DNA of 64,000 nucleotides from Bdellovibrionales bacterium (GTDB lineage Bacteria > Bdellovibrionota > Bdellovibrionia > Bdellovibrionales > UBA1609). Within the stretch, counting starts at the first letter, position 1; each line of letters starts with the position of its first letter. The position numbers and the translations under genes were made by a program. The notes beneath the pieces are model-generated. The model was given only the letters and a program-made list of their open reading frames with translations. It ran no database searches and was not told where the DNA came from. The stretch is from the NCBI GenBank assembly GCA_965242515.1, contig OZ251448.1, forward strand, positions 722,420-786,419. Direction: 5' to 3'. Positions 1 through 64,000 of this stretch are shown here, one piece after another.

Positions 1-1250
1 TTCCACTGACTAGTGTTCAAAAGCGACTTTTTTTTAGAATTATTATTATTATTATTGACTACAGCATCCCAAACATCATCGTGATGAGACATCACACTAT
101 CTTTATTATTAGGTACAGCTACTCGGCAATAAGAATCATGAACATATTCATCCGATAGACCTGTTAAATGTAAAATCTCATGCACTGTAGCCCCACAATC
201 AATATTAGCACTATAACCACCCATATTAGATAACATACTTTTACTGCCAATAGCAATAGTACGAGAGGGTGTTTGATGTTTTGGTTTTTTATAAGCTGAA
301 CATTCTGAATAGTAGGGTGAAAATGGTTCTGTGGTGGACTTTTTTTTAGCCTTATTGGCTATGGGTTTAGTAATACGGATAGATAGTTTTTCGCCATTAG
401 GCCCTAATAAATGTTTATTAGCTTTTTTTAAACAATTTTGAATAAATTGCCTATAATGTTCAGGGGCTTTATCTTTTGGCACATCCCCATCATATTTATT
501 ATCAATAACAAGTTTGATAGGAAATGTAATAGAATAACTGTCAGGGCGATGTTTTTTAATACGATAAGGAATAGTTAAAGGCCATTGAGGATGGTTAGGG
601 TAAATCATTTTACTTTCTCCCACTTCTAACTCTTCGCATTCTGGATGCAATAATTTAAGCACTTGAATAGGCTTAAAAGGACTATGTACTTCAGAAAAAA
701 CATTATTACTTATCGCACAATCTATACAATTAGCTGTGGCAGAAGTGTTAGATGATGGGTCTTGCCCGTAGACTAAATCTCCTATACCTTTCATTCTGCT
801 TTGAATAATATCTATATCTTTTTTGATTTGCATACATTCTGCACTTTCACGATGGGGATGATGCAAACAACTTTTTGGCAACCTTCTATTAGCTACTTCT
901 TTCGCCATGGCATTAATGATATCTTTTTGACAGTAATGATGAGTAGATTTTACTTTATTATATAGTTGTTGATATTGTGTGTCAGTAGAATCAATAAGAT
1001 GTTTCCCCATAGTAGAAGGCTCACAGTTATTATCGCATTGCTCAGCTATATTACTAAAAGTACTTTCAAAAAAAGACCCTATACCTGTGATTATATTATT
1101 GATAGAGTTTTGATCTCTACTATAAGCTTTCGGATCACGGATAGGTTTAATCTCTGGCTTATGAGACGACTCTTCAGCGTGAACATAAAATGCTGTGTTT
1201 AATACCAAAGCAAAACAAAAAAAGTAAATTAAAACACAAAGCCTAACCAT
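1..1250 (-). CDS. secreted zinc metalloprotease, metzincin-like (C-terminal part runs off the left window edge)
   Basis: Absent from the ORF track because it is truncated by the window edge. My reverse-strand translation from ATG (complement of 1248-1250) stays open to position 1. N-terminus MVRLCVLIYFFCFALVLNTAFYVHAEE looks like a signal peptide. GATVHEILHLTGLSDEY (complement of ~150-182) fits HExxHxxGxxD. The start overlaps the stop of the upstream ORF by 22 nt. Confidence 0.6.
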   Translation of the reverse strand, partial: MVRLCVLIYFFCFALVLNTAFYVHAEESSHKPEIKPIRDPKAYSRDQNSINNIITGIGSFFESTFSNIAEQCDNNCEPSTMGKHLIDSTDTQYQQLYNKVKSTHHYCQKDIINAMAKEVANRRLPKSCLHHPHRESAECMQIKKDIDIIQSRMKGIGDLVYGQDPSSNTSATANCIDCAISNNVFSEVHSPFKPIQVLKLLHPECEELEVGESKMIYPNHPQWPLTIPYRIKKHRPDSYSITFPIKLVIDNKYDGDVPKDKAPEHYRQFIQNCLKKANKHLLGPNGEKLSIRITKPIANKAKKKSTTEPFSPYYSECSAYKKPKHQTPSRTIAIGSKSMLSNMGGYSANIDCGATVHEILHLTGLSDEYVHDSYCRVAVPNNKDSVMSHHDDVWDAVVNNNNNNSKKKSLLNTSQW

Positions 1251-2014
1251 AAACCTACAGAGAATATCCATAAATCACCCCGAATAAGATGATGAATCAT
1301 TTCTGAATTAGTATTATTATTAAGTGAGCTTCTTAAACTAAACTCCGATAACCCTAAAAGAGGTTTGTGAACACCTAATTCCATATTTAAAAAAAACTGA
1401 TCCATTAGCAAAAAAGCATAACCAATATGAAAAGTAGGACCATGGTTTAACATATCTACATGAAATATATTTTGCTCACCAGTTGTTTTATTATTAGCAA
1501 CATTTACCGTATAGTCAAATACTTTTTTTATCCTTTGTGCATTCATTGTAAGTTCCTCACCCCATACCATAAGCCGATAGCCTAGTTCTATGTAAGCTCC
1601 TTCATCTACATGTTTTGCCCACCCTAATCTAGCATCAAACACAACAGAATGAGTCATAAGCTCTACTAATGTTTGCTCATAATGATCCAGAGGAAAATGA
1701 AATTGCTTAAGTAATCTTTCTCTTAGCTTCATAAAAGCTGATATAGCAAAACCCGCACCACCCTTAGCATAGTAATGAGGTATTTGAGCAAAATGATACT
1801 GCCCTTGTATACCCATCTGAAAAGGCACATCAGCCCCTAAATTAATTTTGTAAAAATTGCGTTCCATAACTTTTGTGGTTTTTTTACCCATCTTTTTATT
1901 TAGGGGCTGATTATTCCCACTAACATTTTTAGCACTTATGGTTTTAAGATTTATACTTTCCCCCGATACACACAGTGGCACCCATAATAGTATTATTAGT
2001 ATTTTTGTTTTCAT
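1229..2014 (-). CDS. hypothetical secreted / possible outer-membrane beta-barrel protein
   Basis: 261-aa ORF. N-terminal signal-like MKTKILIILLWVPLCVSG. Alternating hydrophobic pattern and C-terminal ...LWLGFVF ending in Phe, as in many OMPs. No family recognised. Confidence 0.45.
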   Translation of the reverse strand: MKTKILIILLWVPLCVSGESINLKTISAKNVSGNNQPLNKKMGKKTTKVMERNFYKINLGADVPFQMGIQGQYHFAQIPHYYAKGGAGFAISAFMKLRERLLKQFHFPLDHYEQTLVELMTHSVVFDARLGWAKHVDEGAYIELGYRLMVWGEELTMNAQRIKKVFDYTVNVANNKTTGEQNIFHVDMLNHGPTFHIGYAFLLMDQFFLNMELGVHKPLLGLSEFSLRSSLNNNTNSEMIHHLIRGDLWIFSVGLWLGFVF

Positions 2015-2042
2015 ATTATATCTTTAACTTATTGTTTAAACT

Positions 2043-3419
2043 TCATAGTTTTTGGATGGTTTGACGAAATTTTTGATCATCTTCTGGCGATAAATAAATA
2101 CGATCCACTAGGTGGATATATTCTTGTTTGTTAAAGGCTCTCATTCTTTCATAAAACGGCATAGCTTTACCTGATGTTTCGTTAATAATATACACAGGAT
2201 TTGTTTGTTGTTCATTATACGGCTTGTCATGTCTGCCTCGTCTCCACTGAAAATCTTTAGAATCCACTAATTCTGGTAAATCATAGTTCACATAAGAAGT
2301 GGAGCTTACGGGAATAAAAAACACATTTTTTTGTTTAAGCCAGTTTTGAACTTTTTTGAGTTTTTCTTTAAACTCTGCTCGTTTTGTATAAGGGTAATTG
2401 AGTTCATAAGACCTTTTAAAGGGTTGTTTTTTAATAATACGATGTGCCCAGGGGTTGCCGTTTTTGCTTGCCATTTTGAGATGTTCAAACAGGGCATCAT
2501 CCGTACAGTGCATATACTCTTTTATATTAGAGGGGATATGAAAACAGCAATCGGGGCTTGCAAAATAGTGATAAAGCATCTCATCCATAGCCACCATTTT
2601 ATTATGAAAATAAAGGGCTAACCCCATGTGCCTTCGACCCAATAAAAAACTTTCTACACTGTAAATAGCCTTTTCCCCTATGGCTAAAAAGGCTTTATTA
2701 TCGTTAATATAAATATGGAGGTTTTTTAATATCCAATCATGCCCGCAAAAGCCATAATCCACACCACAAAAAAACGAATCTCTTTGTAAATAATCAATAC
2801 GATCAGCGTCTACATCGGAACTAATAATTTGCTTTAAAATAGGTTGAAAGTTTATTCCTTCTGAAACAAAAAAATCTTGAGGTTCGGGAGGTACATCTGG
2901 CTCCATTAAATGTACCACACATAAAGGATCAATGCCTAAATTGGCAATCAAGGGGTTTAAATCAGATTCTAAGAGAAATTTGAGCGTATAATGCTCGTGA
3001 CTTGCCCTCATTATACTATTTTGTGTTTTGCTTTGAGAGGGTTTTGGCTGTGGCTTGTGCTTTAAAAAAGGCAAATTTAAGTCTGAAAGACGGGGCATGG
3101 CTTTTTCAGAAATATGAGACAAAGGACCATGACCTACATCATGCAACAAAGCTGCTAAACAAAGTGCCTGCCGAAATTGTTGTTTTTTCTTCTGCGAAAA
3201 AGGGGCATAGTGAGTAAATAACGCATCAAACATACAGCCTGCAACATGGAACACGCCTAAAGAATGTAAAAAACGATTATGCACAGCCCCCGGAAAAGCA
3301 AATTCAGCAAAACCTAACTGCCGGATGTAACGCAACCTCTGAAAAATAGCACTATCTACAATCTGTGCCTCCTCATCAGAGAAAACAATATACTTATGAA
3401 TAGGGTCTAATATACGCAA
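2043..3419 (-). CDS. HD-domain phosphohydrolase (dGTPase/SAMHD1-like family)
   Basis: N-terminus ILDPIHKYIVFSDEE..., HNRFLHSLGV and LLHDVGHGPLSH (H...HD metal site) are typical of HD-domain dNTP triphosphohydrolase-like proteins. Confidence 0.8.
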   Translation of the reverse strand: MRILDPIHKYIVFSDEEAQIVDSAIFQRLRYIRQLGFAEFAFPGAVHNRFLHSLGVFHVAGCMFDALFTHYAPFSQKKKQQFRQALCLAALLHDVGHGPLSHISEKAMPRLSDLNLPFLKHKPQPKPSQSKTQNSIMRASHEHYTLKFLLESDLNPLIANLGIDPLCVVHLMEPDVPPEPQDFFVSEGINFQPILKQIISSDVDADRIDYLQRDSFFCGVDYGFCGHDWILKNLHIYINDNKAFLAIGEKAIYSVESFLLGRRHMGLALYFHNKMVAMDEMLYHYFASPDCCFHIPSNIKEYMHCTDDALFEHLKMASKNGNPWAHRIIKKQPFKRSYELNYPYTKRAEFKEKLKKVQNWLKQKNVFFIPVSSTSYVNYDLPELVDSKDFQWRRGRHDKPYNEQQTNPVYIINETSGKAMPFYERMRAFNKQEYIHLVDRIYLSPEDDQKFRQTIQKL

Positions 3420-3748
3420 AGTTACTCTCTCACACTCCTTATCTTTTATGCCAGTGGTTTTACGACTGTATTTATACTTCTTTATGCCAGTTTATATGCC
3501 TCTTTTTATATGCCTCTTCTAATGCCCTCTTTTAATGCTTAGGCATTTTTTGCCCCACCTATGAAAAAACTTTATATAGCAAAGTTTTATTATAGCAAAA
3601 CGCCTCTATAAGCAAATCTTCTTACACATTTGCAAGTCTTTAGTAACAAAATGGTAAAAAAATCGCCGATAACTGCAAGATAGCTTGACTAAAAGACACT
3701 TTTAGCCCATAACCACTAGAAAGAAACATAATAAAGAGAGGGAAAATA

Positions 3749-5167
3749 ATGTCAGCTCAACTAAGAATGGGCTTAAAATTAGCTCAAAAGTTAAAAATGA
3801 CCCCCCAGCTTCAACAATCTCTCAAATTGTTGACCTTACCTCTTACAGAATTAGAGCAAACCGTACGCAATGAACTTTTAGAAAACCCTGTTTTAGAAGA
3901 AATTCAAGAAACTGTAGAAGACCAAAGCACAGACGAACAACAAAACAAAGAAAATAGTGCTGTTTCTGAAGTCACCAATTGGTTGGAATTCACCAATTCC
4001 AGTGCATTACAAGTAACCCGTTACGATCATCAAAAGCAAAGTGGGGTTTCTGTTGTCAACTGGGAAAATGTTGTATCTACAAGGCAAAGTTTAGCAGATC
4101 ATCTTATGTGGCAAATTCAGATGAGTGGTTTTTCTAATGAAGAAAAAGCCCATCTTACTTTGTTAGTAGACCATTTAGATGAAAACGGTTATTTACGAAC
4201 TTCACTACAAGACATCGCAAAAGAATCTTCTGGCACTAGTATTGCTCAACTTCAATCAGCTTTAAAAATTTTACACACAATGGATCCTAGTGGTGTAGGG
4301 GCTCGTAATTTACAAGAGTGCTTGCTTATTCAAGCTCGTCATAGTCAAGAAGATACAACAGACCTTATCACTTTAATCACCAAACATTTACCAGATTTAG
4401 AGAGTAAAAATTTTAAGCTCATTGCAAAAGCTATGAATTTACAAGAAGAAGAGGTGATGGATCTTTACAAAATCATCAATTCTATGGAGCCAAAACCTGG
4501 GCGACAGTTTGTATCACAACCTACTCAATATGTTACACCTGATGTATATATCACTAAGGATACAGATGGGTATAAAGTATCTCTCAATGAAGACAGTTTA
4601 CCGCATTTAAAAATTGCTGGTATTTATCAAGACATGTTAAAAGGGTTAGAAAAAGAGCAAAACAATGTTATTAATTCAACACAAAAATACTTGCGTCATA
4701 AAATGAATTCAGCTTTATGGCTTATTCGCTCTTTAAATCAACGGCAAAAAACTATTTTTGAAGTTACTTCTGCTATTGTTCGTCATCAAAAAGCTTTTTT
4801 AGACAAAGGTCCCATGGGTATTAAACCACTAATATTACAACAAATTGCTGACGAAGTAGGTGTGCATCAATCTACTGTCAGTCGCATTACTACCAATAAG
4901 TATGCTCACACACCTCAAGGTATTTATGAGTTAAAGTATTTTTTTAACACTGGTATTCAAACAGAAAATGGCGATTATATTACAGGAGAGCAAGTGAAGT
5001 GTCATATTCAATCTTGCATTCAAAACGAAGATAAAAAACATCCTTTATCTGATATTGCTTTAGGTCAGCTTCTACAAAAAGATTTAGGTGTCAGCTTAGG
5101 GCGAAGGACTATTATTAGGTATAGAGAGTTACTGAAAATCCCTGCTCCCAACCAAAGGCAGAGTTAA
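3749..5167 (+). CDS. rpoN: RNA polymerase sigma-54 factor
   Basis: N-terminal Gln/Leu-rich region I (MGLKLAQKLKMTPQLQQSLKLLTLPLTELEQ). C-terminal HTH (IADEVGVHQSTVSRI) and RpoN box (GRRTIIRYRE). Confidence 0.95.
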   Translation: MSAQLRMGLKLAQKLKMTPQLQQSLKLLTLPLTELEQTVRNELLENPVLEEIQETVEDQSTDEQQNKENSAVSEVTNWLEFTNSSALQVTRYDHQKQSGVSVVNWENVVSTRQSLADHLMWQIQMSGFSNEEKAHLTLLVDHLDENGYLRTSLQDIAKESSGTSIAQLQSALKILHTMDPSGVGARNLQECLLIQARHSQEDTTDLITLITKHLPDLESKNFKLIAKAMNLQEEEVMDLYKIINSMEPKPGRQFVSQPTQYVTPDVYITKDTDGYKVSLNEDSLPHLKIAGIYQDMLKGLEKEQNNVINSTQKYLRHKMNSALWLIRSLNQRQKTIFEVTSAIVRHQKAFLDKGPMGIKPLILQQIADEVGVHQSTVSRITTNKYAHTPQGIYELKYFFNTGIQTENGDYITGEQVKCHIQSCIQNEDKKHPLSDIALGQLLQKDLGVSLGRRTIIRYRELLKIPAPNQRQS

Positions 5168-5189
5168 ACAAGTGTGAACTTGACAATTT

Positions 5190-6392
5190 GTGAGTTGGTT
5201 TATGAGAGATTGTCTTTTTACAAGTGAATCTGTTTCTGAAGGTCATCCAGACAAAATGGCGGACCAAATTAGTGACGCCATCTTAGATGCTTTTTTAACT
5301 CGAGACCGCTTAAGTCGTGTAGCTTGCGAAGTTATGTTGACTAAGGATTTAATCATCATTGGTGGTGAATTTACTAGTAAAGAAACGATAGATATTCAAA
5401 AACAAGCAAGATCGGTGGTGCGTCACATTGGTTATGACGATATTAAAAAAGGGTTTGACTACAAGTCGTGTTCTATTTTAGATGCTATGCATGCACAAAG
5501 TAAAGATATAAGTGCCGGTGTAGGGCATGGCAAGTCTCAAGGGGCGGGCGACCAAGGTATGGTATTTGGCTACGCTGTAGACGAAACAAAAGAGTACATG
5601 CCTTTAAGTATTGACTTATGCCATAAAATGATGAAAGCTTTATCTCAATTAAGAAGAACAAATACTTGGGCTAAAAAGCATATATGGCCGGATAGTAAAA
5701 GTCAGGTAACAGTGCAGTATGAAAATGGTAGAGTGGTACATATTCCATCTTTAGTGGTATCCACACAGCATGCTCCTAATGTAACTATAAAACAGTTAAA
5801 AGAATTTTTAACAGAAGAGGTGATTGACAAAGTTTTACCTCGTTCATTGACAAAAAAACCTCAAAAAATATTTATCAATCCTACGGGGCGATTTGTAGTA
5901 GGGGGACCTTGTGGAGATTGTGGCTTAACGGGGCGAAAGATTATTGTAGACACTTACGGAGGGCATGGGGCTCATGGGGGAGGGGGTTTTTCTGGTAAAG
6001 ACCCTTCTAAAGTGGATCGCTCAGCAGCTTATGCCACTCGCCACATTGCTAAAAACATTGTAGCAGCAGGTTTAGCTAAAAAATGTTTAGTACAAGTAGC
6101 TTATGCCATAGGGGTAGCTCAACCAGTTAGTTTTATGATAGAAGATTACGGCACTTTAACAGTATCTAAAAACAAATTATTAGATATAGTTAAAAAGCTA
6201 TGGGATTTAAGCCCAGCGGGCATTATTGCAGAGTATGATTTATTAAAGCCTATTTATTTAGCAACAGCCTCTTACGGGCATTTTGGTCGTAAAGAAAAAC
6301 ATTTTAAATGGGAACAATTAGATAAGGTATCTGCTTTACAAGATGCTTTTTCTAAAACTAATAATCCTCAAAAAAGGAGGCATTTTGCGTAA
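5190..6392 (+). CDS. metK: S-adenosylmethionine synthetase
   Basis: FTSESVSEGHPDKMADQISDAILDA, GAGDQGMVFGYA and GGGFSGKDPSKVDRSAAY motifs. GTG at 5190 or ATG at 5202 are both possible starts. Confidence 0.95.
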   Translation: MSWFMRDCLFTSESVSEGHPDKMADQISDAILDAFLTRDRLSRVACEVMLTKDLIIIGGEFTSKETIDIQKQARSVVRHIGYDDIKKGFDYKSCSILDAMHAQSKDISAGVGHGKSQGAGDQGMVFGYAVDETKEYMPLSIDLCHKMMKALSQLRRTNTWAKKHIWPDSKSQVTVQYENGRVVHIPSLVVSTQHAPNVTIKQLKEFLTEEVIDKVLPRSLTKKPQKIFINPTGRFVVGGPCGDCGLTGRKIIVDTYGGHGAHGGGGFSGKDPSKVDRSAAYATRHIAKNIVAAGLAKKCLVQVAYAIGVAQPVSFMIEDYGTLTVSKNKLLDIVKKLWDLSPAGIIAEYDLLKPIYLATASYGHFGRKEKHFKWEQLDKVSALQDAFSKTNNPQKRRHFA

Positions 6393-6444
6393 CATCCATT
6401 ATCGTATACAAAACCATTTATTTAATATAGGTGATATATAAGTC

Positions 6445-8772
6445 ATGATAAAAAAAGATTCTTTTAAAAAAAACATTAATAAACAATCTCTACTTTATCA
6501 CAGTCAAGAGCCAAAGGGTAAAATCCAAGTGGGACCCACTAAAGCGGTAGATACAGATTATGATTTATCTTTAGCTTACAGTCCGGGGGTGGCAGCCCCT
6601 TGTGTGGCTATTGCTAAAAACCCTGCTTTAGTGTATGAGTACACAATTAAGAGCAATTTAGTAGCGGTTATTAGCAATGGTAGTGCCGTGCTGGGTTTAG
6701 GTAATATTGGTCCATTAGCTGCAAAGCCTGTTATGGAAGGCAAGGGTATTTTATTTAAACAATTTGCTGGTATCAATGTGTTTGACATTGAGTTAAAAGC
6801 TCAAACGGTAGAAGAGTTTATTTCTATTTGCCAAGCATTAGAGCCTACTTTTGGTGGCATTAATTTAGAAGATATAGCTGCTCCTCTTTGTTTTGAGATA
6901 GAAAAGCAATTAGAAGAAAAACTCAACATCCCTGTATTTCACGATGACCAACATGGCACGGCTATTATTACAGCAGCGGCGTTGTTAAATGCCTGTCATA
7001 TTCAGAAAAAAAAGCTCAGTAAAATCCGGGTGGTATTTAATGGGGCAGGGGCTGCGGGTATTGCGTGTGCTAGATTGTTACTAAGTTTAGGTGTAAAAAA
7101 GCATCATATTATTATGTGTGATTCGAAGGGTGTTATTCATACTGACAGAAAAGAAAACATGAATATTTATAAACAAGAATTTGCTATTCGCACTCGTCAA
7201 CGCACTTTAGAAGAGGCTTTATATAAAGCGGATGTATTTATTGGTTTATCGGTAAAAGATGTACTAACGGCTGACATGTTAAAAAGCATGAGTAAAAGAC
7301 CTATTGTATTTGCTATGGCCAATCCGGATCCGGAAATTACGCCACAAAAAGCCCGAGCGGCTGTACCGGATGCCATTATTGCCACAGGAAGGAGTGATTA
7401 CCCTAATCAGGTCAACAATGTATTAGGTTTTCCGTCTATTTTTCGTGGAGCATTAGATGTGCAGGCCACTCATATTAACGAAGCGATGAAAAAAGCAGCT
7501 GTATTTGCTTTAGCTGATTTAGCCAGAGAAGATGTGCCAGACAATGTCTCTAGGGCTTATCAGAATGAGGTATTTCATTTCGGACCTAATTACATTTTAC
7601 CTAAGCCATTTGACATGAGGGTATTGACTAGGGTGGCACCAGAGGTGGCAAAAGCCGCTATGGAATCGGGGGTGGCACAAAAGCCCATTAAAGATTTTGA
7701 AAAATACAAACAACGGTTAGCCAACTTTCAAAGTCGGAGGAGAGGTTTTATTCGTCAAATTATCAATCGGGTAAGAAATACAGCAAAGGTCAAAAAATGG
7801 GACAAAGCTCGTATTGTTTTCCCTGAAGGTAGTAGTAAGCGTACTTTAAAAGCACTTAACACATTAATGAATGAAAACTTACTACACCCTGTATTGTTAG
7901 GGGATTCTCAAGAAATTAAACATCTCATACAAGAAATGGAATTAGACGAGCTTAGTAATATGAAAAATGTTGATATTATCAACCCTTCTGGTAGTACATT
8001 ACTTAATCAGTATATGAATACTTTTTATCAGTTAAAAAAAAGAAAGGGGATTTTAAAAAAAGAAGCAGCAAGGCTTATGACAGATCCAAATTATTTTGGT
8101 GCTATGATGGTGCATCTGAACCAAGCTGATGGGCTGATTACAGGGGCGACACAAAACTATGTAGACAGTGTGAGACCTATTTTACAAATTATTGGCACGG
8201 GGAAAAGAAAGATTGCATCTGGGATGAACATTATTTTAATTAACGATCAGATTTTATTTTTTGCTGACACGACGGTGAACATCAATCCCAGTGCAAAAGA
8301 TGTAGCCAATATTGCTGTTCACACAGCTCGGGTGGCACAGGGGATGGACATTCAGCCTAGGATTGCGATGCTTAGTTTTTCTAATTTCACCAGTCGTCAG
8401 GAAAACCCTAAAAAAATGAAAGAAGCTGCTGACTTAGTTAAACAGTGGTATCCGGATTGGATAGTGGATGGGGAGATGCAGGCTGACACAGCGGTAAATC
8501 CTCACATTATTAAGCATATTTTCCCTTTTTGCCCTATACAACAGGGGGCTAATGTATTGTTATTTCCTAATTTAGATGCAGGCAATATTGCTTATAAGTT
8601 AGTACAGCAATTAGGGTCAGGGGAAGTATTAGGACCATTTTTAATGGGAGTTAATAAACCAGCTAATGTATTACAAAGAACATGTACTACGGAGGAGGTT
8701 GTGAACACAATAGTTATGACTTGTTTAAAAATACAAGTGTATAAAGAACGATCAGAAAAAAAACCTTTTTAA
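6445..8772 (+). CDS. maeB: NADP-dependent malic enzyme (malic enzyme domain + phosphotransacetylase-like domain)
   Basis: 775 aa. N-terminal malic-enzyme motifs ([34 protein letters not shown]) followed by a PTA-like C-terminal half. Confidence 0.9.
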
Positions 8773-8858
8773 CCCATACCTACACTTAATAACACAAAAA
8801 AACACTTTGATTTTTTTAATATTTAGATATAGAATAAACACTCTTGGAGAAGTAAGGT

Positions 8859-10025
8859 ATGAATTTTGTGGCTGTACATCCAGCTATTTTGCGTTGGGCA
8901 AAAAAACGAAGTGGTCAAAGCACTCAGTACCTCTATAAAAAATTTCCTAAATTAAAATCATGGGAAGAGGGTAAAATAAAACCCACATTAAAGCAGTTGG
9001 AAAAATTTACCAAAGCAGTTCATATTCCTATAGGTTATCTATTTTTAGATAAGCCTCCTATTGAAAAAACTCCTATTCCTGATTTTCGTAAAATGCCTAA
9101 CACAAAGCAAAAAAAACCAAGCCCTAACTTATTAGATACACTTTATATTTGTCAACAGCGTCAAAATTGGTATAAAAATTATCTGCATTCTATGAGAGAG
9201 CAACCCTTAGACTTTATTGGCTCTGTTCAACCTTTATCTAATAATATTATTAAAACTGCTGAATGCATCCGTAAAATTTTACACTTTAAAATTGAGGAAA
9301 GGCAAAGTTTAAGTACATGGACCAGTACTCTTAATCAATTAATTGAACAAGCCAATTCTGCAGGTATTCTAGTTATGGTCAACGGAATTGTAGGAAATAA
9401 TACCAATCGTAAATTAAATCCGGAAGAATTCCGTGGCTTTGCTTTATCTGATTCTTTAGCTCCTTTGATTTTTATTAACGGAGCTGATACTAAAGCAGCT
9501 CAAATGTTCACAATAGCTCATGAATTAGCCCATTTATGGATCGATAAAACAGGTTTATCTAATGCTCAAGCTCTTTCTATCTCTAATCATCAAATTGAAA
9601 GTTGGTGTAATAAAGTAGCAGCAGAATTGCTTGTACCTTTTAATATTATTAGTCAACAGTTTAATAATAAAAAAATACAATCTGATTTTAATAATGAAGT
9701 TCAACGGCTTGCAAAATACTTTAAGGTGAGTTCTTTAGTAATTTTGCGTCGTCTTTATGATATAAAAAAACTAGAAGCTAAAAAATTTAATAAACTTTAT
9801 AACAAAGAGCTAACAAAATTACGTACGATCCAAAAGAGCAAACAAAGTAGTGGTGGAGATTTTTTTCTCACTTTAGAGGCTCGTGCCAATCCTCATTTTA
9901 TGAAAGCATTGGTATCTCATACTTTAGAAGGTTACACTCCTTTTAGGGAATCGTTCCAATTACTTGGCATCAAGAAAATGGCAACTTTTAAAAAAATTGG
10001 AAAAAACTTTGGAATAAATTGTTAA
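8859..10025 (+). CDS. XRE-type HTH + ImmA/IrrE-family zinc metallopeptidase
   Basis: N-terminal HTH-like segment, then HELAHLW (HExxH) preceded by FTIA, typical of ImmA/IrrE peptidases. Stop overlaps the next start (TAATG at 10023-10027). Confidence 0.8.
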   Translation: MNFVAVHPAILRWAKKRSGQSTQYLYKKFPKLKSWEEGKIKPTLKQLEKFTKAVHIPIGYLFLDKPPIEKTPIPDFRKMPNTKQKKPSPNLLDTLYICQQRQNWYKNYLHSMREQPLDFIGSVQPLSNNIIKTAECIRKILHFKIEERQSLSTWTSTLNQLIEQANSAGILVMVNGIVGNNTNRKLNPEEFRGFALSDSLAPLIFINGADTKAAQMFTIAHELAHLWIDKTGLSNAQALSISNHQIESWCNKVAAELLVPFNIISQQFNNKKIQSDFNNEVQRLAKYFKVSSLVILRRLYDIKKLEAKKFNKLYNKELTKLRTIQKSKQSSGGDFFLTLEARANPHFMKALVSHTLEGYTPFRESFQLLGIKKMATFKKIGKNFGINC

Positions 10026-10513
10026 TGGTTTATTTACTAGATGCTAATATTTTTATTCAAGCTAAAAATCTACATTATGGGATGGATTTTTGTCCTGCTT
10101 TCTGGGACTGGATTATTAAAAGTAATGCTAAAAAAAAATTATTCAGTATTGAAAAAGTAGAAGATGAATTAAAAGCCATAGAAGATGATTTATCTAAATG
10201 GGCAAAAAAAAGAGGGAATATTTTTTTTTTAAAACCTGATGAACTAGTATTACAAGCTTTAGCAGAAATTAGCCGTTGGATAAACAAGCAAGATTATGAA
10301 AGTGGAGCTAAAAATATATTCCTTCAAGGTGCAGATTATTACCTTATAGCTCAAGCAAAATCAAAACAATACACTATCGTTACACATGAAATACCTTCTG
10401 ATTCAAAGAAAAAAATTAAGATCCCGAATGTTTGTATTGGACTTCAAATAAAATATATAACACCTTATGAAATGCTAAGAAAAGAAAAAGCTCAATTTAT
10501 ACTCAAAACTTAA
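10025..10513 (+). CDS. DUF4411-family (PIN-like) protein, partner of the ImmA/IrrE gene
   Basis: N-terminus (M)VYLLDANIFIQAKNLHYGMDFCPAFWDWI matches my recollection of the DUF4411 N-terminal signature. The track starts at TTG 10019; ATG 10025 gives the TAATG coupling. Confidence 0.7.
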   Translation: MVYLLDANIFIQAKNLHYGMDFCPAFWDWIIKSNAKKKLFSIEKVEDELKAIEDDLSKWAKKRGNIFFLKPDELVLQALAEISRWINKQDYESGAKNIFLQGADYYLIAQAKSKQYTIVTHEIPSDSKKKIKIPNVCIGLQIKYITPYEMLRKEKAQFILKT

Positions 10514-10689
10514 AAACAACCTGTTTCAGTTATATTGAATGTTAAAATATTTTAGTATAGACATAACCAGGGCGTCTTAATAAATTAAAAGTATCAATAT
10601 AATAAATATTTTTATTAGAAGTAGAAGCACAAGCTTCGGCTAATAAACCTTTTTTAGCTTTTGTATTCCAAAAAGGATGAATAATAATA

Positions 10690-11487
10690 TCATTTTTTAG
10701 TTGGTACACAACGATCTAACCTTCTATGTAGAAATGAAATTAAAGAAAAGCAGTCTATAATATCATCTTCATCCCCTTGCCATAAAATTTTAGGCTGATG
10801 TGCAGTTGGATTTCTAAAAGCTGAAAAACAACCTTTTAATAAGGAAGCAAAACCCTTATGTTCACTTTTTTCAGTGTCAGTTTGTAATTTATTAAAAGCT
10901 AAAAGAGGTTGCTCAATAGAAAACACTTTATCCACAAGAAATGTACCATCTTCATCTATTTTTGACTTTTCACGAATACGCTCTGCTAATCCTTTACTAG
11001 CTTCAAATACTGCATGAAATAAGTTATCTTGCATTAATTCAGATTTACAATACTTTAATACCTCTGCATGCATCTTTCTTCCTCTAAGTTTTGAGCGAAT
11101 TGTTTTTACGCTTTTTTCTACTTCATCCAATGTTTGTACTTTTTTGCAATAACAAATCTGTCCAGTACTTTCATAGGTTAAACCAGAAAATACCAATATT
11201 TTGTTTAGTTCTTCTCTATGAGTCTCAAATGTTTCTTTCTGTTCAATAAAATTAACAGGTTGAAAAAATGTTCGTATAAAATCAATTATTTGGTTGGAAC
11301 ACTTATATTTCTTCTGACTTTCCATAAAGATTGAATAGAGTCGTCTCCATTTTGTAGATACTCCAGAATTATCTATTATATTCTTTTCCTGTAAAACACG
11401 ATCAATATCTGATCCTGTACCAATTTCTCCAAGACACCTAGATAAAACTTTTAAGTGAGCAGAATCAAATGTAGGTATTTTGTTCAT
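10690..11487 (-). CDS. TIGR02391 / Abi_C-like protein (family often linked to type I R-M loci)
   Basis: C-terminal LLKGCFSAFRNPTAHQPK...DCFSLISFLHRRLD resembles the RNPxAH signature of TIGR02391/Abi_C. It is the last gene of the hsdR operon, with a 34-nt gap. Confidence 0.65.
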   Translation of the reverse strand: MNKIPTFDSAHLKVLSRCLGEIGTGSDIDRVLQEKNIIDNSGVSTKWRRLYSIFMESQKKYKCSNQIIDFIRTFFQPVNFIEQKETFETHREELNKILVFSGLTYESTGQICYCKKVQTLDEVEKSVKTIRSKLRGRKMHAEVLKYCKSELMQDNLFHAVFEASKGLAERIREKSKIDEDGTFLVDKVFSIEQPLLAFNKLQTDTEKSEHKGFASLLKGCFSAFRNPTAHQPKILWQGDEDDIIDCFSLISFLHRRLDRCVPTKK

Positions 11488-11521
11488 TATTGCCTCCTGT
11501 TTGAAAGTTTATAATACATAG

Positions 11522-13969
11522 TTATTTTTGTTCCCATACAGAGGTTATTTTTTGATGTATTTTTTCTTCATTTATTTTTATTAGTTTTTTGCAAGATTCA
11601 ATATAAGTTTTTTCTTGCTCAATGTTCGCAACAATCTTTTTCTGTATATCTAAAGGTGGTAGTGGTATTTTAATTAAATACACATGATTTCTATTTATTC
11701 CAGGAACTGCTGATTGAGAAGAAATTTTTTCTAAATTAATCTTATTTAGTTGGAAAAATAAAAACTTTAAATTTACTAAATGTACCTTTTTAACTTTAAC
11801 ATAAAAAGTTGTATCTATTGGAAAGCCACTTTGTTCATAATAGTTTACCTTACCAGCAGAACCTTTTCTTCCTACTATAATCAAAGGAGCTTTTATCAAG
11901 TACTTATTATGATAACCAACAATACCATTAGAACCAAATACAGGATAACAACCTACTTTTCTTTTAGATTTTTTTAAAGCTTTTCCATATTCTAAACTGA
12001 ATATTTTTCCTAATTCTACTATAGGGTACGAAGGATCAATCTTAATAGTAGGTTTATAGTTTGTTATAATTTGTTTGGCACCATCAATAATTTTTTGGTA
12101 AGCTTCAAGCTCAGCTACAATTTCTTTTTGTACTTCCAAAGGTGGTAATGGTATTTTTATTTGCTTTAAGTGTTTTCTACTTATTCTTTGCCTACTAGAA
12201 CCAGTTAAATAAATACCAATTTTAGAATACCAATTTTTACATGTTGTTAAATATAATAAAAAAATAGCATGTAATCGTGTTTTGTTCACTCTTATAATAG
12301 TACAATCTACAGCTGTAATCATTTTTGTACTTAATAATGGTACCATACAAGCTCTACCTACAGGATCAGGTAATCTTGATATTAAAATATCACCTGGTAA
12401 TACTTCAGTACAATTTAATCTTTCAAATGTTTGTTTAGTAATAAATCTAGCTTTATCTATTTTATTTAAATACTTTCCTATTCCAATATTACCTGTTTGT
12501 ATAAGTCTGATTCCTGTTTTTGATTGATCTTTTGATTCAACCCAATCACCATCTATAAAAACTTCACACACTGTGCCTAATCCTACCATGGGGTATTTAG
12601 TTATTCTTTGCTTTGTTACTTTATACAGACTGTTAGTCAAATTATAATCACCATCCTTTGAGATTTTATTTTTATTAACTAAGTAGGCTAACTTGCTTTT
12701 TAATTTTTGGTTTTTACCCCATGCTTTTAACACTTTAAAAGCTTCTGGTAAATCATTTTTACTAATCTGTGTCCGTTTTGCTCCTAAATCAAAACCATCA
12801 TTTTGTACATCTATAAACAAAACTTCTTTATTTCTTTTCACCCTTTGCTTATCTAAAAATAAAATACTAGTTTTAACTCCTGCATAAGGCTGAAACACCC
12901 CTTTAGGAAGACTTACTACAGCCCAAAGAAGATGATCCTCCACTAGCTTTTTTCTTAATGCTTTATAAGCTTTATCATTTTTAAAAATAATACCTTCAGG
13001 TACAATAACACCTGCCCGTGCATTATTTGTTAAATGCTCTATTATATAATCCACAAACAAAACTTCTGCCCGATTAGCTAAAATAGAAAACTTTTTATGA
13101 GGGCATATACCTCCTTTAGGAGTCATAAAAGGAGGATTAGCTAGAATTACATCAAATTCATCTCCCCAACGATCATCATGAGTTAATGTGTCGTATTCAT
13201 AAATTTTTGGTTTATTAAAATTATGTAAAAACATATTTACTAAAGAAAGTTTAACCATTTTTGGGGATATGTCATAACCTATAATATTTTTTTGTAATTG
13301 CCTTTTATCTGCTGGTGTTAACCCTCCCTTTGCAAAATTGTAACCATGCTTTTTTAAATTATAATTTTTTGAATTATTTTTGATAATATGTTTATAAGCA
13401 GAAATTAAAAACCCTGCCGTTCCACAAGCAGGGTCTAAAATAGACTCACGCTTTTTAGGATCTACTACCTCTACCATAAAATCAATAATATGCCTCGGAG
13501 TGCGAAACTGCCCCGCATCCCCTTGAGAGCTTAAAATAGAAAGCAAATACTCAAAAGCGTTACCTAATGTTTCGCTATGATCATAAGTAAAGCAATTTAT
13601 TTCCTTTAAAAATAAATTTAAAGTTTTAGCATCTCTATAAGGTAAAAAAGCATTTTTAAAAATTTCTCTAAAAAGAGGGGGTAGATTTTCATTCTTAGGT
13701 AGTTTGCTAATAGCTTGTATGTATAAGCTCATCCTTTTTTGACCAGAAAGCTTTATATCAATAATGTTAGACCAAGAATATTTTTTAAAGTCCCCTGTAA
13801 AAAACTTTGCCTTACCCCCTAGTTGTTTTGAAGCCTTATCCATATCATACATAAATTTGTAAATTAAAGCTGTTGTGATTTGATCCACCTGGGAGGTCGG
13901 ATCAGGTATTTTGCCAACAAGAATGTCTCTTGCTGAATCTATTTTTCTTTTTGTCTGTGTATCTAACAT
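11522..13969 (-). CDS. hsdM: type I R-M fused methyltransferase-specificity subunit (HsdM-HsdS in one ORF)
   Basis: N-terminal half carries DPACGTAGFL (motif I) and ILANPPF (motif IV). The C-terminal ~370 aa has two TRD-like blocks, each followed by an HsdS central/distal conserved helix: IPLPPLEVQKEIVAELEAYQKIIDGAKQII and IPLPPLDIQKKIVANIEQEKTYIESCKKLI. Confidence 0.85.
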   Translation of the reverse strand: MLDTQTKRKIDSARDILVGKIPDPTSQVDQITTALIYKFMYDMDKASKQLGGKAKFFTGDFKKYSWSNIIDIKLSGQKRMSLYIQAISKLPKNENLPPLFREIFKNAFLPYRDAKTLNLFLKEINCFTYDHSETLGNAFEYLLSILSSQGDAGQFRTPRHIIDFMVEVVDPKKRESILDPACGTAGFLISAYKHIIKNNSKNYNLKKHGYNFAKGGLTPADKRQLQKNIIGYDISPKMVKLSLVNMFLHNFNKPKIYEYDTLTHDDRWGDEFDVILANPPFMTPKGGICPHKKFSILANRAEVLFVDYIIEHLTNNARAGVIVPEGIIFKNDKAYKALRKKLVEDHLLWAVVSLPKGVFQPYAGVKTSILFLDKQRVKRNKEVLFIDVQNDGFDLGAKRTQISKNDLPEAFKVLKAWGKNQKLKSKLAYLVNKNKISKDGDYNLTNSLYKVTKQRITKYPMVGLGTVCEVFIDGDWVESKDQSKTGIRLIQTGNIGIGKYLNKIDKARFITKQTFERLNCTEVLPGDILISRLPDPVGRACMVPLLSTKMITAVDCTIIRVNKTRLHAIFLLYLTTCKNWYSKIGIYLTGSSRQRISRKHLKQIKIPLPPLEVQKEIVAELEAYQKIIDGAKQIITNYKPTIKIDPSYPIVELGKIFSLEYGKALKKSKRKVGCYPVFGSNGIVGYHNKYLIKAPLIIVGRKGSAGKVNYYEQSGFPIDTTFYVKVKKVHLVNLKFLFFQLNKINLEKISSQSAVPGINRNHVYLIKIPLPPLDIQKKIVANIEQEKTYIESCKKLIKINEEKIHQKITSVWEQK

Positions 13970-14018
13970 AACTCAACTTTTGTCTTGAGAAAAAATACTC
14001 TAACAATGACACCTTTTT

Positions 14019-15227
14019 TCAACACCCATTGGGTTTAAATAAAAAATCAGGCTGCAATTGCTCTTCTGGAATATCTGTTTCCAAAGGTAAATAAATTTCA
14101 GTTTGTAAATTTATTTGTTTTAAGTATTGACACATCATAGGACCTACCACCTTCCAACTTAAACCACCTAACCCACAACCTAAAGCTGGTAAAGCTAAAG
14201 AGGTAATACCTTGGTTTTGATAATTGGTCACCAACCACTTTAAACCTTTTTCAATGCCTTCAAGAGGGGATTTTTCTCGCCAATGATTCTTGGTGGGAAA
14301 TAGCAAAAACCAACGATGACCATTTTCTGTCACAGCAGAAGGCACATCCTCCATAAGAGCTCTAACAAAATTAGCCTCTCTTTTATAAAGAACAGGAGTC
14401 CCCATTTTTAATTTCCTTTTATAGCAAAGAGCTTGATACTCTGTGTAGACATCCGGAAACTGATTTTTAGATCGAGAAGCCAAACCTTTACCCATAACAC
14501 CCACAGTATTAACACTGATTGTAAAAGTTTGCATTTCTGCAAAAAACATATCCCCCTTTTTTAAAGTAATATGAGCTAACCCTTCTTTTTGACTGGTTTG
14601 TTGTTGAAAAGGAAAAATAACTTGTTTGTATTCAGAAAGAAAAAACATTTTAGGATTTAACATAATATTTAAACCACCTATATCTATGCTTTGCCTAATT
14701 TGATTAGCGATTTTTTGAGTGGCTGTATAGATTCCTATAATTTTGTCCTTTGGAATATGATCTTGAACTAATACTTCTGCCATAATTTTTCTATTAGAAC
14801 CATCTTCTGCACTCCAATATTCCCGTTCAAACTGTTCAGAATTTAAAACACTTAAGCCTTTATTTTTATCTTCAAAAAACTGTGTTATTGAGGAGGAGGC
14901 ATTGCCATCTGTAATACCTATATTCAAACTATCTATAATATCTGCATCAATCTCTAAAACCACAATATTTTCTATTCCAAATTCTTTAATCACCCGATAA
15001 AGCATGGGATTGCGAGCTTGAAAATATACATTCGCATAGTCCCAAAGAGATTTTCCTCTAAATTCCCTTTCTTTTCTCCTAGCAATAACTTCCTTATCAT
15101 AAATAACCTTTTTCTTAAGAATCCGACTCCATACAGGTGCTTTACGATGAGATAAGATTCCATTTTTTAAAATGGACTTTAAATTATCTCTATGAGATAT
15201 ATAATATAAATGCTTTGGTCTATTCAT
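14019..15227 (-). CDS. DarT-like (DUF4433) ADP-ribosyltransferase fused to a DarG-type macrodomain
   Basis: aa 1-~190: LYYISHRDNLKSILKNGILS, YANVYFQARNPMLY, GITDGNASS, RKIMAEVLVQDHIP. aa ~225-400: ISVNTVGVMGKGLASRSKNQFPDVY, LLFPTKNHWREKS, ITSLALPALGCGLGGLSW. One uninterrupted 402-aa ORF. Confidence 0.8.
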   Translation of the reverse strand: MNRPKHLYYISHRDNLKSILKNGILSHRKAPVWSRILKKKVIYDKEVIARRKEREFRGKSLWDYANVYFQARNPMLYRVIKEFGIENIVVLEIDADIIDSLNIGITDGNASSSITQFFEDKNKGLSVLNSEQFEREYWSAEDGSNRKIMAEVLVQDHIPKDKIIGIYTATQKIANQIRQSIDIGGLNIMLNPKMFFLSEYKQVIFPFQQQTSQKEGLAHITLKKGDMFFAEMQTFTISVNTVGVMGKGLASRSKNQFPDVYTEYQALCYKRKLKMGTPVLYKREANFVRALMEDVPSAVTENGHRWFLLFPTKNHWREKSPLEGIEKGLKWLVTNYQNQGITSLALPALGCGLGGLSWKVVGPMMCQYLKQINLQTEIYLPLETDIPEEQLQPDFLFKPNGC

Positions 15228-15256
15228 AACAGTAATTATAACCTCTTATAAAACAA

Positions 15257-17797
15257 TTAGTCCAGAAAAGTAGTTAAATTCACATAGTTTTTAATATACT
15301 CTGGTATTATTGTTTGCCAGCCAGTTTTTTTTCCTCCTAAAGCTTGAAAATCTTCCATATCAAAACCAGCATTAGTATAAAGAGATGTAAGTTCTTTATT
15401 ATCAATAATATCTCTAAATTTTGAATTCGTAATATAAGATCTTATATAATTTACAATGTATGGAACATATTGAGGGTCTGGGTTATAAATAGAAATAAAT
15501 TTATCACACTCGTCTTTTAAAAGTTCTTCTTTTTTTGGAAAAGAATCAATCACTCCAAATACCCTCTGTAAAACTTCTCTCCAAGTAATTCGCCTATCTA
15601 GTTGCACTGCTTTTTTTATCTTTTCTAAACTCAAATATAGCTCTGGTTTATCTTCATATTTTTTAACAGCTATAGCTTCTGCTTTTTGCCATTGTTCCTT
15701 ATTTACAGCTAATTTTAATTCTTTATCTTTAACCAGAACATCTTTTGCCTTTCCCCATAGTTCCCTATCTACTCTCATACCTTCTAACCCTACTGCTTTT
15801 TCAGAAAGAGTTTTTAAAGAATCAGGATCATTAACTCTAACTTCATCAATATTAATACCTGCACCTTCTTCTGTGCTTGTATTTTGACCTTTTAACAGTG
15901 GCAGTTTTAAAGCTTCGTCATAGTTAAATTGATTTTCAAAAAATTCACAAACCGCAAAAAAATCAAACAGTTTAAATTTGTCTTTTTTTATTTTGTGTTC
16001 TTGATTGTTTTCATCCTTATATTTAAAAATGAATTTTCTAGTGCCACGCCCTTTCATTTGTATAAAATCTGTGGGAGAAAACACTGGTCTCATTAAACAA
16101 AGGTTTAAAATATCCTGACAATCATAACCTGTTGTCATCATACGCACTGTCACACAAACTCTTGTTTTACTAGACTTGTAACCCTCTAAACACTTTGTAT
16201 AACCATTTAATTTATTATTAGCAAAATTGATAGTATGTTGCTGAGCATTTTCAACATTAGATGTAACTTGTACAGCAAAATCAGAATTGTACTTGCCAGC
16301 CCATAAATTATGAGCCATTTTATTTAAAATCTGAGTAATTTTAGAAGCATGCTTTTGACTAACACAAAAAATAATACTCTTTCCAATCTCTCCACTTATT
16401 GGGTCTTTAAGAGCATGATCTAAAAAAGTTTTACAAAAAGCTATATTTGTTTTTTTAGAAAAAAACTTTTTCTCAAAATCTGTTTGATAAAAAACTTGCT
16501 CCTCTTCTTCTTGATCTTCATCTTCAATTTTAACACTATAGCCTTTTTCTGATAATAACTCTGTTGTTATGTCTGTTCTAGCATCCGATACAACAGGGTT
16601 AATTAAATACCCTTGTTTTACTCCGTCCATTAAACTATATTTAAATGTTGGCTCACTATCTTCACAACCAAATGTAGTATAAGTATCTAAGAGAAGTCGC
16701 CTTTCCCACTTTCTTTGATCTTTTTCTGCTAACTCTTGTTTATTAATGTTTTTCAAATAATCTTTCGGAGTAGCTGTTAAACCTAGCTTATACCCTATAA
16801 AATACTCAAATACTGCCCGACTATTACCACCAATAGACCTATGAGCTTCATCTGAAATAAGTAAGTCAAAATCTGTTGGGGAAAAAAATCTTTTATACTT
16901 ATTGCCTGCTAATAAACTTTGCACAGTGGAAATAACAATTTCTGCCTTATTCCAATTGTCTTTGTGTTCTTTATAAATTACTGATGTATAATCATTTTTT
17001 AAATAGTTTGTAAAATGCTTATAAGCTTGATCTTCAAGCTCTAACCTATCAACTAAAAATAAAATTCTTTTTGCATTTCCTGTTCTAAGAAAAAGCTTTA
17101 TAATAGCTGATGAAAGCAAGGTTTTACCTGTTCCTGTTGCCATTTCAAATAAAAACCGCTTTTTATCTTTTTGAGCATCAGCTTGTAAAGCCTTAATAGC
17201 CTTAACTTGATAAGGTCGTAAAATACGAACCCCATATTGATCTGCTAAAACCTGTTTTTTATCAGGGTTATTCCAGTCAGGGTCTTGAAGAAGCTCCGGT
17301 TTTTGAGAACTAGCAATGTAGTCCTCGCTAACCAATTCCTGCGATAACTTTTTAGGACTAGGTTTAAAACAAATTCTATGCTTAAAAGACTCCTGAGTAG
17401 GGAATTCTATAATCCCTTCAGGGTTACCAGATTCTAAATCCCAAAAATAATGTAAATTTCCGTTAGATAAAATCACAAAACGAACATTAACACTATGAGC
17501 GTATTTTCTAGCTTGCTCTTTAGCATCTAAAGGGTCTTTTTCTTCTCTTTTTGCCTCTAATACCGCCAAAGGAAAACCTTTTGCATCTAACAGTACATAA
17601 TCTACCCTACCATTTTTTGTGTTTTCAAAATTATCACCTTTAGCTAATAGGTCTTTTTTAGTAATTTTAACATTTAGTTCTAATTGAATGTTAGCTGTTT
17701 TTTTAGAATCTTTTGGATCATCAAAAAATCTCCAACCTGCTTTTTCTAACAGTTTGTTGATTTTAATACGAGCTTGAGCTTCTTTTTTAATAGACAT
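15257..17797 (-). CDS. hsdR: type I restriction enzyme R subunit (PD-(D/E)xK nuclease + SF2 helicase)
   Basis: N-terminus EAQARIKINKLLEKAGWRF and VDYVLLD...LAVLEAKRE (nuclease motif). MATGTGKT (Walker A), LISDEAHR (DEAH box), TGYDCQ and MKGRGTR helicase motifs. Confidence 0.85.
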   Translation of the reverse strand: MSIKKEAQARIKINKLLEKAGWRFFDDPKDSKKTANIQLELNVKITKKDLLAKGDNFENTKNGRVDYVLLDAKGFPLAVLEAKREEKDPLDAKEQARKYAHSVNVRFVILSNGNLHYFWDLESGNPEGIIEFPTQESFKHRICFKPSPKKLSQELVSEDYIASSQKPELLQDPDWNNPDKKQVLADQYGVRILRPYQVKAIKALQADAQKDKKRFLFEMATGTGKTLLSSAIIKLFLRTGNAKRILFLVDRLELEDQAYKHFTNYLKNDYTSVIYKEHKDNWNKAEIVISTVQSLLAGNKYKRFFSPTDFDLLISDEAHRSIGGNSRAVFEYFIGYKLGLTATPKDYLKNINKQELAEKDQRKWERRLLLDTYTTFGCEDSEPTFKYSLMDGVKQGYLINPVVSDARTDITTELLSEKGYSVKIEDEDQEEEEQVFYQTDFEKKFFSKKTNIAFCKTFLDHALKDPISGEIGKSIIFCVSQKHASKITQILNKMAHNLWAGKYNSDFAVQVTSNVENAQQHTINFANNKLNGYTKCLEGYKSSKTRVCVTVRMMTTGYDCQDILNLCLMRPVFSPTDFIQMKGRGTRKFIFKYKDENNQEHKIKKDKFKLFDFFAVCEFFENQFNYDEALKLPLLKGQNTSTEEGAGINIDEVRVNDPDSLKTLSEKAVGLEGMRVDRELWGKAKDVLVKDKELKLAVNKEQWQKAEAIAVKKYEDKPELYLSLEKIKKAVQLDRRITWREVLQRVFGVIDSFPKKEELLKDECDKFISIYNPDPQYVPYIVNYIRSYITNSKFRDIIDNKELTSLYTNAGFDMEDFQALGGKKTGWQTIIPEYIKNYVNLTTFLD

Positions 17798-17896
17798 ATT
17801 CTTCTTGTTTGTATTTGAAAGATTTTATTATAACAAAAACATAAGGAATAGTCAAGAGGTTATTAAAAGTAATTATGCTGATTTTTATCAATATTG

Positions 17897-17955
17897 TCAA
17901 AAGTGTCTCAAAATGATACACTTTTATTAAAGATAATAATTTGCTTAACTGATAT
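17897..17955. repeat. ~55-bp repeat with a palindromic core (copy 1 of 2)
   Basis: aaagtgtctcaaaatgatacacttttattaaagataataatttgctt matches 22608-22665 at about 80% by eye. The core agtgtctc-N-gaKacact is an inverted repeat. Confidence 0.6.
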
Positions 17956-17996
17956 GTAAAGAAAAAAGATCGATAGCCTATTAGGAGATTTAAAAA

Positions 17997-19085
17997 CTAC
18001 TGCTTTTTTGAATGCTGTTTCTGTAGCTTTTTAAGCTCTTTTTCTGATAGCCCCGTCACCTCTGCAATAAACGGAATATCTACATTTTTCCGAAACATAT
18101 TCGCAATCACCTGTCGTCTTTCTTCCAGCCTGCCTTTTAGCTCACCAACTTGCATACCCTCTTGCAAGTATTTTTGTCTGGCTTGCAACATACCCTTCTT
18201 TATGCCTTTTGCCGTAGCTTCATCTAATGAGTATTGTAATGGTGCCATAACTCTTTCCTCCTTATCTGTTATTGTTTTAGCCTCTATCTTTCGCACGACC
18301 GTCCAACTAAAGTTCGGATCATACCTGACTATATAATCTGCAACCTTATCTATTAACTGTCTTCTTTTACCTATACTTATAACCTTGCTTAACTTAAATA
18401 AATCCCTTATCGTGCTATACTCTAACTTCCATATATTTTGCAGTATAAATAGTACCGGGCGAGAAAGCAAGTCCTCTATCTTCTTATCCCTTACATTTAG
18501 CTTGCTTATGTTAAGCAATCTATAACTAAAATTCAGCACATTTTTACCGAATGCTTGTTTTAAACTGCCTTCAAAGCCTGTTAAGCTATCTTGAAAAGCT
18601 AAAGGCTTGTTCCACTGCTTTTGCCTGCCATGGTAGATAACAATAGGTATAATGGGGAGTTTTGTTTTCTTGTAAATAGATGTTTGGTACTCCAGTAATT
18701 GTTGATGAATATTAGGTGCTTGTGAGCTTTTATGCTCTACTAAAAAAAGCATGCCTACTGTTTCGTTACTAGCTTTTTTCAGCTTTGCAGAAAGAAGAAG
18801 ATCTGTACGCTTTTCTTTAGAATCTTGGTCTATAAAAGTAGTAACTTCTGATTTAAGAGTGTTCCAATCAAAAAGAGCCATTTCTTGAGGGGTGAACACT
18901 AAGCGAAAAAGGTCTAGACAGTGCTTAGGTTTGGTGTAGATTTCTTTAAAGAAAATGTCGTGCAAAAAAGCTTTGCTTTTTTTGCCCTGCTTTGGGGCTT
19001 GTTTTAGGGCTTTTTTGTTCTGTTGTTTGTTTTGCGATTGAGCTTGTTTGCAAGCTTTAGTGGTATCAGGTTTTATTTTAGCCAT
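17997..19085 (-). CDS. Rpn-family recombination-promoting nuclease / putative transposase (PD-(D/E)xK, YhgA-like)
   Basis: HDIFFKEIYTKPKHCLDLFRLVF, TDLLLSAKL...MLFLVEHKSSQ, IIPIVIYHG and a C-terminal helical tail (IAEVTGLSEKELKKLQ) are typical of this family. Confidence 0.8.
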   Translation of the reverse strand: MAKIKPDTTKACKQAQSQNKQQNKKALKQAPKQGKKSKAFLHDIFFKEIYTKPKHCLDLFRLVFTPQEMALFDWNTLKSEVTTFIDQDSKEKRTDLLLSAKLKKASNETVGMLFLVEHKSSQAPNIHQQLLEYQTSIYKKTKLPIIPIVIYHGRQKQWNKPLAFQDSLTGFEGSLKQAFGKNVLNFSYRLLNISKLNVRDKKIEDLLSRPVLFILQNIWKLEYSTIRDLFKLSKVISIGKRRQLIDKVADYIVRYDPNFSWTVVRKIEAKTITDKEERVMAPLQYSLDEATAKGIKKGMLQARQKYLQEGMQVGELKGRLEERRQVIANMFRKNVDIPFIAEVTGLSEKELKKLQKQHSKKQ

Positions 19086-19651
19086 TATTTGCTCCTTTGT
19101 TTTTCATAATTTACCTCCTCCGTTGTATCCTAAAAAATTTCATCTACTAAACTACATGCAAAATCGAGTCCAAGCTTAAAAAAGATCTTCTGATGCCCCC
19201 AAAGGGGAGTATTTCTGATTCTGTTGCTTGCATGTACCCCAACCTCACCCAATCCATAGACTAATAAATGTAACTTTTTTGTGGTCAAAGAAGCTGGAGG
19301 GGGATATTTTTTGGGTCCAAGCGGAGCGTCCCACAAAAATCTTCCCCTCCCGCTTCGTGCCTCTCAAACAAAAAAATTTCCCAATGCTGATAATAAAAAA
19401 GCCCACTTTTGGACAAAAATATGTCCAAAAAATGTACATTTTTATGTACACTTTTTCATAAATGCACATTTTTTGCATAAAATATGAGATTGGTATGAGG
19501 TAAAGAACACCCAAGGCACAAGGCTTTTTAACTCAAAGTTTGTGTGGGGCGATGTGCCAAACAAACCAGCATATTAAGGGTAGCAAGCCTTAACGCTTCT
19601 CATTACATATATAATCTTTAGACTTTTATGGTACTTTTGGGGGTGAGGGTT

Positions 19652-20008
19652 TTACCCATTTTCTTTTTGTAGCTTTTTTTTGATGGAATCTGCTTTTTGG
19701 GTTAAGCTTTTTAAAGCTAAGTAGTTATTTGAAGTTATTAAAATACGATTTGCTTTACCGGTTTTTGCTTTTGTTTGTTTTTCCATTTTTTTTAAAAAGT
19801 CTCGCACTGCTTTTTCTGCTTGCATATATTTAAGTAATAATTCTTTTTTTTCTTGATAGTACTTTCTTATATATTCTCTGTCGTAGGCTCTTTTAATCTT
19901 TGTTTTGCAAGCTTTAGCCCCACAGGTCTTTTTTTTATTCTTTTTTATAATAAATTGCTTGCCACAAACAATACACTTAGTTTTTTGCCTTAAAGCTTTT
20001 TTAGGCAT
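19652..20008 (-). CDS. hypothetical Lys-rich small protein with a possible zinc ribbon
   Basis: 118-aa ORF. CIVCGK...CGAKAC Cys pairs near the N-terminus, then a highly basic helical remainder. No family recognised. Confidence 0.4.
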   Translation of the reverse strand: MPKKALRQKTKCIVCGKQFIIKKNKKKTCGAKACKTKIKRAYDREYIRKYYQEKKELLLKYMQAEKAVRDFLKKMEKQTKAKTGKANRILITSNNYLALKSLTQKADSIKKKLQKENG

Positions 20009-20171
20009 TATTTAAACCCCTTCTTAACATTGAGAGGCTGAAATAAATCAGCCTCCAATAATTAAGACATGTTGTGTGTAAAAGCTGTCTCACTAACCCT
20101 CACACACTTTACGCCCACCATAAACACAGGAGGTATTAAATTAGTGAGCATACTCTTTTAACTTTCAAACT

Positions 20172-20819
20172 CTATGTACATAACCCTGTACTAGCTCCAC
20201 AATCTCCATTTGTGGCGAATTGCTTACATAATTTTGTAGGAGATGCCGAACAACCCGTATCCATATTTGTAGTAGATGCACTCGCACAATCATTTGTTGC
20301 ACTTTGACAAGTTTTTAAAGGACTTGCAGGCTTTTCTTTCCCGTCATCACCAGATGCTGTACATCCAGTTTGAGTAATCCCACAAATTTTTGTTTTACCT
20401 ATCAAAGCCCCCCCGTATGTTCTAAAGGTTGATCCGTTAGATGTATCCATTGACACACAAACTTTAAATTCATTATTAGCTGTACCTTTACTTATTTCAG
20501 CACAAAAGTTTGTTCCGCCTTTACCTACAGTACAAGTAGCGTCCCCAGGGCATGATATGCTTATCTTACCTAAGGTATCACAAGACCCAAAATCGTTTAA
20601 AACTAAGCAATTTTGTAAAGCTTTAACTATATTTGACGCTGAAGTATCACTTGCCACTCTCGCCGCATTATCCTTATAGTTTTTAAACTGCGGAATTGCT
20701 ATCGCTGATATAATACCAATAATAGACACAGCTACCAACACCTCCAGCAAGCTAAAACCCTTATTGTTTAAGAGCTTTTTACATCGCTTGCGTGTAAAAA
20801 ATTGTTTTATTTTATTCAT
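20172..20819 (-). CDS. type IV pilin-like protein (prepilin with N-terminal cleavage/methylation motif), Cys-rich
   Basis: ...LLNNKG|FSLLEVLVAVSIIGIISAIAIPQF matches G|F(T/S)LxE with Glu at +5. 21-aa leader. 14 Cys in the mature part. AAGGAGG Shine-Dalgarno upstream. Confidence 0.8.
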   Translation of the reverse strand: MNKIKQFFTRKRCKKLLNNKGFSLLEVLVAVSIIGIISAIAIPQFKNYKDNAARVASDTSASNIVKALQNCLVLNDFGSCDTLGKISISCPGDATCTVGKGGTNFCAEISKGTANNEFKVCVSMDTSNGSTFRTYGGALIGKTKICGITQTGCTASGDDGKEKPASPLKTCQSATNDCASASTTNMDTGCSASPTKLCKQFATNGDCGASTGLCT

Positions 20820-20839
20820 TGTATCCTCCTTGTTGTTGT

Positions 20840-21151
20840 TTATTGTTTGTTTTTGTTTATCCTAGAATCAAAGCCTCTTAACTCCTTAGCTTCAGACGCT
20901 CCAACTCCCTTTAATCCATAATCCCATTCCATACCCCTAAGTTTTAAATCTGAATTGTACTTTTCAGCATGTTTTTTTAAAATCTCTAACTTGTGATTTG
21001 TATCCTTTACATAAGATTCCCACCTTGTGATCCTGTTATAGTAATAAAGTCCATAAAAACTTATACAGCACATGGTGAATCCAAAATGCATAAATAACAG
21101 AGCCGTTATGAATTTCTTATCATACTTTGTAAGGTTTGATTTTTCAGACAT
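20840..21151 (-). CDS. hypothetical small membrane protein, probably co-transcribed with the pilin
   Basis: The track ORF extends to 21214. ATG at the complement of 21149-21151 is preceded by GGAGG. One hydrophobic segment (FITALLFMHFGFTMCCISFYGLYYY). Confidence 0.45.
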   Translation of the reverse strand: MSEKSNLTKYDKKFITALLFMHFGFTMCCISFYGLYYYNRITRWESYVKDTNHKLEILKKHAEKYNSDLKLRGMEWDYGLKGVGASEAKELRGFDSRINKNKQ

Positions 21152-21239
21152 TACTGCCTCCATGTGTTTCAATTTGGGTGGATTCCTGCTCAACATTATC
21201 TCTGTCAATATCACTTAATAAACTATTTCTTTGGTATAA

Positions 21240-21347
21240 GGGGAAAAACCAATTCAAAACGAGTTCGGATTTAACGCAAAGTGGTAGCCTTTGGCTAACA
21301 CTTTTGCGGTAAACCGCAGTCCAAAGCTTTTGACTTGGTTTTTCCCC
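21240..21347. repeat. ~110-nt imperfect palindromic element, copy 1 (subfamily a)
   Basis: ggggaaaaaccaattcaaaacgagttcggatttaacgcaaagtggtagcctttggctaacacttttgcggtaaaccgcagtccaaagcttttgacttggtttttcccc. The outer, middle and apical arms are self-complementary. Confidence 0.85.
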
Positions 21348-21413
21348 TATACGCATAAAGTAGTCATAAGCGAATAATCCTCTCTGCACTTTATTATGTA
21401 CAAATAACTTTCT

Positions 21414-21476
21414 GGATTCCCGCCTTCGCGGGAATGACAGTGGATGCAGGAATGACAGCGGACGCAGAAATGACAA
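21414..21476. repeat. REP-like unit: palindrome ATTCCCGC-CTTC-GCGGGAAT followed by degenerate GAATGACA repeats
   Basis: ggattcccgccttcgcgggaatgacagtggatgcaggaatgacagcggacgcagaaatgaca. The same unit recurs at 21765, 39344 and 63799, and in inverted form at 63745. Confidence 0.85.
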
Positions 21477-21524
21477 TGGTAGAAAAACCAGATTCGAAAA
21501 CAAAAACATATATGCTTCATTGCA

Positions 21525-21637
21525 GAGAGAAAAACCATGCTCAAAACGAGTTCGGATTTGATACAAAGTGGTAAGCTGAAAGCTTGACACTTTGTAGCAA
21601 ACCGCATGTTTGAGATTTTGAGCTCGGTTTTTCTCTC
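21525..21637. repeat. ~110-nt imperfect palindromic element, copy 2 (subfamily b)
   Basis: gagagaaaaaccatgctcaaaacgagttcggatttgatacaaagtggtaagctgaaagcttgacactttgtagcaaaccgcatgtttgagattttgagctcggtttttctctc. Confidence 0.85.
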
Positions 21638-21764
21638 TGTGAAAGAAACTTTTTAAATAATGAACCAGCCTGGATTCCTGCCTTCGCACACCCAAAGGGT
21701 GTTTATTTTGACACACTCCTTGCACCAACAACTTAATAGCTGTCAATGGTACAAAATTCTTGCT

Positions 21765-21826
21765 GGATTCCCGCCTTCGCGGGAATGACAGTTGACGAAG
21801 AAATGACAGTTGACGAAAAAATGACG
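21765..21826. repeat. REP-like unit (ATTCCCGC-CTTC-GCGGGAAT + GAAATGACA repeats)
   Basis: ggattcccgccttcgcgggaatgacagttgacgaagaaatgacagttgacgaaaaaatgacg. Confidence 0.85.
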
Positions 21827-21905
21827 AGCGATGAAAGAAATAAAACAGATAACTAATGTAATTCTTTAATGCTGTTTTTAAATAGTGAAATGATGTTCTT
21901 GAATA

Positions 21906-22015
21906 GTGAGAAAACCAATTCAAAACGAGTTCGGATTTGATACAAAGTGGTAAGCTGAAAAGCTTGACACTTTGTGGCAAACCGCATGTTTGAGCTTTTG
22001 ACTTGGTTTTCTCAC
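21906..22015. repeat. ~110-nt imperfect palindromic element, copy 3 (subfamily b)
   Basis: gtgagaaaaccaattcaaaacgagttcggatttgatacaaagtggtaagctgaaaagcttgacactttgtggcaaaccgcatgtttgagcttttgacttggttttctcac. Confidence 0.85.
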
Positions 22016-22144
22016 TAACCAAGTACTTACAACTAACCAAATATTTATAGAACCGAGTAAAGAGAAAACGATAAAGAGCGTTAGCTCTTTTACTCCCCCC
22101 GCTTAGTAAGCGGGGGGTTGGGGGGGTGATTAAATTAATTAATA

Positions 22145-22296
22145 GATGTAACGATGTAACGATGTAACGATGTAACGATGTAACGATGTAACGATGTAAC
22201 GATGTAACGATGTAACGATGTAACGATGTAACGATGTAACGATGTAACGATGTAACGATGTAACGATGTAACGATGTAACGATGTAACGATGTAAC
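22145..22296. repeat. perfect tandem array, 19 x 8 bp (GATGTAAC)
   Basis: Counted unit by unit: first unit 22145-22152, last 22289-22296, no mismatch. This array generates the spurious RYIVTSLH-repeat ORFs in the track. Confidence 0.95.
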
Positions 22297-22607
22297 GAGA
22301 ATAACACATTAGCTTCATATTGTCAAGCCTTTGTGTAAAAATAATCTTACTAAAAGTAAGTTTAAAAAAAAGCATTAAAAATTATCTCCAATAGTGTTGT
22401 GCCTTAATGTTAGCTTTATCGGCGGGATTAAAAAAGACTTTAGTACTTTTTTTTAAAATAATCTGGACTTGTGGCTGGATTTTAAACAGCAACAATTTTT
22501 GTCACCGCCCGTGGCTCGCCAAAAAACCCACCACTGGGCTAGTTAGTGACTAGGTTTTAAACAATCGCCCCGCTTAAAAAAAAAATTAAAGTTTTTTTAC
22601 TTTTTTT

Positions 22608-22665
22608 CTAAAGTGTCTCATTTTGAGACACTATTGTTAAAGATAATAACTTGCTTTAAATTATC
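22608..22665. repeat. ~55-bp repeat with a perfect palindromic core (copy 2 of 2)
   Basis: ctaaagtgtctcattttgagacactattgttaaagataataacttgctttaa. agtgtctc/gagacact is a perfect 8-bp inverted repeat. Matches 17897-17955. Confidence 0.6.
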
Positions 22666-22710
22666 TTGCATCAATCTATATTTGAAGCACTGATGCAAAC
22701 TTTTTAAGAT

Positions 22711-22785
22711 GGGTTCTTTAAGCTTTCAGAAAAAGAGCTAAAAAAGCTACAAAAAAAGCATATCTCAAGCAAAAACACCATGTAA
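22711..22785 (+). pseudogene. relic of the 3' end of an Rpn-family gene
   Basis: Translates GFFKLSEKELKKLQKKHISSKNTM*. Protein and DNA resemble the C-terminus of the intact Rpn gene (GLSEKELKKLQKQHSKKQ*; ctatcagaaaaagagcttaaaaagctacagaaacagcat vs ctttcagaaaaagagctaaaaaagctacaaaaaaagcat). No upstream body. Confidence 0.4.
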
Positions 22786-23001
22786 CTGGAGAGGTAATTG
22801 TTTGGCAGAAAAATAAAAAAATCTCTGTAATTTCAATAGTTTAACCCATGTAACGGGCATGTAACTGGAGGAGCTGATTACATGGCAATAAAATGAAAAA
22901 AGTTCTTTGATTTTAAGGGTTTAAGCCATGTAACTCAGCATGTAACTGGAAATGAGTAGTGAATATTCGCAAAAAAAGCTGTTTTTAGTGAGTTATCAGG
23001 G
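22766..23001. repeat. direct repeat A flanking the Schlafen-like gene (28-bp head + 178-bp body) with five ATGTAAC motifs
   Basis: Body 22824-23001 equals 24695-24872 with 4 mismatches in 178. ATGTAAC at 22780, 22848, 22859, 22928 and 22940. Confidence 0.9.
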
Positions 23002-23129
23002 TGTAGTGTATAAAAAATAAGCTTAATTTTTAAGTAAAAATGGAGCTGAAACTTGCAATCTTTGTAAATTTTAGGACTTAGGTTTTAATACTTAAAAATA
23101 AATTGTATGTATGATACCCTGTTATTGTA

Positions 23130-24581
23130 ATGAACAATTCGCAATTTAAACAACTCATAAAAAGCCTTTTACAAGCTCAGGAATCAGAGTGGTTGGAATT
23201 TAAAAAGAGCAATGATAATCCTGATGGTATTGGCAAAAACATATCTGCTATTTCTAACTCAATAGCATTATTAGGAAGGGACCAAGGGTATATATTATGG
23301 GGTATTGATAATAAGAGCAAAAAAATTTTAGGAACAAGCTTTCAACCCAAAAAATTTAAGATCGGAAATGAAGAGTTGGAAAATTGGCTTTCAAGATTGT
23401 TAAATCCTAAAATTGATTTTAGGATTTATGAAAAAGAAATTGATAAAAAAAATATTATTTTGTTGGAAATTAAGTCTTCTGTAAACCAGCCTACAAGGTT
23501 TAAAGGTATTGAATACATACGCATTGGAAGTTATACAAAAAAATTACAAGAACATCCTGAAAAAGAGAAAACACTTTGGAAAGTATTTGATGTTAAGTCT
23601 TTTGAAAATGGGATAGCTTTGGAAAATATCACTTCTGATGAAGTTTTGAAATTGATAGACTACCCAGGTTATTTTAAAAAGGCTGATCAGCCTATTCCTG
23701 AAAAGCATTCTTCTATCTTAGATCGTTTAACGACTGAACAAATTATTGTTCCTAAAAATGCTTCTGGAATCTATAACATAACAAATCTAGGTGCTGTTTT
23801 ATTTTGTAATGATTTAAAAAATTTCCAAAGGCTTATTAAAAAAGCACCAAGAGTTATTGTTTATAAAGGGACTGACCGTATTCATGGAATAAGAGAAAAA
23901 CAATTTAATAAAGGATATGCTATAGATTTTGAAAATATCGTTGATTATGTTGACAGTCAGGTTCCTAAAAATGAGGAAATACAAAAATCTCTTCGTAAAG
24001 AAGTTTCTATGTACCCTACTTTAGCTATTCGGGAACTTATAGCTAATGCACTTATACATCAGGATTTTAATTCTAAAGGTTCTGGACCAATGATTGAGAT
24101 TTTTTCTGATAGAATGGAAATTTCTAACCCTGGAAAACCGCTAATTGATACTCTTCGTTTTATAGATGAACCTCCTAAATCAAGAAATGAATTTATAGTT
24201 AATTTTATGAGACGAGTGAATATCTGTGAAGATAGAGGAAGTGGTATTGATAAAGTTATTTTTGAAATCGAATTTTATCAATTACCAGCACCAGATTTTC
24301 GGGAAACAGGTTTTTCCACAATTGTTACACTTTTTGCAACAAAAACATTTTCTAAAATGACCACTGAAGAGCGAATAAGAGCCTGTTATCAGCATGCTTG
24401 TCTTCAGTGGGTTTCAGGGCGGTTTCTGACTAATTCAAGCCTTAGAAAAAGATTTGGCATTTCTGACAAAAACTATCCTATGGTTTCTCAAGTGATACGC
24501 ACTAGTATAGAAAAAAAGTTGATAAGAAAAAAAAATGATCATAATTCCAATACTCATTCTTATATTCCAGCTTGGGGATAG
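23130..24581 (+). CDS. Schlafen/AlbA_2-domain + HATPase_c_4 + C-terminal wHTH putative regulator (RecG-like annotation family)
   Basis: ESEWLEFKKS (AlbA_2 signature). RELIANALIHQDF...IEIFSDRMEISNPGKPL (HATPase_c_4 signature). C-terminal FLTNSSLRKRFGISDKNYPMVSQVIRTSIEKKLI looks like a wHTH. Confidence 0.8.
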   Translation: MNNSQFKQLIKSLLQAQESEWLEFKKSNDNPDGIGKNISAISNSIALLGRDQGYILWGIDNKSKKILGTSFQPKKFKIGNEELENWLSRLLNPKIDFRIYEKEIDKKNIILLEIKSSVNQPTRFKGIEYIRIGSYTKKLQEHPEKEKTLWKVFDVKSFENGIALENITSDEVLKLIDYPGYFKKADQPIPEKHSSILDRLTTEQIIVPKNASGIYNITNLGAVLFCNDLKNFQRLIKKAPRVIVYKGTDRIHGIREKQFNKGYAIDFENIVDYVDSQVPKNEEIQKSLRKEVSMYPTLAIRELIANALIHQDFNSKGSGPMIEIFSDRMEISNPGKPLIDTLRFIDEPPKSRNEFIVNFMRRVNICEDRGSGIDKVIFEIEFYQLPAPDFRETGFSTIVTLFATKTFSKMTTEERIRACYQHACLQWVSGRFLTNSSLRKRFGISDKNYPMVSQVIRTSIEKKLIRKKNDHNSNTHSYIPAWG

Positions 24582-24635
24582 ATCAGAAATATAAGCTATA
24601 AAAATCTGTTTATTTTATAACCATCATTAATTTTT

Positions 24636-24872
24636 CAAGCAAAAAAACCATGTAACTGGAGGGTATGATGCGTTGCATTAAAACATCATAAAGTTCTGTA
24701 ATTTCAATAGTTTAACCCATGTAACGGGCATGTAACTGGAGGAGGTGATTACATGGCAATAAAATGAAAAAAGTTCTTTGATTTTAAGGGTTTAAGCCAT
24801 GTAACTCAGCAGGTAACTGGAAATGAGTAGTGAATATTCGAAAAAAAAGCTGTTTCTAGTGAGTTATCAGGG
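24636..24872. repeat. direct repeat B (partner of 22766-23001)
   Basis: Same-order motifs. The fifth motif is AGGTAAC instead of ATGTAAC. Confidence 0.9.
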
Positions 24873-24885
24873 ATTAACGCAAGAG

Positions 24886-24910
24886 CAAAGCAAAGCAAAG
24901 CAAAGCAAAT
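24886..24910. repeat. short pentanucleotide repeat (CAAAG)4 + CAAAT
   Basis: caaagcaaagcaaagcaaagcaaat read directly. Confidence 0.8.
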
Positions 24911-25053
24911 AAGGTAAAACAGGCACCCAGTAATTAAATAGCAACTTCTTACAGCCTGAGCTGAGAAGGCATATTCCCACAAACCACCAGAACATAAAAG
25001 CTTGTAATTTTTACACCTTTAAAAAAAAAATATCTTTTATTTATAATCGGTTA

Positions 25054-25805
25054 GGGTCATGACAACTTAAGCCTTACATGATAAGGTTTAAATCTTGAAA
25101 ATTATTAAGAAAAATAAGTATTTTGTGCGTTCCCGCATTTCTGAGAAGAAATTTCGCCATATTATTAAGCTTTTTTCGAATGATCTCACAGCTTCACAAA
25201 TTGCTAGATTATCCAATATTAGCAGAAATTCTGTTAATAAAATCTTAAAAACTGTAAGATTAAAGATAGCTCAATTTTGTGAAAAAGAAAGTTTTTTTAA
25301 AAAAGGAGAAGTAGAAATAGATGAAAGTTATTTTGGAGCTAGACGAATCAAAGGCAGAAGAGGAAGAGGATCTTATGGTAAAACTATTGTGTTTGGTCTT
25401 AAACAAAGACAAGGTAAGGTTTATACTCAAATTATTAAAAATTGTTCACACAAGACCCTTATTCCCCTTATAAGTAATAGAATATCTAAATCTGCTACTG
25501 TTTATACAGATGGTTTTAAAAGCTACGATGGTCTAGTCAATATGGGTTACAAAAAACATTATCGTGTGTATCATGGGAAGAATGAATTTGCCACAAAACG
25601 AGGTAATGTGAAGAATCATATTAATGGTATAGAAAGCTTTTGGGGGACCTCCAAAGTGAGGTTATCAAAGTTTAGAGGAATGGATAAAGATACTTTTTAC
25701 TTGCATCTTAAAGAATGTGAGTTTAGGTTTAATCACAGGAAGGATGACTTGTATACTTTGTTGTTAAAAATGATTAAAAATAACCCGCTTAAGTTGTCAT
25801 GACCC
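25054..25805 (+). mobile_element. intact IS1595-family insertion sequence with target-site duplication
   Basis: Perfect 19-bp terminal inverted repeats: gggtcatgacaacttaagc (25054-25072) and gcttaagttgtcatgaccc (25787-25805). Flanked by the 8-bp direct duplication ATCGGTTA (25046-25053 and 25806-25813). Confidence 0.9.
25095..25802 (+). CDS. IS1595-family DDE transposase
   Basis: IDESYFGARRIKGRRGRGSYGKTIVFGL..., TVYTDGFKSYDGL, NHINGIESFWGTSKVRLSKFRGM and ECEFRFNHR are typical of ISXO2-like/IS1595 transposases. Confidence 0.9.
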   Translation: MKIIKKNKYFVRSRISEKKFRHIIKLFSNDLTASQIARLSNISRNSVNKILKTVRLKIAQFCEKESFFKKGEVEIDESYFGARRIKGRRGRGSYGKTIVFGLKQRQGKVYTQIIKNCSHKTLIPLISNRISKSATVYTDGFKSYDGLVNMGYKKHYRVYHGKNEFATKRGNVKNHINGIESFWGTSKVRLSKFRGMDKDTFYLHLKECEFRFNHRKDDLYTLLLKMIKNNPLKLS

Positions 25806-25861
25806 ATCGGTTATTATAAAAACAGTTTTTCACCAAAAAAGAAAGATAGGAGGATGTATTT

Positions 25862-26533
25862 ATGAAAAATAAAACAATAATTTTAAGTGTGCTGGCTTTA
25901 TCAGTAATGGCTTTATTTTCAAGCTTTAGTTTTGCAGGCTGGGGTGGTGCATATTCGTATATGGAAGGCGAAAGCTCATCTTTACCAATATCTCATGCCC
26001 TTTATTTAAAAGAAGATGGTACGGTTTGTGTGGCTGATTTTGAAGGTCAAAGTGAAGATTTATTAGCACAATTAAAAAGCAACACTTCAATTACAAAATG
26101 CAGTGATAAAGATACAAGGCAAGTGGCTACAACTTACAGTCAATACTTTTATAATGACAATAATTCTTTTAAGGCAACAAAAGTGGCACTACCAGCTATG
26201 TTAGGTGGTGGAATTGCTTCAGCAGTAGTAGGATGTGTAATGGGGCATCTAGGAGCAAAAGTACAAGCAGAAAATCGCATAACTGATAATAGAATCATAG
26301 GTGTGGATGCATCTGATGGTGTATCTGATATGGAACCTCGAGAATCAATGATAGCTGGTGGTGCGGCTGGTATAATAGGAGGTTTTCCAGTGCTGGGTGC
26401 TCTAGAATCGGCAGCTGGTATTCTTGTAGAATTCAGTGGTCTGGCAGTATCGGGAGCTTTGGGTGCTTTTATTTGTGGTAAAACCACTTATGAGTATATG
26501 GGGCAAGGCTCTGATGAAAATCACGACAATTAA
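25862..26533 (+). CDS. secreted protein with glycine-zipper hydrophobic segments (paralogous C-terminus to 27257..28867)
   Basis: Signal peptide MKNKTIILSVLALSVMALFSSFSFA. GGGIASAVVGCVMG, IAGGAAGIIGGFPVLGA, GLAVSGALGAFICGKTTYEY. AGGAGG Shine-Dalgarno upstream. Confidence 0.55.
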   Translation: MKNKTIILSVLALSVMALFSSFSFAGWGGAYSYMEGESSSLPISHALYLKEDGTVCVADFEGQSEDLLAQLKSNTSITKCSDKDTRQVATTYSQYFYNDNNSFKATKVALPAMLGGGIASAVVGCVMGHLGAKVQAENRITDNRIIGVDASDGVSDMEPRESMIAGGAAGIIGGFPVLGALESAAGILVEFSGLAVSGALGAFICGKTTYEYMGQGSDENHDN

Positions 26534-26565
26534 AACCCTCTCTAAAGCTACCATTAATTTTGTTT

Positions 26566-26621
26566 AAAAAATAGTGGCTCGGAAATATTTTCCGAAGTTT
26601 TTAGATAACCACTATTTTTTT
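26566..26621. terminator. bidirectional stem-loop terminator between convergent genes
   Basis: Inner stem tcggaaa-tat-tttccga (26579-26595) followed by agttttt. Outer arms aaaaaatagtgg / ccactattttttt. Confidence 0.6.
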
Positions 26622-26916
26622 ACTTAGTAGTAGAAGAAGTAGTGCGAGAGATAGATTTAGTTTTTTTCTTTTTTTTAGGTGCAAAATATTGTTTGTATTG
26701 TGAGTTTTTTTGAACTTGTAGCCATATCAGTTTATCTAATTTGTCGTTCAAGCGATCTATATGTGCTTCCATACGGTTTTCTACACGGTTGATACGCATT
26801 TCTACCCGGTGGATGTCTCTTTTAATAGGAGATAGCATGGCATTAAACGAAACCAATAATAAACTTAAAAAACCTATAAGAAAAATACCAGCTGTAAATA
26901 AGTCTTTTTTATCCAT
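26620..26916 (-). CDS. hypothetical single-pass membrane coiled-coil protein
   Basis: 98 aa. TM segment LFTAGIFLIGFLSLLLVSF, repeated RVEMRINRVENRMEAHIDRLNDKLDKL, basic tail. Confidence 0.45.
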   Translation of the reverse strand: MDKKDLFTAGIFLIGFLSLLLVSFNAMLSPIKRDIHRVEMRINRVENRMEAHIDRLNDKLDKLIWLQVQKNSQYKQYFAPKKKKKTKSISRTTSSTTK

Positions 26917-27256
26917 AATGTAATTATTATAGCATAATTTAGTGCTTAAAGCAATGTATTAAAAGCCATTTTAGGGCAATAATTAGCCACTTAAAGCCAC
27001 ACACAAAAACTTAAAGCCTGAAACAAAAAAAGCTAAAGATTTCTTATAAAAACAGGACTTTAGGGCTAGTATTTGTTTTCATAATAGAGCTTAAACAAAA
27101 GTCCTAATACTAAAAAATCCAATTATTTTAAGTAGTTATGAGATGAAAAAAAAAAAAAAACGGATTTTTTATTTTATTTTTTATTTTATCTCGCCGATAA
27201 TGATATGTAAGGCTACTTAAAAAGTTAAATAAAGAACATATAAGGAGGAGTAAAAA

Positions 27257-28867
27257 ATGAAAACTACAATAACTAAAGCATTGCAGGTAATGGCTTGTTT
27301 GATTTTATCATCAGTGATAGTGATTTTGACTCCAGCGGAAAGCTTAGGGCAAGCACGGGCTACCATGGGGCGTGGGAATGTTGAACACTCTTTAAAGAAA
27401 AAAGAGGAAAGAGCAAATCAAGGTGTGAAGGCGACTATGGGTTACAGAAATGTGGGTAATGCAGAGGAAGCAAGTAATAAATGGAGAAAGAGGAGAAAAA
27501 CGGCAAATCAATGGTCAAGCTCCTTATTGTTTAAAAAAGCACGGAAATGGAGAAAGAGGAGAAAAACGGCAAATCAGAGGAGAAAAACGGCAAATCAATG
27601 GAGAAGGACTAGAAGAATAGAACCAGAAGTAGAGGTGGCAAAAGGTACCAGTAAAAATGACGGTTTTCGAAGAAAAACATCCGCAAAACCCTCTGGTGCT
27701 AGTAATAAAAGCCCGAATCCAAGTCCATACCCCGACCCATGGAACTGGGATAATAGGGGAAAAGCTCCCACCACTACGGGCAAAAGACCTCGGCACCCAA
27801 AACCTTGGGTGAATAGGGTTAGCACTACTGAAGCTTTGATGCAGTTAAACAATATGGGAGCTGTAATGGCTTTTAAACCCACACCAAACGGTGGTTTTTG
27901 CCGGATTGATGTGAGGGGTAGAACTAAATCTACACCTTCTTTTGTAAAACCTGCTGGAGGGCGAGACCCACTGCCAAAAAGCACAACTCCTGCTTGTAGC
28001 TCTCAAGAACAGAAGGCTTTTCAACAAACAGCTAAAAAAATGCAAATAAAAAATGGAGTAACAGCACAAAAAACTAGTGGGGCTATACTGGGGGCATTGG
28101 CAAAGTCAGCGGGAATAGGTTGTGTTTTTGGAGCAGGTATTGCTTGGATTGCTGATATGTTTAGTGGTGATTCGGAAGATAAAAAAACGCAAGCCTCGGC
28201 TAATTGTGTGGATTGTGCTAATAAAAAAAGCAAAGAAGCTAAAGAGGTAGAAGAAATAAGAGCTGCCACAATAGTCGCAGCCGGTGCAGGTGGGGGTATT
28301 GCAACAGGAATTGTAGGACATCATTCATTAAGATATATAGTGCCAGAGATGGAAGTAGCAGCAGCAAAGAAGATACTTATTACAGATGAAACTAATCAGA
28401 AGTTAAAACCAATGGCAGACCCTGAATATGCAAAAAAGAAGGTAGCATTTTTTGAATCACAAATTCTTAAATTAAAAGAACGACAGGCTCAAAAAGGGTT
28501 AGACCGTAACGTTCGTCACAATATCGAAATAGAAATAGCTGAAAAGAATAGTGCTAAGTCATTTTGGAACAAAGTAATAGATTTACAACAACAATCTCCA
28601 AAAACATCAGGTGGTTCTGCTTTAATAAATTTAGTAGAGCAAAGAGTAACTAAAAAAGTGAGCAAGATCCCAGATAAAGAAGTAGTAGCAAAATTAGATT
28701 CTATGCAACAACGACGACTTAATATGAAATTTAATGAAGGTATTGTAGGACTCAAATCGATGGTATCGGCAGGAGTATCTGCCCTAGCGGGTGGGATAGC
28801 AGGAGCTATTGTATGCGAAGATGGTACAACCTACTTACTTACCGATAATCCTAAAACCGACATTTAA
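27257..28867 (+). CDS. secreted protein with basic tandem repeats and glycine-zipper segments
   Basis: Signal-like N-terminus, repeated KWRKRRKTANQ units, GAILGALAKSAGIGCVFGAGIAWIA, AAGAGGGIATGIVG, and C-terminal VSAGVSALAGGIAGAIVCEDGTTYLL resembling the C-terminus of 25862..26533. AGGAGG Shine-Dalgarno upstream. Confidence 0.55.
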   Translation: MKTTITKALQVMACLILSSVIVILTPAESLGQARATMGRGNVEHSLKKKEERANQGVKATMGYRNVGNAEEASNKWRKRRKTANQWSSSLLFKKARKWRKRRKTANQRRKTANQWRRTRRIEPEVEVAKGTSKNDGFRRKTSAKPSGASNKSPNPSPYPDPWNWDNRGKAPTTTGKRPRHPKPWVNRVSTTEALMQLNNMGAVMAFKPTPNGGFCRIDVRGRTKSTPSFVKPAGGRDPLPKSTTPACSSQEQKAFQQTAKKMQIKNGVTAQKTSGAILGALAKSAGIGCVFGAGIAWIADMFSGDSEDKKTQASANCVDCANKKSKEAKEVEEIRAATIVAAGAGGGIATGIVGHHSLRYIVPEMEVAAAKKILITDETNQKLKPMADPEYAKKKVAFFESQILKLKERQAQKGLDRNVRHNIEIEIAEKNSAKSFWNKVIDLQQQSPKTSGGSALINLVEQRVTKKVSKIPDKEVVAKLDSMQQRRLNMKFNEGIVGLKSMVSAGVSALAGGIAGAIVCEDGTTYLLTDNPKTDI

Positions 28868-28902
28868 TAACTCACCTTATAGATTGTTTTTAATAAAAAA
28901 TC

Positions 28903-28931
28903 TTGACTGAGAGCACTTTTTAACCTAATAC
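28903..28931 (+). promoter_or_regulatory. candidate sigma-70 promoter for thrS-infC
   Basis: TTGACT (28903-28908), 17-nt spacer, TAATAC (28926-28931). Confidence 0.35.
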
Positions 28932-28942
28932 TCATAAGGCAT

Positions 28943-29063
28943 GGTGCGTAAAAGATGTAATTTGTGGCTATTTCAAACATGTTGGTTCTTACCGGACTTA
29001 TTGGTTCTTACAGTGGAGCAAAAGTTAGGTGCGTAAAAAGTGTAATTTGTGGCTATTCCAGAC
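28943..29063 (+). promoter_or_regulatory. thrS leader containing a duplicated 36-nt motif
   Basis: ggtgcgtaaaagatgtaatttgtggctatttcaaac (28943-28978) and ggtgcgtaaaaagtgtaatttgtggctattccagac (29028-29063), 32/36 identical. Two ttggttcttac 11-mers lie between them. Confidence 0.35.
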
Positions 29064-29126
29064 TAAAATCCAGTCTATTCACTTTGTTTTGAGTAACTTA
29101 TTGATGTTAATAGTAAAATCTTAAGT

Positions 29127-31109
29127 ATGCGTTCATCAGTATCAAGTAATAGTTTTATAAATTGCCCTAAAAAATGCACAGTGTGGGAATTAGCTGAGCA
29201 ATATTTCCCCAAAAAACTACACCATACAGTGGGGGCTTTTGTGAACAATCAATCAGAAATTGTGGATTTAAGAACTTTGCTTACTCAAGGTGATAAGGTT
29301 CGTTTTGTGTTTATTCCCTCTCCCGAGGCGTTAGAGGTGGTGAGGCATTCGGCAGCCCATGTTATGGCACAGGCAGTGCAAGAGCTTTGGCCTGATGTGA
29401 AGGTCACCATTGGTCCTGTGATTGAAAATGGTTTTTACTATGATTTTGATGTAGCCAAAGTATTTCGTCCGGAAGATTTATCCACTATAGAAAAAAAAAT
29501 GCAATCTATTATCAACCAAAAGTTAGAACTCACTAAAGAAATGTGGACTATGGAAAAAGCCTTATCCACTTTTAAAAAAATGAACGAGCCTTACAAACTA
29601 GAACTCATCCAAGACATTGACCAACCAGAATTAAGCATTTACCGTCAAGGTAAGTGGTTGGACTTATGCCGAGGTCCCCATGTAAAAAATCTATCACAAA
29701 TTGGAGCTGTTAAAGTACTCAATCAATCAGGGGCTTATTGGCGAGGTGATGAAAACAACAAACAATTAAAGCGTATTTACGGCACAGCCTTCCACTGCAA
29801 AAAAGACCTCAAACAGTACCTGCAAAATTTAGAATCTGCTAAACTTTACGATCATCGTAAATTAGGAAAAGAAATGGACTTATTTTACTTTTCAGACTTA
29901 GCCCCTGGTAGCCCTTTTTTTACTTCTAAAGGCACAGTTATTTATAATGAGCTACAAAAGTTTTTAAAAACTATGTATCAAAAATATCATTATAAAGAAG
30001 TAATTACTCCACAAGTGTTTGAAGAGGAATTGTTTAATAAGTCAGGGCATAAAAAACATTTTGCAGATAATATGTATCCTGTTCAAACCAAACAGGTAAA
30101 AAAAGATTCGAAAGTATCGCATAAAGAGTTTTTTTTAAAACCTATGAACTGCCCCGGGCATTGTTTATTTTACTCGTTTAAAAGGCATTCTTATAAAGAA
30201 CTGCCCATGCGAGTGGCAGATTTTGGTCGCCTTCATCGTAGAGAAAAAAGGGGTACTCTGCACGGGCTTACCCGTGTTACCAGTTTGTGTCAAGATGATG
30301 CACATATTTTTTGCACTTTAGAGCAATTAAAGTCAGAAATCCAATTATGCTTAAAAATGTTTCAAGAAGTGTATGAGTTATTAGGGCTAACACATTTTAA
30401 AGTAGCCTTATCTACCAGGCCGAAAGAATCTATGGGCTCTGATGCTATTTGGCAAAAGGCAGAATCAGCTTTAGAGGATGCATTACATGTGTCAAATATC
30501 TCTTTTTATGTGCAAAAAGGGGAAGGGGCTTTTTATGGTCCGAAATTAGATTGGCAAGTGGTAGACACCATGCACAGAACTTGGCAATTAGGCACTTTGC
30601 AATGTGACTTTAACATGCCACAAGCATTTAATTTGCGTTATATAGATAAAGACAATCAAGAAAAAGTGCCCATTTTACTCCACCGAGCAGTCCTTGGTTC
30701 GTTAGAGCGATTTATCGGGGTTTATTTAGAACACACTAAAGGTTATGTGCCATTATGGCTAAGCCCTTATAGTGTGTTGTTGGCTAATATTTCTCAAGAG
30801 CAAGAAGTTTATGTCAAACAACTGCAACATTTATTACAACAAAAAGGAGTGCGTGTAAAAACAGATTTAAGAAACGAAAAATTAGGTTATAAAATTAGAA
30901 CCGCTCGTTTGAGCCGGCAAGCTTGCGTTGTAGTGATAGGTCAAAAAGAACAGCAGCTTGGCACTGTCAGTGTACGCCTACCAAAAGATGGCAAACAAAT
31001 TCAGTTAGACAAAGATGATTTTGTAAATAAATTAGAGCATATTGTTAAGCAAAGGCAATATGATTGGATTAGTGTATTAACCCAAACAAAGGAGGTGTCC
31101 CATTCGTAA
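29127..31109 (+). CDS. thrS: threonyl-tRNA synthetase
   Basis: 660 aa. TGS-like N-terminus, editing-domain HSAAHVMAQAV, class II core (FLKPMNCPGH, RVADFGRLHRRE, QDDAHIFC) and a C-terminal anticodon-binding domain. Confidence 0.95.
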   Translation: MRSSVSSNSFINCPKKCTVWELAEQYFPKKLHHTVGAFVNNQSEIVDLRTLLTQGDKVRFVFIPSPEALEVVRHSAAHVMAQAVQELWPDVKVTIGPVIENGFYYDFDVAKVFRPEDLSTIEKKMQSIINQKLELTKEMWTMEKALSTFKKMNEPYKLELIQDIDQPELSIYRQGKWLDLCRGPHVKNLSQIGAVKVLNQSGAYWRGDENNKQLKRIYGTAFHCKKDLKQYLQNLESAKLYDHRKLGKEMDLFYFSDLAPGSPFFTSKGTVIYNELQKFLKTMYQKYHYKEVITPQVFEEELFNKSGHKKHFADNMYPVQTKQVKKDSKVSHKEFFLKPMNCPGHCLFYSFKRHSYKELPMRVADFGRLHRREKRGTLHGLTRVTSLCQDDAHIFCTLEQLKSEIQLCLKMFQEVYELLGLTHFKVALSTRPKESMGSDAIWQKAESALEDALHVSNISFYVQKGEGAFYGPKLDWQVVDTMHRTWQLGTLQCDFNMPQAFNLRYIDKDNQEKVPILLHRAVLGSLERFIGVYLEHTKGYVPLWLSPYSVLLANISQEQEVYVKQLQHLLQQKGVRVKTDLRNEKLGYKIRTARLSRQACVVVIGQKEQQLGTVSVRLPKDGKQIQLDKDDFVNKLEHIVKQRQYDWISVLTQTKEVSHS

Positions 31110-32004
31110 GTTTAAGAAAAAATTTAAAAATGGAGGTAGAAGAGGAGAAAAATTTCGTACCAATAGTCAAATTACGACTAGGGAGGTGCGAGTGGTGGAC
31201 GACAAAGGTGCCATGATGGGTATTATGTCTTCCGACAGAGCTTTAGGTTTAGCAAGGGGGAGGGGGTTAGATTTAGTAGAAATTGCACCTCATGCCAAAC
31301 CCCCCACTTGTAAAATCATAGACTACGGTAAGTGGAAGTTTAAATTAAGTAAAAAAGAAAAACATTCTAGGAAAAATCAGATAAAAATAGTGGTTAAAGA
31401 GGTTCAGATAAGACCGCGTACTGATGTACACGATTTAGAAATAAAAATGAAAAAAGCAAGGGCGTTTTTAATGAATGGTTGTAAGGTGAAAATACATTTA
31501 CGGTATTCGGGAAGAGAAATGGCACATAAAGAGCTTGGGATAAAAATGCTCAATAAAGTAATAGAGAGGCTCAAAGATTGTTCTGTTTTAGAAAAAGACA
31601 AACCACAGATGGAAAAACGATCGGCATTTTTGTTTTTTGCTCCAAATCCTACTCAAATAAAAGAGCTACAAAAAAAGAAGAAAAAGCCTGCATCCTTAAG
31701 TGGTGGCACGAAATCTAGTGATACGAAATCTAGTGGTGGTACGAAGTCAAAAAAAGGTAGCAGTGGTGAAAAAAGTGGAGCAGGTGAAAAAGGTGGTAGT
31801 GATGAAAGCGGAGGTGGAAGCTCTACTCCTCCTGTGGTAGGTAGTGGGGGTGGTGTGTCTAGTGGTGGTAGTGTTGCGGGTGGTGTTTCGGGTAGTGTAC
31901 CGGGTGGAAGGGATGATAGTCATTCGTCAGGTGGAACAATGGATTCTGTAGCACAGGGGGCAGTACCATCCTCCTCCTCCCCTCCTTCTCCTCCTTTTCC
32001 ATAG
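31102..32004 (+). CDS. infC: translation initiation factor IF-3 with an AUU start and a ~115-aa Gly/Ser-rich C-terminal tail
   Basis: The frame opens after TAA at 31078-31080. ATT at 31102-31104 is the only plausible start before the conserved FRTNSQITTREVRVVDDKG segment. GGAGGT lies at 31091-31096. The track start (GTG 31186) would delete the conserved N-terminal residues. Confidence 0.85.
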   Translation: MRKFKKKFKNGGRRGEKFRTNSQITTREVRVVDDKGAMMGIMSSDRALGLARGRGLDLVEIAPHAKPPTCKIIDYGKWKFKLSKKEKHSRKNQIKIVVKEVQIRPRTDVHDLEIKMKKARAFLMNGCKVKIHLRYSGREMAHKELGIKMLNKVIERLKDCSVLEKDKPQMEKRSAFLFFAPNPTQIKELQKKKKKPASLSGGTKSSDTKSSGGTKSKKGSSGEKSGAGEKGGSDESGGGSSTPPVVGSGGGVSSGGSVAGGVSGSVPGGRDDSHSSGGTMDSVAQGAVPSSSSPPSPPFP

Positions 32005-32136
32005 AGTGTTAGTAAATAAATACAAGTTACATCACAAAAAACACGCATTGTGTGAAAAAAATACAAGGTGGGGGATTTTTTATTGTTTTTTACTCATTTT
32101 TGGTATTTTATTTAAATAAAATTTTAAATAATAAAG

Positions 32137-33051
32137 ATGAAAAGAAGTTATGGGAAGGAGTTAAAAGCTATGAGCAAAAAAAATAGTAAAAAACACTTAC
32201 TAGTGTGTTTATTTTTTATTGTACCTAGTATTTGTTTATCGTATCAGGTGTTGGCAAAGGATATGTTACAGTGTGAACAGAGTTCACGTACGAATCATGA
32301 TTATTTCGAATCTCTTTTAAAAGATAAAAAGCAAAAAGAAGTTTTGCTATCGGATATTCATTTTTTATATATCATGGGTACATCTACTCTTTGTTTTGGC
32401 GACACGATTGAAGGTTTAAGTTATTTAACAAAAGCAGTAACCCTTAAAAGTGCTTTGGCATCTTCTATAGTAGGTGCTTATTACTTATCTGATAAAACAT
32501 TTAAAAATCGTGTTATTACTAACGATTTTAAAAACTATGAGGTGGCTATTAGTTATTTTAAAAAATCCATTAATTACTTTATAGAGCGATCACAAAATCC
32601 AAGGATATATAATGATATGTCAAGTTACTTTGCCATACCTATTGAACAACGAATGCTTATTAGTGCTAGAACATTTACTACATTACCGCATTTGTATTTT
32701 ATGCAATATGGCAAAACTATTTTTGGTGTATTTAATACAGATACATTGTCCATATTAGAGAACATACAAAAAGCCACCGAACAGTGCAAATTATGGGAGA
32801 GTGTAGCTATCGCACACCCTGGAAGTAGGGCAAGAGAGTATGTGTATAAAGCCTTATTAAGAAAATGCCAGTATTATAGTGATTTTTCAAAAGAGGTTTT
32901 ACCGATAGAGAAATTACGATTAGAGGTCATAAAAACATGCGACTATAATTTATCTTGCCCTGCACATAAGCAGATGCAAAATAGGATTGCAAATTTAGCT
33001 GCGGATTATAGAAGAAAACTCTCCAAAGTAAGCTTGTTACCAATGTACTAA
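32137..33051 (+). CDS. hypothetical secreted/membrane-anchored protein
   Basis: 304-aa ORF with a hydrophobic N-terminal segment (LLVCLFFIVPSICLSYQVLA). No family recognised. Confidence 0.4.
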   Translation: MKRSYGKELKAMSKKNSKKHLLVCLFFIVPSICLSYQVLAKDMLQCEQSSRTNHDYFESLLKDKKQKEVLLSDIHFLYIMGTSTLCFGDTIEGLSYLTKAVTLKSALASSIVGAYYLSDKTFKNRVITNDFKNYEVAISYFKKSINYFIERSQNPRIYNDMSSYFAIPIEQRMLISARTFTTLPHLYFMQYGKTIFGVFNTDTLSILENIQKATEQCKLWESVAIAHPGSRAREYVYKALLRKCQYYSDFSKEVLPIEKLRLEVIKTCDYNLSCPAHKQMQNRIANLAADYRRKLSKVSLLPMY

Positions 33052-33053
33052 TG

Positions 33054-33719
33054 TTATTTGTTTTTAGCCGGTTTTTTTTGTGGTGGTTTATCACTAGATG
33101 AATCACCATTTACAGAAGTTAATACTGTCAAAAGGCGATTGACTTCTGTAACTACACCATGTTGTGTTTGACAACTTAAAAGCCACCCACAGCTATCGCA
33201 AGTTTTACTGTATTCTTCTCTAGTTTTTGCTAATTTTTTAGTAGCTTTATCTAAAACTTTATCAGCTGTTTGTTTTTCTTTAACAGCTTTTAGAAAATAC
33301 TTTGTGCTTTTTTGCACAGCTTTGTCGTATTCTTCATAAGCTGTTTTAATATTTTGGTAATCAGAGTCGTATTGATTTTCTATTATCTTCATATATTTTT
33401 TTACTTTAGTAAAATAAAAAGTGCTATGGCATATATAATCATACTCACCACATGTAATATCAGGTATTTTATAAGTAGCTATAATTTCTTGTAATTTACT
33501 TAAAGCTACTTGTAGTTCTTGAGAGGTTTTTTTTTGTAACCCGTGTAACTGCTCGGTTTTATTAAAGCTATCTTTATACGCTTGTTTAAAGTGAGTGGTG
33601 GCTTTTTCGTAATTTGCTAAAGCTGTTCTATATTCTTTTAAATCAGCTAAAGTATGAGTACAATAAAGTACTATGTATAAACACATACATCGTTTAAATA
33701 TATTGTGTTGCAATAACAT
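33054..33719 (-). CDS. hypothetical secreted coiled-coil protein
   Basis: 221-aa ORF with a signal-like N-terminus (CMCLYIVLYCTHTLA), helical Lys/Glu-rich body and several Cys. No family recognised. Confidence 0.4.
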   Translation of the reverse strand: MLLQHNIFKRCMCLYIVLYCTHTLADLKEYRTALANYEKATTHFKQAYKDSFNKTEQLHGLQKKTSQELQVALSKLQEIIATYKIPDITCGEYDYICHSTFYFTKVKKYMKIIENQYDSDYQNIKTAYEEYDKAVQKSTKYFLKAVKEKQTADKVLDKATKKLAKTREEYSKTCDSCGWLLSCQTQHGVVTEVNRLLTVLTSVNGDSSSDKPPQKKPAKNK

Positions 33720-33801
33720 TTAATTCATCAGCTCCTTTTTATTCATTAACCTCTTTGCCTCTGTATCCCCTACCATGTATCCCCTACTCATAAGCTACTT
33801 T

Positions 33802-35025
33802 TTAAGAAACTTGAATTTTAGCAAACCGTCTTTTACCTGCTTTAAGTATGAGCTCTTCACCTACTTTTAAAGAAAGTTTTAAATGAGGGTCTTGTATTTT
33901 ATTACCTCCTATTTCTAAAGCTCCTCCTTCAATAAGTCGCCGTGCCTCGCTGGTTGAAGAGGCCAGGTTCACCTCTCGTAATAAATAACAAATCCACACT
34001 GAAGCGTTGTGTGGAATAATGTGTTTAGGGATGTTTTTAGGTAGTTCTCCTGCAGAAAAAATCCTATCAAATTCCACTCTTGCTTTTTTACCTTCTTGCA
34101 CTCCATAAAAGCGTGTTACTAAAGTTTGTGCTAAATCCATTTTTGCCTCTTTTGGATGTTTATTTTTTGATTGTAAATCATGTTTTAATTGTTTTATTTC
34201 TTCTATTGTTTTATTTGTTAAAAGCTCGTACCAACGGAGCATTTGATCGTCACTAATCTTCATAGTTTTGCCAAAAATTTCTTTTGGAGAATCTTCTAAA
34301 GCAATGTAGTTATCGTAACTTTTAGACATTTTTTTTACTCCATCTGTGCCTTCTAAAAGGGGCATGGTTAAAACACATTGTTGATTTAGACCTGCTTTTT
34401 TTTGTAACTCTCTTCCTACTAATAAATTAAATAGTTGGTCTGTTGCTCCTAATTCTATATCAGCTCTCATTACTACAGAATCGTAACCTTGTATCAGGGG
34501 GTATAAAAACTCATGCAAACTAATAGAGAGGTTTTTTTTATATCGTTTAGAAAAATCATCTCTTTCTAACATACGAGCCACAGTATGCCAGCTTGCTAAT
34601 TCTATAAGCTTTTTAGCCGACATCTTATTCATCCATTCAGAATTAAAATACACTTTTGTTTGTGCTTTATCTAACACTTTAAACACTTGTTGTGTGTAGG
34701 TTTGTGCATTGCTTTGTACTTCATTTAGTGTTAGAAGGGGGCGTGTTTGGTTACTGCCTGAAGGGTCGCCAATTTGTGCTGTAAAATCACCAATAAGAAA
34801 TAGCACCTGATGCCCAAAATCTTGAAACAACTTTAATTTATTAAGTAGCACTGTATGTCCAATGTGTAAATCAGGTCTGCTAGGGTCAAAGCCTGCTTTA
34901 ATACGAAGTGGTTTTTTACTATCATAACTGTTAGTTAGTTTTTGTAACAAAGCTTCTTTAGATATAACATCCACGCTTGCCTGTGTGATTTGTTTTAACT
35001 GTTCTTTAGGTTTAGGAAAGGGCAT
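33802..35025 (-). CDS. tyrS: tyrosyl-tRNA synthetase
   Basis: HIGH motif (PDLHIGHTV), KMSKS motif (KKMSKSYDN), C-terminal S4-like domain ([19 protein letters not shown]). Confidence 0.95.
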
Positions 35026-35090
35026 AATTACTTTCTTTCATATCTTAAGTTATTATATTGTATATCCGTTTTATTTATTTTTTATTTATA

Positions 35091-36677
35091 TTAACGAGCT
35101 TGTTCTACAATACGGCATTCTCTTATAACACTTACTGTGAGTTGTCCTGCTGTGTTCATTTCTTTATCAATTTTTTCTGCAATATCTCTGTTCAGCATAA
35201 AGGCTTGCTCGTCTGTTACTTTACCGCTATCTACTAGTACGCGTATTTCTTTACCGGTTTGAATGGCAAAACTTCTGATAATACCGTCAAAACTGTTAGC
35301 AATGGATTCCATATCTTTTAGCCTTTTAATGTAGTTTTCTATATTTTCTCGTTTAGCACCGGGGCGTTCGCGAAATAAATTATAAGATACTTGGATAATA
35401 TGATCTAACACAGACTCTGCTTGACATTCCCCATTATGGCAACGAACGGCCTGATAAATAGTTTCATTCTCGCCGTGTTTTCGTAAAAAATCAGCCCCTG
35501 CTTTTGCCATACTACCTTCTAAGCGATGGTTAAGCCCTAGACCTATTGCATGCAACAAACCCGCTCGCCTAGTTGTTTTTTGATCAAAGCCTATTTCACC
35601 TGCAATGAAGCTTGCGATAAGTGCTACTTCAACACTAGCTTTTAAAGAATTAAAACCTTCTACCGAACGATATTTTAAAGACCCCAACACTTCTATAATA
35701 GCTGACTGCACATTGTGAATAGACATGTCAAAACACACTTTTTTACCTTCTTCTGACATGGAGGCAAAAATATTTCTCTTTGTTTTTTCTACCACTTCTT
35801 CAATACGAGCCGGATGCACACGCCCTTCTTCTAGTAATCGCTCAATAGATTTCACAGCTACTTCTCTACGAACGGCATCAAAACAAGAGATTAAAATAAT
35901 TTCTTGACTTTCGTCAATAATGATATCAACTCCACAAGCAGCCTCTAAGGCACGGATGTTACGCCCTTCCCGTCCGATGATTTTCCCTTTTGTTTCACTT
36001 CCTTTAATAGGGCAAGTGGTGGTGGTTCTTTCAGTAGAAACTTCTGAAGCAAAACGGGCTAAAGCTTGCGACAACATAAGTTTTGCTTTTTTTTCTGAAT
36101 CCGCTTTAAGTTGGTTTTCTATTTGCAAGAGTTTCGGAGCTATTTCTTTTTTCAACTCTTCTTCAATATTTTTTTTCACTTCTGTTCGAGCTTGTTCTCG
36201 TGTCCAACCTGTGGCTTGTTCCATAGCTTGTTGATATTTTTGCAAAGTGTCTTGAGCTTTTTGTGTGTCTCTTTTAAGTTGTTCTTTCAGATGTTCTGTG
36301 CGATCTTTTTGAAGGTCTAAGTTTTTTATTTGCTCTTCTAACTCTTGCGTTTTTTTACTCCATTCTTCTTCTAATTGTTGTTTTTTCTTTTCTGCTTGGT
36401 ATTGGAGGTGTTCTATTTTCTTTTTTTCTTTACGAAGTTCTAAATCGGCTTTATCTTTTACTTTCCGCTCAAAGTTTTTAGCTTGAAATTGTGCCGTCCT
36501 TTTAATTCGCTCAGCTTGTGATTTAGCTTGATTAACAATGCGATTCATTTCTGTACGCAATTCTTTTTTGCGACTAGTGTATGACAATATCCAATATATA
36601 AAAAACAACACACATCCAATGCCAAAACCAGATAAGGCACTAATGAGCAACCAAAAAAGTGATGGATCTAATATCAT
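35091..36677 (-). CDS. rny: ribonuclease Y
   Basis: N-terminal TM helix, long coiled coil, KH domain (GKIIGREGRNIRALEAACGVDIIIDE), HD domain (AGLLHAIG...). Confidence 0.9.
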   Translation of the reverse strand: MILDPSLFWLLISALSGFGIGCVLFFIYWILSYTSRKKELRTEMNRIVNQAKSQAERIKRTAQFQAKNFERKVKDKADLELRKEKKKIEHLQYQAEKKKQQLEEEWSKKTQELEEQIKNLDLQKDRTEHLKEQLKRDTQKAQDTLQKYQQAMEQATGWTREQARTEVKKNIEEELKKEIAPKLLQIENQLKADSEKKAKLMLSQALARFASEVSTERTTTTCPIKGSETKGKIIGREGRNIRALEAACGVDIIIDESQEIILISCFDAVRREVAVKSIERLLEEGRVHPARIEEVVEKTKRNIFASMSEEGKKVCFDMSIHNVQSAIIEVLGSLKYRSVEGFNSLKASVEVALIASFIAGEIGFDQKTTRRAGLLHAIGLGLNHRLEGSMAKAGADFLRKHGENETIYQAVRCHNGECQAESVLDHIIQVSYNLFRERPGAKRENIENYIKRLKDMESIANSFDGIIRSFAIQTGKEIRVLVDSGKVTDEQAFMLNRDIAEKIDKEMNTAGQLTVSVIRECRIVEQAR

Positions 36678-36678
36678 T

Positions 36679-37206
36679 TTAATATACTCCTTTGAAAAAA
36701 GATGACTGCTTTAACGGGAACAATATAAATTTTTCTGTAGCAATGGCATCCATCCGAATATCATGTTCTTCTTCTGGTAAATCAATGTTGGTTACTTGAT
36801 AAGAACCCGCAACACCAATTTTATAGCCTGTAATATGGGTTAAATACCTATCGTAAAACCCTCCCCCTCGCCCGAGCCTTCTACCTGACCTATCAAAGGC
36901 AAGACCTGGCACTAAAACCACATCTGGCATGGGAGATGAAAAATCATAATGTAAATCAGAAGAAGGTGCAGGTTTTTGGGGTATAGTGATAAATTGCAAG
37001 TCAGGTGATAATTTAACAAAATGCTGTAATGACAATTCGTCGTTTAAAGCTAAATAAGTGGCTACTATGGTGCGATTTTTCCATATTGGAAGTTGCTTAA
37101 GGTGTTTTGATAGTTGAGTGGAAAGCTGATTAAAATTTAAAGCACCCTTTGCTTTTTTAATTTGTTGTTTAAAATACGCACGGTTTTTTGTTTTTATATT
37201 ACTCAT
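36679..37206 (-). CDS. 5-formyltetrahydrofolate cyclo-ligase
   Basis: VLVPGLAFDRSGRRLGRGGGFYDRYL is the family signature. Synteny with zapA as in E. coli zapA-(ssrS)-ygfA. Confidence 0.85.
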   Translation of the reverse strand: MSNIKTKNRAYFKQQIKKAKGALNFNQLSTQLSKHLKQLPIWKNRTIVATYLALNDELSLQHFVKLSPDLQFITIPQKPAPSSDLHYDFSSPMPDVVLVPGLAFDRSGRRLGRGGGFYDRYLTHITGYKIGVAGSYQVTNIDLPEEEHDIRMDAIATEKFILFPLKQSSFFKGVY

Positions 37207-37277
37207 TAGTTCTTCCTCTTTTAATCAGGAAATAAATAGCTTTTTATATTTGAAGCAAAATGCTCAAATACAATAGG

Positions 37278-37658
37278 CTATTTTTTCCCCGTTATATTTG
37301 AGGAGGAAGACTTCAGCTGGGAAACAACATTTTTAGTAACAGATTCTAAACGATTAAGCTTTTGAGATAGTGCTTTTTTTAAATACACTAGCTCACCAGC
37401 TATGTTTAAACAACTTAAAACCATTTGTTTTTGCATAGATAAAGCTCGGTACTGCTTTTGAGACGACTGCATGTGTTGATCCACAATGTGCATGGCTTTT
37501 TTAAAGGTAGTAACATCTTGGCGAGACTTTAACTGTAAAGAGCAGCCTCCAATATGAACTTTATATGTTTTTAATGGGTTGTTGATAATCATTTTCAAAT
37601 ACTTAATTTGTTTTCCAAAAGAGTTTGTTGCTACCCAGCGTAAAGTGGTGTTATCCAC
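37278..37658 (-). CDS. zapA: cell division protein ZapA
   Basis: YKVHIGGCSLQLKSRQD...MVLSCLNIAGELVYLK fits the ZapA pattern. The real start may be the internal Met (MIINNPL, complement of 37590-37592). Confidence 0.7.
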   Translation of the reverse strand: MDNTTLRWVATNSFGKQIKYLKMIINNPLKTYKVHIGGCSLQLKSRQDVTTFKKAMHIVDQHMQSSQKQYRALSMQKQMVLSCLNIAGELVYLKKALSQKLNRLESVTKNVVSQLKSSSSNITGKK

Positions 37659-37836
37659 ATAATTCGGGTTTTAACCTCCTCCTCAAATTGTAGTGTGGAT
37701 GAAGATGGGAGATAAGTCAAAATATTTTTTATTTTTATGGGGGCAGGGGTTTAGGGAGTAAAAAATATGATTTTTAGGCATTTTTTGTTTAACTTTGTGG
37801 GTAAATAAGCCGAAATAGCAATCAAAAGGACAAAAA

Positions 37837-39216
37837 ATGATTGATTGCACAAATAAAAACAAAGATGTACGACTGGCTAGGTCGCTTATTTTACTATTTT
37901 TGTGTATGTGTTTTCCACTCAGCACATGGGCTAATAAGCGTCTTTTTCAAGCTGGCAAGGTCTTGGTGAGTAAAAAACTGCCCAAAAAAGAAGTGCAGAT
38001 CATACTCAAAGACCCTCTTATGCAAAAAAAATGGGACTTGAGTAAAATTCAAGCCTCCTCTGCATGGCTTAAGTACTCTAAAGGAAGTAAAAATATCGTA
38101 GTCGCTGTAATAGATACCGGGATTGATGTAGAACACCCAGACCTCAAACAAAATATATGGCACAACCCTAGAGAAATACCCAATAATAATAAAGATGATG
38201 ATAATAACGGCTATGTGGATGATGTACATGGCTGGAATTTTGTGCAAAATAATAACAAGGTGTATGACACACATGGTCATGGCACACATATAGCGGGCAT
38301 TATTGGTGCTGTTGGGGGCAATGGGATAGGGATAAGTGGTGTAGCTCCTCGAGTAAGTTTAATGGCTTTAAAATATTATGATCCCAACGATGACTCGGAG
38401 AACAATTTAAAAAACACTGTTAAAGCGATTGAGTATGCGGTAAAAAACGGAGCACATATCATTAATTATTCAGGTGGTGGAACGGAGAGTAATTTAGCAG
38501 AGGAAAATGCCATTCGGAAGGCAGAGTTAAAGGGTGTTTTATTTGTAGCGGCTGCTGGCAATGAGGCCAGTAATACGGATAGAAAGTCCACTCGTTATTT
38601 TCCGGCGGGTTATAAGATGAACAATATTGTATCTGTTACCGCGGTTAATACTTCTAGTCGGGTTTTAAGCAGTAGTAATTGGGGGGCTAAGTCTGTGCAT
38701 AGTGCAGCACCTGGTGTCAATATATTATCCACTTTACCGAGGGGAAAGTATGGTTTGATGACGGGTACTTCTCAAGCGACAGCGGTAGCCACAGGGGCTG
38801 CTGTATTGATAATGGATTATTACAAAATAACTTCTGCACCTTTTATTATTTCGCAACTAACTATGACGGGTGATTTAAAAGATTCTTTAGAGGGTAAAAC
38901 CAATGGAGGAAGAAGGCTTAACATCTTTAGAGCTTTAGCCATGCGAGGGCGATTTGTTAATGCTATGGATACGAAGATGACTCCTGATTTAATGCAAAAA
39001 AAGTTTTATCTTGAAGGTCCGGTGGTGCATGAGCCGATAAAAGAAGAAAAAGACATTCATCTTGTACAAGAGGCTTTATTAGCAGGAAAGTCGCAAAATA
39101 AAACCCGCAATCATCGCAAAGGTAGCAGAGGGGGGAGTCGCAAGCCTGCTTCTGTTGACAGTGAGGATAAAAAATCGTTTCTTTCTCCTAGTGTGTTAAA
39201 ACGATGGTTTTGGTAG
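37837..39216 (+). CDS. secreted subtilisin-like serine protease (S8 family)
   Basis: Catalytic triad motifs VAVIDTGID (Asp), HGHGTHIAGII (His) and GTSQATAVATG (Ser). Signal-like N-terminus. Confidence 0.9.
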   Translation: MIDCTNKNKDVRLARSLILLFLCMCFPLSTWANKRLFQAGKVLVSKKLPKKEVQIILKDPLMQKKWDLSKIQASSAWLKYSKGSKNIVVAVIDTGIDVEHPDLKQNIWHNPREIPNNNKDDDNNGYVDDVHGWNFVQNNNKVYDTHGHGTHIAGIIGAVGGNGIGISGVAPRVSLMALKYYDPNDDSENNLKNTVKAIEYAVKNGAHIINYSGGGTESNLAEENAIRKAELKGVLFVAAAGNEASNTDRKSTRYFPAGYKMNNIVSVTAVNTSSRVLSSSNWGAKSVHSAAPGVNILSTLPRGKYGLMTGTSQATAVATGAAVLIMDYYKITSAPFIISQLTMTGDLKDSLEGKTNGGRRLNIFRALAMRGRFVNAMDTKMTPDLMQKKFYLEGPVVHEPIKEEKDIHLVQEALLAGKSQNKTRNHRKGSRGGSRKPASVDSEDKKSFLSPSVLKRWFW

Positions 39217-39343
39217 CACTAAAAAAAAAATAAATTTCTTTCGCAGAAAAGTTTTTTCCAGAGGGAAAAAACCAAGCGGGAAGCTTGGGATGCTAACTTT
39301 TAAAGTGAGAAAACCAAGCTATATCAGATGAAAGTAACATTCT

Positions 39344-39406
39344 GGATTCCCGCCTTCGCAGGAATGACGGCTGACGCAGGAATGACGGCTGACGAAGAAA
39401 TGACAA
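39344..39406. repeat. REP-like unit (variant palindrome + GAATGACGG repeats)
   Basis: ggattcccgccttcgcaggaatgacggctgacgcaggaatgacggctgacgaagaaatgaca. Preceded at 39262-39320 by truncated arms of the ~110-nt palindromic element. Confidence 0.8.
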
Positions 39407-39440
39407 ACCATGAACTAGGAATGATAATTTTGTTTTAAGG

Positions 39441-39533
39441 AAGGATTGTGTGCCGGTGCAGGCTCCGACCCACGGACGGACCCAGTCGGCTGAACCCCAT
39501 GGACGGGTGTCCTGCACAAGGCATACAATCCTT
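39441..39533. repeat. GC-rich ~93-nt inverted-repeat-bounded element
   Basis: aaggattgtgtgccggtgcagg ... cctgcacaaggcatacaatcctt. The arms are complementary with 1-2 mismatches. The interior is conspicuously GC-rich relative to the flanks. Confidence 0.6.
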
Positions 39534-39672
39534 GGCTTTAAGAAATTTATCATTGAGATCAAAAACAGTATAATAAAGTCGCAGTAAGAATAATAGACAA
39601 AAGGGTAATTTTTACATATTATAAGGGGAAGATGTATTATAAAATAGCAATTTACTATATAGTGCTAATATT

Positions 39673-42486
39673 ATGTTTAAAAATATTATCTTAAAAGCAC
39701 CTTTAAGTGTTATTGTTGTTTTTAGTATTTTGATTCATCCAGTAGCTCAAGGCTCAAGTTGTGCTTCGGTTTTTACAAAGCTTAAAAAAGTATTTAATGT
39801 TAAACAGTCTGTTAATGTGATACCTTATTCACAATTAGCTGATCCACAATTTTTTGCACAAAAAATGACTGAAGGTATGTTATTAAGAGAGGGGCAAGAT
39901 GAGTTATTTAATTTTTACATTTCTAGTTTTTTTTCTCACCCTGATGCAGCTCATATTTATTTACCAGCTGTATTTGATATTTTAAAAAGATACCCCAACC
40001 TTTCAAAGCTCCCTGTGCGAGAGCAAGTTATTCATTTTTTTGATTCATCTCATCAAAAAGTAACTATACCTGAAGGGTTTAAAAATATTATAGATTCTTT
40101 AAAAAAAACTTCCAGCCAGTTAAGAAGTAACTTATTTCAAATAGAAGCTAACTATGGTTTTTGGATCAAGTTATTAGATTTTTCACCCTTAGAATTGGAT
40201 ACTGCTTTAAGTAAAAAAGAACAACAAAAACAAATTAAAGAACATTTTATAAACTATTTAAATACCACACCATTAGATAAACAAACAAGGGATTTTATAA
40301 AAGATAATTCTATGACTTATTACGAAAGAACTATTACTCTTTTTAATGCTTTAAAAATAATCCGCTTAAGTTATCTTGAATCTCGTTCTAAACAAGCTAA
40401 AAAAATATCGCAAGTGATGGCAGAGCTTGTGCATACTATAGGTTTTAGTAAAAAGTCGCTCATTAAACTGTTAAATAACTCAGATTTGTTGTTGAGTGTA
40501 GATTTTGTGCACAAAATACTTCATGAAGGAGATATAATAGCTAATGATTTAGGCTATAGAGACTTTACAGATTTAAAAAATGACTTAGATGCTAAGATAC
40601 CAGATGTAACTGTTATGTTAGGGGAATTTTTAAAAAATCACTCTCAATATTCAGATATTTCAGCTTCGCACCCTCTTAAAAACGAAGAAAAAAAGGAAAC
40701 TTTAAGATTAAGAGCACTTTCCATACAAGAAGCTCCTTATCGCTCTTGTTTAGCTGGGGATTGTGCCACTCGCACTTATTTTTTTCAAGGCTTAGACCCT
40801 AATTACCTCTATTTTACTTTAACAGATGTTGAACATAAATCGTCAGGTCAGGTGACAGTGGTTTTAGGAACAAGCACAAATAGCAAAGGAGTAACAATTA
40901 AGACAGCTTTTGTAGATAAAATCCAACAAATCCCTGTTGTTAGATTAGTCACTGTTTTAGAGGCTATCCGTTTAAGTTTAAAAGAGCAAGGTTATATATT
41001 AGGACTTCCAAAACTTGTTGGTAATGAAACTGGTTTATCTAATGAGTCCTTATTAAGGACTTATGTTACAACACATATTTTGCCTCAATTACAAAACACT
41101 TTGGGTTCTTTTAAACCGCATGAATATAATGATACTCAATTCGTTCGACCTGATTTGACAACTTACTCAAGAGCAAGAGAGCAATTAAACCTTTTAGAAT
41201 TTAAGGTTGATAAAAACACTGGAGCTACAATAGCCCCAGGGGAATTTCCAGTTATTCAATATGCGGATAGTAAGCTGAATGTTCAAGCTTTTTATGATTA
41301 TGTTCAATCTTTAAAGTCCTCTCAAAACCCATCAGATCATATTAAATTTATTAATATGATTAGCAATTTAGCAATGGATCCCCAGTATGTGTGGAATGAG
41401 ATATATTCTGTTTTATCAGATAATAAATTTGCTTTTAATGCTCGGAAACAAGCACTTTTTAAGCTCATACAGCTACATGTAAAAACATTAAGTGTTGAAG
41501 ATGAGTTGAGTGTATCTTTTTTAGAAAAGTATATTGCTTTTTTTTCAGAGTCGGAAGTAAAAACAATCATAGGGGAATTAAGTAATTGGGTAAATACTCT
41601 TGATTACAGAAGATTATTTATACACATCCTAACGGAAACACCAGGGTACCTGGATGGTATAACATATTTTTTACGTAACACTGATAAAATGTCAGATAAT
41701 GTATCAAAAAAATTACGATTGATTGATGAGCATCCTTATGGTTTAATTTTTTCGAATGTGTTTTTGCTTTTAGAAGCATCTGCTATAGGTGACATGCATG
41801 GTGTTAAAAAAATATTAGCTAGAGGGTTTGATATAAATAATACAAATAATGTGGGAGAAACAGCTTTGATGGCAGCCTCTGAAAGAGGGCATAAAACAAT
41901 AGTTGAATTTTTATTGGATCAAGGGGCTACTATTTTGTTTAGAAATGGTGCCGGACAGAACTCTTTAACAAAGGCTTTAGATCATAACCACTTAGAGCTT
42001 GCTTTGTTTTTGTTAGAAAAATTATATAATCCCAAAAGTACAAAAGATTTTATTACACAGAGTGTGGAACATTTAGTAACTGAATACGAACGGTTATTCT
42101 CTGCACGCGATATTGCTTCTTTGGGAATCAGTGGTAATATTCAATATAAAGCTTTAATATATGCCATTTACAATGGGCATAAAGAGATAGTTCAGTTTCT
42201 CTTAGATAAAGGGATAGATCCTAATATGGCAGATAAAGAAAATAACTTGACTGCTTTAATGCGAGTAGCAATAACAAAATCAGAAAGGCAAGCAGATATT
42301 GTTAAGCTGTTACTGAAAGCAGGTGCTGATGTCAATTTTAAAGATGATGAAGGTAAAACGGCTTTATGGTATGCTACTAAAAATGGTGATAAGAATGGTA
42401 TTGTGCCATTGTTAGAGGAGGCAGGAGCTATTTTTGACAAGCCGAAAAGATATGTGGGTAGCACAGTTAGTTCTTCCCTTCCTTAA
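39673..42486 (+). CDS. secreted ankyrin-repeat protein with a large unassigned N-terminal domain (paralogue 1)
   Basis: Signal-like N-terminus. Conserved blocks shared with the next gene (FAQKMTEGMLLR, LRSNLFQIEANYGFWIKLL, PYRSCLAGDCAT, KSSGQVTVVLGT). C-terminal ankyrin repeats (GETALMAASERGHKTIVEFLLDQGA; GKTALWYATKNGD). Confidence 0.7.
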   Translation: MFKNIILKAPLSVIVVFSILIHPVAQGSSCASVFTKLKKVFNVKQSVNVIPYSQLADPQFFAQKMTEGMLLREGQDELFNFYISSFFSHPDAAHIYLPAVFDILKRYPNLSKLPVREQVIHFFDSSHQKVTIPEGFKNIIDSLKKTSSQLRSNLFQIEANYGFWIKLLDFSPLELDTALSKKEQQKQIKEHFINYLNTTPLDKQTRDFIKDNSMTYYERTITLFNALKIIRLSYLESRSKQAKKISQVMAELVHTIGFSKKSLIKLLNNSDLLLSVDFVHKILHEGDIIANDLGYRDFTDLKNDLDAKIPDVTVMLGEFLKNHSQYSDISASHPLKNEEKKETLRLRALSIQEAPYRSCLAGDCATRTYFFQGLDPNYLYFTLTDVEHKSSGQVTVVLGTSTNSKGVTIKTAFVDKIQQIPVVRLVTVLEAIRLSLKEQGYILGLPKLVGNETGLSNESLLRTYVTTHILPQLQNTLGSFKPHEYNDTQFVRPDLTTYSRAREQLNLLEFKVDKNTGATIAPGEFPVIQYADSKLNVQAFYDYVQSLKSSQNPSDHIKFINMISNLAMDPQYVWNEIYSVLSDNKFAFNARKQALFKLIQLHVKTLSVEDELSVSFLEKYIAFFSESEVKTIIGELSNWVNTLDYRRLFIHILTETPGYLDGITYFLRNTDKMSDNVSKKLRLIDEHPYGLIFSNVFLLLEASAIGDMHGVKKILARGFDINNTNNVGETALMAASERGHKTIVEFLLDQGATILFRNGAGQNSLTKALDHNHLELALFLLEKLYNPKSTKDFITQSVEHLVTEYERLFSARDIASLGISGNIQYKALIYAIYNGHKEIVQFLLDKGIDPNMADKENNLTALMRVAITKSERQADIVKLLLKAGADVNFKDDEGKTALWYATKNGDKNGIVPLLEEAGAIFDKPKRYVGSTVSSSLP

Positions 42487-42587
42487 AGAGATACCATTAA
42501 AAAACTTAGGATACTGAGGGAAATTTTTACATATAGTAACCGATGGATATAGTGTTGAATGGTAATTTACTGTATAGTGCTAATATT

Positions 42588-44834
42588 GTGTTTAAAAGTA
42601 TTACTTCTAAGTGCTTTATTGTAGGTATTGTTGTTTTTGGTCTTTTGATTAGCCTAAGAGTGCAAGCAATAACTTGTAATGAGGTTTTTGCTCGCACCCC
42701 TGTTGATATTGCATCCGACCCTGATGTTGCGTCTGATTTATCTAACCCTTTGGTTTTTGCACAAAAAATGACTGAAGGTATGCTATTAAGAAAGGGGCAA
42801 GATGAGTTATTTCAGTTTTATATTACTTATGGATTTTCTCATTCTACAGCAGCAAGTGTTTCTTTAAGCCGGGTGTTGGCTATTTTACAAAAACACCCTA
42901 AACTTTCAAAGTTACCTGTTCGAGAGCAGATTATTGACTTTTATAATCAACAACATGTTATACCAGAAGAACTTAAAAATATTATAGATTCTTTTAAAAA
43001 AACATCTCATCAATTAAGAAGTAATTTATTTCAAATAGAAGCCAACTATGGTTTTTGGATCAAGTTATTGGGTTTTCCAATTTTTAAGGTAGATTCTTCT
43101 TTAAGTAAAAAAGAACAACAAATTAAAAAAAATCAACATAAAGAGCAATTTATAGAATATTTAAATACCACCTCATTAAACAAACATACAAGGGATGTTA
43201 TGAAAGATGCTGACATATCTTATCAAGATAAAATTTTTGCTTTATATATAGCTTTGAATAGTATAAAAAATAATATGGTCGATAATGGGCATTTAAAACA
43301 AGCTCAAAAAGTATCGCAAGTGATGGCAGAGCTTGTGCATACAGTGGGGTTTAGCAATAAATCTTTAACTGAAGCTTTAAAAAACCCAGACGATTTTAAA
43401 AATATAGAGATTGTGCAAAAAATGCTGATGGAACGAGATACCATAGCTAATGACTTAGGCTATAGAAATTTTACACATTTAAAAAAGAAACTTAATGCTA
43501 ACATACCAGCTATTGAAAGTGTATTAGGTAATTTTTTAAAAAACATTTCTCAACCTTTAGAAAGCTCTTCTACTCAAGGTTTTAAAACAGAGGATATACG
43601 AGAATCATTAAGATTGCGAGTCCTTTCTATTCAAGAATCGCCTTATAGGTCATGTCTTGCGGGAGACTGTGCTACTAGTATTTATTTTGAAAAAGCTTTA
43701 GATCCTAATCACTTATATTTCACTTTAACAGATAGTGATTATAAATCGTCAGGTCAGGTGACAGTGGTTTTAGGGACAGCAAAACATAATAATAAAAGGT
43801 GGTGGCAAAAATCCACAAAAACAGCTTTTGTAGATAAAATTCAAAATATCCCTATCAATCAATTAGTGGCAGTTTTAGAGGGTATCCGTTTAAGTTTAAA
43901 AGAGCAAGGTTACACATTGGCTCTTCCGAAAGCAATAGGTGATAGTAACGGTTTGTCTAATTCATCTTATGTAAGTCAGTATATTACGCACCATATATTA
44001 CCTAAATTACAAACTCCTTTAAATACATTTACACCACATCATCATTTATTTTATCATTTTCATAATGCAGGTCATTCTAGAGCGAATGATAAACTAGATT
44101 TGTTGGAATTTACTATGAGCAACATAAAAGATGCTAAAATAACACCTGGTGTTTTACCTGTTATGAGCTTCGAAGATAGCAGATTAAGTGTTTCAGATTT
44201 TTATAATTATATTAGCTCTTTAAAGTATTCTAAAAACACTAAAGATCAATTAAACTTTTTGAAATTGCTTTTAACACTACCTTTAGATAAAAAACAAGTT
44301 TTAGATCATATATATTCCATTTTACAAAACAATGAGGCTTCTTTTATGGTTCGAAAGCATGCTTTTTATACTCTCATTCAATATATCTATAAAAAAGAAC
44401 GAGAGATACATGATTTTTCTCTTACTTTATATTTTTTAGAAGAAAATAGTGCTTTTTTTTCAGATTCAGAAAAACTAGTTATTAAAGGTGAAATGAGTAA
44501 TTGGGTGAACACTACTGACTATAGAAAAGATATAATACAAATCTTAACCAAAGAATACATTAAAACCTATGGAAGTGATAATAATTTGTTACCTGTGGTA
44601 CAAATGATTGATGAATTTCCTTTTGGATTTCTTTTAGCTAATGGTTTTTTATTGACCCATGCAGCAGGTGCGGGAGATATACATAGCATGCGTTTCTTAT
44701 TAGAAAAAGGAGTGAACATTAATGCTAAAAGTTATGAAGGAGAAAACACAGCTTTGGTAATAGCGTCTGCTAGAGGTCATATAGCCGTAGTTGATTTTTT
44801 ATTAAAAACAGAAGCTGTTGAAAGCAATAAATAA
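42588..44834 (+). CDS. secreted ankyrin-repeat protein (paralogue 2)
   Basis: The track starts at 42543. GTG at 42588 aligns with the ATG of paralogue 1 (tatagtgctaatattRtgtttaaaa conserved upstream of both). One clear ankyrin repeat at the C-terminus (NTALVIASARGHIAVVDFLLK). Confidence 0.65.
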   Translation: MFKSITSKCFIVGIVVFGLLISLRVQAITCNEVFARTPVDIASDPDVASDLSNPLVFAQKMTEGMLLRKGQDELFQFYITYGFSHSTAASVSLSRVLAILQKHPKLSKLPVREQIIDFYNQQHVIPEELKNIIDSFKKTSHQLRSNLFQIEANYGFWIKLLGFPIFKVDSSLSKKEQQIKKNQHKEQFIEYLNTTSLNKHTRDVMKDADISYQDKIFALYIALNSIKNNMVDNGHLKQAQKVSQVMAELVHTVGFSNKSLTEALKNPDDFKNIEIVQKMLMERDTIANDLGYRNFTHLKKKLNANIPAIESVLGNFLKNISQPLESSSTQGFKTEDIRESLRLRVLSIQESPYRSCLAGDCATSIYFEKALDPNHLYFTLTDSDYKSSGQVTVVLGTAKHNNKRWWQKSTKTAFVDKIQNIPINQLVAVLEGIRLSLKEQGYTLALPKAIGDSNGLSNSSYVSQYITHHILPKLQTPLNTFTPHHHLFYHFHNAGHSRANDKLDLLEFTMSNIKDAKITPGVLPVMSFEDSRLSVSDFYNYISSLKYSKNTKDQLNFLKLLLTLPLDKKQVLDHIYSILQNNEASFMVRKHAFYTLIQYIYKKEREIHDFSLTLYFLEENSAFFSDSEKLVIKGEMSNWVNTTDYRKDIIQILTKEYIKTYGSDNNLLPVVQMIDEFPFGFLLANGFLLTHAAGAGDIHSMRFLLEKGVNINAKSYEGENTALVIASARGHIAVVDFLLKTEAVESNK

Positions 44835-44846
44835 AATAGGGTGTTA

Positions 44847-45452
44847 TTATTGAGCGTAGACGGACAGTACGCGGTCTTTTTCATCTCTAATGGCTTCAAC
44901 CAGCCCTATGTGTAGGTTTTGGTTATCGTATAGGTCGTAAGCTTCTACTTCTTTTGAGAAATGGGATGCTTTTATCATTTGAGAGTGTTTAGGGAATAGT
45001 TTTGGGTAGCTTTTCACTAATTGAGGTAAAGGGGGTAATTTTAAAGGTTGTTGATTTTCCATAACAATAAAATATTCTAATTGGTTATTTTCTTGCCATT
45101 TAACTTCATAGCGAGATTGCAGTAGGTTGGTTAAAAAGTCTTCTTTGATGCCTGGTGCTTTGCCGACACTTGCGATTTTTCTCTGTCCTGTTTGTAGTAA
45201 GTGTAAAATAGCTCTATTTTGGCTGTCGTTAGATTTTTCAGATTCTTTTGTACTAGCGATACTTCTGTTAGTTTGAGATTGCATATAGTACTGGTTAGCA
45301 AAGGGTACCATCATAAGCATAAGGCATAAAGTGCCAGCTATAGGCCATAAAATCACCTTATTGGTAGCTTGGGTGGGTTTGGTAGCTTGGGTAGGTTGCC
45401 TTACGGGTGATGTTTGCTTTGGCTGTACCGGAAATTTAATAATTTTTCCCAT
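44847..45452 (-). CDS. hypothetical single-pass membrane protein
   Basis: 201-aa ORF. PTQATKPTQAT repeat, TM segment ILWPIAGTLCLMLMMVPF. No family recognised. Confidence 0.4.
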   Translation of the reverse strand: MGKIIKFPVQPKQTSPVRQPTQATKPTQATNKVILWPIAGTLCLMLMMVPFANQYYMQSQTNRSIASTKESEKSNDSQNRAILHLLQTGQRKIASVGKAPGIKEDFLTNLLQSRYEVKWQENNQLEYFIVMENQQPLKLPPLPQLVKSYPKLFPKHSQMIKASHFSKEVEAYDLYDNQNLHIGLVEAIRDEKDRVLSVYAQ

Positions 45453-45706
45453 TATTATAAAACCTTATTTTTTTTATCTTTAAAACTCATAATAGCTTTA
45501 TTTTTAAAACACTTTTTTAATGGTTCAATCTCAAAATCTTGCAAACCTTATTTCTTCATTTCAAAGTAATATTCGGTAAATCAGTAAAAAATGTTTAATT
45601 TTTTTTATAATTTTTTTAAAAATTAAGACTTGTGTCTTTAAAAAAGAGTCATAAATCTTCATAGAATAGAAAATAAGTGGAAATTTACTAAAAATTATTT
45701 AAATCA

Positions 45707-46768
45707 TTGTTCAAATCTAGACTTAATAAGGATAGAATAATAAATATGTATATTCGTTACTGGACTTTCAACTATGGGGTATGGATGGTTATTTTTGTGC
45801 TTTACTCTAGCTTTAGTCTAGCACAAAAGCTAGACCTTTTAAATGCTCCGTCTAGACCAGCTATCAGAAGTAATAATAAGAGCCAAGCAGTAGATAGGGA
45901 GGGGCTTGCAGTATCTGAAGAATCGTTGTTACTTTTAGCACAATCTTATGAAAGTAAAAAAGATTACGAAAATCAAATTAGAATTTTAAGAAAGTTAGTG
46001 AGTAAAAATAAAACCAACAGTTCTTATCATTTACAACTTATAAGAGCTTTTAAAACCCGATATTTTCATACTAAAAACATAGAGCATAAAAAAGAAGTTG
46101 TGCAGACCATTCATCAAGTGATGCAAATGAAAAACAAAAAACACCATGAATTAGCACAGTTAGAAATGTTAAGCTTATTGCAATATAAAGAAGATGTAAA
46201 ATACAACAACTATGCCATTTTGGAGTTATTTCAAAAAATGGTTAGAGACTTTGGTAAAAAAAAAATCTATGTGCGTGGGTTGTGTGAGTACTTATACATC
46301 AACCAATTTTACCAACAAAGTTTAAAAACATGTCAAGAGGCTAAAAAAATTGATCCTAAAGGCAGTAGCAATTACATTTATTATGCTTTATCGGTAAAAG
46401 ATCCGGAACAGATGGAAAAGCACTTAAAAAGCTCAGCCGAGCGATTTCCACAATCGGCGTTAGTGCAAGTGAAAGCTGGTGAGCATTTTTTAAAACAAAA
46501 AAGCTACCAAACAGCTAAAATGTATTATGCTAAAGCGGTAGATTTGGATGCTAGTTTAGTGATGGCACAGTTAGGGTTAGCTCAATCGTTGTTCGGTATG
46601 GAACAGTTTAAAATAGCCTACAAACATTTTTTAAAAGCTTGTATTTTAGATAAACCTGGCACACTTTGGGCTTTTAAACAAGCAAAATCTAAGCTTAATC
46701 AAAAAAGTCAGTTTAAAATGGCAGAGTTTTTTCGAAAAGGTATTATTAAGTGCTTTCATAAAGCTTAA
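45707..46768 (+). CDS. TPR-repeat protein with an N-terminal membrane/signal segment
   Basis: Repeated ~34-aa helical units (e.g. YQTAKMYYAKAVDLDASLVMAQLGLAQSLFGMEQFKIAYKHFLKA). An alternative start at the internal Met (MYIRYW) is possible. Confidence 0.6.
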   Translation: MFKSRLNKDRIINMYIRYWTFNYGVWMVIFVLYSSFSLAQKLDLLNAPSRPAIRSNNKSQAVDREGLAVSEESLLLLAQSYESKKDYENQIRILRKLVSKNKTNSSYHLQLIRAFKTRYFHTKNIEHKKEVVQTIHQVMQMKNKKHHELAQLEMLSLLQYKEDVKYNNYAILELFQKMVRDFGKKKIYVRGLCEYLYINQFYQQSLKTCQEAKKIDPKGSSNYIYYALSVKDPEQMEKHLKSSAERFPQSALVQVKAGEHFLKQKSYQTAKMYYAKAVDLDASLVMAQLGLAQSLFGMEQFKIAYKHFLKACILDKPGTLWAFKQAKSKLNQKSQFKMAEFFRKGIIKCFHKA

Positions 46769-46869
46769 GTCGTAAAGTTATAGACCGTAAGGCTCAATCG
46801 CAAGGCTTAATCGTAAAACAAGTATATATAACTAAAAACTATACGATAAACAAAGCACAAAACGCTCAC

Positions 46870-47622
46870 TTATTGTTCTTTCAAGTTAGAGTGAACATCT
46901 TGACAGTCAGGGTGATAGGTTAGCTTGTGTAAAAAATCTTTTATTTGTTGTTTATGGTTTATATCATTCAACACAAGAGGGGTTTTGGGTAAGTAAGCAA
47001 GCTTCGCCGATTCCACCACCCAAGAAAGGCTAGCTAATTTTTTTTGTGCTTTTAATAAATCATTTTTATTTGCGTAAAAAACAAAACTGTCTTTTGCTTC
47101 AGCTTTTTTTATATCTATAGCATCTATGGCTAATGCCACATCTTCTGGTTCGGCAGTAGCTAGTGGGGGGGTGGGTGTTTTGGATGCAGGGGTGGGAGGA
47201 GGAGGGCTTGCCGTTATAATGGCTACAGGGTCAAACATCCACAAAACAGAGCCATTTTCTGCTAAGTGACCACTGTGGGATTTAAACAAAAATCGTATTT
47301 CGGAAGTTGTGCGAATGCGATTATCGGTTAAACAGTGGGCTAAAACAGCTACTCCGTAGGAGGCAAAGCCTTCGAACAGCATTTCTTCTAGTGGGGTATC
47401 GTTTATTAAGCCTTGCCCTTTTTGTATAGCTCTGTTGATAGTTTCTTTAGGTAGCGAGTGTTGTCGGGCTTGGTTTAAGGCCAGTTGCAAGCGATGGTTA
47501 TTGTTGGGGTCTTTTCCTCCTAAGCGAGTGGCTACTTGGATAGCTTTGGATAATTTCGTAAATAAAGCAGCTTTTTTAGCGTAGTGAAGTTGTTTTCCGG
47601 CTGTTTTCCATTGTTTTCCCAT
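46870..47622 (-). CDS. yebC: YebC/PmpR-family transcriptional regulator
   Basis: N-terminal GKQWKTAGKQ...FTKLSKAIQVATRLGGKDPNNNHRLQLALNQARQHSLPKETINRAIQKG fits the family. Contains a Pro-rich insert (PPPPTPASKTPTPP). Confidence 0.85.
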   Translation of the reverse strand: MGKQWKTAGKQLHYAKKAALFTKLSKAIQVATRLGGKDPNNNHRLQLALNQARQHSLPKETINRAIQKGQGLINDTPLEEMLFEGFASYGVAVLAHCLTDNRIRTTSEIRFLFKSHSGHLAENGSVLWMFDPVAIITASPPPPTPASKTPTPPLATAEPEDVALAIDAIDIKKAEAKDSFVFYANKNDLLKAQKKLASLSWVVESAKLAYLPKTPLVLNDINHKQQIKDFLHKLTYHPDCQDVHSNLKEQ

Positions 47623-47802
47623 AAATTTTCCTTAAAAATGCACCTTTTTTGCGTGTTTTTTTAAAAAATCCGTTAAAGTTTTTTTAGCTTTGTTCTTTTA
47701 TTGTGCTTCTAGTAATTGACTTTAGCAAAAATTACATATAAAAGGTAATTTTAAGTGAACAAATTATAACATAACAATATAGGTGTAAGGAATTTTTTAA
47801 AT

Positions 47803-47976
47803 ATGGCATCTCCTAAAAGTCGTATCACTCGTGCAAGGCGAGGTATGAGGCGAGCACATCATGCCATCAAGCACCATAACATCAGTTCTTGCCAGAATTG
47901 TGGAGCTCCCAATCGTCCTCATTGTGTATGTTTATCTTGTGGGTGGTATAAACAGCGACAAGTGATTGCCACTTAA
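47803..47976 (+). CDS. rpmF: 50S ribosomal protein L32
   Basis: Not in the track (57 aa). My translation: [57 protein letters not shown], showing the L32 N-terminal basic motif plus a CxxC...CxxC zinc ribbon. Located upstream of fabH as in many bacteria. Confidence 0.85.
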
Positions 47977-47986
47977 GCTTAATAAT

Positions 47987-48967
47987 ATGTTTTATTCTAG
48001 AATTAGTGGGATAGGTTATTATTTACCAAAAAAGATTCTCACCAATATTGATTTAGAGCGTATAGTGGACACTTCAGACACATGGATTCAGCAAAGAACA
48101 GGCATAAAATCCCGGCACATAGCTCAAGACAATGAACTCCCCAGTGACATGGGTTATCAAGCATCTCTTAAAGCCTTAAAGCAAGCTGGCATAAAAACTC
48201 AAGATATAGATTTAATCATTGTAGCCACTTTATATCCCGATCAACTCATGCCCAACACGGCTTGCATGTTGCAAAAAAAACTAAAAGCCAGCGAGGTGCC
48301 TGCTTTGGACATTTCAGCAGCTTGCAGTGGTTTTGTCTATGCTGTAAGCATTGCTAATCAGTTTATACGCACGGGTACTTATAAAAACATTCTGGTTGTT
48401 GGTACAGAGGCTCTGCACCACATTACCAATTACAAGGATCGTAGCACTTGCATATTGTTTGGTGATGGGGCAGGGGCGGTGGTGTTATCACAAAACACGG
48501 ACCCTGAAAAAGGTTGTGTGTATTATCAAGAGTTAAAGGCTTACGGCGATATTGGGCATTTATTGAATATAACAACTCCAGGGGCAAAACACCCATTAAC
48601 AAAAAATAGCAAAATCAAATCAGAGGATTGTTGTATTCAAATGGACGGCACAAAAGTTTTCAAAAAAGCAGTACAAGTGATGTGTGATGCTTATCATCAA
48701 GCTCTTAAAAACAATAAGGTGTCAATAGACTGGGTGGTGCCACATCAAGCAAATGAAAGGATTTTAAAACAATTTTGTAAAACCACCTCTTGCCCTGAAG
48801 AGAAAGTTATTTTTGACATTCAAACTACAGGCAACACTTCTGCTGCTTCTATCCCTTTATCAATGGCAAGAGCTGTGGAGCAAAAAAAGATACACAGAGG
48901 GCAAAATGTACTCTTACTGGCTGTGGGAGGGGGGATGTCTTCTGGTTCTATGTTATTGAGGTATTAA
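47987..48967 (+). CDS. fabH: 3-oxoacyl-ACP synthase III
   Basis: SRISGIGYYLP N-terminus, active-site AACSGFVYA (Cys), VVPHQANERI (His), TGNTSAASIP (Asn). The track start 47966 overlaps rpmF; ATG 47987 is more likely. Confidence 0.9.
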   Translation: MFYSRISGIGYYLPKKILTNIDLERIVDTSDTWIQQRTGIKSRHIAQDNELPSDMGYQASLKALKQAGIKTQDIDLIIVATLYPDQLMPNTACMLQKKLKASEVPALDISAACSGFVYAVSIANQFIRTGTYKNILVVGTEALHHITNYKDRSTCILFGDGAGAVVLSQNTDPEKGCVYYQELKAYGDIGHLLNITTPGAKHPLTKNSKIKSEDCCIQMDGTKVFKKAVQVMCDAYHQALKNNKVSIDWVVPHQANERILKQFCKTTSCPEEKVIFDIQTTGNTSAASIPLSMARAVEQKKIHRGQNVLLLAVGGGMSSGSMLLRY

Positions 48968-48973
48968 ATAGCT

Positions 48974-49951
48974 ATGTGGAGCATATTATTTCCGGGGCAA
49001 GGCTCGCAAACTGTGGGTATGGGAAAGTTTTATTATGATAATTTTAATAAAGCTAAAACATTATTTGACATTGCGGAACAAACAACCAGCATACCTCTTA
49101 AGCAATTGTGTTTTGAAGGTCCGTTAGAAACACTCACTCTGACACAAAATGCTCAAGTAGCCATTGTATTAGTATCTTGTTGTGCATGGGAGTGTTTATC
49201 AGAAGAGGTGGATCTTTCTTGCGTAAAATACATTGCTGGTCATTCTGTAGGAGAGTATTCTGCTTTGTACAGTGCGGGGGTTTTGACTTTTATAGAAACA
49301 ATTAAAGCTGTAAAAAACCGGTCAGAATTGATGCACATCGCATGTACTGCACACAAAGGAGGGATGGGGGCTTTATTGGGTCCTTCCAGTAAAGAGGCTC
49401 AAGCCTTTTGCCAATGGGTAGAAAGCAACAGTCATTTTAAACCCTTATCAGTGGCTAATTTTAACACTTTGGAGCAAACAGTCATCAGTGGCAATGCTCA
49501 AGCTCTTAAATGGGCGTATGAGCATTACAAAGAGTATCCTTTCGGAGTGAAAAAAGTAAGACTTATGCCGTTAAATGTATCGGGGGCTTTTCACTCTTCT
49601 TTAATGACCGAAGCAGAACAAAAAATGAAGCTCGTACTACAAGGTTTAAACTTTAAGCTTTCAGAAAAATATTTAGTGGTGCAAAACACTACGGCAAAAG
49701 CCACCCATAAGCCACAACAAATTTACCAAAATTTAACAACACAAATACAAAGCCCTGTTATGTGGGTACAGTCTATGCAGTATTTATTAGAAAAATCTTG
49801 CACTCATTTTATAGAGTTAGGAAATGGCAAAACACTGTCTGGTATTTTAAAAAAAATAAACCGTACAGTCAATACTTATCACTTTCATTCTATGGAAGAT
49901 AAACATCGTCTACAAAAAGCGACCACGGCAGGATTTGAACCTGCGACCTAG
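48974..49951 (+). CDS. fabD: malonyl CoA-ACP transacylase
   Basis: FPGQGSQTVGMG and GHSVGEYSAL (active-site Ser) motifs. The last ~10 codons (KATTAGFEPAT*) are the antisense of the tRNA gene. Confidence 0.9.
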   Translation: MWSILFPGQGSQTVGMGKFYYDNFNKAKTLFDIAEQTTSIPLKQLCFEGPLETLTLTQNAQVAIVLVSCCAWECLSEEVDLSCVKYIAGHSVGEYSALYSAGVLTFIETIKAVKNRSELMHIACTAHKGGMGALLGPSSKEAQAFCQWVESNSHFKPLSVANFNTLEQTVISGNAQALKWAYEHYKEYPFGVKKVRLMPLNVSGAFHSSLMTEAEQKMKLVLQGLNFKLSEKYLVVQNTTAKATHKPQQIYQNLTTQIQSPVMWVQSMQYLLEKSCTHFIELGNGKTLSGILKKINRTVNTYHFHSMEDKHRLQKATTAGFEPAT

Positions 49952-49994
49952 AGTTTAGGAAACTCTTGCTCTATCCGGGCTGAGCTACGTGGTC
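49920..49994 (-). tRNA. tRNA-Arg (anticodon CCT/CCU)
   Basis: Manual cloverleaf: GACCACG TA GCTC AGCCCGGATA GAGC A AGAGT TTCCTAA ACTCT AGGTC GCAGG TTCAAAT CCTGC CGTGGTC G. All four stems pair perfectly. CCA is not encoded. Confidence 0.85.
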
Positions 49995-50062
49995 ATAGCA
50001 TATATTATCTGTCTTATTATCACTTTTTTTACTTATAACACTTTTATTAAATAATAAAAGTT

Positions 50063-50866
50063 CTATTTTTTTATAGATAATGCTGTGTGAATTTTTTTAG
50101 CTAATGTTATAAATACTTGGGTTTCGGCACTATCTTCTGTGTTGCTTTCTAAAAAAGGTACCCCTGCCTCACAACTAAGTCCTAATTCTGTGTAAAACGG
50201 AATGCTAACTAATTTTTCAAGGGCTTTTGTTTTTAAATAATTATCTAATTGACCTTTAGGAAATAAGTCTATAGGTGCATCTTGTGGAGTTTTTCTAAAA
50301 GAAGACATATTTTCTACCACACCTAAGCAAGGGATTTTTAATTGTGTTAACATATTTAACGCTTTTTTAGCATCCACTAAAGCAATGTTTTGCGGAGTGC
50401 ATACCACAACCCCTCCTGACACAGGGGTTTTTTGTGCCAGTGTCAACACCACATCCCCCGTACCTGGTGGTAAATCCACAATAAGGTAATCTAACTGCCC
50501 CCAATCCACATCTTTTAAAAACTGATCTACGGCTTTAAACAACATAGGTCCTCGCCATATTACAGGGTCATCTTCTTTAATCAAAAAACCCATGCTCATA
50601 ACCTTAATGCCATAACGAAATAAAGGTACCAGTTTTTTATTGTCCGAGCTTAGCTTTGGTTTTTGGTTTAATAAACCCATCATACGCGGAATAGAAGGAC
50701 CGTATAAATCAGCATCCAATAAACCTACTTTATGGTTTAAACTTTTAAGTGCTAAAGAAACATTTAATGCTACAGTGCTTTTACCCACCCCTCCTTTGCC
50801 AGAGCCTATGGCAATCACATGTTTTACACTACTCAATGAGGCTTGTTTGTCAAAGGGGTTAATCAT
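50063..50866 (-). CDS. Mrp/NBP35-family Fe-S cluster carrier ATPase (ApbC)
   Basis: Deviant Walker A IGSGKGGVGKST, DLPPGTGD, and a CxxC-like region typical of Mrp/ApbC. Confidence 0.9.
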   Translation of the reverse strand: MINPFDKQASLSSVKHVIAIGSGKGGVGKSTVALNVSLALKSLNHKVGLLDADLYGPSIPRMMGLLNQKPKLSSDNKKLVPLFRYGIKVMSMGFLIKEDDPVIWRGPMLFKAVDQFLKDVDWGQLDYLIVDLPPGTGDVVLTLAQKTPVSGGVVVCTPQNIALVDAKKALNMLTQLKIPCLGVVENMSSFRKTPQDAPIDLFPKGQLDNYLKTKALEKLVSIPFYTELGLSCEAGVPFLESNTEDSAETQVFITLAKKIHTALSIKK

Positions 50867-50870
50867 AATG

Positions 50871-53441
50871 TTAAAGCTTCCAGTTTAAACCAGCACCAAA
50901 GCTAAAGTTGTTACTATAGCTTGCTACAAGTGATATATTTTTAGTTGCGATATAGCTTAAGCCCACCTGCCACTCATGTTCACCCGTATTGCCATCTGTC
51001 CACTGGTTAATAAAATGATTAGTAAAATCCCAGTCATTATTATCGTCTGTAAAAGCAGGTAACTCCCACTCCCACTCAACAAAAAATTCTGTTCTATCAA
51101 ACACTAACACTTCATATTCTAAACCCAGTTGTAATTGCATATTATGACTTAAGCTTAAACTGCCTTCTATTAAAAAAGGTAAAGTGTATCTGATACCTGC
51201 TCGCCCTATAAAGTCACCCGCTGGCAGTTCATAATCCCACAAGCCCCATACACTACCACCTTCTTTAATGGGGGTTGTTTCTATATCAACACCTGCAAAA
51301 AGACGAAAAAAATTAGTAAAAAAATACTCATAAGATGTTTCTATTTCAAAATCATTCTCTAAATAATACTCGTTATCTACCCAAGCAAACACTCCTTCTA
51401 TACTGATTTGATTTTTAGTGTTAGAAAGTACTGTGGTGTTATTTATTTGATGGCTCATTAAACTGACATCTCCCCATAAATACCACTGTTTGTCTGTATT
51501 AAAGATTTTTGATAGAGGATAATTTTTTAAACGCACATCCCTTTTGTCACCAAGGCTGAATACACGCGACATACCTGACTTCATGTGATATAAAACATGA
51601 CAGTGGAAAAACCAATCCCCCTTTTCATTAGGGCTAAACTCAATGCTTACTGACTGCATAGGAGGTACATCCACCGTGTGTTTTAAAGGGGAATACGCCC
51701 CGTGCTTATTGAACACTCTAAAAAAATGCCCATGCAAATGCATCGGGTGATGCATCATTGTTTTATTGTGTAAATGGATACGCATTGTTTGACTTTTTTT
51801 AATTTTAATCTTGTCAGACCTAGATAAAGTTTTATTGTTGATACTCCAAACATAACGACGCATATTACCTGTTAGGTTTAAATGTATTTGCTTTAAACTC
51901 TGTTTTAAACCATGTTTTAAACCATGTTTTAAACTATGATGCTTTGGAAAGTCGGTTCGCTTGAGCGATTTTAAATGATCATAGCCAAATTTTTGTTGGT
52001 GCTGTTGATGAGCTTGATGCCCCTGATGCCCCTCTTGATGTTCTAAGTGTTTTTGTTTTTTATCTACATGCTTTTTAGCTGTATGATGTTGACTAAGATG
52101 ATGTTGATTGGGATGGCGATTGTTATGCTGATGACGATACTCACTATGCTTGTTCTTATCATACTGACTATGTTGCTGATGTGTATTATGCTTATTGTGA
52201 TGCCTATTATGCTGACTATTTTGATTTTTATTATGTTGGTTATGTGTATCATGCTTATTGTGAACATGCTGACTATGTGAGCTATGTTCATAATGCTTGT
52301 TATCTTGCTTATGCTGACTATTTTGACTATGCGAACTATGAGAGCCAGAATGATGCTTTGCCATATCTTGCATCATCTGTATCCAATTAGGTTGTTCTTG
52401 CACTGAGGCTTTTAACACAGGGCCTTTCCCCATAACAACACTCACCTTTCCTGAACCATCTTGAGCAAAAGCTTTTATCTCTACGGCTTTTTTAAAAGGT
52501 ATGGTGACTAACAAATCATAAGTTTCTGCAATAGCACTAAGTATTTTGTTGGTTCTTGTGGGTTTCACATTCACCCCATCAGCAGAAACTAAAAGAGGCA
52601 TTAAATGTTTTTGGTTTTTACTACCTGTAAAACGAAGCCAAAAATAAGTACTAGCAGAAGCATTGATAATACGGACTCTGACTTTTTGCCCTCCTTTAAA
52701 TTTAGGATAATGCTGTGTGGTTTTGCCATTAACTAAAAAAGCGGGATAGTACACATCGGAAATATCTATGCCCGGCATTCTATCGTACCACATTTTTAAT
52801 TGAGCCAGCAAAGCACCTTTTCTTATAACATGGCTTAAACTAAGGGCTGTACCTTTTTTGATAGCATACCACTCATTAGCTCTTTTTAAAGTACGCAGTA
52901 CTTCTTTAGGTTTTTCATCTGTCCAATCGGATAGTACTAAAACTAAATCACGATCGTAAGATAAAAGCTTTTTTTTAGGCTCAATAACGATAGCACCGTA
53001 CACACCCCTTTGCTCTTGCAAGCCTGTGTGCGAATGGTACCAATAAGTGCCTGATTGTTTGACCTTAAAAGTAAAGCGGTGCGTTTTACCCGGTTTAATA
53101 GGAGGGGTTGTCAAATAAGGCACACCATCTTGAAAATTAGGAAGTAAAATACCATGCCAGTGGATAGAACTTTCTACATCCATTTTATTAGTAACATCAA
53201 TCACCACCTTTTGCCCTTCTTTAAAATATAAAGTAGGTGCCGGAAGTAAGTCGTTCACCACCATAGCCTGAACTTTCTGACCTGTAATATCAACCATTTT
53301 ATAATCAATGGTTAAATGATAATCCGCTTTTTTAAAAGGTTTAGTTTTATGAGCTACACTCTTACCTGTCACATATATGGCATAAATGCTAACAGTCAGT
53401 ACTATGCAAATTTTAAAACACTTATAAAGTTTTGTTTTCAT
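50871..53441 (-). CDS. multicopper oxidase (CopA/PcoA-like) with a His-rich insert and a ~230-aa CopB-like beta-barrel-type C-terminal extension
   Basis: Copper sites HWHGILLP, WYHSHTG, HPMHLHGH, HCHVLYHMKSGM. His/Gln/Asn-rich block at aa ~362-480. 232 aa follow the last Cu site, with alternating aromatic/acidic strands. Confidence 0.8.
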   Translation of the reverse strand: MKTKLYKCFKICIVLTVSIYAIYVTGKSVAHKTKPFKKADYHLTIDYKMVDITGQKVQAMVVNDLLPAPTLYFKEGQKVVIDVTNKMDVESSIHWHGILLPNFQDGVPYLTTPPIKPGKTHRFTFKVKQSGTYWYHSHTGLQEQRGVYGAIVIEPKKKLLSYDRDLVLVLSDWTDEKPKEVLRTLKRANEWYAIKKGTALSLSHVIRKGALLAQLKMWYDRMPGIDISDVYYPAFLVNGKTTQHYPKFKGGQKVRVRIINASASTYFWLRFTGSKNQKHLMPLLVSADGVNVKPTRTNKILSAIAETYDLLVTIPFKKAVEIKAFAQDGSGKVSVVMGKGPVLKASVQEQPNWIQMMQDMAKHHSGSHSSHSQNSQHKQDNKHYEHSSHSQHVHNKHDTHNQHNKNQNSQHNRHHNKHNTHQQHSQYDKNKHSEYRHQHNNRHPNQHHLSQHHTAKKHVDKKQKHLEHQEGHQGHQAHQQHQQKFGYDHLKSLKRTDFPKHHSLKHGLKHGLKQSLKQIHLNLTGNMRRYVWSINNKTLSRSDKIKIKKSQTMRIHLHNKTMMHHPMHLHGHFFRVFNKHGAYSPLKHTVDVPPMQSVSIEFSPNEKGDWFFHCHVLYHMKSGMSRVFSLGDKRDVRLKNYPLSKIFNTDKQWYLWGDVSLMSHQINNTTVLSNTKNQISIEGVFAWVDNEYYLENDFEIETSYEYFFTNFFRLFAGVDIETTPIKEGGSVWGLWDYELPAGDFIGRAGIRYTLPFLIEGSLSLSHNMQLQLGLEYEVLVFDRTEFFVEWEWELPAFTDDNNDWDFTNHFINQWTDGNTGEHEWQVGLSYIATKNISLVASYSNNFSFGAGLNWKL

Positions 53442-53522
53442 TTTTTATTTTTACCTCCTTTTATTAGCACCTTTTTTTGATTGTTTTTTAGTATTATTTA
53501 TCTACCTATTTATCTATAAAAA

Positions 53523-54188
53523 TTATAACTGCATTTCTTTCAAGTTTGGTGAAATAGCAAACGGGGCTTCAGTTATTTTTTTCACTTCCTTAGGTGTGAT
53601 ACCAGGGGCTACTTCTTGCAACATAAAACCCTTGTCCGGTAAAACATCAATAACAGCATAATCTGTTACAATACGGTCCACACATTGCAACCCTGTTAGT
53701 GGCAAAGTACATTGTTCTAACAACTTAGCCTGACCTTTTTTATTGGTGTGTTGCATGGCTACAATTACTTTTTTAGCCCCTGCTACTAAGTCCATAGCAC
53801 CTCCCATACCTTTAACCATTTTCCCCGGAACCATCCAATTAGCAATACCACCTTTATTGTCCACTTGTAAAGCCCCTAATACACTTAAATCAATATGCCC
53901 CCCTCGGATCATAGCAAAACTATCAGCAGAAGAAAAAAAACTAGCCCCTTTAACTGCTGTCACCGTTTGTTTGCCAGCGTTAATGAGATCAGCATCTTCC
54001 TCACCCTCTAAAGGGAAAGGCCCTAAACCTAATAAACCATTTTCACTATGCAGTAATACCTGCATCCCCTTTGGAATATAATTACCCACTAAAGTAGGTA
54101 TACCAATGCCTAAGTTGACAATAAAGCCATCTTGGATTTCTTGAGCAATGCGTTGTGCGATTTGATTTCTGTTTAAAACAGGTGTCAT
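53523..54188 (-). CDS. scoB: 3-oxoacid CoA-transferase subunit B
   Basis: [12 protein letters not shown] (catalytic Glu in SENG) and [11 protein letters not shown] motifs. 4-nt overlap with subunit A. Confidence 0.9.
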
Positions 54189-54892
54189 ACACTCTTATCC
54201 TTTGATGTTCTAATGGTTTTTTGTTCTATTCTTTTTTCGTAATTGACCCCTTGAAAAACCCTTTGCACATAAATCCCCGGTGTGTGAATGGTGTTAGGGT
54301 CTAAACTCCCCGTTTCTACCAGCTCTTCTACTTCAGCAATGGTAACTTGAGACGCCCCTGCCATAACAGAGTTAAAATTTCTTGCCGTATGCCGAAATAT
54401 AAGATTGCCAAAACGATCCCCCTTCCAAGCTTTTATTAAAGAAAAATCCCCACGCAAGGCTTTTTCTAACAAATAAGTTTTACCATTAAACACTTTGCTT
54501 TCTTTGTTTTCAGCAACTCTCGTTCCCACACCTACAGCTGTGTAAAAACCCGGAATACCCGATGCCCCTGCCCGCAATCGTTCTGCCAAAGTGCCTTGCG
54601 GTACTAACTCCAAATCCAATACCCCTTCTAAATATTGCTTTTCAAATAAATGGTTTTCGCCCACATAACTTGCTATCATTTTTTTTATTTGCTTTGTTTG
54701 GAGTAACAAGCCTAAGCCAAAATCCGAAACCCCTGCATTGTTAGAAACACAAGTAAGATTTTTTGTACCTTTATCCCGAATGGCAGAAATAAGATTTTCA
54801 GGAATTCCACACAAGCCAAACCCACCTGCCAGTAACACTGCTCCATCTTGTAAATCAAAAAGAGCTTGAGTAGCATTTTTATAAACTTTCAT
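54185..54892 (-). CDS. scoA: 3-oxoacid CoA-transferase subunit A
   Basis: [23 protein letters not shown] and [12 protein letters not shown] motifs. Confidence 0.9.
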
Positions 54893-54956
54893 TATGTTTT
54901 TGCTTTCTGTTATATTTTTTTTGTTATATCATTTATGTTTTCTTAAAACTTAAGTG

Positions 54957-56129
54957 TTATTGTTTTTCTACTAAAACGGCTACCGCTTCTCCTCCCCCTA
55001 AGCAAATAGCTGCTACACCGTATTTTTTGTTATATCTATGCAAAGCATGCACTAAGGTTACTAAGATTCTCGCACCACTTGCCCCTATAGGATGCCCTAA
55101 GGCGACAGCCCCTCCGTGTACATTGAGCTTCTCCGGAGGGATGCCCAGCTTTTTTTGTGCCACTTGTGCCACAACACAAAAAGCCTCGTTAATTTCAAAT
55201 AAATCAATATCACTTATTTTTTTATTAGTAAGGTGTAATATTTTTTTTATCGCTTGTACGGGGGCAGTGGTAAAATTTTCTGGCTCTTGAGCGAACACAG
55301 ATTGTGCTACTATACGAGCTAATGGTTTCTTCTTTGTAGATTGTAAGTATTTGTCTGACACCACTAAACACATAGCCGCTCCATCGCTAATTTTACTGGC
55401 GTTTGCGGGTGTAATAGTGCCGTCTTTTTCAAACACAGGTGAAAGATGCGGGATCTTATCAAATATCACTTTACCGGGCTCTTCATCTGTTTTAACAGTA
55501 ATAGTTTTTTTGCCTACCTGACAAGTAACAGCCGTAAGCTCTTTATCAAAATAGCCAGACTTTAAAGCAATTTGGGCTTTTTTGTAACTATGAGTGGCAT
55601 ATTCATCCTGACTTTTACGGCTGATTTGATGCTTTTTAGCACACATTTCCCCTGCCACTCCCATGTGAAAATTATGGTAAGGGTCCCACAATCCATCTGT
55701 TACCATACTATCTAAAGCTTTTTGATCTCCTAAACGCCAGCCTTTTCGTACTTTGGGTAATAGGTAAGGGGTAAGACTCATGTTCTCTTGCCCTCCAGCT
55801 ATAACGGCATCAGCCCTTTTTAAAGCAATTAAATCGCAAGCGAGCATAAGTGCTTTTAAACCCGAACCACATACCTTGTTAATAGTCATACAAGGAGTTG
55901 CCACTTTAAGCCCTGCGTAAATCGCCGATTGACGAGCAGGGCTTTGCCCACAACCCGCAGTTAATACCTGCCCTATCACACATTCGTGTACATCCTCTAC
56001 AGGCACAGCACTTTCTTTTAACACAGCTTGAATAGCCATAGCCCCTAAATGCGGTGCCGGCACAGTAGAAAGCCCACCTAAAAAAGCCCCAATAGGAGTC
56101 CTCTTTGCTGATAAAATATACGCATTCAT
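54957..56129 (-). CDS. acetyl-CoA C-acetyltransferase (thiolase II)
   Basis: INKVCGSGLKA (active-site Cys), NVHGGAVALGHPIGASGARI and CLGGGEAVA motifs. Confidence 0.95.
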   Translation of the reverse strand: MNAYILSAKRTPIGAFLGGLSTVPAPHLGAMAIQAVLKESAVPVEDVHECVIGQVLTAGCGQSPARQSAIYAGLKVATPCMTINKVCGSGLKALMLACDLIALKRADAVIAGGQENMSLTPYLLPKVRKGWRLGDQKALDSMVTDGLWDPYHNFHMGVAGEMCAKKHQISRKSQDEYATHSYKKAQIALKSGYFDKELTAVTCQVGKKTITVKTDEEPGKVIFDKIPHLSPVFEKDGTITPANASKISDGAAMCLVVSDKYLQSTKKKPLARIVAQSVFAQEPENFTTAPVQAIKKILHLTNKKISDIDLFEINEAFCVVAQVAQKKLGIPPEKLNVHGGAVALGHPIGASGARILVTLVHALHRYNKKYGVAAICLGGGEAVAVLVEKQ

Positions 56130-56379
56130 TTTGCTTACCTTTAATCTATTACTCTTACTAACTATTTATGTATAGGAATTAAAAATAAATGGAAGTAATG
56201 ACGCTATGCATAAAGATATATAAAGCACATCTTTATCAATTTTTAACAATAATTTTAAATAAATCTTATTACTAAAGGCTTATTATTGGAGGCTTTAGGA
56301 TAAAACAATTTTTAATATGTGATTTACATTTTAATACAAATAAAGTATAATCATACAAAGTCAAATGAGGTTTAAGTAA

Positions 56380-56751
56380 ATGAGGTTAAGTATAGGTAAA
56401 GTAATATTTATTATATTTATTACTGTTTTGTACATTGGTTGTAACGGAGGTTATTCTGCACCAGATGTAAATACAACGCACTATGCTTATGTTTTTAAAT
56501 CTGATAACAGTAAGCAATGCGATACGGAAAGTGGTATATCCTTAGAGGAAATGGCTCAAGAGTTAACAGGTATTAAAATTATAGATCAAATTAAAGGCAT
56601 AGATGATAAACAATATACCGCCTCATGTGGCACTGCTACAGGGCGAATTAATATTTACAAAATTGCTAAACAAGATACAGCTTTTGCTATTAATAAAGGT
56701 TTTGCTGAATTGCCTTTTAATTTGCTATGGCAGGTAGATTTTGATACATAA
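56380..56751 (+). CDS. hypothetical lipoprotein
   Basis: 123 aa. Hydrophobic leader ending in the lipobox-like LYIGC. No family recognised. Confidence 0.45.
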   Translation: MRLSIGKVIFIIFITVLYIGCNGGYSAPDVNTTHYAYVFKSDNSKQCDTESGISLEEMAQELTGIKIIDQIKGIDDKQYTASCGTATGRINIYKIAKQDTAFAINKGFAELPFNLLWQVDFDT

Positions 56752-56847
56752 TTGGTTGTAATACGGCACAAATGCAATACGGCAAATCAATACGGCAAAT
56801 CAATACGGCAAAAAATATTTAATATAGAGGGTCAAAAAAACAGGTAT

Positions 56848-57723
56848 TTACAAAATAAAAGGAGCAAACTGAAAAAATATCTCATACAATGGATTGTCAA
56901 AATCTAAATCTCTCTGACATCTTAAATCTCGATTTTGTCTATCTTCTCCACAAAAAACACCATATTTTTTTTGCATCATCTCATACATTCTCTGATACAA
57001 TCTAAACCTTTTGGCATTAGGTGTTAAAGCACCTGTATCATACCAATCTAAAGCTAAACGATGGTATGCTCTACTTAAACCTCTTTCAGCAGCTGATAAA
57101 ATTAAGTCGTGTGCTTTATTGGTATCTCGCGAAACTCCCCAGCCATTAAAATACAAACTAGCTAAACGCATCTGTGACCTTAAAGACCCAGCCTGTGTAG
57201 CTAATTCAAAATACTCCAAAGCTTTAGAGTAATTTCGCTCATGACTTATATCATTAAAATGCCCATAAAAATACATTAAACCCACCTCATGCAAAGCAGG
57301 AGGATAGTTTTGTTGTGCAGAATTTTTTAATATCTGTATCCGTTGAGATGTATCCCCTGTATTTAGTTGTGCCATCACATACAGGGCTTGTTTATTACCC
57401 TGCTCAGCAGATTTTAAAACCCATGCTTTACCTTCTTCAAAAGTGTCCCAATAATCAGGTGTGCCTCTATAAGAACCCATTTTATTTATTAAAGCTAACC
57501 CTAATTGATATTGAGATTCCGAAGAACCTTTTTCAGCAGAAGCCTTTAGAATACTAGTAATAGCAATTGTGCTTAAAATAGAATCCACCCTACTTGCACT
57601 AATAACTTCATCAGCAGAGGTAGCTCCATAACCACCCTCGCACCATAAACACAAAAAACAAACTAAAATTGTTTTTTTTAACCAAAAAACTAACTGATAT
57701 AACTTGTTAATAATAACTTTCAT
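56848..57723 (-). CDS. Sel1-like repeat (SLR) protein, secreted
   Basis: Repeated units such as SAEQGNKQALYVMAQL, SAQQNYPPALHEVGLMYFYG, ATQAGSLRSQMRLASLYFNGWGV, AAERGLSRAYHRLA. Signal-like N-terminus. Confidence 0.8.
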   Translation of the reverse strand: MKVIINKLYQLVFWLKKTILVCFLCLWCEGGYGATSADEVISASRVDSILSTIAITSILKASAEKGSSESQYQLGLALINKMGSYRGTPDYWDTFEEGKAWVLKSAEQGNKQALYVMAQLNTGDTSQRIQILKNSAQQNYPPALHEVGLMYFYGHFNDISHERNYSKALEYFELATQAGSLRSQMRLASLYFNGWGVSRDTNKAHDLILSAAERGLSRAYHRLALDWYDTGALTPNAKRFRLYQRMYEMMQKKYGVFCGEDRQNRDLRCQRDLDFDNPLYEIFFQFAPFIL

Positions 57724-57881
57724 ATATTACAAATTAACTTGTATTAGTTAAAAATACAATTTTCTCTATACTTTTGACGCTTAGGGTAAAACCTTAGGCA
57801 CTCCTATTGCTTGTAGAGGTTTTTGCCAGATAAAGTGTTATAAACACCGCATTAAAAGCCCCTTTCCGAGCAGGTGTTTTT

Positions 57882-58592
57882 TTAAGAAAAGTCTTTGGGT
57901 TTAAAGTTTTTTTGATTAGTAATGCGAGAGCTATTACCTGTAGCCTGTATCACAAAAAGCCCTTTCTTTTCAGCATACCTATCTGCCCCTTTTTGTATCT
58001 TCAGATAAGCTATTGCTCCATACACAATCTTACCCCTATAAATCTGAAAATAATTGGTAAAATCATGTAGCACATCTAAAAAATGATCTATATCTTTTTG
58101 ATTACAATCGCTTTTTACTTCCACCGCTACTATCTCTTTACCATTATGAGCTAAAATGTCGATCTCACAATGTTTGTCTTCCTCAGAAGTGTTAGTAGCT
58201 GTAATCGTCCCTTCCATTCTTCTTGATGTACTTTTAATGTGAATACCCTTGCTCGCTAACTGCTTTAATAAATCACCCTCTACTAAACTTTCTACTAACT
58301 TACCCCAGTTATTGGTAAATAGATTTTTTAATTTTTTGTCCTCCTTAGCTAAGGATTTTATGAGACGGTCGTTTTCCTCTATCCGACGATCGGTTTCTTG
58401 TATCCGGCGATCGGTTTCTTTCTTTGATTCCTGCATTTTACGGTCGAATTCTTGCTTTGATTCCTGCATTTTACGGTCGAATTCCTGCCTCATTTTCTGT
58501 GTTTCTTGCTCGTTTTTTTGGCGAATAATAGCAGTTTCTTTTAAAATAGCACGAATTTCTTTAAAAGTAGGGGCTGATTCTGGTTTTTCCAT
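57882..58592 (-). CDS. coiled-coil + PD-(D/E)xK-like nuclease-fold protein
   Basis: N-terminal tandem peptide repeats (QEFDRKMQESK x2, ETDRRIQ/ETDRRIE). The C-terminal CEIDILAHNGKEIVAVEVKS fits a D...E-x-K nuclease core. Confidence 0.5.
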   Translation of the reverse strand: MEKPESAPTFKEIRAILKETAIIRQKNEQETQKMRQEFDRKMQESKQEFDRKMQESKKETDRRIQETDRRIEENDRLIKSLAKEDKKLKNLFTNNWGKLVESLVEGDLLKQLASKGIHIKSTSRRMEGTITATNTSEEDKHCEIDILAHNGKEIVAVEVKSDCNQKDIDHFLDVLHDFTNYFQIYRGKIVYGAIAYLKIQKGADRYAEKKGLFVIQATGNSSRITNQKNFKPKDFS

Positions 58593-58853
58593 AATTTTAT
58601 GATACTCCTCTTATTTTTGTCTATCAAAACTAGAGCTAATGTAACATACAGTAACTGCATAATGCAATAATATTTTTAAGGGTTAAGGATATTGGTAATA
58701 CTACATGAGCCAACGCCTTAATACCGGTAGTCTTTTTCTTACCCCGAAATAAACCCTTACCCAGCTTACCACCCAACCCCACAGGCTTTGAGAGCTATAG
58801 CTCAAAGGTAATCCATACCTACAAGTATCAGAAACTACAGGTAAATCTTTAGA

Positions 58854-59513
58854 TTATGATGTTTTTCTAAAATCCCATTCAGGAGAATCTTGCGTTCCTT
58901 TCAAAAGGTTACAATCTCTGCATAAGATTTGCAAGTTACCAAGTTCTAATTCAAGGTCAAGGTATTTAGACCGAGGTTTTACATGATCTACCTCTAAATG
59001 ATTTTTATTACCGCAACGACCACAAATAGAAGGGTACTTTTGAAATACTTGTTTTCGCAACTCTTGCCATGCTTCACTATGATAAAAAGAAGATTTATTG
59101 TCAGAAAGCCATTCTTCACCTGTAATGGTTCGGTAAAATTCATGTTTTTCTTGTTTAGAAGGCTCTGCAGGCATTAAAGCTTCTTCTCTTATTTTTCTCT
59201 TATTTTCTAAAATATTATTTAATATTACATCAAAACTACTATCTTTGTCAGAAGGATGAAAACTCAAGGGATAATAAATAAATACAGGTTTTTTTTGTCC
59301 TATTTTTTCTTTATTCCTTTTCATCCAATGAGGATTTTCTTTTTTTCTACCAGCGTTAAACCCTACTCCAGTCTCTCTTTTTCTAACCTCGTTTATTTTT
59401 ATAACTAGAGATTTTAGGTACTTATTTATACTATTAAAACTTTTTCTAGTTTCACGATTAAAGTTTTCTACCTCTTGTAAAAGGAGGTCTGTTTTGGTTG
59501 GATTCTTTTTCAT
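58854..59513 (-). CDS. HNH endonuclease-domain protein
   Basis: C-terminal CGRCGNKNHLEVDHVKPRSKY...NLQILCRDCNLLKG (HNH with two CxxC pairs). The N-terminal ~150 aa are unassigned. 3-nt gap from the upstream MTase-HNH gene. Confidence 0.75.
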   Translation of the reverse strand: MKKNPTKTDLLLQEVENFNRETRKSFNSINKYLKSLVIKINEVRKRETGVGFNAGRKKENPHWMKRNKEKIGQKKPVFIYYPLSFHPSDKDSSFDVILNNILENKRKIREEALMPAEPSKQEKHEFYRTITGEEWLSDNKSSFYHSEAWQELRKQVFQKYPSICGRCGNKNHLEVDHVKPRSKYLDLELELGNLQILCRDCNLLKGTQDSPEWDFRKTS

Positions 59514-59516
59514 AAT

Positions 59517-60986
59517 TCACTTCTTATAGTATTTTTTTATCTGTGCTTGAAGATAAGCCATATCTCTATCACCTTTTACAGAATTGCAAGCCCCGCATAA
59601 AAGCTGTAAGTTTGCATCTGTATCTGGTCCGCACTTTGCCTTTGGTATAATATGGTCTTTTTGAAGATTCCTAATCGGGAAATATTCTTTACATCCCTTA
59701 CAATGTCCTTTTTGTTTTCCATAAAGAATGTGTTTTATATTATGTGATGGTTTTGGAGCGTTTTTTATAGGTAAATCTTTTCTTATTGTCACAATATTAG
59801 TTTTTACATTAAGATCATTTATGAGCCTTTTTAAAAGTAGTGTTTCAGTTCTAGAGTTTATATCAATCCCTATCCACTTCCTTTGTAATTTTTCAGAGGC
59901 AATACAAGTTGTGGCACATCCACAAAATGGGTCAAGTACAACTCCTCCTTCAGGGCAAGAGGCTTTTACTATACGCTCTAAAAGTGCTAAGGATTTTTGT
60001 GTTCTATAGCCTGTTTTTTCTTTTCTCATACTTTGATATATATCTTCCCAGATATTATTTACAGGGATACCTTTAACCTTTTCAAGCCTAAGTTTTCTAT
60101 AGATTTTATTGTTTATTATTTCAATATCACCTTGCTTATCTAGTTCAATAAGTCTGTCCTTTGATATTTTCCACCCTGAAGGGTAAGGGTTTGAAAACCC
60201 TTTATAAGTATAGCATAAATTAGGTCTTTCACCTAAACTTAACGACCTAAAAAGATTCCCTCTTTGATAAAATCCTTTATTATCTTTCAATTTAAATCTT
60301 TCTTTTATATACTCTTTTGAGTATGGAGTTTTTATCCCTTCCTTATTAAAAAAGTAATCGTTAGTTTTGGAATAAAATAAAATTGTATCTGAATTTTTAC
60401 TATAATTTTTTTTTGTAAATTGATTGATATTTGCCGTACTTCGTATCCTCCTCCATATAATTTCATTTCTAAAATTGTTTTTTCCAAAAATAGCGTCCAT
60501 AATAAGTTTTAAGCTATGGCTCATTGTTTGATCGCAATGTAAATAAATAGACCCAGTGTCTTTTAGTATTCGGTGCATTTGTAACAGCCTCATTGTTATA
60601 TAAATAAGGTAAGATTTATCTTTATCACCATGTACACTCCCTATCCCATGGATAATTTCATAAAGGTTTGTGTGTTTATCTGATAATTCCCCCCACCATT
60701 CCTCTTTTATATCGTTTAAATACCCTATATTTTTAACATAAAAACCTGCCTCTTTACTCCTTATAGGTGAACTATAACTTTTATTTGAATAAAACGGAGG
60801 TGCTAGATAAATCAAATCAACACCTTTATCATCTAAACACCTTAAAACAGCAAGATTGTCTCTTATAAAAATTGTTCTGTTTAATCTAAAAGCTTGAATA
60901 AGATTAAGCTGTAAGACTTTTTGACTAGAGGTTTCTTTTTCTACAACATGCAACCTATTTTTAGGCTTCTTCCTTAACGACTTCAT
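59517..60986 (-). CDS. beta-class (N6_N4-type) DNA methyltransferase fused to a C-terminal HNH nuclease domain
   Basis: Motif IV region DLIYLAPPF (gca cct ccg ttt at the complement of 60792-60803). SIYLHCD...IFGKNNFRNEIIWRR. TGYRTQKSLALLERIV. Motif I VLDPFCGCATT...KWIGIDIN. C-terminal CKGCKEYF...DHIIPKAKCG...NLQLLCGACNSVKGDR. Confidence 0.85.
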   Translation of the reverse strand: MKSLRKKPKNRLHVVEKETSSQKVLQLNLIQAFRLNRTIFIRDNLAVLRCLDDKGVDLIYLAPPFYSNKSYSSPIRSKEAGFYVKNIGYLNDIKEEWWGELSDKHTNLYEIIHGIGSVHGDKDKSYLIYITMRLLQMHRILKDTGSIYLHCDQTMSHSLKLIMDAIFGKNNFRNEIIWRRIRSTANINQFTKKNYSKNSDTILFYSKTNDYFFNKEGIKTPYSKEYIKERFKLKDNKGFYQRGNLFRSLSLGERPNLCYTYKGFSNPYPSGWKISKDRLIELDKQGDIEIINNKIYRKLRLEKVKGIPVNNIWEDIYQSMRKEKTGYRTQKSLALLERIVKASCPEGGVVLDPFCGCATTCIASEKLQRKWIGIDINSRTETLLLKRLINDLNVKTNIVTIRKDLPIKNAPKPSHNIKHILYGKQKGHCKGCKEYFPIRNLQKDHIIPKAKCGPDTDANLQLLCGACNSVKGDRDMAYLQAQIKKYYKK

Positions 60987-61171
60987 ACAACACTAATCGT
61001 CAAAGAGCTGTGGTTTCTAAAAATAAATTGAGTGATATTTTAAAAATTAGTCGGAAAGTCGGGGGTAGGGTTAGCCTAAAGGTTTGTATAAACCCTTAGG
61101 TTTTAAGGATGGTATTTCAATATGAAACACCTACCCTACCCAAGGTTGTTTTACTTTATTTTCTGTTATGC

Positions 61172-61300
61172 TTAGCAATTTACACCAAAGATAATCCACA
61201 TCAGCAAGCTAAATAGTTCTTTGTTTTTCATTACAAAGTCTATTCCTGCTTTAAAATTATCCATGAGAAATAACAGCAGTTTTTTTATTGTTTTTTTCAT
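61172..61300 (-). CDS. possible 42-aa hydrophobic peptide
   Basis: Not in the track. AAGGAGG 7 nt upstream of ATG. MKKTIKKLLLFLMDNFKAGIDFVMKNKELFSLLMWIIFGVNC*. Lies between the two R-M modules on the same strand. Confidence 0.3.
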   Translation of the reverse strand: MKKTIKKLLLFLMDNFKAGIDFVMKNKELFSLLMWIIFGVNC

Positions 61301-61568
61301 AACAAAGCCTCCTTTGTTAAAATTGAAAGTTAGTGGTGGATATACTCTCATTTGCTTCTTTTTGCACTTATTTTTTTTGAGTGTGTAAAAAATGCACGCA
61401 AAAATTAGCGGTGTGGGGTTTTTGTGTAACTAATCTAAAGTCTAGGAAGATTCAGAATGTAAAATATACGGCGTTTCGGTTTTAAAATGTACTGAGGTAT
61501 GCAAAAAATGAATAAATAGATGGGTGAAAGTATCTAAGTTAAAATAAGCCTAGGGTATTACAAGTCTT

Positions 61569-62279
61569 TTATGTTAAGTATTGTCTTGCTTGTGTTTCTG
61601 CTATTTCTTTTAAAATTTTTAACATTTCCGATGTTTTCCATTGTTTTTCTCTAAAGAACATAGAGACAGGACTATAATCATTATAGTCTGCTCCACCATC
61701 TTTTTTTTGAACATAAATTTTATTTAATTTATAAAACTCATTCAACATAGATACTCTCGCTAAAATTGAACTGCCTTGTGCAAAATCACATCCCCATCCA
61801 AAACAAACAAATGGTGTGCTAGATAAATGGTTAAACATAGCTTTAATTCCTGTTAAATTTTTACCAAGCCTTTCTATTGCATTACCTTGAGCTTGTTTGC
61901 TTTTACCTTCTTTTACCCTTTGATCATTTGTGCCTTGTCTCTTAACTTCAGCAATTAAAACAGGTTTTTTATAACTCTTATCAGACTTTTTTATTAGCCA
62001 TATTATTCCTCCATCTGGTTGAATTAAATGCCTCTTATATTGCATATCAAAATCTTTTCTAATCCCAGAGTCTTTAATAGTATTAATCATCTCTGAAAAA
62101 AATATCTTTTTTTTAAACTCAAAATCATATTCTTCTTGCATTAACAGGGCAAGTTTTTGTTTTAAGTATTGGATACATTGTTGCATAGCTTGATATATAT
62201 TTTTATCATCTTGTTTAGATTTAAGATTTTTAGGTTTATGTTGTTCTTTATTTTGTCTAAGATATTTGCTATTCGCCAT
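61569..62279 (-). CDS. EcoRI-family type II restriction endonuclease
   Basis: IQPDGGIIWL, PVLIAEVKRQGTND and AQGNAIERLGKNLTGIKAMF align with EcoRI IKPDGGIVEV, VVLVAEAKHQGKD and AAGNAIERSHKNISEIANF as I recall the sequence, including the catalytic D / E-x-K. Confidence 0.8.
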   Translation of the reverse strand: MANSKYLRQNKEQHKPKNLKSKQDDKNIYQAMQQCIQYLKQKLALLMQEEYDFEFKKKIFFSEMINTIKDSGIRKDFDMQYKRHLIQPDGGIIWLIKKSDKSYKKPVLIAEVKRQGTNDQRVKEGKSKQAQGNAIERLGKNLTGIKAMFNHLSSTPFVCFGWGCDFAQGSSILARVSMLNEFYKLNKIYVQKKDGGADYNDYSPVSMFFREKQWKTSEMLKILKEIAETQARQYLT

Positions 62280-62920
62280 TATAAGAAACCAAGTTGCTTA
62301 TTGTAGGGGGGATTATAAAAATAATGCGGTTTTAAATTTTTAATATTAAAAATCAAAACTTCTGAATGGAATAATACTCCCTCAAAGCAATCTTTGGGCA
62401 AACTAATAATAGAGCTTATTTCAGGGTATTCTTCAGAGCTAAACTTTTTCCACCTCCGGCTAAATATTGTTTGATTAAGCCTTAAACCATAAGGAGCAAA
62501 TAAAACTAATGGAATGTCTTTGGCAAATAACTCTATTATTTTCATAAGCCACACTTCAGGTAATAAGGGTCTACCATGATAATTCTTTTTAATATAAGAT
62601 TTTGTTTTTCTATCTATATTAAATGGGGGATTAACAATCACTAAAGAAGGCTTTTTAACATCTTTTTTTCTTAAGCTTAGAAAGTTTTTAATTTTTACAG
62701 GGTTAAAACCTTGCTTTTCAATATCCACTCCTAAAACTTCATAACCTGCATCTTGAAAAGGCTTTAATAAAGCCCCTGCTCCAACACAAGGATCAAAAAT
62801 TAACCCAGTTTTTATTTCTTTAGAAATGATATTAAAAATAAACTTTGAAACACTTTCAGGGGTATATATAGTGGCTTTTTTTTGCTCTTTATAAAAGTTA
62901 TTTCTGTCAACCCTATACAT
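62279..62920 (-). CDS. N6-adenine DNA methyltransferase (cognate of the EcoRI-like nuclease)
   Basis: IFDPCVGAGALL (motif I) and LVIVNPPF (motif IV). Its stop overlaps the nuclease start by 1 nt (TAATG). Confidence 0.8.
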   Translation of the reverse strand: MYRVDRNNFYKEQKKATIYTPESVSKFIFNIISKEIKTGLIFDPCVGAGALLKPFQDAGYEVLGVDIEKQGFNPVKIKNFLSLRKKDVKKPSLVIVNPPFNIDRKTKSYIKKNYHGRPLLPEVWLMKIIELFAKDIPLVLFAPYGLRLNQTIFSRRWKKFSSEEYPEISSIISLPKDCFEGVLFHSEVLIFNIKNLKPHYFYNPPYNKQLGFL

Positions 62921-63419
62921 ACCAATGATTGTTATACTAGTTTTTCTAGTAAAGGTAAAGCAGTATTGCCACGATGCGTTAAAAATAGCCTTAAGTCTGA
63001 AGTAGCTTTTTGATCTCTGCTGTTGATAGCCCTGTTGCTTTGCATATCAGCTCAGTATCCATCTTATTTTGCAACATATTCGCAACCTACCTGTCGCAAA
63101 CCCTCTTGCCTGCCTTGTTGCCTGCCTTTTTGCTCATCCACTTGCCTGCCTTCCAACTTACCTTCCCACCTACCTTTTTCTTTAATAATTTCTCTTATGT
63201 TCATAAATCTGACTAAACAAGTGCTTATCGTAAAAAGACTTATGTTCCACACCTAAAGGGTGTTTATTTTGATGTGCTTATTAGCCCTTTCTACCTATAT
63301 ATCTGTCAATATTACTATAAATATAAGTAATTATTTAAATAGTGAGAAAACCAATTTGATCTCTTATGTTTATCAATATTACTATATAATTTCTCAAACT
63401 GATAATTACATACTTTAAA

Positions 63420-63528
63420 GGGGAAAAACCATGCTCAAAACGAGTTCGGATTTAACGCAAAGTGGTAGCCATAGGCTAATACTTTGCGGTAAACCGCATG
63501 TCCGAAATTTTGAGCTCGGTTTTTTCCC
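63420..63528. repeat. ~110-nt imperfect palindromic element, copy 4 (subfamily a core with b-type outer arms)
   Basis: ggggaaaaaccatgctcaaaacgagttcggatttaacgcaaagtggtagccataggctaatactttgcggtaaaccgcatgtccgaaattttgagctcggttttttccc. Confidence 0.85.
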
Positions 63529-63610
63529 AAAAGAAGTTTAATTATCTCACAAAAAAATTGTCCCACCTGCTTATAACATGAATTTTGTCACCGAATGGAG
63601 TTCACATTTA

Positions 63611-63862
63611 CGGGAATGACCAAGAAGAACAGGGATGACAATGTAAAAACAGAAACGACAATGTGAGAACAGGAGTGACAATATAACTACAGGGATGACA
63701 GTCTAGCCTGTTATTGCCTTATAACCTGTTATTGCCCTATAGCCCGTCATTCCCGTGAAAACGGGAATCCAGAATGCCACTTTTACGCATACAAGCCTGG
63801 ATTCCCGCCTTCGCGGGAATGACCAAGAAAAACAGGAGTGACGAACAAAAACAGGAATGACA
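63611..63862. repeat. cluster of REP-like units and a 20-bp tandem repeat
   Basis: cgggaatgac followed by four exact-period 20-bp units ending in RRNGACA (63621-63700). cctgttattgcc x2. Inverted REP cgtcattcccgtgaaaacgggaatccag (63745-63772). Canonical ggattcccgccttcgcgggaatgacc (63799-63824) with trailing GAGTGACG/GAATGACA repeats. Confidence 0.8.
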
Positions 63863-64000
63863 ATAACGGATGCTGAGGGTTAGGTTAAATGATAGATTTT
63901 TAAGGACAAGCAGTAATGCTATTGCAATTAGGACTACTCAAAGTACTACCTAAAATCCATTCGCACAAGTAAGTTGGTCTGCAATCTTATGGGCAAGTGC

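Follow-up and report, generated by a model that had tools for sequence, protein, structure and literature searches.

How toxin activity is released when the enzyme that erases a toxin's mark is tethered to it in cis is a legitimate question, and it is raised by a fused gene of the Bdellovibrionales stretch presented here (hereafter the window, meaning the whole 64,000 nucleotides analyzed). The first-pass annotation had read this gene as a DarT toxin domain and a DarG-type macrodomain in one polypeptide, and profile searches with Pfam, PADLOC, and NCBIfam bear this out. In our view, the gene product is very probably a natural single-chain DarTG like that crystallized as PDB 7OMU, in which a DarT2-like writer on single-stranded DNA (ssDNA) and a macrodomain eraser make up a self-contained mobile module, carried as defense or addiction cargo. 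The gene and its parts are as follows:

14019..15227, minus strand: single-chain DarTG gene, 402 aa, DarT ADP-ribosyltransferase plus DarG/TARG1-type macrodomain (open reading frame; Pfam, PADLOC, and NCBIfam; match to 7OMU; AF2/Foldseek)
14643..15206, minus strand: DarT (DUF4433) domain, aa 8-195 (Pfam PF14487, E 1.3e-42)
14571..14642, minus strand: inter-domain linker, aa 196-219 (alignment A1; pLDDT)
14073..14570, minus strand: DarG/TARG1-type macrodomain, aa 220-385 (PADLOC DarG; match to PDB 5M31)
14022..14072, minus strand: C-terminal tail with the motif YLPxE..IPxExLxPxFLL, kept across the fused family (A1 columns E383, L391, and L396 invariant)

The reading frame runs uninterrupted over its 402 codons, with its sole stop at the end and neither a stop nor a frame change in the linker region. 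In the N-terminal half, PF14487 scores 146 bits (cut-off 22.5), PADLOC places DarT at aa 3-196 (E 4.6e-40), and the NCBIfam model toxin_DarT matches aa 7-189. The C-terminal half is recognized as Macro (PF01661, aa 311-361, E 8e-8) and as DarG, both by PADLOC (aa 220-385, E 2.8e-47) and by the NCBIfam model antitoxin_DarG (aa 220-385), and it matches the macrodomain of Thermus aquaticus (Taq) DarG (PDB 5M31) at E 1.9e-22. The seven motifs quoted in the first-pass annotation all lie where it had put them, four in the DarT half (LYYISHRDNLKSILKNGILS at 7-26, YANVYFQARNPMLY at 64-77, GITDGNASS at 104-112, and RKIMAEVLVQDHIP at 146-159) and three in the macrodomain half (NTVGVMGKGLASRSKNQFPDVY at 240-261, LLFPTKNHWREKS at 308-320, and LALPALGCGLGGLSW at 344-358).

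Of the DarG profiles, only the first part is matched, namely positions 2-149 of 329 (PADLOC) and 1-152 of 338 (NCBIfam), and thus the C-terminal domain with which DarG binds DarT is missing. The split DarG of control locus L013 spans positions 6-338. A tblastn search of the whole window with the C-terminal domain of that control gave no match (best E 3.2). The first-pass annotation had been right to call this domain absent. All that follows the macrodomain is a stretch of 17 aa.

Both halves also fall short of the NCBIfam equivalog cut-offs (104.3 vs. 150 for toxin_DarT and 151.4 vs. 250 for antitoxin_DarG), which the split pair of L013 clears with 182.9 and 404.7. The family is therefore divergent and could act on a base or motif other than thymidine. 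For the DarT half, the low score might also be taken as a sign of decay: a degenerate domain that only binds DNA or NAD would leave a pure ADP-ribosyl hydrolase, for example one that undoes foreign ADP-ribosylation, and orphan DarG-like erasers are known from both phages and hosts (PMC13309987, PMC11825919). The catalytic residues make this reading very improbable. In alignment A1 (30 fused homologues, 48-78% identity), the DarT residues H12, R51, Y68, R72, GNA108-110, and E151 are invariant, as are N240, K313, and the phosphate loop G350-C-G-L-G354 in the macrodomain; for the catalytic Glu and the other family-invariant residues of DarT, this amounts to clear purifying selection.

The conserved catalytic Glu was thus rightly reported as retained. 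Its codon lies at nt 14775-14777 (minus strand), and its counterpart in Taq DarT is the conserved E160, the mutation of which abolishes toxicity (PMC5179494). E151 also aligns with the position changed to Ala in both crystallized constructs (KIMAACLV in 7OMU and KKQAAFLV in the Thermus DarT 7OMV), a substitution by which DarT is inactivated so that it can be expressed, and a further point against a degenerate domain. In the macrodomain, the catalytic Lys313 (codon at nt 14289-14291, minus strand), N240, and G352 align with K80, N22, and G119 of Taq DarG, which are needed for activity (PMC5179494). Judged by these residues, both active sites of the fused protein are intact.

The first-pass annotation knew of no characterized fused form, and this did not hold. 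PDB 7OMU, identified by its entry title in the Foldseek output (‘Thermosipho africanus DarTG in complex with ADP-ribose’, released 2021-06-23), is the crystal structure of a natural fused DarTG, and residues 22-404 of its chain align with aa 3-397 of the window protein (phmmer against the PDB, E 4.1e-107; 44.7% identity across 398 columns by blastp). The structure prediction that had been proposed earlier yielded an AF2 model (pLDDT 86.6, pTM 0.85) that superposes on 7omu_AAA with a TMq of 0.86, a TMt of 0.92, and an rmsd of 2.5 Å over 398 columns. Next in the Foldseek ranking come Thermus DarT, Mtb DarTG, the DarG macrodomains of Taq and Mtb, and TARG1. The deposition of 7OMU went together with that of several structures of Thermus sp. 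2.9 DarT (7OMV-7ON0).

The two fused proteins share a one-chain layout of DarT, short linker, DarG-type macrodomain, and short conserved tail, and both lack the DarG C-terminal domain. They differ in sequence (only ~45% identity), in host lineage (Bdellovibrionales-like for the window protein), and in the linker, where about a dozen additional residues are inserted in the window protein (about aa 205-218). In A1, this insertion is common to its closest relatives only and absent from most fused homologues, while P0002 and P0005 carry insertions of their own; the pLDDT minimum of the AF2 model (aa 213-215) falls inside the linker. The fused architecture has thus been known since 2021, and the window gene adds a further member. 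We also looked for the natural T. africanus protein among the best 120 of 2477 homologues, where the best match is 58% identical to it, so it is not in that list.

Could the fusion nonetheless be an artefact, with a lost stop or a frameshift merging separate darT and darG genes? The window DNA is of metagenome type in appearance, the closest relatives are metagenome-assembled genomes (MAGs), and one homologue (L009) is matched by tblastn in two pieces in different frames, indicating that errors or pseudogenes do occur in the family. Against this stands not only the continuous frame but also the breadth of the family. Among the best 120 of 2477 matches, almost all measure ~385-430 aa and carry PF14487 plus PF01661 (a few fragments are shorter, at 323-350 aa, and PF14487 alone is listed for three matches), and this one-frame length recurs in independent assemblies from many phyla. 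The ~390-aa fused architecture is common to >100 database clusters, with at least 24 full-length fused representatives at 50% clustering, and occurs in Bdellovibrionales, Chloroflexota/Anaerolineae, and other MAGs of several phyla. Moreover, 7OMU was cloned and crystallized with the same fusion, and the merger of a canonical darG would have brought along the C-terminal domain that is absent here. Since one chain is found in so many clusters and the catalytic residues are invariant, we regard the fusion as real and give an artefact next to no chance. In the plasmid and phage collections, only split DarT|DarG pairs of ~30% identity were matched, and close fused relatives were missing.

With the fusion accepted, the protein can be set beside the better-known systems. 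[quoted passage not shown] In canonical DarTG2, however, writer and eraser are encoded by two adjacent genes and DarG has a further, C-terminal domain for binding and inhibiting DarT, whereas the window has one polypeptide without that domain; sequence identity between the split systems and the window protein is ~25-35%. DarTG1 also pairs a DarT-family ADP-ribosyltransferase acting on DNA bases with a reversing hydrolase (PMC11543638), but its eraser is a NADAR and that of the window protein a macrodomain. The fused protein is nearer DarT2 than DarT1, because Thermus sp. 2.9 DarT is found by sequence (E 6.6e-10; TMt 0.77-0.79) and E. coli C7 DarT1 (8BAQ) by fold alone, as a distant match (TMt 0.64, 18% identity), and because of the nature of the eraser. 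Structures of TARG1/C6orf130 match the macrodomain half as well (E ~2e-8 by sequence, TMt 0.82-0.85), with the catalytic Lys kept, although TARG1 is a stand-alone eukaryotic protein without a transferase fusion and the window macrodomain is tethered to DarT.

The surroundings of the gene, described earlier as a type I R-M operon, are indeed of that kind. HsdR, HsdM, and HsdS functions are predicted together on one strand around DarTG (Pfam, PADLOC, and NCBIfam), with hsdR and a fused hsdM-hsdS flanking the gene:

17827..17900, minus strand: two sigma-70-like promoter matches (11/12) upstream of hsdR, a candidate operon promoter (consensus match only)
15257..17797, minus strand: hsdR, type I restriction subunit, EcoAI/type IB-like, directly upstream (Pfam ResIII, HSDR_N, and Helicase_C; PADLOC REase_I; NCBIfam restrict_EcoAI, E 1.9e-72)
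11522..13969, minus strand: hsdM-hsdS fused in one 815-aa open reading frame, directly downstream (Pfam N6_Mtase at 132-453 and, in two stretches, Methylase_S; PADLOC MTase_I with E 1e-97 and Specificity_I)
10690..11487, minus strand: Hypoth_Ymh/PD-Lambda-3_B-like gene, last of the same-strand cluster (Pfam PF09509, E 1e-39; PADLOC PD-Lambda-3_B, E 1.8e-77)

The gaps are short, 29 nt between hsdR and the DarTG start and 49 nt between the DarTG stop and the hsdM-hsdS start, and DarTG is probably co-transcribed with the R-M operon. The region holds 43 promoter-like sites where shuffles lead one to expect 38.6, i.e., a total not above that of shuffled sequence. [quoted passage not shown]

Such an embedding invites the thought, also voiced in the first-pass annotation, that the protein is coupled, functionally or physically, to its host operon. 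The writer-eraser would then be an accessory subunit of the type I R-M system, for instance marking DNA that HsdR produces or translocates or cross-talking with methylation by HsdM. The tight gaps, the strong promoter-like sites upstream of hsdR only, the identical HsdR-DarTG-HsdMS order in another locus (L002), and a fused homologue near hsd genes in L005 all speak for it, and cross-talk between methylation and ADP-ribosylation was raised as a possibility by Jankevicius et al. (PMC5179494). However, many fused homologues have no hsd neighbors, which weakens the idea: at 48-60% identity, they stand alone among housekeeping or unrelated genes (L018, L019-22, L023-25, L026, L029, L001, and L003), and others adjoin R-M genes of other types (type III-like Res or an N6_N4 methylase in L004, L005, and L027). 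In addition, the hsdS-hsdR slot is a hotspot that takes unrelated cargo too (PMC12255303), and split DarTG works without hsd genes (PMC5179494). We therefore consider coupling improbable; with distant relatives so often solitary, the fusion is a self-contained module rather than an Hsd subunit.

A module that travels alone need not be a toxin, and a housekeeping-type reversible DNA modifier has to be weighed as well, for instance one that tunes replication or the DNA-damage response, its tethered eraser keeping the mark transient. The covalent 1:1 tether rules out differential decay of an antitoxin, and some homologues lie between housekeeping genes (pdxJ-acpS in L023-25). ADP-ribosylation at the origin region of M. 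tuberculosis reportedly serves as growth control (Schuller et al. 2021). On the other hand, fused homologues are patchily distributed among close genomes, and their frequent neighbors are R-M, HNH, transposase, Rpn, PIN, SLFN/AlbA_2, and AAA-ATPase genes. The island around DarTG in the window, with its Rpn, ImmA/DUF4411, and IS1595 genes, is of the same stamp, typical of mobile defense cargo and not of a core function. A housekeeping role is thus unlikely in our estimation.

Returning to the mobile defense or addiction module, we propose the following course of events. The module would have entered the type I R-M operon between hsdR and hsdM-S, where DarTG is known to insert. Its N-terminal half would be DarT2-like and use NAD+ to ADP-ribosylate a base in ssDNA, and its C-terminal half, a DarG/TARG1-type macrodomain, would hydrolyze the mark that DarT makes. 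Neutralization of DarT would have to rest on this enzymatic reversal, possibly aided by the two domains packing against each other in cis, since the window protein lacks the C-terminal domain by which DarG sequesters DarT in two-gene systems. There is precedent for such an arrangement, as the macrodomain alone is a sufficient antitoxin for Taq DarT (PMC5179494). The module may serve phage defense, abortive infection, or addiction to the operon; this role and the base that is modified are both inferred.

In its trigger, the single chain may depart from two-gene DarTG. With a 1:1 tethered eraser, the classical ‘labile antitoxin’ trigger is impossible without cleavage, and a defense or toxin role is therefore less secure than for two-gene DarTG. 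Net modification would rise once writing outruns erasing, e.g., when phage ssDNA is abundant, when the macrodomain is inhibited, or when the linker is cut. More speculatively, single-chain DarTG might use a trigger barred to two-gene systems, such as cleavage or unfolding of the variable linker upon infection, which would free DarT from its eraser and could involve the lineage-specific insertion of the window protein, or inhibition of the macrodomain by a phage factor, and in copies embedded in R-M operons the trigger could be coupled to DNA processing by HsdR; we hold this to be an improbable extension. The literature searched, the reach of which excluded the text of the 2021 structure paper, yielded neither a discussion of the fused form nor a functional study of one.

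As a discovery, the locus carries limited weight, given that the PDB and Pfam-annotated databases already contain the fused architecture and that an R-M setting is textbook knowledge for DarTG. The interest lies rather in the family, which is large and diverse, has both active sites conserved, and would provide a compact single-gene module for reversible DNA ADP-ribosylation. It also offers a clean test of whether reversal alone, at a fixed 1:1 stoichiometry, can control DarT and yet permit phage defense.

Elsewhere in the window, the region at ~21.2-23.1 kb had been considered as a replication origin next to dnaA, a candidate that was dropped since the neighboring gene encodes an SLFN/AlbA_2-HATPase_c_4 protein and not DnaA. 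As an observation in its own right, this region is non-coding and rich in repeats over 2 kb, and it coincides with a GC-skew minimum.

The 402-aa product of the fused gene is a single-chain DarTG, a kind of protein already represented in the PDB by entry 7OMU. Its open reading frame (14019-15227, minus strand) runs through 402 uninterrupted codons with a stop at the end only. Three independent profile libraries (Pfam, PADLOC, and NCBIfam) were applied to the protein, and all agree on two domains:

Residues 8-195: DarT, PF14487 (Pfam, E 1.3e-42)
Residues 3-196: DarT (PADLOC)
Residues 7-189: toxin_DarT (NCBIfam)
Residues 311-361: Macro, PF01661 (Pfam)
Residues 220-385: DarG (PADLOC, E 2.8e-47)
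Residues 220-385: antitoxin_DarG (NCBIfam)

The first-pass annotation had described a DarT domain and a DarG-type macrodomain in one protein, and had proposed HMM searches for both. The profile matches and the continuous frame show this anatomy to be right, and the seven peptide motifs it quoted are all found (7/7) at their given positions. Its further claim, that the C-terminal DarT-binding domain of DarG is absent, is upheld as well, since the profiles are matched over their first ~150 positions only (of 329 in PADLOC and 338 in NCBIfam) and just 17 residues follow the macrodomain. A tblastn search across the 64-kb window with this C-terminal domain, taken from the canonical DarG of the split control locus L013, gave no match (best E 3.2). 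Both halves also fall under the NCBIfam equivalog cut-offs, with 104 versus 150 for toxin_DarT and 151 versus 250 for antitoxin_DarG, whereas the L013 pair exceeds them (DarT 183 versus 150, DarG 405 versus 250), its DarG spanning the full NCBIfam profile. Judged by sequence, the window protein is related to canonical DarTG but divergent from it, and no ordinary copy.

Neither a lone DarT nor a lone DarG is the best PDB match of the window protein, but a single chain of 406 residues, 7omu_AAA (residues 3-397, E 4.1e-107, 44.7% identity). The structure prediction that had been suggested for the protein, an AlphaFold2 model built from a 30-sequence alignment (mean pLDDT 86.6, pTM 0.85), shows a compact two-domain fold resembling 7OMU, with very low confidence only at the linker (213-215) and in a macrodomain loop (298-302). 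Foldseek against the PDB likewise ranks 7OMU first, with TM 0.86 (query) and 0.92 (target) over 398 columns, followed by Thermus sp. 2.9 DarT, the Mycobacterium tuberculosis (Mtb) DarTG complex, Thermus aquaticus (Taq) and Mtb DarG macrodomains, and TARG1. The window protein aligns end to end with the 7OMU type and is predicted to share its fold, at ~45% identity. The entry's title is "Thermosipho africanus DarTG in complex with ADP-ribose", and its release date, 2021-06-23, is shared by the Thermus DarT entries 7OMV-7OMY; we take all of these to be the structures of Schuller et al. 2021 (Nature 596:597). Because the PDB thus holds a single-chain DarTG, the earlier view that no characterised fused form was known is wrong as far as structure is concerned. 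In the searchable literature other than the 2021 structure paper, no text was found that deals with the biology of a fused DarTG.

The fusion is widespread. A homologue search of 5.8 billion proteins yielded 2477 matches, and nearly all of the best 120 measure 385-430 aa and carry PF14487 plus PF01661 at 47-78% identity; the exceptions are a few shorter fragments, and PF14487 alone is listed for three. When 1.84 billion representatives (50% clustering) were searched without filters, at least 24 proved to be fused and full-length, matching query residues ~5-398. Loci with a fused gene occur in Bdellovibrionales MAGs (58-71% identity; probably the lineage to which the window itself belongs), Chloroflexota/Anaerolineae, and others. 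Across 30 aligned fused homologues, H12, R51, Y68, R72, G108-N109-A110, and M149-A150-E151 are invariant in the DarT half, as are N240, G243, G246, K313, W316, and G350-C-G-L-G354 in the macrodomain half. E151 is the counterpart of a conserved Glu, E160 in Taq DarT, and mutating this Glu makes DarT non-toxic (PMC5179494); the E151 column holds Ala in both crystallised DarT constructs. K313, N240, and G352 align with K80, N22, and G119 of Taq DarG, which are required for hydrolysis (PMC5179494). An assembly artefact as the source of the fusion is excluded, since the fused architecture recurs in many genomes and the catalytic residues of both halves are invariant. Going by these residues, the protein has probably kept both of its enzymatic activities.

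In this alignment, the family varies most in the linker, where only the window protein and its closest relatives have about a dozen inserted residues. Six longer relatives (P0161, P0163, P0168, P0171, P0172, and P0198; 440-610 aa) from the 50%-clustered search have a C-terminal macrodomain match plus a second matched stretch, and may be fused variants in which the linker is longer or a further domain has been inserted. In three plasmid records (H2, H8, and H12), one tblastn piece covers 94-97% of the fused query, while the annotation lists two genes there, DarT/DUF4433 and a macrodomain protein; possible readings are abutting genes in the same frame and mis-split fusions.

As to its working, the protein combines two conserved, intact active-site sequences on one chain with the absence of the sequestering domain, in a confidently predicted, compact, 7OMU-like fold. 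For the DarT family, it is established that thymidine in ssDNA is ADP-ribosylated, blocking replication, and that the DarG macrodomain takes the mark off; for Taq DarT, the macrodomain alone is sufficient for neutralisation in vivo (PMC5179494). In PDB sequence and fold searches, the DarT half lies nearer to Thermus/Mtb DarT than to DarT1, and, in contrast to DarTG1, the eraser is a macrodomain and not NADAR. We infer a DarT2-like writer carrying its own eraser; given the divergence of the family, its target base and motif could differ from those of known DarT. Continuous reversal at 1:1 stoichiometry would keep host DNA clean, and marks would accumulate where the writer is faster than the eraser, as might happen on plentiful phage ssDNA. 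Alternatively, the macrodomain might be inhibited or the linker cut.

The fused gene lies in a cluster read entirely from the minus strand:

15257-17797, minus: hsdR (ResIII, HSDR_N, EcoAI-type)
14019-15227, minus: fused gene
11522-13969, minus: hsdM-hsdS fusion, 815 aa (HsdM plus two HsdS target-recognition domains)
10690-11487, minus: Hypoth_Ymh (TIGR02391)/PD-Lambda-3_B-like gene (PADLOC E 1.8e-77, weaker Aga_HEPN match)

With hsdR ending 29 nt before it and hsdM-hsdS starting 49 nt after it, its placement in a type I restriction-modification (R-M) operon is confirmed. The Hypoth_Ymh/PD-Lambda-3_B-like gene follows after 34 nt as the last of the cluster and is probably further defence cargo of the same operon. 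The two best promoter-like sites (11/12) lie in the 200-nt gap 5' of hsdR, an AT-rich region where consensus matches show no excess over shuffles. The HsdM-HsdS fusion, a single-chain arrangement that is to our knowledge uncommon among type I systems, is also found at two other loci with fused genes (L002 and L005).

This genomic context, too, is already described for DarTG. Its arrangement within type I R-M was published by Jankevicius et al. [quoted passage not shown] In short, the anatomy proposed at first pass stands on profiles and fold, whereas its novelty falls to 7OMU and the published R-M context; the residual interest lies in how a toxin-antitoxin with a covalent tether would be triggered.

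The contexts of fused relatives are mixed. L002 has HsdR-DarTG-HsdMS in the order of the window, L005 has HsdR-HsdMS-AAA_13-DarTG-N6_N4 methylase, and L004 and L027 adjoin type III-like Res and methylase genes. Several others (L001, L003, L018, L019-22, L023-25, L026, and L029) are solo, without a conserved partner, next to housekeeping, HNH, transposase, or hypothetical genes. The fused gene is therefore a self-contained module that lands often but not always near R-M/defence genes, and an obligate partnership with the Hsd proteins is unlikely.

Further features flank the hsd cluster:

8859-10513, plus: ImmA/IrrE-type M78 peptidase gene (388 aa) and DUF4411 gene (164 aa; Pfam E 9e-56), overlapping by 7 nt
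17997-19085, minus: Rpn/YhgA-family recombination-promoting nuclease, upstream of hsdR
23130-24581, plus: SLFN/AlbA_2 plus HATPase_c_4 protein
25095-25802, plus: IS1595-family transposase

The ImmA/IrrE-DUF4411 pair is convergent with the hsd cluster and resembles a toxin-antitoxin or defence-type system of two genes. Taken together, the side genes of the hsd area, the SLFN/AlbA_2-HATPase_c_4 gene, IS1595, and the repeats described below suggest a mobile defence island at ~8.8-26 kb of the window. At the unrelated locus L018, an SLFN/AlbA_2-HATPase_c_4 gene pair lies ~4 kb off the fused DarTG.

A non-coding stretch of ~2 kb (about 21.2-23.1 kb) holds a tandem array, hairpin elements, and a dispersed palindromic repeat:

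22145-22298: tandem array of the 8-mer GATGTAAC (19.2 copies, 100% identity)
21233-21349, 21520-21637, and 21899-22017: three copies of a ~120-nt hairpin element with long inverted-repeat ends
21417-21438, 21768-21789, and, outside this stretch, 39347-39368, 63746-63767 (minus), and 63802-63823: palindromic repeat TTCCCGCCTTCGCGGGAATGAC

A 387-aa 'ORF' with SLHRYIVT repeats (21144-22307, minus) is no gene but a by-product of the GATGTAAC array. Upstream of the SLFN/AlbA_2 gene (23130), an 80-bp x2 repeat (22779-22950) contains six related CATGTAAC(T/G)G motifs; array and motifs could be a phase-variable tract or regulator binding sites. The ~120-nt elements, with arms such as 21895-21925 and 21996-22026 (87% complementary), found no match in Rfam and look like MITEs or structured RNA. 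TTCCCGCCTTCGCGGGAATGAC was observed five times in the window versus zero expected, and behind each copy come short arrays (18-20 bp) that end in GAATGAC; it probably represents a REP-like family of intergenic repeats in the genome.

Follow-up and report, generated by a model that had tools for sequence, protein, structure and literature searches.

The ATGTAAC repeats that lie on either side of a Schlafen-type gene in the window (the whole 64-kb stretch of DNA that was analysed) are most likely cognate duplex-DNA sites, read by the C-terminal winged helix of the protein whose gene they enclose. The arrangement is best explained as a set of own-site arrays belonging to a defence-island Schlatpase-HTH protein, in which the array canonical for the family, at the 3' end of the gene, would have been duplicated upstream; judged from sequence comparison, this explanation as a whole has a probability of roughly 0.75. 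It would account for both repeats, the downstream copy as the canonical one and the upstream copy as a recent duplicate. The original prediction had named the encoded protein as a candidate ATGTAAC binder, and this proposal now has support, beyond proximity, from the linkage of gene and array across phyla and from co-variation between the motif and the winged helix. The features concerned are:

22760-23001, + strand: left array copy, upstream of the gene, ending 129 bp before the start codon
22766-22838, + strand: left-copy unit A, 1 site
22839-22918, + strand: left-copy unit B, 2 sites, 11 bp apart
22919-23001, + strand: left-copy unit C, 2 sites, 12 bp apart
23130-24581, + strand: Schlatpase-HTH gene, 483 aa (Pfam, AlphaFold2, Foldseek and literature on the architecture)
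24465-24512, + strand: predicted recognition-helix codons, residues 446-461 (KNYPMVSQVI...)
24522-24578, + strand: wing codons, comprising strands 465-467 and 478-480, the intervening loop and the conserved C-terminal Y-[IV]-P-x-W
24630-24872, + strand: right array copy, downstream of the gene, beginning 49 bp past the stop codon

By its domain content the encoded protein is assigned to the prokaryotic Schlatpase-HTH (pSlfn-HisKinase-HTH) proteins. A Schlafen/AlbA_2 RNase domain at about residues 18-139 (Pfam SLFN_AlbA_2, PF04326, 3.6e-20, matching 18-139 with 73.1 bits where the curated cut-off is 25.3) and a GHKL ATPase domain at about 317-401 (HATPase_c_4, PF13749, 2e-23, matching 317-401 with 82.6 bits where the cut-off is 26) are followed by a C-terminal winged helix at 412-483. 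The sequence E18-SEWL-E23-F-K25 fits the catalytic motif E-x4-(E/D)-x-K defined for Schlafens (10.1101/2025.07.24.666596), and the protein is predicted to be an RNase. E18, E23 and K25 are invariant in two family alignments, and both nuclease and ATPase motifs are retained in the homologues. Foldseek matched the window protein to 3LMM (E 1e-19), 2KYY (E 2.6e-4) and human SLFN11 (7ZEL, E 3.4e-4), with weak fold matches of the GHKL part to histidine-kinase CA domains; PADLOC gave weak partial matches to other systems only and NCBIfam gave none. Proteins of the same architecture, in type I R-M and BREX-related defence-island neighbourhoods, have been described as the commonest prokaryotic Schlafens, with 60,692 SLFN+GHKL proteins of which over 90% of the C-terminal tails are HTH (10.1101/2025.07.24.666596; 10.64898/2026.05.29.728809; PMC12839542). 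The winged-helix assignment originally made for the C-terminus agrees with an AlphaFold2 model (mean pLDDT 84) that has helices at 412-428, 435-442 and 446-461 and strands at 465-467 and 478-480, and that region gives local Foldseek matches to MarR-type winged-helix structures.

The near-identical direct repeats bracketing the gene were recovered with all of the features first described for them. The 178-nt body originally delimited has four mismatches between its copies (98% identity by pairwise alignment); a slightly longer body of 183 nt (22819-23001 against 24690-24872) is 97% identical, and a 32-nt head (22760-22791 against 24630-24661) is 91% identical. Between head and body lies a patch of 27-28 nt that differs in sequence between the left and right copies. 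Since head, patch and body together form each copy, the whole unit measures about 242 bp (22760-23001 and 24630-24872). The left copy is built from three units in tandem, each about 70-80 bp long, and holds ATGTAAC five times (22780, 22848, 22859, 22928, 22940), while the right copy holds it four times (24650, 24719, 24730, 24799) with a variant AGGTAAC at 24811. The earlier tally of 19 motifs in an upstream octamer array and nine in the two repeats, besides the variant, was thus correct, as were the spacing of 11 and 12 bp inside pairs and about 80 bp from pair to pair and the internal duplication, for which Tandem Repeats Finder gives a period of 80 and 2.1 copies at 22779-22950. The window as a whole contains 35 copies of ATGTAAC where 9.8 +/- 3.3 would be expected, and 0/100 shuffles reached 35. 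No further copy of the 242-bp unit was found within the 64-kb window, and tblastn of 19000-23129 and 24582-27300 found no remnant of a second gene copy beside the left repeat.

A duplicated regulatory region had been among the possibilities raised for these repeats. The duplication is supported, with the downstream position canonical. Five relatives (64-79% identity) carry the 3' array only, and the left copy is therefore, on sequence comparison, read as a lineage-specific and recent duplicate and the right copy as the canonical 3' array of the family. These five closest relatives examined, L104-L108, have no array copy upstream of the gene, and L104-L107 have homologous units of about 79 bp directly after it. 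In the relatives of this clade each pair has a degenerate second site (ATGTCAT, GTGTAAC, TTGTAAT). Upstream array copies comparable to the left copy are present at three other loci (L039, L092, L015).

The position of the array past the stop codon and the generality of the arrangement, both of which had been missed in the original prediction, emerged from scans in two directions. A motif-first scan for CATGTAAC-N3-5-CATGTAACTGGA in 185,579 species genomes returned 23 loci from at least six phyla; at 8/23 a homologue of 45-52% identity adjoins the array, and four Segatella loci have a paralogue of 25% identity. In a protein-first scan of 80 metagenome loci with 48-56% identity to the window protein, a tandem 9-mer pair was found no more than 250 bp past the stop codon in 53/74 loci, against 7/70 for upstream, 3/74 for intragenic and 7/58 for further-downstream control regions. 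At least two copies of one class hexamer lie within 200 bp after the stop codon in 75/81 homologous loci from many phyla, and the density of class hexamers is 11 per kb in that segment and 0.25-0.5 per kb outside it, an enrichment that is partly circular in that the 14 motif classes used were taken from these same downstream segments. An independent set of seven annotated plasmids has the array in 7/7. Class hexamers favour the coding strand by 261 to 5, and the array starts at a median of 13 bp from its own gene's stop codon. The motif differs from locus to locus and all sites of one locus change motif together; across phyla the spacers diverge completely while the motif stays exact. Orphan arrays that lack the gene were seen in Segatella, where the array persists although the upstream gene differs, at L005, and in the viral contigs L116 and L127.

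The architecture of the arrays is also regular. Clusters are made of two, sometimes three, direct repeats (window consensus C-ATGTAAC-NGG) with sites 11 bp apart in 119/128 cases, and the most frequent layout is two clusters of two sites. Distances between clusters peak at 66-69, 76-80, 87-91, 96-98, 110 and 118-121 bp, with a best period of 10.85 bp (Rayleigh R 0.53 against a jitter-null maximum of 0.39 in 5000 trials). The clusters are thus separated by an integer number of steps of about 11 bp, which places all sites on one face of the helix. The window's own clade departs somewhat from this, with an inter-cluster distance of 78-80 bp that is an inexact multiple of 11.

Other repeats surround the gene in the window, and the region also contains hairpin elements:

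22145-22298, + strand: (GATGTAAC) microsatellite (Tandem Repeats Finder: period 8, 19.2 copies, 100%)
24879-24909, + strand: (GCAAA)x6 microsatellite, directly after the right copy; context only
25095-25802, + strand: IS1595-family transposase gene (Pfam DDE_Tnp_IS1595, 5.6e-27); context

The (GATGTAAC)19 array, upstream of the gene, holds 19 ATGTAAC at 22146-22296. It has the 7-nt core in common with the array motif, whereas its flanking bases and its 8-bp period, which departs from the 11-bp rule, are different; the common core suggests that it may belong to the system. Near related arrays, too, there are microsatellites that carry the motif at a period different from 11 bp (10 bp at L013, 13 bp at L017 and 12 bp at L111). 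The transposase gene occupies the slot where many homologous loci have a co-oriented defence gene, and the window also carries an HsdR-DarTG-HsdMS island.

Differences in motif go with differences in the winged helix. In the recognition helix, changes at Y449 and P450 track motif positions 5 and 7, and family-wide the wing loop varies together with the bases at the start of the motif. Tyrosine at the position of Y449 set against G/T at motif position 5 gives counts of 33/0/2/45, and proline at the position of P450 set against ATGTAA/ATGTGA gives 14/2/0/13. A wing of the form G-[ST]-K-A accompanies G-initial motifs (7/8 against 0/72) and one of the form [AP]PK[LMH]M accompanies ACTTG motifs (7/8 against 0/72). 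In the AlphaFold2 model the co-varying residues fall at the N-terminus of the recognition helix and in the wing loop. Both exceptions to the tyrosine rule, L011 and L084, at which the array directly after the gene does not match the predicted motif, have an additional ATGTAAC array nearby, and at L084 the matching pair is on the opposite strand. Part of the co-variation is phylogenetic, because gene and array are inherited together; this share is mitigated, not removed, by the 35 changes of motif class on a tree of the N-terminal domain and by the plasmid set, in which the tyrosine rule predicted the motif in 7/7 cases and the G-wing rule in 2/2. The result amounts to a simple readable code, in which the tyrosine and proline of the helix and the loop of the wing are set against motif positions 3-7. 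As the motif differs by locus and co-varies with recognition helix and wing, the repeats are very probably the protein's own sites.

While linkage, architecture, helical phasing and co-variation come directly from the computations, we infer the binding itself, its stoichiometry and its consequence. The standard layout runs from gene through stop codon to a coding-strand array of at least two clusters. The tandem winged helices of a dimer would fill one cluster, and two such dimers would bridge two clusters. The SLFN+GHKL module tetramerises on ATP binding as a dimer of dimers, a behaviour demonstrated for RzAgo only (10.64898/2026.05.29.728809); ATP-driven tetramerisation of the window protein is assumed by analogy with this homologous module, and the phased 2+2 layout would fit it. 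In the window a duplicate of the canonical 3' array (24630-24872) appears to lie upstream of the gene, at 22760-23001. Accordingly, the protein should also occupy the front of its own gene, and the upstream copy probably adds autoregulation.

For the consequence of binding at the array two proposals can be made, both tentatively. The bound array may be a docking platform that holds newly made nuclease in a DNA-bound, inactive state; with equal reserve, it may act as an operator or roadblock on read-through into the next gene, often hsdR or another effector, and in the window also on the Schlafen gene itself. The remaining weight goes to both together or to something else. A more elaborate form of docking, which we regard as rather unlikely, would make the array a private chromosomal "home base", with DNA acting as the antitoxin. 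New Schlatpase-HTH protein would load in cis past its own stop codon and remain at those sites, its dimers kept apart or constrained and its tRNase off. Loss of docking through degradation of host DNA, deletion of the locus or displacement by phage DNA mimics (envisaged as also attacking neighbouring R-M/BREX systems) would then free the protein to form an ATP-driven active tetramer and cause abortive infection. The fast switching of motif and helix specificity would, in such a scheme, reflect an arms race with phage-borne decoy arrays, for which the orphan arrays of viral contigs L116, beside a terminase gene, and L127 would be candidates.

Two scans of viral contigs found many motif pairs that lack the gene. 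Most are uninterpretable, being either single pairs located in AT-rich sequence or repeats of coding regions, as in the L112 family; in the two scans the only arrays with the look of genuine orphans are those of L116, L127 and L114. A small HTH gene that precedes the array in L127 was considered as a relative of the winged helix and rejected, as it is not homologous.

Pure transcriptional control is a possible alternative, though again one held at less than even odds. The array would be the promoter or operator of the following gene (hsdR, PLD nuclease, methylases), or in the window of the Schlafen gene, and the protein would be mainly a controller in the manner of the C proteins of R-M systems. 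In line with this, Methylase_S is found upstream of array and gene in 6/50 loci and HSDR_N downstream in 9/49, together with ResIII, SWI2_SNF2, PLDc_2 and DUF499, and the array is often situated between modification-type and restriction or effector genes, as at L109, from Providencia pPR-NDM-1A, and at L110. Sequences read by eye at six loci (L053, L076, L085, L099, L109, L110) place the end of the second cluster about 10-50 bp before the next start codon. The upstream array copies in the window and at L039, L092 and L015 point the same way. What fixes the position of the array is nevertheless the stop codon of the gene that it belongs to, and no particular downstream gene: in a census of 49 loci the genes after arrays vary widely, with housekeeping genes among them, many of the neighbours are unrelated, and at some loci the array is followed by no co-oriented ORF. 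The protein has moreover kept its nuclease and ATPase motifs. An operator had been among the original suggestions and is still tenable, but sigma-70-like promoters are not enriched in the arrays (3/33 inter-cluster spacers family-wide against 4.7 in shuffles; none in the window repeats, with window counts below those of shuffles), which weakens the operator in its classical form; these scans covered promoters of the sigma-70-like type, and regulation through other types may exist.

An element acting at the RNA level is improbable. In its favour, an RNase function is predicted for the protein and some winged helices are RNA binders. The repeats begin just past the stop codon and have coding-strand orientation (261 to 5), and are therefore probably co-transcribed with the gene, so that they might serve in its 3' untranslated mRNA as an RNA antitoxin or an RNase substrate, much as the repeats of type III toxin-antitoxin systems do. 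The strict 11-bp period and the inter-cluster multiples of about 10.85 bp are, on the other hand, properties of the double helix, the array has no RNA structure signal (z = +0.31), the matching pair of L084 sits on the opposite strand and the co-varying residues are in canonical DNA-reading elements. The array has no Rfam match: a gathering-threshold scan of the window found tRNA only, and a permissive scan of 21000-25100 found only a sub-threshold U7 match.

The attL/attR-like cassette ends of the original prediction have fared worse still, and excision or insertion of the gene by recombination between the 242-bp repeats is very improbable. Direct repeats do flank exactly one gene with a 178-nt body that is 98% identical, gene and array are found in many differing contexts, and the persistence of the Segatella array beside differing genes would suit such a cassette. 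Against this, one array per locus at the 3' end is the norm of the family (L104-L108 included), the repeats are direct rather than inverted, and no integrase or other recombinase partner is consistently linked (integrase downstream in 1/49 loci). The motif also diversifies with the helix of the protein, as would not be expected of recombination sites used by some other enzyme. The gene could still be lost by homologous recombination between the two copies, as a by-product.

Plasmid-type iterons had likewise been suggested. Iterons and parC-type centromeres consist of phased direct repeats beside the gene of a DNA-binding protein, a setting which the present array resembles, and some homologues are plasmid-borne; the replication iterons or partition centromere of an integrated plasmid-like element are nonetheless highly improbable here. 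Neither a Rep gene nor an origin feature was noticed in a non-systematic look at the loci examined, the neighbour-gene censuses contain defence genes and unrelated ones only, with no Rep or Par ATPase, the settings are chromosomal defence islands and the interiors of defence operons, and most plasmid copies are in non-mobilizable replicons beside restriction genes. That the repeats are functionless products of slippage or duplication, linked by shared descent in a region rich in other repeats (the octamer, (GCAAA)6 and the hairpin elements), is scarcely credible given a motif that is exact across phyla while spacers fully diverge, its simultaneous switching over whole loci and the helical phasing of the arrays.

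Among known systems, RptR represses a defence island of type I R-M and DarTG and recognises short direct repeats (PMC12255303). The likeness lies in a DNA-binding protein of a defence island, and the window too has its HsdR-DarTG-HsdMS island. RptR is, however, a small all-helical dimer that acts at conserved TAGCTA palindromes in its own upstream promoter, whereas the window system combines a 483-aa nuclease-ATPase-wHTH protein with phased arrays after the gene and a variable motif. Membership of the RptR family was rejected, since protein architecture and motif both differ.

The C proteins of type II R-M systems, with their C-boxes, and regulators of the BrxR/CapW type use inverted repeats upstream of the regulator that overlap its promoter, and carry no effector nuclease. 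As with these, the regulator gene lies inside a defence operon with its putative cognate sites adjoining, and as with C proteins an array of the window type often precedes a restriction or effector gene; the difference is that in arrays of the window type no sigma-70-like promoter signal was found. Proteins of the OmpR/PhoB type place winged helices head-to-tail on direct repeats whose spacing, 11 bp, is roughly that of one turn of the helix. The family described here also has tandem direct repeats at 11 bp, but in at least two phased clusters about 66-121 bp apart, and the window protein has no receiver domain and a fold that matches MarR-like proteins.

In the RepA-CIS-ori arrangement of IncFII plasmids a cis-acting protein has its sites just downstream of its own gene, and ParR-parC centromeres are built of 11-bp iterons. 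The first is comparable in that sites immediately 3' of the own gene would favour cis loading and the second in its arrays of phased short direct repeats; the present family differs from both in its chromosomal defence setting and in having no replication or partition partners. ToxIN, a type III toxin-antitoxin system, similarly joins an RNase gene tightly to a short tandem array of family-specific sequence, but ToxI repeats are 34-36 nt long, lie upstream and act as structured RNA, while the evidence here favours duplex DNA. A type III assignment was rejected, the array being downstream, with a fold score of z = +0.31 and no Rfam family.

The closest comparison is with the published work on Schlatpase-HTH proteins themselves, which names neither a target for the HTH nor adjoining repeats and does not state how the nuclease is controlled (10.1101/2025.07.24.666596; 10.64898/2026.05.29.728809; PMC12839542); the literature searched contains no description of arrays beside these genes. 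The array after the gene offers a testable answer on both points. Relative to that work the new element is the array together with its specificity code, and its recognition would allow thousands of "intergenic repeats" in defence islands to be annotated more accurately.

The Schlafen gene of the window is the one gene enclosed by two direct repeats, and the features concerned are as follows.

22145-22298: perfect (100%) (GATGTAAC)19 microsatellite
22760-22791 and 24630-24661: repeat head, left and right copy, 32 nt, 91% identical
22819-23001 and 24690-24872: repeat body, left and right copy, 183 nt, 97% identical
23130-24581, + strand: Schlafen gene, 483 aa, Pfam SLFN_AlbA_2 and HATPase_c_4

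Pairwise alignment confirmed the near-identity over 178 nt that had been read from the sequence, with 4 mismatches, and showed that head and body are parted by a patch of 27-28 nt that is unrelated between the two copies. Each copy consists of three tandem units of ~70-80 bp (period 80) that are ~78% alike and hold one, two and two ATGTAAC motifs, the two motifs of a pair being 11-12 bp apart as originally described. The motif occurs 35 times in the 64 kb against 9.8 expected; the 28 exact copies counted previously around the gene resolve into 19 in the octamer microsatellite and 5 and 4 in the two repeats, and the single AGGTAAC variant was found again in the right copy (24811). No further copy of the repeat unit is present within the 64-kb window. 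The octamer array has only a 7-nt core in common with the repeat arrays and its perfection suggests recent expansion or frequent slippage. It is read through on the - strand by a spurious 387-aa ORF (21144-22307). Motif-bearing microsatellites of other periods lie near related arrays (13-bp x4 at L017, 12-bp x5 at the viral locus L111 and (GGTCGTTTGC)n in Segatella).

The Schlafen catalytic-type motif, E18-x4-E23-x-K25, is present in the encoded protein and does not vary among homologues; the AlphaFold2 model of the protein closes with the C-terminal winged helix that the original prediction had claimed (pLDDT 84; predicted helices at residues 412-428, 435-442 and 446-461, wing strands at 465-467 and 478-480). 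Foldseek matches include 3LMM, 2KYY, human SLFN11, histidine-kinase ATP-binding domains and MarR-type winged helices. Proteins of this family were already known: the same architecture has been named pSlfn-HisKinase-HTH (Taboada et al., 10.1101/2025.07.24.666596) or Schlatpase-HTH (10.64898/2026.05.29.728809), is reported as the commonest prokaryotic Schlafen form and has been linked with BREX and related loci (PMC12839542). Neither a DNA target nor repeats are mentioned in these three papers.

A motif-first scan with the pattern CATGTAAC-N3-5-CATGTAACTGGA, using one genome per species, returned 23 loci from Bacteroidota, Bacillota, Cyanobacteriota, Verrucomicrobiota, Pseudomonadota, Chloroflexota and other phyla, almost all of them with two clusters, 66-100 bp from each other, in which 2-3 sites recur every 11 bp. 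At 8 of the 23 a homologue of the window protein, 45-52% identical by tblastn, directly adjoins the array, which usually begins, on the gene's strand, a few bases 3' of its stop codon. A protein-first test used 80 metagenome loci collected by homology to the window protein, the survey as a whole covering the subfamily at ≥43% identity plus one paralogue. Few of these 80 contain exact ATGTAAC and nearly all show the same architecture with another motif (for example TTATGTGAC-gg, TTATTTGA(C/T)-gg, GTACTTGAT-gg, TAATTGAT-gg, TTGCTTGAC, TTGTTTGA, TCGTTGAC, TCATTTGC or GAATTGTACAC). In 53/74 loci there is a tandem pair of 9-mers no more than 250 bp 3' of the stop codon, compared with 7/70 upstream, 3/74 within the coding sequence and 7/58 farther 3'. 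At least two copies of one class hexamer (the hexamer type of a locus array) occur within 200 bp in 75/81 loci, where chance would give under 2% by a rough estimate made by hand, and class-hexamer density is 11 per kb in the array segment versus 0.25-0.5 per kb elsewhere, the calling of motif classes being partly circular.

The sites are biased in strand by 261 to 5 and the first cluster follows the stop codon at a median of 13 bp. The modal layout is two clusters of two sites, with a within-cluster spacing of 11 bp in 119/128. Distances between clusters peak at 66-69, 76-80, 87-91, 96-98, 110 and 118-121 bp. A period of 10.85 bp describes them best (R 0.53; at most 0.39 in 5000 jittered nulls), with a p-value that is optimistic because loci related by descent have distances in common. 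Every site thus falls in the same helical register; such phasing belongs to duplex DNA and speaks for a single complex contacting both clusters. Array size varies through tandem amplification of the cluster-plus-spacer unit, as at L069 (+18 to +410 3' of the gene, 5 units of ~98 bp) and L106 (4 units of 78 bp, 5507-5745).

When C-terminal alignments were ordered by motif class, the start of the recognition helix followed the motif.

ATGTAA class: N-Y-P-[MA]
ATGTGA class: N-Y-[SA]-[IM]
ATGTGC class: D-Y-P-V
All ..TTGA classes: N-[SRAK]-[AS]

Tyrosine at the Y449 position set against G or T at motif position 5 gave counts of 33/0/2/45, and proline at the P450 position set against ATGTAA or ATGTGA gave 14/2/0/13, both exceptions to the latter having one site of each kind. 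The tyrosine exceptions, L011 (~+4 to +270 3' of the gene) and L084 (+7/+18, and +286/+297 on the - strand), have an ATTTGAC-type array directly after a gene whose helix is of the ATGTAAC type, and in both an extra ATGTAAC array lies further on, inverted in L084, which suggests that recombination can stack arrays or exchange them. The wing loop G-[ST]-K-A is found in 7/8 loci with a G-initial motif and [AP]PK[LMH]M in 7/8 ACTTG loci, each in 0/72 others. The N-terminal 370 residues give a tree on which the motif class changes 35 times and G5/T5 at least 6 times, and the association is therefore not the product of one ancient split, although gene and array are inherited together. In seven held-out annotated plasmids (Providencia, Desulfosarcina, Burkholderia, Aliarcobacter, two Cupriavidus and Sulfitobacter) the array lay 3' of the gene in 7/7, and the motif was predicted correctly by the tyrosine rule in 7/7 and by the G-wing rule in 2/2. 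This co-variation and the plasmid check lend computational support to the earlier proposal that the encoded protein binds ATGTAAC, and constitute strong computational evidence for the winged helix as the predicted reader of these repeats.

Five relatives (L104-L108; 64-79% identity) carry 1-4 tandem ~79-bp units, homologous to those of the window, 3' of the gene and none upstream, and the right copy is therefore the canonical array. Because the body is 98% identical, the left copy has either arisen by recent duplication or been kept alike through gene conversion. The idea of a duplicated regulatory region is supported. Own-motif copies also occur upstream at L039 and L092 and the L015 array is upstream only; bracketing is thus a variant that recurs in a minority of loci. 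No remnant of a pseudogene accounts for it. Within the downstream array of L108, a 64%-identity relative, the final codons of the gene recur as a duplicated remnant (tttttgggcataatttATGTAAT, 5610-5640), evidence of past duplications taking in the gene's 3' end.

Arrays are also found apart from a canonical gene. Segatella/Prevotella loci (L003, L004, L008, L010, L012, L013, L014, L022) share the ATGTAAC 2+2 array, which adjoins a conserved 710-aa gene wherever the locus reaches that far. On its 5' side are what remains of a canonical C-terminus (cttgggcataa) and a long microsatellite of 10-bp period, (GGTCGTTTGC)n, lying in Segatella directly 3' of a paralogue of 25% identity; the preceding gene encodes either a 562-aa AlbA_2 paralogue or a 336-aa protein. 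The locus looks like a hotspot at which genes are exchanged and the array persists. Bona fide-looking ATGTAAC arrays without a Schlafen gene occur on the viral contigs L114, L116 (~2577-2610; 3 sites, 11-bp period, 73 bp 3' of a large-terminase gene) and L127 (2265-2430; 2+2, starting where an 88-aa HigA-like HTH gene has its stop codon), and may represent decoys, prophage cargo or an unrelated feature.

Downstream neighbours include HSDR_N proteins (9/49), DNA methylases, DUF499, PLD and SNF2 proteins, and some purL-type or other housekeeping genes; HsdS is upstream in 6/50. At L109 the array precedes an hsdR-like gene and at L110 it has a DUF1156 methylase on one side and a PLD anti-phage protein on the other. 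Scans for sigma-70-like promoters in the window repeats and family spacers gave no support for a classical operator, and an RNA role for the array is unlikely. The SLFN+GHKL module of RzAgo, which is homologous to that of the window protein, becomes an active tRNase through ATP-driven assembly of two dimers and in another assembly is kept inactive by its sensor domain (10.64898/2026.05.29.728809). A phased 2+2 array fits such a dimer of dimers, and we therefore adopt the reading that the arrays are putative cognate sites at which the product of their own gene docks and which serve it as operators. The main consequence might be that the nuclease is kept DNA-bound and off, or that transcription into the next gene is gated; the next gene 3' of the left copy is the Schlafen gene itself. 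The attL/attR-like ends and iterons entertained originally were rejected, as were type III toxin-antitoxin RNA and neutral repeats. In the searchable literature, most subscription journals being outside it, we found no description of 3'-anchored, helically phased, specificity-variable arrays or of their reading code.

The surroundings of the gene in the window comprise the following.

10690-17797, - strand: type I R-M/defence island, 5 kb from the Schlafen gene
10690-11487, - strand: Hypoth_Ymh protein
11522-13969, - strand: HsdM-HsdS fusion
14019-15227, - strand: DarT + macro (DarG-type) fusion, single 402-aa protein
15257-17797, - strand: HsdR
21233-21350, 21520-21640 and 21899-22026: ~120-nt hairpin element, 3 copies, 65-85% alike
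21398-21485 and 21749-21836: 88-nt direct repeat, 81%, between hairpin elements
22604-22656 and 17894-17946: 53-nt stretch, 83% identical
24879-24909: (GCAAA)x6 microsatellite, directly 3' of the right array
25095-25802: IS1595-family transposase gene, after (GCAAA)x6

The ~120-nt element folds on either strand into a long hairpin of almost perfect pairing (z = -7.3 to -9.2), has no Rfam match and looks like a MITE or palindromic element. The 88-nt repeat contains GGATTCCCGCCTTCGCGGGAATGACAG and then 18-nt tandem units of the AATGACAG type, and the 53-nt stretch, holding a short inverted repeat (aagtgtctcattttgagacactat), may be a common terminator or mobile-element end. The IS1595-family insertion sequence may have displaced the original neighbour 3' of the right array. 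The island as a whole is similar to the RptR-regulated type I R-M and DarTG island of EPEC (PMC12255303), from which it differs in that DarT and the macro domain are fused.
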